DNA of 32,000 nucleotides. It comes from an uncultured Cocleimonas sp. Its GTDB lineage: Bacteria > Pseudomonadota > Gammaproteobacteria > Thiotrichales > Thiotrichaceae. The first letter of the stretch is position 1. Each line of letters opens with the position of its first letter. The stretch is from positions 10,903-42,902 of the forward strand of contig NZ_CANLZW010000018.1 in assembly GCF_947495625.1 (NCBI RefSeq), written 5' to 3'. A program made the position numbers and the translations under genes. Of this stretch, positions 1 to 32,000 are shown in pieces. Below the pieces are notes generated by a model. The model saw nothing but the letters and a program-made list of their open reading frames with translations. It ran no database searches and was not told the origin of the DNA.

Positions 1-152
1 GATTAAATATTCTTTCTCAATATACTTTTTTTAATCTCAGGTGATCAATTACTTGATATAAATCATACCCCACTACTTCTATTGGAACTTATAGTGATGT
101 TATGCATCCAATAACCGAAGAACTTAACTAAAAAATATATAAGGGGTAAAAC

Positions 153-647
153 ATGTATAACAAATCATCAATTAAATCAGTAATCACTACTTCTGTGTTT
201 ATTGCTATCTTTTCATCAGTGTTCGTTTTAAGTGGTTGTTCCAATACCAGTAAAGAGTCTCAAGGCGCTATTGCAGGTTCAGTACTAGGTGGCGTTGTTG
301 GTCACCAGTTTGGCAAGGGCAGTGGAAAAACGGCAATGACTGTCATTGGCGCTGTAGTTGGTGGCATGGTTGGTGGCAATATAGGTCGCGGATTAGATCA
401 GGAAGATCAGCGTAGAATCAGCCAATCTCTCGAGACTACTCCTGATAATCAAAGAGTAGCGTGGGATAACCCTAACACCAAAACCAATTACGAATTTACA
501 CCCATCAATAAATACGAAGGCAATGTAAATGGTCAGCAGACTCAATGTCGTGACTATGTAATGGATGCGTGGATAGATGGGCGCAAGCAACAGGTTCATG
601 GTCGAGCCTGTAAAAACAGTAATGGTCAATGGATTAATGCACAGTAA
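153..647 (+). CDS. Glycine-zipper outer-membrane lipoprotein (17-kDa surface antigen family)
   Basis: Hydrophobic signal segment ends in the lipobox 'LSGCS'. Long Gly-zipper 'GAIAGSVLGGVVGHQFGKGSGKTAMTVIGAVVGGMVGGNIGRG'. A strong terminator follows. Confidence 0.8.
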   Translation: MYNKSSIKSVITTSVFIAIFSSVFVLSGCSNTSKESQGAIAGSVLGGVVGHQFGKGSGKTAMTVIGAVVGGMVGGNIGRGLDQEDQRRISQSLETTPDNQRVAWDNPNTKTNYEFTPINKYEGNVNGQQTQCRDYVMDAWIDGRKQQVHGRACKNSNGQWINAQ

Positions 648-668
648 TTTCATTGCTATTAATCTTTT

Positions 669-698
669 AAAAAAGGAGCTTATTTAGCTCCTTTTTTT
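669..698. terminator. Bidirectional rho-independent terminator between convergent genes
   Basis: AAAAAAGGAGC (669-679) pairs perfectly with GCTCCTTTTTT (688-698). The core stem is GGAGCT/AGCTCC with loop TATTT. The A-run and T-run flanks let it work on both strands. Confidence 0.8.
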
Positions 699-757
699 AT
701 GTCTATAAAAACCAATTATTCAGTTATGTATGAATTTTCATTAAGCTATCAAGATAA

Positions 758-1513
758 CTAAAGTTTACGAATGTAATCAGTTCCGCCAAGTTGCTTCATT
801 TGTTTCAAAATCCACTTTTGACGTTTGACCAATGCAGGACTAGGATCATTCACATTGGATATCGCAGGTTTAGGCAAAACTGCAGCGAGCATTGCAGATT
901 CTTCCATCGATAAATCCTGCACCTTTTTATCAAACAATAAATGACTCGCTTCCTTCACTCCAAAAATAGCATCACCAAATTGAGCGATGTTCAAATAAAC
1001 TTCGAGAATACGTTTCTTAGGCCAGGCGATTTCCAGTGATACACCCAAACCAGCCTCAATTAGCTTTCTAATATAGCTGCGCTGATTCCATAAAAATAAA
1101 TTTTTCGCTGTTTGCTGTGTGATAGTACTAGCGCCGCGCGGTGCAGATTTCCCTCTACTATTCTGGGCTAGCGCTTTTTTCAACTCAATCGTATCAATCC
1201 CCCAATGATTGGGGAAACGTTGATCTTCTGCAGCGACAACAGCCAATGCAAGGTGCGGAGGTATTTTCTCCCAATCCACCCATTGATAGGCGGCTTTTTC
1301 GTAGATTTCAGGAGCGTTAGCGGCGAGTGAATTCTGTTTATAAATAAAAGAGGATGTCGGTAACGGCACCCAGCGAAAAACCAACAGTACCGCAAATAAG
1401 AGCAGGACCGAAAGCAATGTAGCTTGTGCAAAGAGCCTCAAGACTCGAGAGAAGATACCTCGTTTCTTTAGTTTCTTTTTACTTTCCGATTCGTTGCTAT
1501 GATACTCTTTCAA
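758..1513 (-). CDS. mtgA: Monofunctional biosynthetic peptidoglycan transglycosylase
   Basis: N-terminal membrane anchor plus GT51 motifs 'AVVAAEDQRF' and 'GASTITQQTAKNLFL'. The ~250 aa size with no transpeptidase domain fits MtgA. Confidence 0.9.
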   Translation of the reverse strand: MKEYHSNESESKKKLKKRGIFSRVLRLFAQATLLSVLLLFAVLLVFRWVPLPTSSFIYKQNSLAANAPEIYEKAAYQWVDWEKIPPHLALAVVAAEDQRFPNHWGIDTIELKKALAQNSRGKSAPRGASTITQQTAKNLFLWNQRSYIRKLIEAGLGVSLEIAWPKKRILEVYLNIAQFGDAIFGVKEASHLLFDKKVQDLSMEESAMLAAVLPKPAISNVNDPSPALVKRQKWILKQMKQLGGTDYIRKL

Positions 1514-1577
1514 TTTTGAAAATAGTCCTTATATTTCATACTCTAACAATGTAGATAATAGCTTTTAAATTAAATAA

Positions 1578-2738
1578 ATGCAGATAAACATTCACTCAGA
1601 AATATCGCAAATACCTGGCGATTCATGGAATAAATTGGTTAAAGACAATAACCCATTTGTACGTCATGAATTTCTCTCTGCATTAGAAACTCACGGCTGT
1701 GCAAGTCAGGAGTTCGGTTGGCATCCCTGTCACATAGCCATCTATGAAGAAGATCAACTAGTTGCTGCAATGCCGCTTTATACAAAAACTAACACTTATG
1801 GAGAGTTTGTTTTCGACCACGCTTGGTCAGATGCCTATCATAGAAATAACATTCCCTATTTTCCTAAATTAGTTTCATCAATTCCATATACGCCCGCTAG
1901 TGGTCAACGACTTTTATGCGAATCAGGAAGATCTGACGAGCTTTACCCATTATTGATAGAGACCATTAAGCAATTTGCTGGTGAACAAAACTACAGTAGT
2001 TTTCATTGTTTATTTGCAAATAGTGATGAACAGGACTGGCTGGAAGATTACGGGCTGCTCGCACGTCATGATTGTCAGTTTCATTGGCACAATCAAGACT
2101 ACTCTACTTTTGATGACTTTTTGGCAAAGCTGACACCCAAGAAACGTAAAAATATCCGACAAGAACGCCGAAGAGTAGAACAACAGGCTGTTAACCTACG
2201 CATATTAAATGGTCACACTGCGACAGATGAAGACTGGAAAAACTTCTCTAAATTTTACGAGCAAACCTTCGCTGAAAAATATGGAACCGCTACCCTAAAC
2301 GAAGGCTTCTTTAAAGAAGTTGCACATGCCCTGCCAGATCAAGTCATTCTAGTACTAGCTGATGATCTATCTAAACAGCCTGAAGGTAGCGATACCGGAC
2401 AGGAAGAATGCATTGCAGGCTCTCTAATGTTCGCAAGCGATACTATTCTCTATGGTAGACATTGGGGCTGTATTGAACAAATAGACAAACTCCATTTTGA
2501 AGCCTGTTACTATCAAGGTATCGAATATTGTATTGAACATAAATTACAGACATTTGAGCCCGGAGCACAAGGCGAACATAAAATTGCGCGAGGCTTTATA
2601 CCTACGCTGACCCGATCTAGCCATTGGCTAAATAATTCACCTTTTCAAGAATCTATTGAAAACTATGTTAAACATGAGCAAGCAGGCGTGAAGGCTTATA
2701 TGGATTCACTCAAATCTCCTTATCAAGAAGAAAAGTAA
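1578..2738 (+). CDS. FemAB-like / GNAT-fold protein (DUF482 family)
   Basis: 386 aa. The C-terminal 'FEPGAQGEHKIARGF' block and overall size match my memory of the DUF482 (peptidoglycan biosynthesis/recognition-like) family. Confidence 0.7.
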   Translation: MQINIHSEISQIPGDSWNKLVKDNNPFVRHEFLSALETHGCASQEFGWHPCHIAIYEEDQLVAAMPLYTKTNTYGEFVFDHAWSDAYHRNNIPYFPKLVSSIPYTPASGQRLLCESGRSDELYPLLIETIKQFAGEQNYSSFHCLFANSDEQDWLEDYGLLARHDCQFHWHNQDYSTFDDFLAKLTPKKRKNIRQERRRVEQQAVNLRILNGHTATDEDWKNFSKFYEQTFAEKYGTATLNEGFFKEVAHALPDQVILVLADDLSKQPEGSDTGQEECIAGSLMFASDTILYGRHWGCIEQIDKLHFEACYYQGIEYCIEHKLQTFEPGAQGEHKIARGFIPTLTRSSHWLNNSPFQESIENYVKHEQAGVKAYMDSLKSPYQEEK

Positions 2739-2753
2739 CTTAACTGAACTACT

Positions 2754-3362
2754 ATGATGAATATCCAGAAGCCATTTTCAGAATCCTGCGTGCAAAATCA
2801 GCAAGCCATACTCGATGTCTTATTACCCTTATTAAAAGACAAAAAACACGTTCTTGAGATAGGAAGTGGTACAGGGCAACACGCTGTTTTCTTTGCTAAA
2901 CATATGCCGCATTTGATCTGGCAAACCAGTGATCAAAGTATGTATCACAATGGTATAAAACTCTGGTTAGATGATGCTGATTTAGAAAATACTCGATCAC
3001 CGTTAGCAATTAATGTCTCTACAGATCAATGGCCTAAAGAAACTTTCGATACTATTTTCTCAGCAAATGCGGTACATATTATGTCGTGGGATAATGTAGT
3101 TGATTACTTCAAAAATGCTTGCCCTCTTCTGGAAGCTGAAGGCTATTTTATCTTATATGGCCCATTTAATTATAACGGTGAATATACCAGCGAAAGTAAT
3201 GCAAACTTTGATCTATGGCTGAAGAACAATGACCCTAAAAGTTGCATCAAGGACTTTGAGAAACTCAATGACCTCGCAGAGCAAGGTGATATGAAGTTTG
3301 TAGATGATATCGCCATGCCAGCAAATAATCGTATTTTGATTTGGCAAAAAGCGGGCAAATAA
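2754..3362 (+). CDS. Class I SAM-dependent methyltransferase (DUF938 family)
   Basis: 202 aa. SAM motif I 'VLEIGSGTGQH'. The N-terminal 'KPFSESCVQNQQAIL' is typical of DUF938. Confidence 0.75.
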   Translation: MMNIQKPFSESCVQNQQAILDVLLPLLKDKKHVLEIGSGTGQHAVFFAKHMPHLIWQTSDQSMYHNGIKLWLDDADLENTRSPLAINVSTDQWPKETFDTIFSANAVHIMSWDNVVDYFKNACPLLEAEGYFILYGPFNYNGEYTSESNANFDLWLKNNDPKSCIKDFEKLNDLAEQGDMKFVDDIAMPANNRILIWQKAGK

Positions 3363-3385
3363 TCCAATGATTAAATATTAATACT

Positions 3386-4285
3386 ATGAAAGATCACCCC
3401 CCTACTTTTAGCACAAAATTAGTTCGTGACCTTACATGGGTGATTGCTAGCCCACCAATACAATCGGGACATATCGGTAATACCTACTGGTGGGACGACG
3501 ATAAATGCCAAAACGAATACAAGGACTGCCTCGCAACCTTAATTGAACTAGACAAAGATCCATCACCCTTAGAACAGCATTTACATCAAGTAAAGAGCAA
3601 ACGCTTAGGGCATAGATTCGAAGCCTTAGTTTCGTATTGGCTAAGCATCAGCCCCAACTACGAACTGATTCAACAAAACATCCAGATTATTGAAGAAGGA
3701 GTCACCTATGGTGAGATTGACTTCATAATTAAGGAAGTATCGACAGGCAAAAATATCCACCTAGAAGTCTGTGTTAAATTTTACTTAGGAACAAAACCTT
3801 ATGAAGATCCGTATCGCTGGTTTGGTACAAACACAACCGATCAACTAGGCAAAAAACTAGACCATTTATTAAGTCATCAATCTCAATTGAGTAAAAAACA
3901 CGAACAATATTTCTCTCACAAAGTTGACGAACAAATAGACGAAAGACATTGTTTTATTAAAGGCAGATTGTTCTACCCTGAAGGAAGTAGCGATACTGCT
4001 GAAGGAATTACGGAGAATCATCTCAGAGGCTTATGGAGTTATTCTAATATCACCGACATAACCGAAGGGAAATATTTAGCGTTGAATAAAACGCTTTGGT
4101 TATCCGAACTCAATCATAAAGATATCATTGATCTGCAGAACAATCCTGTGAAAATTTTTGAAGATAGAGCGCAATGCTATGTTGAAATTAATCGAGATGA
4201 GCAAAATAACTACCAAGAAATTAATCGAGTATTCTTTCTACCCGATGAATTTACATTTCCTTCAGACAATAAAAACCCCCTATAA
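3386..4285 (+). CDS. DUF1853 family protein with PD-(D/E)xK-like motif
   Basis: 299 aa. 'GHRFEALVSYWL' and 'YGEIDFII...HLEVCVKFYL' give a D...E-x-K arrangement. The stop codon sits in the loop of a terminator hairpin. Confidence 0.7.
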   Translation: MKDHPPTFSTKLVRDLTWVIASPPIQSGHIGNTYWWDDDKCQNEYKDCLATLIELDKDPSPLEQHLHQVKSKRLGHRFEALVSYWLSISPNYELIQQNIQIIEEGVTYGEIDFIIKEVSTGKNIHLEVCVKFYLGTKPYEDPYRWFGTNTTDQLGKKLDHLLSHQSQLSKKHEQYFSHKVDEQIDERHCFIKGRLFYPEGSSDTAEGITENHLRGLWSYSNITDITEGKYLALNKTLWLSELNHKDIIDLQNNPVKIFEDRAQCYVEINRDEQNNYQEINRVFFLPDEFTFPSDNKNPL

Positions 4286-4303
4286 GTAGGGGGGTGTGTT
4301 TTT
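4276..4303 (+). terminator. Rho-independent terminator after the DUF1853 gene
   Basis: CCCCCTA (4276-4282) and TAGGGGG (4287-4293) form the stem, with loop TAAG. GTGTGTTTTT follows. Confidence 0.6.
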
Positions 4304-4368
4304 CTATATTTATCTAGAGATTACAAAAGCTTAGTTAAATAAACTATTATTTATCTAAGGCTGACTTT

Positions 4369-4725
4369 CTAAGATTTAAGCACTCTTAAAATATCTTCTA
4401 ACTCTGTGATTATCTGACGTGATAATTGATTAGCCTTTGCACTATCATCATCTGCTTCAACACCTGATAGCTTTTGACGCGCGCCATTGATTGTATAACC
4501 CTGCTCGTGCAGAAGACTACGAATCTGACGAATTAAAAGCACATCATCACGTTGATAGTAACGACGATTTCCACGACGCTTCATCGGTTTTAGGTTAGGA
4601 AATTCTTGTTCCCAGTAGCGTAAGACATGAGCCTTAACGCCACAAAGATTACTGACTTCCCCTATTGTGAAATACCGTTTACTCGGTATTGCAGGTAGTT
4701 CTTTATTATTGGATGCTTCCAGCAT
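4369..4725 (-). CDS. MerR-family transcriptional regulator
   Basis: N-terminal HTH '[25 protein letters not shown]' is a textbook MerR signature. It lies directly downstream of ihfA, as in pseudomonad-type clusters, and overlaps the ihfA stop by 20 nt. Confidence 0.85.
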
Positions 4726-5005
4726 ACTTTTCTACTCTTTGCTTTAGTTTTTGACCAGGACGGAAAGTTACAACACGACGAGCGCTGACTGGAATTGCTT
4801 CACCTGATTTCGGGTTTCTTCCAGGACGTTGTGCTTTATCGCGCAACATGAAGTTTCCAAAACCAGATAATTTAATATTTTGCCCTTCTTCCAAAGCAGT
4901 TCTAATTTCTTCAAAAAACATTTCTACGAGTTCTTTAGCTTCTCGTTTGTTTAGCCCTAATTCATCAAACAGATGTTCAACCATGCCTGCTTTCGTCAAT
5001 GTCAT
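4706..5005 (-). CDS. ihfA: Integration host factor subunit alpha
   Basis: '[43 protein letters not shown]' is the HU/IHF DNA-binding arm. I trimmed the start to the ATG at 5005, which has an AAGGAGA SD about 9 nt upstream. The ORF-track start at 5041 is a GTG with no SD. Confidence 0.9.
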
Positions 5006-5088
5006 AAGTGCTGCTCTCCTTGTGTAAATAACAACGGCCACATATAGTAAATAGAAAAAAATAAAGTCTGCTATTTTCCTATATATTT

Positions 5089-7476
5089 TTACCTTAATAC
5101 TGCCCCTGTATGATTATTTAGCGCTTCCATGATCTTCTCAACATGGGCACTGATTTCTTGTTCTTCTAGGGTGCGCGAAAAATCCTGAAAAATCAAGCCT
5201 AAAGCGAGACTTTTTTGCCCAGAATCTACATTCTCCCCAGAATAAACATCAAATACAAAGCTATCAACAATCTGCTGAATATTCAAACTATTCAGTACCT
5301 TAGCAATTGTAGAGTACTCAACGTCTTTATTCACCAACAATGCAAGATCTCTACGGACTGAAGGATAAGGTGAAAGCTTGGTATATTCTGGTAGTTTCTT
5401 GTGCGAGATATTATCCATATCCAGTTCAAAAACAAACACTTGCTGATCTAAATCCAGTTTCTTCTCAACCGCAGGATGCAATGCTCCGCAAACGCCAACA
5501 ACCTGATTATCAGAAATAATATTGGTTGATTGTCCAGGGTGCAATGCCGAATGATCAGACTTTACAAACTCGAATGTTTGACCTGTTGCTTCTTCCAATA
5601 ACGCTTCCACATCACCTTTAAGATCAAAGAAATCGACACTTCTAGATTCTGCATTCCACTGCTCTGAATAAACATTACCAGTGATGGCGCCAGCTAATTT
5701 CTTTCTTTGAGTCAAACCTTCAGATGTCTTTAAGAAACTTAGACCTGTTTCAAAGAAACGTACACGTGGCTGTTGACGCTTTACGTTCTTATCAAGCGCC
5801 GGAATTAGTCCTGACCACAAGGTACTGCGCATAATCGACAACTCTTCAGAAATCGGATTTGATAACGCTATTTGCTCTTGATCAGGGCTTAAAAGTGATT
5901 CAACTTCAGGTGGCACAAAACTATATGTGATTGCTTCCTGATAGCCTCTATTAACAAGAATATTACGTAATGTATTCTCATCGACCAGCGTTTCTTCTTT
6001 TCTTGCGATACGTGGTTCCATTGGGCGTAAACGAGCGGGAATATTATCGTAACCATAGATACGGGCAACTTCTTCGACAAAGTCTTCAGGCGTAGCCAAA
6101 TCGAAACGGAAAACTGGCGGAGTGATATTCCAACCATTTTCAGTAGTTTCAACATTACAGCCTAGACGCGTAAGGATATCTTCAACACGCGTATCGTCTA
6201 TCTCGATACCGAGGTGACGCTTGATACGTCTGCGCTCGAAATGTACAGCATCACGCTGTTGCAGATCATCTCTGGTACTGACATCATTGAATGGCCCTAC
6301 TTCGCCACCACAGATCTCTGTAATAAGCTCAGATGCACGTTCAATCGCTTTAACTTGTAAATCTGGAGATACTCCTCTTTCAAAACGATGTGAAGAGTCC
6401 GTATGAAGTCCGTACTTACGAGATTTCCCCATAATTTTCTCAGGAACAAAGTAAGCACTTTCTAAATATATGTTCTGGGTATCATCGGTAACCGAACTAT
6501 CTTCACCACCCATAATTCCAGCTAGAGCGAGCGCTTTTTCTTCATCCGCGATAACCATCGTATCAGCGCTTAATAAAATTTCTTTGCCATCTAGCAGTGT
6601 TAGCTTTTCACCTTCGACCGCATTTCGCACATCAATACCGCCGCTAAGCTTATCGAAATCAAAACCATGCATAGGCTGACCTAGCTCGAGCATCACGTAA
6701 TTAGTGATATCAACTACAGGACCTAAACTGCGAATTCCAGAACGCTGTAATTTTTCAACAATCCAATCAGGAGTCTTAGCTTTGACGTCTAAGTTATTAA
6801 TAATTCTACCAACATATCGTTGACATAAATCATCAGCTGTAATTTTTACCGGGAAAGATTGTTCGTGATCGAGTGAAGCTGCTTTAACTGAAACCTCAGT
6901 TACAGGCGCTTGCATGATTACACCTAACTCACGAGCTACACCTGCTACACACAATAAATCAGCACGGTTTGGCGTTGCATCTAAATCAAGTACAACATCA
7001 TCTAAATCTAGTACTTCTCTTAAGTTTTTACCTAGTTCAGCACTATCAGGAATTGGAAGTAGACCTTCTCCAGCCTCACCCATACCAAGCGTTTCAGAAC
7101 CACAGAACATACCTTGTGATAAAACACCGCGTAATTTTCCCTTTTTTATCTTAAGTGGCTTTTCGTTTGCATCAGCACTAGGAAGAATCGCTCCTATCAT
7201 TGCAACAGGGACTTTTTGCTCAAGCACAACAGTTGCATTAGTAACAATCTGTAATAACTCATCGCTACCAATATTAACCTGACAGACGCGTAAACGATCT
7301 GCATCAGGATGTTGTTCGATACTCTTGATTTGACCCACTCTCACATCAGTGAAAGCAGAAGCAACGGGATCAATACCATCCAATTCTGTGCCTGCCATAA
7401 TGAGTTGATGCGCAACTTCGTCTGTTGTTGCATCGAGTTCAACCCATTCTCTTAACCAGTTTTCACTTACTTTCAT
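5089..7476 (-). CDS. pheT: Phenylalanine--tRNA ligase beta subunit
   Basis: 795 aa. Has the N-terminal tRNA-binding domain, B3/4 and B5 regions and a C-terminal anticodon-binding-like domain. Located downstream of pheS. Confidence 0.97.
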
Positions 7477-7503
7477 AGCTTTCTACTTACCTTAATATCA
7501 ACT

Positions 7504-8541
<1,038 letters not shown>

Positions 8542-8605
8542 TTATTGAGTATTTGTTTAGTAATCTACGTTTTCATTAGTAAAAACGAGCAACAAAAATT
8601 TTGCA

Positions 8606-8642
8606 CAAAAAAAGCGAGGGAAGGCAGAAACCTTTCCTCGCT
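8606..8642 (-). terminator. Rho-independent terminator between rplT and pheS
   Basis: Minus strand reads AGCGAGGAAAGG-tttctg-CCTTCCCTCGCT followed by TTTTTTT. This is a 12-bp stem with one mismatch. Confidence 0.75.
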
Positions 8643-8718
8643 TTGATTTACATCTTTTATTCGTCTGTTATAAGAAAAAGCTTATTGCTTATAAATAACA
8701 ATCAGACGGAACAGTAAA

Positions 8719-9075
8719 CTAAGCTAGGGCAGCTTTTGCCTTCTCAGCCAACTGTCCAAAAGCATCGATATCATGTACAGCTAAATCAGCTAACATTTTA
8801 CGATCGACTTCGATCTCTGCTTTCTTAAGACCGTTCATGAATACGCTGTAAGACATATCAAACATACGAGCTGCCGCATTGATACGAACAATCCATAAAC
8901 TACGGAATTGACGTTTCTTTTGACGACGGTCACGGTATGCATATTGACCTGCTTTAGTAACTGCTTGATTCGCTACACGATAAACTCGGCTTCGTGCACC
9001 GTAATAACCTTTAGCTTTCTTTAATACTTTCTTGTGTTTTGCGCGTGCCGTAACACCACGTTTTACTCTTGCCAT
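8719..9075 (-). CDS. rplT: 50S ribosomal protein L20
   Basis: '[35 protein letters not shown]...' is unmistakably L20. Confidence 0.97.
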
Positions 9076-9115
9076 TTTCTATATCCTCATTTCTCTATTT
9101 AAAGCGTTACTGATC

Positions 9116-9313
9116 TCAAACGTACGGAAGCATTCTGCGAACCATTGGTGTATCGACTTTCTCGACGACATCACCAGCTCGTAAATGACGCTTACGTTTG
9201 CTGCTTTTTTTAGTAAGGATGTGGCGCAGATGTGACTGCTTACACTTGAACGTGCCATTAGCACGCTTGCGGAAACGCTTTGCAGCGCCGCTGTTGGTTT
9301 TCATCTTAGGCAT
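9116..9313 (-). CDS. rpmI: 50S ribosomal protein L35
   Basis: '[23 protein letters not shown]...' is L35. 65 aa. Confidence 0.97.
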
Positions 9314-9484
9314 CTTAACTCTCCATTATTGGTCATAGTTCTATTTAAATTTTTAACAATCTAAACATTCGAAACGAAACTATGATGAGTGAAAACATTC
9401 CTATAAGAGTGCCTCTCCTTAAGGAATGATATAAATTCTTGGTCTTTATTTAAGTTGCAGTTATAAAACTACAATCCTAAAAGT

Positions 9485-10018
9485 TTAAGCCTGACCTTTT
9501 TCTTTCTTAATTGGACCAATCACCATAATCATCTGACGACCTTCCATTTTTGGAAACTGTTCAACAGATCCATATTCTTCCAGATCTTTCTCTACACGTT
9601 TAAGCATTTCCATACCTAATTCGCGATGGGCCATTTCACGACCTCTAAAGCGGATAGTTACTTTCGTCTTATCCCCTTCCTGAAGAAACTCAATCAACTT
9701 TTTCAACTTGATATTGTAATCGCCAATATCAGTTCCAGGTCTCATTTTAATTTCTTTAACCTGAGTCTTCTTCTGCTTCTTCTTGTTTGCGCCTTTTTGC
9801 TTGCTCTGTGAGAACTTGAACTTACCGTAGTCCATAATGCGACATACAGGTGGTTCAGCCGTTGGTACAATTTCAACCAAATCTAATGAATCTACTGCAG
9901 CTCTTTCCATCGCATCAGTAGTTTTAACGACACCTACGTTTTCGCCGTCCTTATCAATAAGTCTAACTTGTGGTACGTTAATCTCATCATTGACCCGATT
10001 CTTCTTTGGTTTAGCGAT
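9485..10018 (-). CDS. infC: Translation initiation factor IF-3 (non-AUG start)
   Basis: The ORF-track ATG at 9910 truncates the protein. The frame stays open upstream to a TAG at 10033-10031 and encodes '[31 protein letters not shown]', the conserved IF-3 N-terminus. No ATG/GTG/TTG occurs in that stretch. An in-frame ATC at 10018 lies 8 nt after a GAGGA SD. ATA at 10027 is the alternative. Confidence 0.88.
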
Positions 10019-10064
10019 ATTCTTTATCCTCTATAACTTATAAATATACATAAATAGAATAATA

Positions 10065-11981
10065 CTATTCAGGTATTCCGCAACTAGCATTTTCTTTTGT
10101 TATTCGTTCTATTAACTCATCAATAGGTAAACTACCAAGGTCTTCACCAGATAGTGTACGCACTGCAACTGAGTTAGTTTCTACTTCTCGATCACCAACC
10201 ACCAAAAGGTAGGGAGTGCGTTGAAGCGTGTGCTCGCGAATTTTAAAGCCTATCTTCTCATTTCTCAAGTCTGAAACAGCTCTAATTCCGCTTTTTTTCA
10301 AGGTATTTTCAACTTTTCTCACAAAATCAGACTGTTTATCCGTAATATTCAAAATAACGGCTTGAACAGGTGATAACCAAAGTGGAAACTTACCTTCATG
10401 ATGCTCAATCAATATTCCAATAAATCTCTCGAAAGAACCCAATATTGCACGATGCAGCATAACGGGTGGTTTACGCGACCCATCTTCTGACACATATTCT
10501 GCATCAAGACGCACAGGCATAGAAAAATCCACCTGAATTGTTCCTAATTGCCACACACGGCCAATACTGTCTTTCAAAGAAAATTCAATTTTAGGACCAT
10601 AAAAAGCACCTTCTCCTGGTAACTCTTCCCAATCAAGGTTCTGCGCATCCAAGGCATCACCTAATGCTTTCTCTGCCTTATCCCAGTCTTCGTCGCTTCC
10701 TACTCTATTCTCAGGTCGCGTTGATAAGCGATAGATAACATCATCAAAACCGAAGTCACGATAAACATCGTGAAGGAACTCAATAAAATCTGCTACTTCT
10801 GGTTGGATCTGCTCTTCAGTACAGAAAATATGACCATCGTCTTGAACAAAACCACGCACACGCATCAAACCATGCAATGCTCCAGACATCTCATTTCTAT
10901 GACATGCACCGAACTCTGCAATCCTTAAAGGAAGGTCACGATAACTCTTAAGGCCTTGATTAAATATTTGAACATGACACGGACAATTCATCGGCTTTAG
11001 TGCGAACTGACGACCATCAGATTCTAATGAGAACATGTCTTCACTGTACTTAGCAGCGTGACCAGAACGTTCCCATAAAGAAAAGTCTACCAACTCAGGT
11101 GTATTCACCTCTTTGTAACCGCGTAAGCGTTGTTGCTCACGCATATACTGAGAAATCACCTGATAAATTGTCCAGCCTTTATCGTGCCAGAAAATTTGCC
11201 CTGGTGCTTCGTCTTGAATATGGAATAAATCTAGCTTGCGCCCTATTTTTCTATGATCGCGTTTCTCTGCTTCCTCTACACGGTGCAAATAAGCCTTAAG
11301 TGCTTTTTTGTTTTCCCATGCTGTTCCATAAATGCGTTGTAACATCTCATTATTAGAATCACCACGCCAATAAGCACCAGCAAGTTTAGTTAACTTAACC
11401 GCTGGAATTTTACCGGTACTTGGAACATGTGGCCCACGACAAAGGTCGATAAAATCACCTTGCTTATAAAGAGATAGATCTTCATCACTAGGGATGCTTT
11501 CAATGATTTCAGCTTTATACGTTTCACCCATATCACGGAAAAACTTAACCGCATCATCTCGAGACATGACACTACGTTCTACAGGTAAATCTTGCTTGAT
11601 CAAATCCTGCATACGTTTTTCGATAGCATCTACATCTTCTGGCGTGAAAGCACGCTCATATGAAAAGTCATAGAAAAAACCATCTTCAATCACAGGACCA
11701 ATAGTAACCTGTGCTTCAGGGAATAATTGCTTAACAGCCTGAGCCATTAAATGCGCCGAAGAGTGACGTATAACATCCACACCCTCTGGGCTGTTAGTTG
11801 TGATTATACTCAGCGATACATCTTCATCGATGATATGACTAGCATCGTATTGTTTTCCATCTATAGCACCTGCAAGTGTAGCTTTGGCTAAACCCGGACC
11901 GATATCTGCTGCCACATCTAAAATGGATACTGCGTTGTCGAATGAACGCTGACTGCCGTCTGGCAAAGTGATTGTTGGCAT
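10065..11981 (-). CDS. thrS: Threonine--tRNA ligase
   Basis: 638 aa. Contains a TGS domain, editing-domain 'HSSAH', class II core and C-terminal anticodon-binding domain. First gene of the thrS-infC cluster. Confidence 0.97.
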
Positions 11982-11995
11982 GTTATTCCCCAGTG

Positions 11996-12016
11996 GTGAC
12001 CCTTACGAGAGGCCAC
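11996..12016 (-). promoter_or_regulatory. Putative thrS translational operator (tRNA-Thr anticodon-arm mimic)
   Basis: Minus strand reads 5'-GTGGCCT CTCGTAA GGGTCAC-3', then CACT GGGGA ATAAC ATG. This is a 7-bp stem including two G-U pairs. The 7-nt loop CUCGUAA equals C32-U33-CGU-A37-A38 of a tRNA-Thr anticodon loop and lies directly 5' of the SD. Confidence 0.5.
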
Positions 12017-12477
12017 GTGTTTATTATTTACAAAAAAACACAAAATTAAATTAAGTATTTGGTAGGCACGCTCGGACTAACATCCAACACTGTAACCTAT
12101 TAATAAGATTGGGTTAATTTAAATTGTCGATTCGTCCTATACCAGCAAAAATACCAGCATCTAGTATCGACACCCAACTATAAAAATGTGGATAGTACTC
12201 ATTATGTCTGAGTTTTACAATATTACATCACCATAAAATAATTTTTCGATTCATTTCATGATGCAATATTATGAATTTCAAGTATTCGCTACTAAATCTA
12301 GGTATGAATATGATACATCCAAATCAGCGACTTCAAATTACCTAAATCCATTTATCATTGGTTGATATGAATAGTAATTTTCAATACTTTCAAGGTAGAT
12401 AGAGTGGTAGGCTTGCTTCAAAGTAAACCACACAACAATACTATAATCATAGACAACAGAGTAATTTGTAAAAAATC

Positions 12478-12507
12478 ATAAATTTTGAGTTTTATGATTA
12501 TCGTAAA
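12478..12507 (-). terminator. Weak AT-rich terminator downstream of brxL
   Basis: Minus strand reads ATCATAAA-actcaaaa-TTTATGAT followed by TTTTTT. The stem has only 8 A/T-rich base pairs. Confidence 0.35.
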
Positions 12508-12566
12508 ACATTAAACCTCATCAACCGCTATCAGGTAGCCTCTTCTTACTAAGGAAAACAATATGA

Positions 12567-14660
12567 TTAATTTTTAAAGATATCTATTTTGGTTTCCAAA
12601 CACTTCCTCAAAGAGAGATCATTCACACCCACACCATACCAGCTATCAGGTTTTTGGAAAAAATCGAGACCTCTACCAATTTTAACTATCCATCCATTAT
12701 CAATACGAATTTCACGATCATGCATGTTTTCGTTGACGTTTAAATCTAGCATTACATCTAGCTCTAATAAACTTTGCTTTACATCCTGGAGCCGTTCAGC
12801 CATCTCTTTAACGTCAGTCTTCTCATCATAGCTTGTGATTAATTGGATTTTTTTAATTGAAGGCTGCTTTAAAATCGCCTCACAGAAACGTATAAAATTT
12901 TGTATCTGATGATTTGCACGAATATATGGGTCTTCGATAATTACCGACTTTGCTCCCTCAAGATACGGCACTATGATAGATTCATAACTGTAACCTGTGG
13001 AGTCATAAGTAATTGTGTAGTGTTGCTCTTTGAGCCCTGGCAAGATTACTTCAGCAATTGCGGGGGCTTCCATGTCAATACTATCTGTCAAATGAGAAGC
13101 TTCTTTAGCATCTTTTTCAGGTTCTTTTATTACTTCTGGCTTATGACTCTCACCCTCATCATACGACTCTGTGACATAGCCAGGTTTAATAGGATTAAGT
13201 GTTGCTTCAACCCCAATTGTCTCTGGACAATCTACTACGATCTCCTTATCTTCAACATTAAAGAATGAAAGCTCAATGTTTATGAATTCATCATCAGGCT
13301 TACGTTTGTTCATTTGCTCTTTAACGCGGCGGCGACCTTCAATGGCATAAACCACATACTCTTCAAATTCTTCATCAGAGCACTCTCCATGGGGGTGAAG
13401 CATTTTTAGATAAGATGCTACTGTCTTTTTAATACCCTTCTCGTCTCTACCCTCAACACACTTTCCTAGCTTTATACGCTTACTAACTTCTTCGTATCGA
13501 TTTGTATGCTTAAGCTGATAGTGAAACGCCTCTGCCAAGTAGTCGGTGATAAAACCATAGTTGTCCGTTAAAAACTCAGAGCTATTTTTAGGCATTTCCC
13601 AACCAGGCATATACATGCAGAATCTGTCCATAACCGCCAGATCAAACTCTTTAGGTAAAGGTTGAAATAGATCGTACTCTGTAGAATTAACAACCTGCTT
13701 AACACCTAAATCCAAATTACCGATAAAGGTCATGCTAGCATCAGCTATGACTTCTGCACCGCGAGAGAAACGGCCATTAGCCATGAAGTCTTTCATGATC
13801 TGGATTGTATCCGGATCTTTTACACGCATATTGCCGACTTCGTCGAAGGCAATAGTATCCCAATAACCTACCAAACCGACTTTCTTGCGAGCATTGTTGT
13901 AGAACAATGTAGCACTGCTAGTCTGACCGCCAGAAATTAGAGTAGAGTAAGGCGAGAATTCGCTATAAAAATAAGACTTCCCCGTACCTCTTGGACCAAG
14001 TTCGATAAAGTTATAATTAGCCTCTACTAGAGGTGCTAGACGCGCCAGAAAATGGAATTTAACGCGCTTACTCAATTTGGTTGGCTCCAGACCAACAGAA
14101 CGCATAATAATGTCTAACCAATCATCTCTTTTGTATGCTTTCCTCTTTTCACAGTAAGCATCATAGTCAAAACGGCTAAGCTGAATTGGTCGTAAGTCTT
14201 CGATATAAAAGGCATAATCGTCTTCTTCAATTTCATTGTGGCAAAGAGTCACCTCAGCCCAAATACCTCCTTCGAGCAAGCGATCATTATTTTTGTAGAA
14301 CTTCTCGCCAATTGCAATACGCTGTGAGTTGAAATTTTCCAGGCTTGCCCAGTGGCGCTTCTCCTTCTCTACATAGCGAACATGAACTTTATCAATAAAC
14401 TTATGACGGCCTTTTGTTGCAACTTTAGATTGAGCAGCATTCGCCTCATCTGGGCGAACATAATTATCATTAAGTGTTTCAAGAACAGCGCTTAAACCTT
14501 CCTGAATTTCATCTTCATCATCACTGGCACAAAAACGTGCTAACAGAAATTCCAAAACAAACGTCGGTACATTGGTACCTTTTTTGATACGATGCAAAAG
14601 GTCTTTTCTTACAGCCTTTCCTTCGAAGTGCTCGAGTAACTTCTCATCTAGTAAGTCCAT
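12567..14660 (-). CDS. brxL: BREX BrxL variant: BrxL N-domain + MCM-like AAA+ ATPase + C-terminal MITD1-like PLD-fold (MIT_C) domain instead of the Lon-like domain
   Basis: The N-terminus 'HFEGKAVRKDLLHRIKKGTNVPTFVLEFLLARFCASDDEDEIQEGL...NYVRPDEA' matches BrxL. Walker A is 'GPRGTGKS' and Walker B is 'IAFDEV'. The last ~150 aa ('GYSYES', 'IEDPYIR', 'FIRFCE', 'HDREIRIDNGWIVKIGRGLDFF') match the MITD1 C-terminal domain as I recall it. No Lon Ser-Lys signature is visible. Confidence 0.85.
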   Translation of the reverse strand: MDLLDEKLLEHFEGKAVRKDLLHRIKKGTNVPTFVLEFLLARFCASDDEDEIQEGLSAVLETLNDNYVRPDEANAAQSKVATKGRHKFIDKVHVRYVEKEKRHWASLENFNSQRIAIGEKFYKNNDRLLEGGIWAEVTLCHNEIEEDDYAFYIEDLRPIQLSRFDYDAYCEKRKAYKRDDWLDIIMRSVGLEPTKLSKRVKFHFLARLAPLVEANYNFIELGPRGTGKSYFYSEFSPYSTLISGGQTSSATLFYNNARKKVGLVGYWDTIAFDEVGNMRVKDPDTIQIMKDFMANGRFSRGAEVIADASMTFIGNLDLGVKQVVNSTEYDLFQPLPKEFDLAVMDRFCMYMPGWEMPKNSSEFLTDNYGFITDYLAEAFHYQLKHTNRYEEVSKRIKLGKCVEGRDEKGIKKTVASYLKMLHPHGECSDEEFEEYVVYAIEGRRRVKEQMNKRKPDDEFINIELSFFNVEDKEIVVDCPETIGVEATLNPIKPGYVTESYDEGESHKPEVIKEPEKDAKEASHLTDSIDMEAPAIAEVILPGLKEQHYTITYDSTGYSYESIIVPYLEGAKSVIIEDPYIRANHQIQNFIRFCEAILKQPSIKKIQLITSYDEKTDVKEMAERLQDVKQSLLELDVMLDLNVNENMHDREIRIDNGWIVKIGRGLDFFQKPDSWYGVGVNDLSLRKCLETKIDIFKN

Positions 14661-14663
14661 AAG

Positions 14664-17171
14664 TTACATATCCATATATTTTGTTTTAAGTTTAACTTGA
14701 GCGAATTCAGCCAAGGTGTTCGGATTAAGTGCTTTAATAGTAAAAACACCTTCAAAGTCATCATCCATAATGATAGTAACTTTTTGGCTATCACCTGTCT
14801 GCAAACTCACTGTTCGCGTTGCCGCATTCACAGCACCTCCAATCTTCGCTTCGCCAATAACTTCACCTGAATCATTATGTGCTTCTAACAAAATTTCAGT
14901 CTGCGCGAACATGTCATCACTAGTAACAAACAACTCAATAACTGGGCGACGTGAGGTAATGACTTTTGTGCCATTTTTGTAGTTCAAAGAAACTTTTGAC
15001 TGCTGAACCACTTTAGTACGTCCTTTCAATTTCACTTCCATTACGGGCACCACACATTCCTGTAAGGATGCTCCACCGTGGAAGTACAATTTTCCTTTGC
15101 TGTATGCCGCCATAGTACTAGGGCCAGCGAGATGACTGTAATCACCTTTAATGCCCGCTTGAGGCGCAGGCATAATAAAATGGTGATGATCGGCGTTACC
15201 ACTACCGAGCGCAATGCGCTCATGCGTTAGGTACCAATCACCTGCAGGTTTTGGACACACATCACCATCGGTGGCTTGACGATTCATAAAGAAACCATGA
15301 TCTGTAGCAATTACTATTTGATTAAATCCCTGATTTTGTAACATACTTATAGCTACACGTATGTTTTTTAGCTCTCTCAGAATAACGCTAGGCGCTGTTT
15401 TAGGCGTATTTTCAAATTGTGTATCAATCTCAACACTACGTAACACAGCGAGTTCTACTGACTTATCAAATTTGTGGTTATTATCTATAAAATCATCAGC
15501 GCGCATTTCTGCAAAGCGGCTACCAAAACGCTTTTCAAAAATTTTCATGCGCTGCGGCACTGTACTTACAGGTATGTCGCCTAGCATAGGAATCATTCCA
15601 GAGTCACCTTTTATAATAGACAAGTCTTTACCAGCTCCTGGTAAAAGGCTGGCCATGCCGATTAAGGTTATACTCGGTAGACAAGCATAAGCTGGCTTTA
15701 AGGTGATTTCAAATTCATCTTTAAGCTGTTTTTCAAGCTCAAGGCCTAACTCAAAACGTAAGGCATCCACCATCAAATAAGCCACTCTCTGGCCACTAGT
15801 CTGTAATTTAGGTGCGACAATCTCATCAAAAACATCAGCATTGTATAATCGTCCCTGGGGTGGCCAACCAGTTTCAGCCAACTGCTTTGTAAAGAGGATT
15901 TGTACTTTTTCTGCTAACTTGCGATATTCACGACGCGCCTTATCTATTACAGGAGTTAGCAGACCTAGAGCATCCCAATAGTCCGTCACCGCCTGCTCAA
16001 ATTCACGTTGTAAGCGATCAGCCTCACGTAAGCTAGTGAGATAATAATCCAACAGCGTGGCCTGGCTAGCACTATGCTCTGGCAACTCACGTAATAGGTC
16101 ATTACAGGACTCAATCAATCTTTTAGCCGCAGCGACTAAATCCCATTGGGTTTCATTTTCACCACGATTACTCCAAATAGAGACCTTGCGTTGTGAAAGG
16201 ATTTCGTTAAGCGCTTCAAGCTCGTTATCTTTAATTGCTTTGATCGCCACCTGTAAGAAAGTTCGCTCTTCAAAGGGAAAAGTATCTCTGATCCCTAAGT
16301 CATCGACTGACCGACAAACCTGCTCAAGATTTAAATCATTAGGATGCTCTATCTGCTCAGCGTATTTAATATAGTCTTCCTGCTTACGCAGATCCTGACG
16401 TAGACCATCACAAAGACTTTCGATAATTGGTTTGGCTGTTGAATTGGCTCTAGGCACTCCGGCTAAGCACGCAGGCAGTTCACCTGGCAGGTCAAATACG
16501 AATTCACTAAACAAAACATAACGCCACAATTCTTCGCTAACGCTTTTCCACTTTTTCCCCCGAGTAGTGAGGGTTAAACCCAGCACTTGCTCAAATAGTT
16601 GCTTCGCTTCAGCTACCCAGGCCTCATTACTATCCAACTCTTTCTTTTGCGCCGCATCAGGCACCATTAAAGCACTGACTATTTCAGGAGAAGATTCAAC
16701 ATTAAGTAGCGCCCTGAGTGTTGGCCACTGCAAACCACCACCTATGCCATTAATTACTGCAAAACTTGGATTTGGATCTTGATCAAATGCATTGCGTACT
16801 TCTGTTTGGTGATCTGGTTTGGCTTTTAAACAAAGGCTCAAATACCTATCACCATCACCATCAGGAAAAACTTCACCACAAGCACTGTAAATACTAAATG
16901 GATCTTTTTGTTGATCTTCATCTGTCACCGGTTTGGCCACAGGGACATAAATCAGCAGTTTTTGGCCACCCTCACCAAAACTAATTAAAGTTTCTAAGGC
17001 TAACTCACGACTTTCAATACTGGACTCTGAGGTATCAACCACAAAAACCACCTCCGAAGCCATCGATAAACAGATATCGCGATAGCGATGTGCATAGTCA
17101 TAGACAACTAATACACGTTTATTAAGTCGCTTTTCGAATACTTGTGTCGATATATATTGTTCAATACTCAT
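14664..17171 (-). CDS. pglZ: BREX-1 PglZ alkaline-phosphatase-superfamily protein
   Basis: 835 aa. PglZ core 'AYLMVDALRFELG' and 'IVIATDHGF'. Positioned between pglX and brxL with 3-9 nt gaps. Confidence 0.92.
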   Translation of the reverse strand: MSIEQYISTQVFEKRLNKRVLVVYDYAHRYRDICLSMASEVVFVVDTSESSIESRELALETLISFGEGGQKLLIYVPVAKPVTDEDQQKDPFSIYSACGEVFPDGDGDRYLSLCLKAKPDHQTEVRNAFDQDPNPSFAVINGIGGGLQWPTLRALLNVESSPEIVSALMVPDAAQKKELDSNEAWVAEAKQLFEQVLGLTLTTRGKKWKSVSEELWRYVLFSEFVFDLPGELPACLAGVPRANSTAKPIIESLCDGLRQDLRKQEDYIKYAEQIEHPNDLNLEQVCRSVDDLGIRDTFPFEERTFLQVAIKAIKDNELEALNEILSQRKVSIWSNRGENETQWDLVAAAKRLIESCNDLLRELPEHSASQATLLDYYLTSLREADRLQREFEQAVTDYWDALGLLTPVIDKARREYRKLAEKVQILFTKQLAETGWPPQGRLYNADVFDEIVAPKLQTSGQRVAYLMVDALRFELGLELEKQLKDEFEITLKPAYACLPSITLIGMASLLPGAGKDLSIIKGDSGMIPMLGDIPVSTVPQRMKIFEKRFGSRFAEMRADDFIDNNHKFDKSVELAVLRSVEIDTQFENTPKTAPSVILRELKNIRVAISMLQNQGFNQIVIATDHGFFMNRQATDGDVCPKPAGDWYLTHERIALGSGNADHHHFIMPAPQAGIKGDYSHLAGPSTMAAYSKGKLYFHGGASLQECVVPVMEVKLKGRTKVVQQSKVSLNYKNGTKVITSRRPVIELFVTSDDMFAQTEILLEAHNDSGEVIGEAKIGGAVNAATRTVSLQTGDSQKVTIIMDDDFEGVFTIKALNPNTLAEFAQVKLKTKYMDM

Positions 17172-17180
17172 GTTTACGAC

Positions 17181-20100
17181 TTACCTTATTACTTTCTTAT
17201 CTTCAATGTAAACTTCAAGTTCAACTTGGGTCATTTCTTTAGCCTGCCAAACCCACTTTGTACCATTACCTCTAGCTGCTGGCGCCTCAACATACTCCCA
17301 AAGCTCAGTTTCCAAACCATGTGCAATCGCAATACTTCTATCTTCTTGGCATTTCTTCAGCACACGTTCTGGCCAATAGTTGAAAGCTAGTTTTGACCAA
17401 TCATAGTCACCGGCTTCTAAACCTGCCCATTTGTCATCTAGCTCCTGACACCAACTACTGTGATTGAATAAATTACGTAATGGCGCAGCAGTAATAACAA
17501 CACCATCATCTATATCGCAGTTAAACCCTGTCGACAAAACTTCCTGAATACTATCTCTGAAATCCTTAATTTCATCTAGCAAAGACGATAGCTTGGCTTC
17601 GTCTGCTAAATTTGATCCTTTGACTTGAGAAAGCTGCTCTTCAATAGTATTCACTGCTGGATCGACCACATCATTCAATACAGTGAATAAGGTTGCTCTA
17701 TTAAGTTTTTGATAGAATAGCCACACAGTAAAATTACCTGCTGTAGAAGTAAGTGGTAAATAGACAGGAGCAATGCGACTAGAACCACTGTATTGAGAAA
17801 GATGATAGTCAAAAAATGCTGTTGGTTTTGTGTAATATTGGCTAAGACTTTCAGAATTAAGCTCTGCCAATAGCTCATCTAATAAACCAGTGTTGTCAGA
17901 ATATAGTTCAGTCAAAATATCTGGAAGTACATTATCTGCTGAGACGATAAAGTACTGACCGATCGGGACAATACCCTTCATTAGCAACTTTTTAAGTTGA
18001 CCATCTTTTAATGGCAAGCACTTTAAATCCTGATTAATCTGTGGAACAGGTAAAGGGTCAAAAGGATCACGTTTACCCATTCCAACAGACGTCTGCCAAA
18101 AGCGACCAACAAGTCGACCAAATATATTTGAAAGTAAATCTTTAGCTATAAAAGAACGAGCATTATCTTGTTCAACGGGTAATCCAGTTATGGTAGACCA
18201 GTTATTCTGAAGTCCTCCATCAGGGAGGTCACTTTCAACCAAATTGTAATAATCCAATACTTTTTGATCAATACAATCCTGGAAATTTTTAATTTTGCAT
18301 TCTGTTTCTTCGTGAAGAGTAATATAAGCCGATACAGACTCAGATAACGAATGAGAACCAAGAGCAGAATACCAACAACCAGAATATAAACGTGAAACTT
18401 CGTTATGCTGACTTCCATATGAAAGGAGATGATAAAGTTTTAAAAAGATTCCAACTAATTTATTTTCTTCAGCGTCCATCTCACTTAAAGGAACAGGCAA
18501 AACATTGGCAACGCCAACTTGGAACTCTGGAGTATGAGCCTTACCAAGTTTTAATTTAAAAATGCTATCGAAAACACTACTATTACCAAGAACCAAGTAT
18601 TTTTCTATCGGCTCATTGAACGAAAAAGCAGACATACTACGCACACTAAATACCGTGCCTTTTGGCAAGACAGATGGAGTATATCGCAAGGCCCTTAGCG
18701 GCCATGAAAATCCACTTCTGTAATAGTAATCGGAATTTCGAATAACACTCCTTTCAAAAGCCCTCATCTCGAGTCCGTCATATGCCCAATTACAGACCAT
18801 TTGAATATCTAAGTAATACGGAGTGGTCTTACCTCCTTTAGCGAAGGTTTGCCATTTATGTTCTAACTCACAATATGCTCCTCCGACTTCAAAGTTATGC
18901 GATTGTACAGGCGAGATATTTTCTAGGCTAACTTCCCACCACATTCGAGCAAAGCGAAAGTCATCTCCACTAGCAAGTCCTTGCCGAGCTGACCTACAAT
19001 CAGATTTAAACTGTGGGTATTTATTAAATACACTACGCAAATTATCAGAAACCCAATATGAAAATGGAGAGCCTGGAATTGCATCAAAACTCGATGGATT
19101 AGTAATCAAAACAGATGATAAATCTTTGCCAGTAATTGCCTCATACAATTTATGACCTTTATCTTTTTCATCAACTAATCTAAAACATAACATTTTTGGA
19201 TACTGATGATATTCGTTGATTTCTGTAAGGCCTGCTCTAATTACACTGTCACACTTCCGAGCTTTAAAATTGCTTTCATTATCTATTGTAATGAAACCAG
19301 CTTCTTCTAGACTAGCCAATTCAGAAAGTGCCTGCTCTCTAGAAAGCTTTTCAAGTCTACATTTCTGGAACCTAGGTAAAGAGAAATCACCACTTTTTGA
19401 TAACTCTACTCCAATTAGCTGTTCAAGAATTTCTCTGCGGTTAGCTAAATCCTCTACACCGCTAGTTGAACGCAAAACATATGCAGCGGTTTCGACCATA
19501 GCATCCAGTACGCCACCACCAAAATCTGCAATAAACAAAGGTCTAAATTTACGGAGCAAAACCCGAGAACGCCAGCTTTCATAACTTTTCAGAAAGAATC
19601 CGGTCCTACTAGATATAGATCCAAGAAAACCGAGCGGGATAAGTAATTCTTGTGCTCGACTAACAAATGCTTGATAAACATCTGTTGGGCAATCCGGATA
19701 ATTTACTTCCATATATGATTCTGAATCGACCGAAGGTTTACCAAATGGGGGATTCATCACGATTACGTCAAACTTTAACTTCATTAAGTCAATAAAGGCT
19801 AATGAGTGTTCTATATCATCAGCAAACAACTTATTTTTAAAAGCTGTTGTTGAACTACTGCTATTAACAAATCCAGATAAAGCTTTCATTAACTGCTTTT
19901 CAGCTCCAGCAAAAAATGAACTATTAAGCCCTTGTACTGAAAAACTAAGATTTAACATCTTATCAATATGCTCTCGACCAAACAAATCATCCTGAATTTC
20001 AGATTCCTGATAGCGCTTAAACTCTTTCTCAACTTGCTCTAAGGCTTGGCGAATATCCTTTTCGAGCTTTAGCAGTATGCCCATTTCTCCAGCCAATGAC

Positions 20101-21491
20101 ATTTTCTCAGCGATAATATTAAGCAGTTCTGCAAGGAGATTACTTTGGCCGATAGGTAGCTTTGACTTGTAGGCTGACAATTGCTCTTGCTCAATAATCA
20201 AAGGTTCAGCACAAATTAAATTAGAGCGCATTATTGTTGGTCGCTCAACAGGTTTTACGCCAACTTCCTCCCAATAACGTTGCCCACGAAGCCATACAGC
20301 CAAACCCGCAATTTGAATAGCACGGGGATCTATATCGATACCATATAAATTATGAGAAATAATTAAAGCAGGGATGCTCTTTTGATACTCTTCAAAATTT
20401 GGGTAAGTTTGTAGTAATGGCTCAAATTTCTCACGAAGAGGCCAGCCATTCTCTGGTTCTTTTTCCCAGGCCTCCTCATAAATAGCGATCAACAGATCAA
20501 AAACATACAAAAGGAAGTGTCCTGATCCACAAGCTGGATCAATTACCCTTAAGCACCTAGGATCCTTTGCCTCGCGATAAGGTACATATGGAATATCACT
20601 AGCAGCCTGCTCCTCTGTTAGTTTATCGTCCTTCTGTAAAAAAACAGCTTTTTCATCTATTACCAGATAATCACAAATTTCTGATATTGATGTTTGGCCT
20701 TGCTGCATTTCATACCAAGTTTTACCAACAGTATTATCAGTGAGAAATTCAACCACATAGCGTGGAGTAAAGAATTGATTGCGAACAGCCATTTCTCGGC
20801 TATTTCTTGGAGCTCTAGATTCACCTCTGGCCTGATCAATTTCAGAACGAACATTCCAGTATTGATAAATCCAGCCAATCGTTTCATCTTCACCCCATAG
20901 TATTTCAAGTTCGGCATGATTAATTAAATCAAGTAATTGGAGCAGTACAGTTTCACGTGGAAATAATCGCCCTTGGCTAGAATAACGATTAAATAAAACA
21001 GCTAAATCCAAACTTAGCTCATCGAACACGCTAAACAGATAGTGCTGATACGATTGACCAATTTCACCTAAACTGCTCCCAGAAATGCGTTGATATAGCT
21101 GAAAGCCTTTAGATTGAAAACCTTGGCTGACTGACTCTATAACGAATTGTCTGGCTTCTGCCATACGTAGTGCCGCCAAGCGGTTTAATACAGTAAATGC
21201 TTGCTCTCGAACGATACGATCTAAGGCCTCTATAATGACCGATTTATCCTGATGGGGATCAGACTTATGGTTCGATACAAGATAATGATCTAAAGTATCT
21301 CTCAATAGCGATGCCGTTTGTTGCTCGCTAGGACTCAGTGCTGGCAAATCACTAAGCTCCGCAACACTACCCATAACCGGGTCTAAACCATAAATGTTTT
21401 GTAATTGCTGGATAAACTCATCGCTGAGCAGTTTACGCGCATCACTCACAAACTTTTGCAGAAGATTACAGGTTGCTTTATCAAATGCCAT
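17181..21491 (-). CDS. pglX: BREX-1 adenine-specific DNA methyltransferase PglX
   Basis: 1436 aa. 'ETIGWIYQYWN', SAM motif 'VIDPACGSGHFLLY', catalytic 'VIVMNPPFG', and 'PGSPFSYWVS...QGLASGDDFRFARMWWEV'. ATG start with an AGGAA SD. Confidence 0.92.
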   Translation of the reverse strand: MAFDKATCNLLQKFVSDARKLLSDEFIQQLQNIYGLDPVMGSVAELSDLPALSPSEQQTASLLRDTLDHYLVSNHKSDPHQDKSVIIEALDRIVREQAFTVLNRLAALRMAEARQFVIESVSQGFQSKGFQLYQRISGSSLGEIGQSYQHYLFSVFDELSLDLAVLFNRYSSQGRLFPRETVLLQLLDLINHAELEILWGEDETIGWIYQYWNVRSEIDQARGESRAPRNSREMAVRNQFFTPRYVVEFLTDNTVGKTWYEMQQGQTSISEICDYLVIDEKAVFLQKDDKLTEEQAASDIPYVPYREAKDPRCLRVIDPACGSGHFLLYVFDLLIAIYEEAWEKEPENGWPLREKFEPLLQTYPNFEEYQKSIPALIISHNLYGIDIDPRAIQIAGLAVWLRGQRYWEEVGVKPVERPTIMRSNLICAEPLIIEQEQLSAYKSKLPIGQSNLLAELLNIIAEKMSLAGEMGILLKLEKDIRQALEQVEKEFKRYQESEIQDDLFGREHIDKMLNLSFSVQGLNSSFFAGAEKQLMKALSGFVNSSSSTTAFKNKLFADDIEHSLAFIDLMKLKFDVIVMNPPFGKPSVDSESYMEVNYPDCPTDVYQAFVSRAQELLIPLGFLGSISSRTGFFLKSYESWRSRVLLRKFRPLFIADFGGGVLDAMVETAAYVLRSTSGVEDLANRREILEQLIGVELSKSGDFSLPRFQKCRLEKLSREQALSELASLEEAGFITIDNESNFKARKCDSVIRAGLTEINEYHQYPKMLCFRLVDEKDKGHKLYEAITGKDLSSVLITNPSSFDAIPGSPFSYWVSDNLRSVFNKYPQFKSDCRSARQGLASGDDFRFARMWWEVSLENISPVQSHNFEVGGAYCELEHKWQTFAKGGKTTPYYLDIQMVCNWAYDGLEMRAFERSVIRNSDYYYRSGFSWPLRALRYTPSVLPKGTVFSVRSMSAFSFNEPIEKYLVLGNSSVFDSIFKLKLGKAHTPEFQVGVANVLPVPLSEMDAEENKLVGIFLKLYHLLSYGSQHNEVSRLYSGCWYSALGSHSLSESVSAYITLHEETECKIKNFQDCIDQKVLDYYNLVESDLPDGGLQNNWSTITGLPVEQDNARSFIAKDLLSNIFGRLVGRFWQTSVGMGKRDPFDPLPVPQINQDLKCLPLKDGQLKKLLMKGIVPIGQYFIVSADNVLPDILTELYSDNTGLLDELLAELNSESLSQYYTKPTAFFDYHLSQYSGSSRIAPVYLPLTSTAGNFTVWLFYQKLNRATLFTVLNDVVDPAVNTIEEQLSQVKGSNLADEAKLSSLLDEIKDFRDSIQEVLSTGFNCDIDDGVVITAAPLRNLFNHSSWCQELDDKWAGLEAGDYDWSKLAFNYWPERVLKKCQEDRSIAIAHGLETELWEYVEAPAARGNGTKWVWQAKEMTQVELEVYIEDKKVIR

Positions 21492-21511
21492 TATTACTAT
21501 TCCTAGTCATT

Positions 21512-24500
21512 CTATTCGCTGTCAGATAATTCAATTCTTATATCTAGCTCGTCGTAGTTTTTAAGCTCTTGTTTAAGGTCTTTGAGCTCTGTAATAACAC
21601 TATCAATACTTGAAGCTTTTTTTATGTTTTTTGGTACAGTCAGTTTTCTATGAAGTACTTTAGGATTATATTTCCCAGCTGCTTTCTCCTGCACTTGGCG
21701 ATCATGCTTTTCCTGCTCACGCTGCAAGCGGCGTTTACCAGCAGTATCTTTTACCGATTGCTGTAGTGCACGCAACGATGTAGTAATTTCATAATCACGA
21801 TTCAATAACGTTTGAATACCGCTTAAGTTTTGTTCGACTTCGCAACTGAATTGTTCTAACTGTCCTAACAAGTTATTACGTTCATCGACAGCCAACTCAT
21901 CCCAACCAGGGCTTCTTGGTAATTCTTCTTGGGCATTTTTAAGGCCCTGCTCAACATCCTGATTCATCTTGCTGGCTGCATCGGACACGCGAATTCTGAT
22001 ATTACCCAACATGGTTGAGAGATCTGCTCGATACTTATGAAAATCTTCCAGCTTTAAGCGTTGCTGTAACTGCTCAATGTCATCGGCCAATTCTGCTTTC
22101 AACTCACCAGGAACACCTGAATTTGGAAGGTTATTGATACCCTTACATTTTGCATCCAACTCCAATAAAGTGGCTTCCAAGCCATAATCCAGACTGACTT
22201 TCACCTCAGCTGCCCATTTTAAATTACTATGTAGAGGAGACTCTTCTGCTCCCATGCGTTGGGTCGCATCTGAACAATCATTGAACAGCACATCTCTTAG
22301 TGATTGTTGCAACTCCTCCACTCTAGCTTGGCCCGGGACATTGAGGCGATTGAGTTTTTCACCAAGTGCCCCAAACTGTTGTTGAAAAACCGGGAAGTTT
22401 TTCTGCGCAGCCTTGCTAATTTCTTCTTCCAAAGGGATGATTATATTGCCATCGGCAATAACCTCACCCAAACGCTTTGCGGCCAAAGCACACATTTCAT
22501 TGGATGGTCTATCGTCACGTAACGATATGCCAACATTTGCAAAAGATTTGTTCGTTTTAAAAACATCGATCGCTTGTTGCCCGACGCTTGTTAGTTCACG
22601 CCCTGCTACTTTGAGTTTAATTTCACCTGCACTAAGCAGAGCAGCTAACATATAGCGAGTGGTATCAATGGACCAGCCGAATTTAGGACGATTAAAATCT
22701 TCACTTATTTTTTTACCGTCTATAGTACCGTTACGTTCTATATAGTCACGTATACTGATTAGGCCTTTATGATTTTCGTCGATAGTAAAACTTCCACTGC
22801 TGTCCTTTATGACTAAACCTAAAGGATCTGTCTCACTGGTTGCACCACTCAAACCTGCTTTTAAAAACTTCTCCGCTAAAATAGTTTGGCCACGATAAGG
22901 GGCTTCACTATATCGCTCGTATACACGTTCTGCTACTCCTTTGAGATGCTTTTTATTCGATTCTAATAAATCTTGAGCAAAGGTATCCACTGCCGTATTG
23001 GTTCCTCTGAAGACAAAAGAACCTGCTTGCATGGATCGCTTGAGAATACGTTGTAACTCTGGCTCTAGCTTAGTCTGAGCACGATCTACTTCTGCATTAC
23101 AGTACTCTTTTACTTCTTTGTCTGCATCGTTACGGTGACGACGATTAATCTCTTCACAACGATAGATGTTAGCTAGTAGGTGATCAACCTCTGGTGGCTT
23201 ACGTCCCAATAGATAAATTGTATTTTGGTTAGCTTTTTCTCGAGAGTCTATAACCAGTGCGGCCAGATTATTGTCATATTCACTAGGATCAACAAACTCA
23301 AGCAATGTTTGAATAGGGTTTCTCTCTCCAGCCAAACCGCTAGGTAGACCATTTGGGCTTTGAAGTTTAAGACCGGTCTCTACCCCCAAAGAACCTTCAA
23401 CTTGGACTTTGGGTAGTGGCGATAAGCAATCCCTAAGAGCACCACTAAGAATTCTACGTAGATCGATGGTTTTTAAGCCGATTTCATTACGTGCTTGCTG
23501 AATTTCAGTTAGCTTTTCACTAATAAAACTCAGGTAGCCATCCTGCTCACTGAAAGGAATAGTGGCTTCATTAATTAACTCATCTACAGCTGAATTGAAA
23601 GAAGCCTCATCTTGAGTTTGAGTAATGCTAGATTGCATTAGAGCCATAGTGTTTTGGCGTGTTACTGGGAGATTTGTCAATATCTCTAATACGGCAACTG
23701 TTTTAGCGATGTTTATATGTAACTCGCTATCAAAGAAATTAGAACTTTGTACTTTTCCTACTGCTTGATGCTTGGTTGGAAAAGCACGCTTTATGTCTTT
23801 TTCTAGGGCGTCATAGAGTGTGACAGTATTTGCAAGCATACCGACATTTTCATTAGCTATTGGCTTGCCGTTAGCTCCTTCCACTAAAACATCTTGGATA
23901 ACTTTTATAGCGGAACGAAGCCCGATACCACCTGTTGATTTTGCCAGCTGACCAAGTAAAGTAAGTAGCACTTCAAAATGAGCTGGGAGGAATGGATAAA
24001 GGTTTACAAAACTCTCTTTGTCGAAGTCTGCGTCGTAAACACGGGCATCCTCCAATTTGGTGGCATGACGCAACGCCTGCCCATTTTTATCAAAAAGCTG
24101 ACCCAGCTGATCCGCACCCTCAGGGGATTTACCTAACAGCCTGCGATAACAGATTTCTTTAATATCGCTAGATTCCAAATTTATTTGGATAGGAAAGCGG
24201 TCTTTTAATTTGAACAATTGCGGCGAGTTAAGGGCAGCCTTTTCATTATCTTCTGTAAGCGTTTGCTGTGCCGTACCAATCATCCATACTTTGCCATCAC
24301 CGATATTTTTTAGGTTCTTCGCCAAGCCATCCAAGTTAAGAATTAGGTTATCGCGAGAGCCAACATACTGACCTACTTCATCGACGATAAAAATGATGTT
24401 CTCTTTACCAGAATGCTGACGAGCAATGTCAATCATTTCAGCAACACGGTCATTTTCAAAACGAATAATATCACTGGCTTCAGTAGAAAATGCGGAGTCG

Positions 24501-25171
24501 GTTTTAAAGAGCTGCGGATACATCTCATGAGCTATGACTGGAATTAATCCATCAACAATAAACGGATCATTTTGTAGACTCTTCCATTCTTCTCCTTCTG
24601 CATGTGTTTTGAATAGTCCCAGAAACTCGTCATACCGACCGTCTTTTTGTAATTTGCGCTCAAAGGCGGCAACTTTGAGGTTTCGAGAATATCCAGCCCA
24701 TTGCAAGACTTTGTAATACATCACCGTGGCTACATCTTCCATGGTCGCACCAGCGACTTGCTCGGATGCTAAATCTAGCATGATGACTGCTGCTGGAAAG
24801 CGCTTTGAAACTGTAGTCAGTAGAGATTTAGTTTGCGCTTTAGTTAGACGATCTTTTAAGTGATCAATAAAGGGGCGACCTTCCACCATAACAGAATCAT
24901 CAAAGGCTAAGCCAAGGTACTTAGTGAAGGAACTTTTACCTGAACCATAAAAACCAGATACCCATACTCCAACTTCATTTTCACCACCCTGCTCCATAGC
25001 CAACTGCATTTTTGAAAGTAGATCGGCGAAGTGCTCTTCGATACTATCAGTAGCCACATATTCAGAGATTTCTGATTTGAGGCGTGTCTCAGCATCAGTT
25101 CCGTAACTAATAACCTTCTCGATAGCGCGATCAATACCTTTGGTGGGGTCAAATAGTTGTTTAATTTGCAT
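21512..25171 (-). CDS. brxC: BREX P-loop ATPase BrxC/PglY
   Basis: Walker A 'GFYGSGKSSF' near the N-terminus, 'IFIVDEVGQY' Walker B, and a long helical C-terminus. I trimmed the start to the ATG at 25171 ('MQIKQLFDP'), which has an AAGGAAG SD. The longer ORF-track start would overlap brxB. Confidence 0.92.
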   Translation of the reverse strand: MQIKQLFDPTKGIDRAIEKVISYGTDAETRLKSEISEYVATDSIEEHFADLLSKMQLAMEQGGENEVGVWVSGFYGSGKSSFTKYLGLAFDDSVMVEGRPFIDHLKDRLTKAQTKSLLTTVSKRFPAAVIMLDLASEQVAGATMEDVATVMYYKVLQWAGYSRNLKVAAFERKLQKDGRYDEFLGLFKTHAEGEEWKSLQNDPFIVDGLIPVIAHEMYPQLFKTDSAFSTEASDIIRFENDRVAEMIDIARQHSGKENIIFIVDEVGQYVGSRDNLILNLDGLAKNLKNIGDGKVWMIGTAQQTLTEDNEKAALNSPQLFKLKDRFPIQINLESSDIKEICYRRLLGKSPEGADQLGQLFDKNGQALRHATKLEDARVYDADFDKESFVNLYPFLPAHFEVLLTLLGQLAKSTGGIGLRSAIKVIQDVLVEGANGKPIANENVGMLANTVTLYDALEKDIKRAFPTKHQAVGKVQSSNFFDSELHINIAKTVAVLEILTNLPVTRQNTMALMQSSITQTQDEASFNSAVDELINEATIPFSEQDGYLSFISEKLTEIQQARNEIGLKTIDLRRILSGALRDCLSPLPKVQVEGSLGVETGLKLQSPNGLPSGLAGERNPIQTLLEFVDPSEYDNNLAALVIDSREKANQNTIYLLGRKPPEVDHLLANIYRCEEINRRHRNDADKEVKEYCNAEVDRAQTKLEPELQRILKRSMQAGSFVFRGTNTAVDTFAQDLLESNKKHLKGVAERVYERYSEAPYRGQTILAEKFLKAGLSGATSETDPLGLVIKDSSGSFTIDENHKGLISIRDYIERNGTIDGKKISEDFNRPKFGWSIDTTRYMLAALLSAGEIKLKVAGRELTSVGQQAIDVFKTNKSFANVGISLRDDRPSNEMCALAAKRLGEVIADGNIIIPLEEEISKAAQKNFPVFQQQFGALGEKLNRLNVPGQARVEELQQSLRDVLFNDCSDATQRMGAEESPLHSNLKWAAEVKVSLDYGLEATLLELDAKCKGINNLPNSGVPGELKAELADDIEQLQQRLKLEDFHKYRADLSTMLGNIRIRVSDAASKMNQDVEQGLKNAQEELPRSPGWDELAVDERNNLLGQLEQFSCEVEQNLSGIQTLLNRDYEITTSLRALQQSVKDTAGKRRLQREQEKHDRQVQEKAAGKYNPKVLHRKLTVPKNIKKASSIDSVITELKDLKQELKNYDELDIRIELSDSE

Positions 25172-25199
25172 AGTTCTTCCTTTTATTCCTTCTACTGGA

Positions 25200-25784
25200 T
25201 TAATCACCAACATGCATGGAGCGGTAGTTACCATCTTCAGGGTAAAAACCCAAAAACCTTAATCGGGTTTGCCCTGTGCGTAAGCCTGGATATAAAAACA
25301 CAGTTGGCACACTAAAATGCCCTTGAAGCTGACTCTCTACTGAGCCAATTCGCATATAAGGGTGCAGTGCTTCTAAGTCTGTTACAAGTAACAGAGCCTT
25401 CTCATCACCCTCAAGCTCGTTAAGCTTTTGCTTTAATCTCACTTGCAAGCCTTTTTCTTTATCATTAAGCGTATTAGCAAGAGAGTTATTAGCTTTTATC
25501 CACTCCTGAGGGGCAGCAGCATCTTGCTTAAGCCAAAGATTGCGGCGAAATGCTGGCACTGATTTAAGAATATCATTCACATGCTCAGCAATAGAAAAAG
25601 TGTGAACAATAAAGCCCTGCTTTTGTAGCATTTGAACCCATGCTTTTGTTTGTCGCTTAACCTCGATGATTTGCTTAGGCGAAAACACTAAGTAATAAAC
25701 TGGTTCAAAGCTAGCGTGTTGGAACTCCCGTCCTTGCTGGATCTTGGTAACCAACTCATCAAAGTCCTGTTTCAATGATGACAT
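25200..25784 (-). CDS. brxB: BREX protein BrxB (DUF1788)
   Basis: 194 aa. 'PVYYLVFSPKQ', 'LLLVTDLEALHPYMRIGS' and 'PTVFLYPG' match the DUF1788 pattern. Strong GGAGGAGG SD. Located between brxA and brxC. Confidence 0.85.
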   Translation of the reverse strand: MSSLKQDFDELVTKIQQGREFQHASFEPVYYLVFSPKQIIEVKRQTKAWVQMLQKQGFIVHTFSIAEHVNDILKSVPAFRRNLWLKQDAAAPQEWIKANNSLANTLNDKEKGLQVRLKQKLNELEGDEKALLLVTDLEALHPYMRIGSVESQLQGHFSVPTVFLYPGLRTGQTRLRFLGFYPEDGNYRSMHVGD

Positions 25785-26553
25785 CTACGACCTCCTCCAT
25801 TGTTTTATAAGACCAACTGATAGAAACAACATCAGCGGCAGTTTGAATAATCCAAAATTTATGAACACTAAGTCGCTTTATCTCATCTCGAACATCTTCT
25901 GCCTGTAAGCCAAAAAGTAGCCAATCTGGATGATTGATTAGGTTATTGTCAGCTATGCCTTGAAGATGAAGATCATAGGCCAGAATGACTGTGGCACAAG
26001 GATTAACCCTGATGGGTGTTATTTGTCGTGCAGTCCGATTTAAAGGCTGCAACAGTTGATAGTCGACACATATGCTCAACAAATAAGATGCTTGTCTTTT
26101 GATGGTTGATTCAGACCATAATTTCTTAGTTTTGCCATCATGAGTTGATCTATGAACAAATTTTGTTGAGTCTTCATTTGTGATCTCAGTATAACCTGAG
26201 GCATAGCGCTCCCAATATAGTGTAGAAACAAAATCTTGTAATATAGGATTTGCTCGAGAGCTGTATATAAAGAACAATTGATTTAAAGATTTTGTTGAAA
26301 TTCGGTGGCTAAGTAAAGATAGCCATTTCGCAGGCTGAGGACTTGGTTTGAGATAACGCGGTGCAAAACATTCTGCTACGATATTACGAAGGCGACGAGC
26401 TGTAATATTAGGAAATTCACCCGAATCTAAAGCGGTATTTACTAAACTTTGGATATCCATTCCTTCAACCCAAAGATCCAGTAAAGACTGCGTTTCACCA
26501 ACTAACCCAAGACCTGCACCAAGTTGTGTTGTGTAGAACTTCTCTTCGATCAC
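25759..26553 (-). CDS. brxA: BREX protein BrxA (DUF1819), longer than usual
   Basis: The N-terminus 'YTTQLGAGLGLVGETQSLLDLW...ITARRLRNIVAECFAPRYL' fits the DUF1819 pattern. GTG start in a GTGA overlap with the upstream gene. It is 264 aa, against roughly 200 aa from memory for typical BrxA. Confidence 0.78.
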   Translation of the reverse strand: MIEEKFYTTQLGAGLGLVGETQSLLDLWVEGMDIQSLVNTALDSGEFPNITARRLRNIVAECFAPRYLKPSPQPAKWLSLLSHRISTKSLNQLFFIYSSRANPILQDFVSTLYWERYASGYTEITNEDSTKFVHRSTHDGKTKKLWSESTIKRQASYLLSICVDYQLLQPLNRTARQITPIRVNPCATVILAYDLHLQGIADNNLINHPDWLLFGLQAEDVRDEIKRLSVHKFWIIQTAADVVSISWSYKTMEEVVDVIIETGL

Positions 26554-27044
26554 CCTCTACTCCGATAGTAAGGGTAAACCTGTTGACCAGAACTAAAACC
26601 TTGAAGGTATGCTGCGGCCATGCATGTGACCATATTTTGGTCGAATGAATCAGATTTAATGAATAATGGACCAACACCGTTCGTAGTATCGCCATTAGCT
26701 AACTCGTGCAAGACCGCTGAAGCCGCTTCTTCCGAAGTTAAGGTTTCCAGTATCGAGGCATCTTTAATTAAACTTTGTGATATTTCATACTCTACATTTT
26801 CTGGAAGCCTAAATAGGTGCTGGACGTTACCGATACCGATGTATTCATCATGGATTACACGAGCAGCTGAACTTGCACCATTAATTCTTGATAGTGCAGC
26901 TGTTTTCGGAAAAACAGGACTTAGAAAAGCCTCTCCTGAACTAGATAAAAAGCTGCTTGGCCACCAATTCACTTGCTCCTTTTCCCCCATGTAAGCTACA
27001 CATACTCTCAATCTAACGATCTTATTCTTTATTTCTTCTTTCAT
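26550..27044 (-). CDS. Small BREX-operon leader protein of unknown function (possibly BrxE-like)
   Basis: 164 aa and the first gene of the operon. Its stop overlaps the brxA GTG (GTGA), which implies translational coupling. I recognise no motif with certainty ('NWWPSSFLSS', 'FRLPENVEYEIS'). Confidence 0.6.
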   Translation of the reverse strand: MKEEIKNKIVRLRVCVAYMGEKEQVNWWPSSFLSSSGEAFLSPVFPKTAALSRINGASSAARVIHDEYIGIGNVQHLFRLPENVEYEISQSLIKDASILETLTSEEAASAVLHELANGDTTNGVGPLFIKSDSFDQNMVTCMAAAYLQGFSSGQQVYPYYRSRG

Positions 27045-27132
27045 ACATTTCTCAAAGTTATAACCATGTCGATTTTGATAAATATACCAATTCTAAATTT
27101 AGTAAATTATTTTTTTATAACTACACCCACTT

Positions 27133-27146
27133 TATATCTAGATATA
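27133..27146. promoter_or_regulatory. Perfect 14-bp palindrome in the BREX / recombinase divergent control region
   Basis: TATATCTAGATATA is perfectly self-complementary. It lies about 90 bp upstream of the first BREX gene in an AT-rich promoter-like region. Confidence 0.3.
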
Positions 27147-27260
27147 TTTCTATATACCTAGACTCTTCACAAGTAATTGATATATAAACATATTTTCATT
27201 TTTCTGCTTTTCCGTGCTACATTATTACATATTAATTGTTTCATTATTAGCTCATCTGCA

Positions 27261-27305
27261 TTCGCGCTCTGGCAGGCTCTAATAATAGCCTGAACAGAGC
27301 GCGAA
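27261..27305. repeat. Long GC-rich inverted repeat just upstream of the recombinase module
   Basis: TTCGCGCTCTG (27261-27271) pairs with CAGAGCGCGAA (27295-27305). An inner CAGGCT (27273-27278) pairs with AGCCTG (27287-27292). This gives 17 bp of pairing in an otherwise AT-rich spacer, ending 10 nt before the AGGAGA SD of the TTG-start gene. Confidence 0.5.
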
Positions 27306-27324
27306 CACTAACTTAGGAGATATT

Positions 27325-27576
27325 TTGCGCCCCAACTTTGACGCCACAAAAGAACTTGAAGCTTTGCGCAAACGAAAAGCGCTTAGTCGCAAGCGTCGAT
27401 TCAGAAAGAATCGATTAGAGCGTTATCGTGCGGAATTAATTTCCTTACGTCAATCGGGCGCAAGTTATCGAGAATTGTCTGACTGGATTCGAACCAATAA
27501 ACGCTGGAGAGTTGATCACACCGTTATTCGTCGATGGATGATCAAGTTACCAGAAATGGAGCATCAAAATGGCTAG
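27325..27576 (+). CDS. Small basic HTH protein (putative DNA-binding partner or regulator of the recombinase)
   Basis: 83 aa with a TTG start 5 nt after the AGGAGA SD. It has an Arg/Lys-rich N-terminus and an HTH-like 'ASYRELSDWIRTNKRWRVDHTVIRRW'. Overlaps the next gene by 8 nt. Confidence 0.6.
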   Translation: MRPNFDATKELEALRKRKALSRKRRFRKNRLERYRAELISLRQSGASYRELSDWIRTNKRWRVDHTVIRRWMIKLPEMEHQNG

Positions 27577-28474
27577 TTTTGCAAAAGCATCAACACAAGC
27601 CAATCGTGCTATTCGTCGTTCATTGGCTTTAGGTAAAGCAAGTCATAACTCGAAAGAGTCTGGGAAAATACATAGTGTAGCCACTGCAAAAGCGTATGAA
27701 GACTCTTTAAAATTAACAGCTCAATGGGATAAGGAAAATGGCGGAAAAGGATTAACACTTTTAGATACTTCAAGAGCAGTAGCTTATTTGATAGAACGTG
27801 CTGAATATGTAACTCAAAAAACCTTAGATAAAGATCGCCAAGCATTACAGATTCTTCCTAATGTGGATAAGCCAGAACGCATTAAGTCGCATGTTATAAA
27901 TACGGGACTTTCAACTCAAAGCCGAGCATATAGGCTTGAACAAGTTGATCATATTGTTAGCCATCAAAAAGAGCATAACGCTATCGCTACTGAAATATCC
28001 AGAGAGGCAGGACTTAGAGCACATGAACTGTATACGATTAGACCATTAGCAGAACAAGCTATCAGTACACATCGTAAATTTAGTGATGAACGTTTTGAAG
28101 GTCGCTTATCCTTTGTTTCTTATTCGGTTGTTGGTAAGGGTGGATTGATTCGAGAAGTAAGACTTTCACCAGAGTTATCACAACGATTAGAAAATAAACG
28201 ATTTGAAGAACCTAAAGATGCAATTGATAGAGGGATACACTATCAACAACATTATGATATTGGTGCTGGTAAGTCCTGGTCACAAAGTTTTTCAAGTGCA
28301 TCAAAACGAGAATTTGGTTGGTCGAATGGAGCTCATGGACTAAGACACAGCTACGCACAAGATCGAATGAAAGAAATTCAGGGTTTAGGACACACCTATC
28401 AATCAGCTCTTGAAATTGTTTCCCAGGAAATGGGACATTTTAGAGCTGATATTACCGAGGTTTATTTACGGTAA
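27569..28474 (+). CDS. Tyrosine recombinase / integrase (intact catalytic set)
   Basis: Catalytic residues are visible: Arg in 'GLRAHELY', Lys in 'VVGKGGLIREVRL', H-x-x-R in 'AHGLRHSYA', and His/Tyr in 'GHFRADITEVYL'. Confidence 0.85.
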   Translation: MASFAKASTQANRAIRRSLALGKASHNSKESGKIHSVATAKAYEDSLKLTAQWDKENGGKGLTLLDTSRAVAYLIERAEYVTQKTLDKDRQALQILPNVDKPERIKSHVINTGLSTQSRAYRLEQVDHIVSHQKEHNAIATEISREAGLRAHELYTIRPLAEQAISTHRKFSDERFEGRLSFVSYSVVGKGGLIREVRLSPELSQRLENKRFEEPKDAIDRGIHYQQHYDIGAGKSWSQSFSSASKREFGWSNGAHGLRHSYAQDRMKEIQGLGHTYQSALEIVSQEMGHFRADITEVYLR

Positions 28475-28749
28475 TGTTCACTAATAAAAAAGACCAAGAG
28501 ATTCTCGAGCTAAAAGATCAAATTGAAATATTAGAGTCTAAATTTAACCATGAAGAAAAGCTTCGGCTTGAGACTGGTAAAAAAGCAGATCGTGAATATA
28601 CGGATTTTTTAATCTACAAAAAAGAATCTCAGCAACGAGAAGATGAATTCAATGCTGAGATTGCTCGTTTAAGAAAGATTATTGCTGCAGAAAAGAAGAA
28701 AAGAATTAACTCAGCCTGTGCAAATAGGCGTAGGTTAAATGGCAGATAA
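28474..28749 (+). CDS. Small coiled-coil protein coupled to the recombinase
   Basis: 91 aa. Its ATG overlaps the recombinase TAA (TAATG). The sequence is charged, heptad-like and basic at the tail ('KKKRINSACANRRRLNGR'). Confidence 0.5.
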   Translation: MFTNKKDQEILELKDQIEILESKFNHEEKLRLETGKKADREYTDFLIYKKESQQREDEFNAEIARLRKIIAAEKKKRINSACANRRRLNGR

Positions 28750-29119
28750 AAACTGAATAAAAAGACTGGTTCACTATATGAACTCAATATTTTTTACCGT
28801 TTAAATTGTTAAAAAAAACGTGACTCTGGCATGTGATTCAGAGCTTATACCTGAAAACCTATCAGGATTTTATAAATAAACATGGAGGCATTTTTATGCA
28901 ATATACAGAACCCGTAATCTGGCTTTAAGGCGCAAGCGGGAAAAGTGAAAAATGGTGTGATTCGACAGAATATTCTGTTGATTGAGTCCGACCAGGCGAA
29001 CACTTAAATTCGTCAAATGTGAGGCCATCGGGACGATTATCTTTTAAGGTATGACGCTCTCGATCAACTAATTAATCAGTTGGTGTAACTAACGAGAAAA
29101 TTTTAAGTATCAAAAACAA

Positions 29120-29157
29120 AGCAGGAATGGTTTTGCAACCCTGCTCCGTTTTTTTAT
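29120..29157. terminator. Probable bidirectional terminator
   Basis: AGCAGG (29120-29125) pairs with CCTGCT (29140-29145), with an inner GGTT/AACC stem. CCGTTTTTTT follows on the plus strand, and the preceding A-rich run gives TTGTTTTTG on the minus strand. It lies downstream of both the plus-strand recombinase module and the minus-strand membrane-protein gene. Confidence 0.5.
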
Positions 29158-29261
29158 TCATTTACTTTAGAGCTAAAATTAGAGCCTGATTTGAATGAAT
29201 TAAACTGTTTGACCGTAGGTTAATTTTAAAATTGTGTTTTATTTCAATTACTAAAGATTTT

Positions 29262-29687
29262 TTACAGAATAAAAAAGTCATCAGATCTTGAGCTGGAACT
29301 ACTCGAACTGCTAGAACTTGAACTGTCGGAATCATTAGAGTTGTCTTTCTCACTAAGTACGGCAGTCAATACAATAGCTTCAGCTGTGAAGTCGTCTTTT
29401 TTATTGTTAGTACCGTTATCACTTTCAGATTCCCCCCACGTAGCCCATACCACTAAAAAACCTAGAGTTAAAAGGGGTAAAGTCATAGGAATTGCTTTGT
29501 ATTCTTGTAGGACATTGAAGTGCTCTAAAAAACTCATGAGTATCAGAGCTGGAATTGCGCAAATCCCAAGGAGTATCAAGCCAATTAAACACTCAGTAGT
29601 GAATGATTGTTTTTGCTCATCTTCCCTCTTAGTTAAGTAATAAGCAGCTATACAAGTAATCACAGTAATGGCAATGATCAATATCAT
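29262..29687 (-). CDS. Small three-TM membrane protein with acidic, poly-serine C-terminal tail
   Basis: I trimmed the start to the ATG at 29687 ('MILIIAITVITCIAAYYL'), which has a GGAGG SD 7 nt upstream. There are three hydrophobic segments. The tail reads 'DSDSSSSSSSSSSSSRSDDFFIL'. Confidence 0.6.
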   Translation of the reverse strand: MILIIAITVITCIAAYYLTKREDEQKQSFTTECLIGLILLGICAIPALILMSFLEHFNVLQEYKAIPMTLPLLTLGFLVVWATWGESESDNGTNNKKDDFTAEAIVLTAVLSEKDNSNDSDSSSSSSSSSSSSRSDDFFIL

Positions 29688-29833
29688 TTGTGTACCTCCG
29701 CATGTGGCTAATAGAGACATTTTAACACACAACCAATCAGCTAACTTAGATTAGGTTTTACATAAAAAACATGACCGGGTTACTTCAATATTACTGCGTG
29801 AAGAGCTGGATAACTTTTTCATATTTACCACTG

Positions 29834-29863
29834 AGTAAACACTTTCATAGGAAACTGTTTACT
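29834..29863. repeat. Inverted repeat AGTAAACA-N14-TGTTTACT
   Basis: AGTAAACA (29834-29841) and TGTTTACT (29856-29863). The same half-site recurs at 29942-29971. Confidence 0.5.
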
Positions 29864-29941
29864 TTTCTGCTTGGATTTCTCCTGTTAGTCGATAACCAGG
29901 CACGATAAACAACGCTTTAATTCTGTCAGATCATCGGCTAC

Positions 29942-29971
29942 AGTAAACAGATGTCGAGACAACTGTTTACT
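29942..29971. repeat. Inverted repeat AGTAAACAG-N12-CTGTTTACT spanning the recombinase start codon
   Basis: AGTAAACAG (29942-29950) and CTGTTTACT (29963-29971) are perfectly complementary. The ATG at 29951 lies in the spacer. Confidence 0.55.
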
Positions 29972-30535
29972 TCCAACGGGAAGCGCAAGTATTTAACTCA
30001 AGAAGAACAAGAACGCTTTTTACAATCAGCAAGCGATCTTGACCGCGCCGAGGTGCGGACTTTTTGCATGACGCTAGCCTATACAGGGTGCAGAATATCC
30101 GAAGCGTTAGAACTCACCATCGACCGCGTGGACTTATCCGCTAAAACAATCAGCATTCGCACTTTAAAACAGCGCGATAAAATCATTTATCGGGACGTGC
30201 CCGTTCCAGACCATTTTATTGATGCCTTAAAGCTGGTGCATCATATCCAGAAGATGCAAAAACTGAAAGGCGGTGGTAAAGACACCCTGCTTTGAAGTTT
30301 TCGTCGTGTCATGGCATGGAAACATATTTCTAGGGTAATGCTATCTGCAGGTATTACAGGCGCACATGCTACGCCTAAAGGTTTACGGCATGGCTTTGGT
30401 GTTCGTATGGCACAAAAAACTCGCAATCCTCGCCTCGTGCAAAAACTACTAGGGCATAAGAGCCTAGAGACTACCGCTATTTATATGGACTTAGTAGGCG
30501 AAGAGGAACGCGCAGAGGTATTAGCCGCGTGGTAG
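29951..30535 (+). pseudogene. Small (~194 aa) tyrosine recombinase interrupted by a single in-frame TGA
   Basis: ORFs 29951-30295 and 30311-30535 share one frame. The TGA at 30293-30295 is followed by AGT TTT CGT CGT GTC ATG. The N-terminal part has 'TGCRISEALEL' (Arg I). The C-terminal part has 'KGLRHGFG' and 'LGHKSLETTAIYMD' (His/Tyr). The stop sits where homologues, as I recall them, have Trp (TGG). Confidence 0.8.
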
Positions 30536-30632
30536 CGGTGAGTTTTGAAACAAACCTACCAAGAGTTAGACGGAATCTGTAATAACAGGCAAAATACAGA
30601 CTGCGTCTAATAAACTGTTAGGTAAATAAGTA

Positions 30633-30956
30633 ATGGCAATGGACAATGACTGGCATTCAATAGATGTAGAAGCTGAGGTAACTCTTTTACCAAGCAGTCA
30701 GTCAGGTCGTGAAAAAGGTATTACATCTGGTTACAGACCTAATCATAATTTCGGTTCTACTGAAAATCCTGTTTTTGGTATGGGACAAATCACAGTTCCA
30801 AAAGATGAATGGATAGAACCAGGAAAATCAAAGAATGTAGTAATTCAATTTTTATTACATGAAGAACTAAAAATTAAATTAGCTTCCGGTGTAGTTTGGC
30901 GTATTCAAGAAGGCTCTCGTCATGTTGGAAATGGTAAAATTATTAAGGTAATCTAA
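30633..30956 (+). CDS. Stand-alone EF-Tu domain III-like protein
   Basis: 107 aa. 'VEAEVTLLPSSQSGREKGITSGYRPNHNFGS...GQITVPKDEWIEPGKSKNVVIQFLLH...GVVWRIQEGSRHVGNGKIIKVI' aligns block for block with EF-Tu domain III '[52 protein letters not shown]...[21 protein letters not shown]'. Confidence 0.75.
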   Translation: MAMDNDWHSIDVEAEVTLLPSSQSGREKGITSGYRPNHNFGSTENPVFGMGQITVPKDEWIEPGKSKNVVIQFLLHEELKIKLASGVVWRIQEGSRHVGNGKIIKVI

Positions 30957-31003
30957 GTTGTATGTACTTAATATTAAATAAAATACCTAACAAGTCGCTT
31001 AAG

Positions 31004-31048
31004 CGGAAAAAAGACTCGCTCGCGCTCACATTTTTCCGCTTAGCAAGG
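31004..31048. repeat. 45-nt repeat, copy A (within a 12-bp-stem palindrome)
   Basis: CGGAAAAAAGACTCGCTCGCGCTCACATTTTTCCGCTTAGCAAGG. TAAGCGGAAAAA (31000-31011) pairs with TTTTTCCGCTTA (31031-31042). It matches copy B at about 38 of 45 positions by eye. Confidence 0.6.
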
Positions 31049-31263
31049 CGATATGTGTCTGCGACGCGAAATAGAAAAAGTACCCAAAAGTACGGGGGGG
31101 TGAATTCACAGGGTGTCATTTCAAAATTAAATAACATAGCCAGTAAGGAATTTACCGTTTATCTTATTATTAATACGGTTATATCAACTTCAATATAATA
31201 ATGAAAAATAATTGATTAGGATACGGAAGTTTAACTCCCAAATTGACTTTAAAGAGAGGTACT

Positions 31264-31641
31264 ATGAAAAAATCAGACCAACAGTCACTTGATTCTATAA
31301 TTAATCAATTAAGATTATTTCAACAAGATCATGCAGTCCGCTTTAAAGAATCTGATTTTGGATTTAATGTATATTTAGAAAAAAATATAATTAAAGCCAG
31401 AATGAATCGTCAAAGAATGGACGAAAGACTATTAAAATCGTTGACTCCCTATATTAATAATAACTCTCCTTTCAAAGCTTCATTAGAAGAAGATAAAAGT
31501 ATTACAATATACGTGCCTGCTTTATTTGAAATTAAACCTAGGCCTTATAATTATTCTAAAATTATGTTTCATACCGATTCAGAAGTCATAAAACTTTCCA
31601 TAGAGAGAGGGTATGAAGACCAGTTGGTCATACCTAACTAG
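31264..31641 (+). CDS. Hypothetical protein (orphan)
   Basis: I trimmed the start to the ATG at 31264 ('MKKSDQQSLDS'), which has an AGAGAGG SD. About 125 aa. No motif recognised. Confidence 0.5.
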   Translation: MKKSDQQSLDSIINQLRLFQQDHAVRFKESDFGFNVYLEKNIIKARMNRQRMDERLLKSLTPYINNNSPFKASLEEDKSITIYVPALFEIKPRPYNYSKIMFHTDSEVIKLSIERGYEDQLVIPN

Positions 31642-31840
31642 AAAAATTACACGCTTGTAATGATCTAGGCGTTATTGTCTCTGCGAGACAAAAAATATTT
31701 TGTGGTATTTGAGTATTGCCAGTGCGTTTAGTCGGTTGCAGTTAGCGTTGGTTTAGCTTTTGTAGCTTTGTTTTTTTGCACATCTGTGATGTTCTATTAT
31801 TATCCACCTTAAGTTAATATCACATAACAATTTGCCACAT

Positions 31841-31885
31841 CGGAAAAACTACTCGCTCTCGCCCGCATTTTTTCGCTGAGCAAGG
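31841..31885. repeat. 45-nt repeat, copy B
   Basis: CGGAAAAACTACTCGCTCTCGCCCGCATTTTTTCGCTGAGCAAGG. It has the same order of blocks as copy A, and CGGAAAAA pairs imperfectly with TTTTTCG. Confidence 0.6.
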
Positions 31886-32000
31886 AGTTAGGACTTAAAG
31901 GATTAAATTTAGTTTATGCCCTAAAAGGGTTCCTTTTTGGTGCAGTTGGCTATTACTTCTCCCGCTTTAACTTTCTACATTACGATTATTTTTGTTTGTT

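What the first reader, a model, noticed from the sequence alone, without database searches (positions are those of the whole stretch)
30633..30956. Free-standing EF-Tu domain III homologue in the accessory region
The 107-aa protein aligns along its whole length with the C-terminal beta-barrel (domain III) of EF-Tu. Conserved blocks are E-x-EV, GGR/SGR, GYRP-x-F-x-F, PG, and IREG-x-R-x-VG-x-G-x-(V/I)-x-KV. It has no GTPase domain or domain II. EF-Tu is a recurrent hub of phage-host conflict: the Lit protease with the Gol peptide, Doc kinase phosphorylation in the C-terminal 'GGRTVGAG' segment (Thr382 as I recall), some CdiA toxins that need EF-Tu, and the Qbeta replicase. Here the aligned segment reads 'GSRHVGNG', so the Thr position is His. 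A detached domain III could act as a decoy, a sensor bait or a toxin-neutralising mimic. It lies beside BREX and recombinases. I am not aware of a described function for such proteins.
Basis: partly seen in the sequence, partly recalled or inferred. Interest (0 to 1): 0.7.

Follow-up and report, generated by a model that had tools for sequence, protein, structure and literature searches.

The report
Integron cassette encoding solo EF-Tu domain III
The 107-aa gene really is a free-standing copy of the last domain of translation factor EF-Tu, carried on a mobile integron gene cassette; it belongs to a large uncharacterised protein family that context suggests, but does not prove, protects cells against bacterial toxins that exploit EF-Tu.

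Summary
ORF 30633-30956 encodes a full-length EF-Tu domain III homologue (NCBIfam E=1e-7; PDB E=5.5e-6; AlphaFold pLDDT 87, Foldseek E=2e-7, TM 0.75). The window contains no other tuf-derived sequence.

- Its start core GTTAGGT is the exact reverse complement of its own attC R'' core, ACCTAAC.
- An attC covariance model trained only on other organisms finds just two good sites in the 32 kb window (30985-31056, 31822-31893).
- A 98%-identical relative lacks cassette 2.
- There is no IntI, so the array is a CALIN. The upstream 194-aa recombinase is a pseudogene.

The family is large (212 clusters at E<=1e-10), almost always solo, and has no conserved partner gene. About half the sampled loci lie in attC arrays. 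These include two complete integrons and a class 1 integron on an Aeromonas KPC-2 plasmid.

Function is unproven. My best guess (about 0.35-0.4) is a decoy or immunity protein against EF-Tu-exploiting polymorphic toxins. One lineage follows an Rhs toxin, and other members are fused to SUKH or ankyrin immunity modules. The Thr382-to-His change is subfamily-specific; most members have Leu or Val there.

The parts
29951..30535 (+). Pseudogene of a small (194-aa) tyrosine recombinase with a catalytic domain only, co-directional with and 5' of the cassettes. It is not an integron integrase.
   Evidence: Pfam Phage_integrase matches both halves. It is interrupted by an in-frame TGA at 30293-30295, where the 98%-related locus L030 has TGG. 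The L030 copy instead carries a 5' deletion of about 150 bp. NCBIfam integron-integrase model TIGR02249 gives 54 bits against a cutoff of 265; the best matches are Xer-like catalytic domains and DNA invertases.
30617..30623 (+). Cassette-start core site GTTAGGT (R' type, GTTRRRY). Recombination point G|TT, so the domain III cassette begins at 30618.
   Evidence: It is the exact reverse complement of the cassette's own attC R'' core ACCTAAC at 30985-30991. The same rule holds with 0 mismatches in 9 other domain-III cassettes. No attC is detected upstream of it.
30633..30956 (+). Gene for the free-standing EF-Tu domain III-like protein (107 aa; WP_299876431.1).
   Evidence: AGG lies about 9 nt before the ATG. 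There is no promoter-like site in the 30536-30632 leader. Compared with L030 there are 4 synonymous and 2 non-synonymous codon changes.
30985..31056 (+). attC site of the domain III cassette (attC1). R'' is ACCTAAC. R' is degenerate: GATATGT instead of GTTATGT.
   Evidence: Covariance model R1, trained without window sites: 31.1 bits, E=3.7e-5, the top hit in an unfiltered scan of both strands of the window. The bottom strand folds as a hairpin, z=-2.75. The T-to-A change lies in the conserved GTT of the R' core.
31051..31887 (+). Second cassette, carrying a 132-aa ORF of unknown function (31243-31641). It is absent from the related locus L030.
   Evidence: L030 matches window 30016-31053 and then jumps to 31833-32000. 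The ORF has no Pfam, NCBIfam or PADLOC hit. A promoter-like site lies at 31170-31199.
31822..31893 (+). attC site of cassette 2 (attC2). R'' is ACATAAC and R' is GTTAGGA.
   Evidence: Model R1: 18.6 bits, E=0.029, the second-best hit in the window. Its R'' is complementary to the inferred original start of cassette 2, GTTATGT, with one mismatch to the present GATATGT.

Best explanation
SHOWN. The gene is a single-ORF, promoterless integron gene cassette (30618-31050). It sits in a short attC array that has no integron integrase (a CALIN), in an accessory island next to BREX in an uncultured Cocleimonas (Thiotrichales). It encodes a member of a large, phylogenetically broad family of free-standing beta-barrels homologous to EF-Tu domain III. 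The family moves between genomes as cassettes, including in complete chromosomal integrons and in a class 1 integron on a conjugative KPC-2 plasmid. It has no conserved partner gene, so the protein must act alone.

INFERRED. The most conserved residues are Y-R-P-N-H-N-F and W-R-I-Q-E-G. They occupy EF-Tu positions 326-332 and 374-379. From the literature as I recall it, this is the face of domain III that packs on the G domain, lines the kirromycin pocket, touches the tRNA T-stem and carries Thr382. I therefore read the protein as a binding module that presents a modified copy of this EF-Tu surface.

MOST LIKELY MECHANISM (inferred, about 0.35-0.4). It acts as an immunity-type decoy. It binds an incoming toxin or effector that normally docks on or exploits EF-Tu, as several T6SS, Rhs and CDI toxins do. 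That blocks the toxin's entry, activation or access to its target. Integrons would stockpile it as an orphan immunity gene.
For: Cassette:
- The start core and the cassette's own R'' core are exact reverse complements. The rule holds in 10 of 10 loci, against 1.3 mismatches for non-cognate pairs.
- The attC covariance model shows strong covariation: L-box stem 83.5% paired, 10 of 11 pairs compensatory, score 0.536 against 0.142 for shuffled controls.
- Trained without window sites, the model finds only two good hits in the window, both on the + strand.
- Across 55 loci, all 90 hits lie on the strand of the domain III gene.
- 19 loci have an attC within 150 nt of the gene, and 24 of 55 lie in arrays.
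- True IntI genes are present in L009 and L025 (495 and 432 bits).
- S. degradans has about 35 attC sites in 20 kb.
- Cassette 2 is an indel relative to L030.
- There is a copy in a class 1 integron on pKPC-1ac6.

Fold and family.

Solo action: there is no conserved neighbour.

Immunity reading:
- P0178 lies 273 bp downstream of an Rhs toxin whose C-terminal tip follows the PxxxxDPxGL motif. This is seen on at least 23 contigs.
- P0062 is domain III fused to SUKH/SMI1_KNR4, and P0167 is ankyrin repeats fused to domain III.
- A decayed copy lies in a Persicobacter array with a SUFU-domain gene and a TNT-toxin-related gene.
- SUKH, SuFu and Ank are established immunity modules that fuse into polyimmunity proteins (PMC3482391).
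- Orphan immunity genes are stockpiled in integron-like arrays with a 5' recombinase (10.1101/471110).
- Rhs and T6SS toxins bind or need EF-Tu (10.1101/2025.10.28.685041; PMC9825190).
Against: - The immunity evidence comes from a few lineages only: one Rhs-adjacent, one SUKH fusion, one Ank fusion and one pseudogene.
- None of it concerns the window's own close subfamily, whose contexts are cassette arrays that say nothing about function.
- The Rhs toxin tip has no recognisable domain and no retrievable homologues, so its link to EF-Tu is unknown.
- The gap between the Rhs gene and the domain III gene is 273 bp, rather long for an immunity gene.
- About 15 non-integron copies have ordinary housekeeping neighbours.
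- Published EF-Tu-binding toxins contact mainly the G domain or domain II. That is my recollection for CdiA-NC101; describes contacts via GDP.
- The conserved motifs could be fold determinants inherited from EF-Tu rather than a retained interaction surface.
- attC1 has a mutated R' core, and the array lacks IntI, so this copy is probably no longer mobile.
Confidence: 0.4

Rival explanations
1. Anti-phage cassette. The solo domain III acts as bait or decoy for a phage protein that hijacks or marks EF-Tu. Examples recalled from the literature are the Gol/Lit system and RNA-phage replicases. It would either sequester that protein or trigger a response.
For: - Integron cassettes are now known to encode many small phage-defence systems (10.1101/2024.07.02.601719 and 10.64898/2026.03.17.712381).
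- The window copy lies 3.6 kb from a complete type 1 BREX.
- L067 lies beside a type IIG R-M, DUF3800 and a group II intron.
- The neighbouring cassette in L001 has a weak HEPN_AbiU2 match.
Against: - There is no PADLOC hit.
- A 107-aa binding domain has no effector module and no conserved partner.
- Adjacent cassettes in an array are functionally independent, so proximity means little.
- No Lit-like protease was seen in any locus.
- No phage carries a homologue.
Confidence: 0.2
2. Translation modulator. The solo domain III binds a normal EF-Tu ligand and tunes or protects translation under stress. Candidate ligands are the tRNA T-stem, EF-Ts, or the G domain of EF-Tu in its open GDP form.
For: - The family keeps the equivalents of EF-Tu E378 (E in 251 of 262 members), Q329 (N in 237 of 262) and R318.
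- By my recollection of the ternary-complex literature, these residues contact the T-stem, and they lie in the domain I/III interface.
- Many copies sit among housekeeping genes. One follows a class I lysyl-tRNA-synthetase-type gene (PF01921) and a GtrA-like gene.
Against: - Family-specific replacements alter the interface: F330 to His (255 of 262), A375 to Arg (177 of 262), R377 to Gln (213 of 262).
- The patchy, cassette-borne, horizontally moving distribution is typical of conflict or niche genes rather than core translation factors.
- A dominant-negative EF-Tu fragment would be expected to need an antidote or tight control, and none is seen.
Confidence: 0.15
3. Pseudosubstrate inhibitor of Doc/Fic-type kinases that phosphorylate EF-Tu Thr382.
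For: The Thr382-equivalent position is almost never Thr or Ser (Thr in 2 of 262), and the surrounding G-x-R-x-V-G-x-G segment is conserved. Tox-DOC toxin domains do occur in polymorphic toxin systems (PMC3482391).
Against: The position is mostly Leu or Val (201 of 262) and is His only in the window's subfamily, which fits a buried strand residue. No Doc/Fic gene was found next to any copy.
Confidence: 0.05
4. Resistance cassette against EF-Tu-targeting antibiotics (elfamycins such as kirromycin or enacyloxin). It would work by sequestering the drug or substituting for the target, in the way accessory housekeeping copies in integrons can give resistance.
For: - Integrons carry resistance genes and accessory copies of drug targets, for example peptide deformylases (PMC12690207).
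- One homologue sits in a class 1 integron beside aac(6')-Ib4.
- The conserved motifs coincide with the positions I recall as kirromycin-resistance sites: G316, Q329, A375 and E378.
Against: By my recollection, elfamycins bind in a pocket formed jointly by domains I and III, so a lone domain III cannot form it. The pocket residues are substituted in the family.
Confidence: 0.05
5. Non-functional remnant: a decayed piece of a duplicated tuf gene, or a spurious ORF.
For: Pfam's match is below the gathering score. This array looks inactive: the recombinase is a pseudogene and the attC1 R' core is mutated. One homologue (Persicobacter) is itself a pseudogene.
Against: - There is no tuf-derived flank.
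- 212 clusters at 50% identity reach E<=1e-10, with near-invariant family-specific motifs, across Proteobacteria, Planctomycetota, Verrucomicrobiota and Desulfuromonadota.
- The ORF is intact in both the window and L030 while the adjacent recombinase has decayed twice independently. Substitutions are 4 synonymous to 2 non-synonymous.
- The structure model is confident.
Confidence: 0.02

Closest known systems
EF-Tu domain III (Pfam GTP_EFTU_D3, PF03143)
   Same: Homologous over the full domain. The beta-barrel fold is the same (Foldseek E=2e-7, TM 0.75). The GGR, GYRP, PG(D/E) and (R/Q)EG-x-R-x-VG-x-G blocks are shared.
   Different: It is free-standing, with no G domain or domain II. Family-specific near-invariant replacements are Q329N, F330H, Y331N, F374W, A375R and R377Q, and Thr382 is Leu, Val or His. 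It is horizontally mobile rather than a core gene.
Integron gene cassettes of unknown function (gcu), in sedentary chromosomal integrons and CALINs
   Same: It is a single promoterless ORF followed by an attC site with R''/L''/L'/R' architecture. The start core is complementary to the cassette's own R''. The same cassette ends (GTTAGGT/ACCTAAC) occur in different hosts, and there is presence/absence variation at the cassette level.
   Different: The window's array has no IntI. Instead a small non-IntI tyrosine recombinase pseudogene lies co-directionally upstream. The attC1 R' core is mutated, so this copy is probably fixed in place.
Orphan or polyimmunity genes of polymorphic toxin systems (Imm-SUKH, Imm-SuFu, Imm-Ank; rAID-1 arrays of Bacteroidales)
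   Same: It is a small stand-alone binding domain. Some members are fused to SUKH or ankyrin modules, and one lineage lies directly after an Rhs toxin. It is stockpiled in co-directional arrays behind a 5' tyrosine recombinase, with repeated intergenic recombination sites.
   Different: No toxin partner is known, and no neutralisation has been shown. An EF-Tu-like domain is not among the immunity families listed by Zhang et al. 2012 (0 mentions). The arrays here use true attC sites and occur in Proteobacteria, not Bacteroidales.
EF-Tu-exploiting antibacterial toxins (Tse6, Serratia Rhs2-CT, CdiA-CT EC869/NC101, TreTu) and their immunity proteins
   Same: These establish that EF-Tu is a recurrent docking or activation factor, or a target, for delivered toxins. 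That makes an EF-Tu surface mimic a plausible countermeasure.
   Different: Their known immunity proteins (RhsI2, TriTu, CdiI, Tsi6) bind the toxin directly and are not EF-Tu-like. None of these toxins was found next to a solo domain III gene.

Membership tests
EF-Tu domain III superfamily (PF03143) | Significant full-length profile match to the domain | tested here: met
   NCBIfam EF-Tu models E=1.4e-7. PDB phmmer E=5.5e-6. Family profile against E. coli EF-Tu 56.8 bits. Caveat: the single-sequence Pfam score is 23.8, below the gathering score of 27.
EF-Tu domain III superfamily (PF03143) | Six-stranded beta-barrel fold superposable on domain III | tested here: met
   AlphaFold2 pLDDT 87. All top Foldseek PDB hits are EF-Tu domain III, E=2e-7, TM 0.75.
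Translational GTPase (EF-Tu/EF1A/SelB) | G domain and domain II N-terminal to domain III | tested here: not met
   The ORF is 107 aa. tblastn with E. coli EF-Tu finds no other segment in the window. Nearly all of the best 150 family representatives listed are 95-125 aa.
Integron gene cassette | 3' attC site with R''-L''...L'-R' imperfect inverted repeats | tested here: met
   Independent covariance model: 31.1 bits, E=3.7e-5 at 30985-31056. Covariation of the model structure was verified. Caveat: the R' core reads GAT instead of GTT.
Integron gene cassette | The core at the cassette start (GTTRRRY) is complementary to the cassette's own attC R'' | tested here: met
   GTTAGGT (30617-30623) against ACCTAAC (30985-30991), 0 mismatches. 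This holds in 10 of 10 loci.
Integron gene cassette | Mobility as a unit: the same cassette in different arrays, and cassette indels between related arrays | tested here: met
   The same cassette ends occur in the window, S. degradans L004, L001 and L037. Cassette 2 is present in the window and absent from L030.
Complete integron | An IntI integron integrase (TIGR02249) adjacent to the array | tested here: not met
   The window recombinase scores 54 bits against a cutoff of 265 and is a pseudogene. The 301-aa gene at 27569-28474 has no NCBIfam hit. The feature is met for relatives L009, L025 and pKPC-1ac6. The window ends 107 nt after attC2, so the downstream side is unseen.
Polymorphic-toxin immunity protein | Encoded immediately downstream of a toxin C-terminal domain | tested here: inconclusive
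   Met for lineage P0178 (Rhs, 273-bp gap). Not met for the window copy or most others.
Polymorphic-toxin immunity protein | Fusion or clustering with established immunity domains (polyimmunity) | tested here: inconclusive
   Domain III + SUKH (P0062) and Ank + domain III (P0167). A decayed copy lies in an array containing a SUFU gene. These are few lineages, and none is in the window's subfamily.
Polymorphic-toxin immunity protein | Binds and neutralises a cognate toxin | not testable with these tools
   This needs co-expression rescue and binding assays. Structure prediction of complexes was not available.
Type II toxin-antitoxin module (for example Phd/Doc) | A conserved adjacent partner gene | tested here: not met
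   All-against-all comparison of neighbours across loci found no shared partner. Pfam annotation of 45 neighbours gave 44 different families, with none of the 25 listed matching more than one neighbour.
Known anti-phage defence systems (PADLOC) | A match to any defence-system protein model | tested here: not met
   No hit at E<=0.01.
rAID-1 (recombinase-associated acquired interbacterial defence) | A 5' XerD-like recombinase closely related to BF9343_RS08045, with co-directional orphan immunity genes, in Bacteroidales | not tested
   The layout is analogous. But the recombinase here is a 194-aa non-Xer-length protein in a gammaproteobacterium, and its identity to the rAID recombinase was not measured.

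The most novel reading that the evidence does not exclude
Solo EF-Tu domain III proteins are a new class of 'cofactor-mimic' immunity proteins. They do not occlude a toxin's active site. Instead they imitate the EF-Tu surface that delivered toxins (Rhs, T6SS, CDI) must grasp to enter or become active. This would give protection that is not tied to one toxin family. Integrons, including clinical class 1 integrons, trade these proteins as orphan immunity cassettes.
Probability: 0.3. Interest if true: 0.8.

Novelty: new variant of a known kind. Interest (0 to 1): 0.6.

Why it matters
About 80% of integron cassettes have no known function, by my recollection of the integron literature. This work assigns one recurrent cassette to a defined fold and a large family: at least 212 clusters at 50% identity (E<=1e-10), reaching a class 1 integron on a conjugative KPC-2 plasmid.

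EF-Tu is a hub for delivered antibacterial toxins and for phage-host conflict. If the protein is an EF-Tu surface mimic that disarms EF-Tu-dependent effectors, three things would follow:
- It would add a new immunity principle: mimicry of the host cofactor rather than direct inhibition of the enzyme.
- It would link proteobacterial integrons to the stockpiling of interbacterial immunity genes, so far described for Bacteroidales rAID arrays.
- It would give a simple reagent for finding which toxins depend on domain III of EF-Tu.

Even if the mechanism differs, the near-invariant R-P-N-H-N-F / W-R-I-Q-E surface defines a testable binding site.

Tried and rejected
1. A home-made attC detector (complementary R cores plus folding energy) was unspecific. 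It gave 84-114 hits in 136 kb of non-integron DNA and missed the window's sites. I replaced it with a covariance model.
2. A search for relatives of the Rhs toxin tip of L031 found nothing: Pfam and PDB by sequence gave no hit, and the large protein search returned nothing. The toxin's activity is therefore unknown.
I used A1 instead.
5. The 1214-aa protein upstream of the domain III-SUKH fusion shows no toxin domain, so that locus cannot be called a toxin locus.
6. The tRNA-like stretch after the L008 copy is not a tRNA by ARAGORN.
7. Rfam finds no RNA family in the window.
8. The Persicobacter plasmid copy turned out to be a pseudogene with two in-frame stops, so I downgraded that context.
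9. The idea that the upstream recombinase is a truncated IntI was rejected on HMM score.
10. The decayed-tuf hypothesis was rejected.
Full report
**1. The observation**

The ORF at 30633-30956 (+) is real, ATG-initiated and 107 aa long. It is homologous to EF-Tu domain III along its whole length:
- Pfam GTP_EFTU_D3: residues 11-106 against profile 7-105/106, E=5.9e-5. The score of 23.8 bits is below the gathering score of 27.
- NCBIfam EF-Tu models: positions 306-395/396, E=1.4e-7.
- phmmer against all PDB sequences returns only EF-Tu chains, the best being Thermus 316-403 at E=5.5e-6.
- A 22-sequence alignment of homologues gave an AlphaFold2 model with pLDDT 87 and pTM 0.78. Its best Foldseek matches in PDB are all EF-Tu domain III (E=2e-7, TM 0.75).
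- A profile of 65 diverse family members matches E. coli EF-Tu 302-392 at 56.8 bits.

The window holds no other tuf-like sequence: tblastn with E. coli EF-Tu finds nothing even at E<=10.

**2.

Directly after the stop codon lies a 72-nt imperfect palindrome (30985-31056), and a related one lies at 31822-31893.

The homologue in Saccharophagus degradans (L004) sits in a textbook cassette array, with about 35 TAAC...GTTA sites in 20 kb. There the domain III gene is a single-gene cassette between two of those sites.

I aligned 27 attC sites from other organisms, using none from the window or its close relative L030.
- Covariation was strong. The L-box stem was 83.5% paired, and 10 of 11 pairs showed compensatory changes. 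The covariation score was 0.536, against 0.142 for shuffled and at most 0.163 for slid controls.
- I built a covariance model from this alignment.
- Run unfiltered over both strands of the 32 kb window, its only good hits are the two predicted sites, both on the + strand: 31.1 bits (E=3.7e-5) and 18.6 bits (E=0.029).

Integron cassettes obey a circularisation rule: the GTTRRRY core at a cassette's start is the reverse complement of its own attC R'' core.
- The window has GTTAGGT at 30617-30623 and ACCTAAC at 30985-30991, an exact match.
- The rule holds with zero mismatches in 10 of 10 loci. Non-cognate pairs average 1.3 mismatches in the three variable positions.
- Cassette 2 (31051-31887, a 132-aa ORF of unknown function) shows GATATGT against ACATAAC. 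So the R' core of attC1 carries a T-to-A mutation.

L030 is a metagenomic contig whose domain III protein is 98% identical. It matches window 30016-31053 and then jumps to 31833-32000, so it lacks cassette 2. This is presence/absence variation at the cassette level.

**3. The platform**

The window has no integron integrase. The gene just upstream (29951-30535, co-directional) encodes a 194-aa tyrosine recombinase with a catalytic domain only.
- It scores 54 bits on the IntI model, against a cutoff of 265.
- It is a pseudogene here (TGG to TGA at 30293-30295). In L030 it is independently damaged by a 5' deletion.
- The domain III ORF is intact in both loci, with 4 synonymous and 2 non-synonymous changes.

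By the usual nomenclature the array is a CALIN. It lies in an accessory island that also holds a complete type 1 BREX, next to thrS. The organism is an uncultured Cocleimonas sp., and the protein is WP_299876431.1, 'hypothetical protein'.

**4. The family**

- An exhaustive profile search found 1263 representatives (50%-identity clusters) at E<=1e-3 and 212 at E<=1e-10. Nearly all of the best 150 listed are 95-125 aa.
- A second search of the annotated collection returned 384 proteins. The 120 best listed are all short, and the only names are automatic ones.
- Genomic loci come from Gamma-, Beta- and Alphaproteobacteria, Planctomycetota, Verrucomicrobiota and Desulfuromonadota.
- The attC model gave 90 hits at E<=1 across 55 loci, and all 90 lie on the strand of the domain III gene.
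- 19 loci have an attC within 150 nt of the gene, and 24 of 55 lie in arrays. The proportion is higher among relatives at 44% identity or more.
- L009 and L025 are complete integrons with divergent IntI genes (495 and 432 bits).
- An intact homologue is the third cassette of a class 1 integron (intI1, aac(6')-Ib4, LysE, then domain III). It sits on the conjugative IncU KPC-2 plasmid pKPC-1ac6 of Aeromonas sp. ASNIH7. It is not listed in the plasmid collection's gene table, which is incomplete. It obeys the same core rule, GTTAGGC against GCCTAAC.
- No phage or viral contig carries the family.
- No protein neighbour is conserved. Neighbours of non-integron copies are an unrelated mix of housekeeping genes.

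The protein must therefore act on its own.

**5. Conserved surface**

Counts among 262 members are as follows (mapping to EF-Tu).

| Solo domain III residue | Members with it | EF-Tu equivalent |
|---|---|---|
| Tyr34 | 236 | Y326 |
| Arg35 | 249 | R327 |
| Pro36 | 257 | P328 |
| Asn37 | 237 | Q329 |
| His38 | 255 | F330 |
| Phe40 | 248 | F332 |
| Trp89 | 241 | F374 |
| Ile91 | 228 | I376 |
| Gln92 | 213 | R377 |
| Glu93 | 251 | E378 |
| Gly94 | 236 | G379 |

From my knowledge of the EF-Tu literature (kirromycin-resistance sites G316, Q329, A375 and E378; T-stem contacts of Q329 and E378; Doc target Thr382), these positions form the face of domain III that meets the G domain and the tRNA. This step rests on recollection and was not computed here.

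The Thr382-equivalent position is Leu 162, Val 39, His 25, Ile 12 and Thr 2. His is therefore peculiar to the window's subfamily, and the position looks like a packing residue.

**6. Function**

Nothing has been shown directly. Four independent contextual hints point to polymorphic-toxin immunity:
- (a) P0178, a 106-aa member seen on at least 23 contigs, lies 273 bp downstream of, and co-directional with, a giant Rhs protein of more than 1900 aa (SpvB, TcdB_midN, RHS). Its C-terminal tip follows the canonical ...YVDPSGLE cleavage motif. This is the classic position of an immunity gene.
- (b) P0062 is domain III fused to a SUKH/SMI1_KNR4 domain.
- (c) P0167 is ankyrin repeats fused to domain III.
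- (d) A decayed copy lies in a co-directional array of at least 25 small genes on a Persicobacter plasmid. That array includes a SUFU-domain gene and a TNT-toxin-related gene.

The literature supplies the framework:
- SUKH, SuFu and Ank are established immunity modules that are often fused into polyimmunity proteins. No EF-Tu-like immunity domain is listed (PMC3482391).
- Orphan immunity genes are stockpiled in Bacteroidales rAID-1 arrays. These consist of a 5' tyrosine recombinase, co-directional genes and integron-like repeats, the same layout as this window (10.1101/471110).
- Several delivered toxins bind or need EF-Tu. Serratia Rhs2-CT requires it for intoxication, Tse6 likewise, and TreTu ADP-ribosylates it.

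The best-supported mechanism is therefore a decoy that imitates an EF-Tu surface and intercepts such effectors. I put this at about 0.35-0.4, for these reasons:
- The hints come from few lineages, and none is in the window's own subfamily.
- The Rhs tip has no recognisable domain or retrievable homologue.
- Many copies have ordinary neighbours.

Rivals are an anti-phage decoy (0.2), a modulator of tRNA, EF-Ts or EF-Tu (0.15), a Doc pseudosubstrate (0.05), elfamycin resistance (0.05) and a non-functional remnant (0.02).

**7. Verdict**

- The element is a new variant of a known kind: an integron cassette of unknown function, now tied to a defined fold, a large family and a testable immunity hypothesis.
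- This particular copy is probably immobilised, because the attC1 R' core is mutated, there is no IntI and the recombinase is a pseudogene. The coding sequence itself is maintained.

Noticed in passing
window 12567-26553 (- strand): A complete type 1 BREX system lies immediately next to thrS (10065-11981). It comprises BrxA 25759-26553, BrxB 25200-25784, BrxC 21512-25234, PglX 17181-21491, PglZ 14664-17171 and BrxL 12567-14660, all with very strong PADLOC matches. The 164-aa ORF upstream of brxA (26550-27044) has no family match.
   Followed up: partly
window 29951-30535; L030 1516-2034: The small 194-aa tyrosine recombinase 5' of the cassettes is inactivated independently in two related loci: TGG to TGA here, and a 5' deletion of about 150 bp in L030. 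The recombinase + domain III cassette unit occurs in two unrelated chromosomal settings: BREX island here, LysR/TRAP transporter in L030. It may have moved as a unit. This could be a non-IntI recombinase associated with attC cassettes, analogous in layout to rAID-1.
   Followed up: partly
window 29834-29863 and 29942-29971: Two copies of a 30-bp palindromic element (AGTAAACA-N14-TGTTTACT) lie 108 bp apart. The second overlaps the recombinase start codon. The left boundary of homology with L030 lies about 10 bp upstream of the first copy (window 29824). They could be recombinase-binding or operator sites.
   Followed up: no
window 27569-28474 (+): A 301-aa ORF has tyrosine-recombinase-like C-terminal motifs (HGLRHSY ... 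GHF...VYLR). It gets only a weak Pfam N-terminal SAM-like hit and no NCBIfam match, so it is a divergent integrase-like gene. It is followed by a 91-aa coiled-coil-like ORF (28474-28749).
   Followed up: no
window 29262-29732 (-): A 156-aa predicted membrane protein that ends in a run of 13 serines. It has only weak DUF2157/DUF6077 hits.
   Followed up: no
window 31632-31677 (+): A weak third attC-like site (12.3 bits, E=0.82) overlaps the stop codon of the 132-aa ORF. Its R'' core ACCTAAC is identical to that of the domain III cassette. It could be a vestigial short attC, in which case 'cassette 2' would be two cassettes.
   Followed up: no
L009, L011, L017, L025, L069 (stop codons of the domain III genes): In many homologues the TAA stop codon is part of the attC R'' core (xxxTAAC), so the coding sequence runs right into the recombination site.
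   Followed up: partly
L069 (NZ_CP026227.1, Aeromonas sp. ASNIH7 pKPC-1ac6) 4846-5312: An intact domain III-like ORF, not listed in the plasmid collection's (incomplete) gene table, lies in a class 1 integron on a conjugative KPC-2 plasmid. The junction with the preceding LysE cassette is only about 19 nt (GTCTAAAACAAAGTTAGGC), which looks like a collapsed attC (fused cassettes). The same match occurs on plasmid NZ_CP026123.1 (ASNIH5).
   Followed up: partly
L011 and L020 (Dechloromonas sp. CZR5, two scaffolds): One genome carries two domain III cassettes in two attC arrays. The attC sites downstream of them are nearly identical.
   Followed up: no
L031 5080-5728: The Rhs C-terminal tip is about 215 aa. 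It has a hydrophobic stretch followed by a domain of about 110 aa beginning ...RVTIYRAIGPAELDYLLEHGNYGHSPSRGGKYF... It matches no Pfam family or PDB sequence, so it may be a new toxin domain.
   Followed up: partly
proteins P0025, P0061, P0140, P0124: Other architectures exist in the family. P0025 is a tandem double domain III (245 aa). P0061 and P0140 have N-terminal hydrophobic segments (P0061 also has Cys-rich zinc-ribbon-like motifs) ahead of domain III. P0124 has an unassigned N-terminal extension of about 125 aa.
   Followed up: no
L067 915-8526: One solo domain III gene lies in a mobile or defence-type island: DUF3800, an MmeI-like type IIG restriction-modification enzyme, a group II intron reverse transcriptase and a resolvase.
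   Followed up: no
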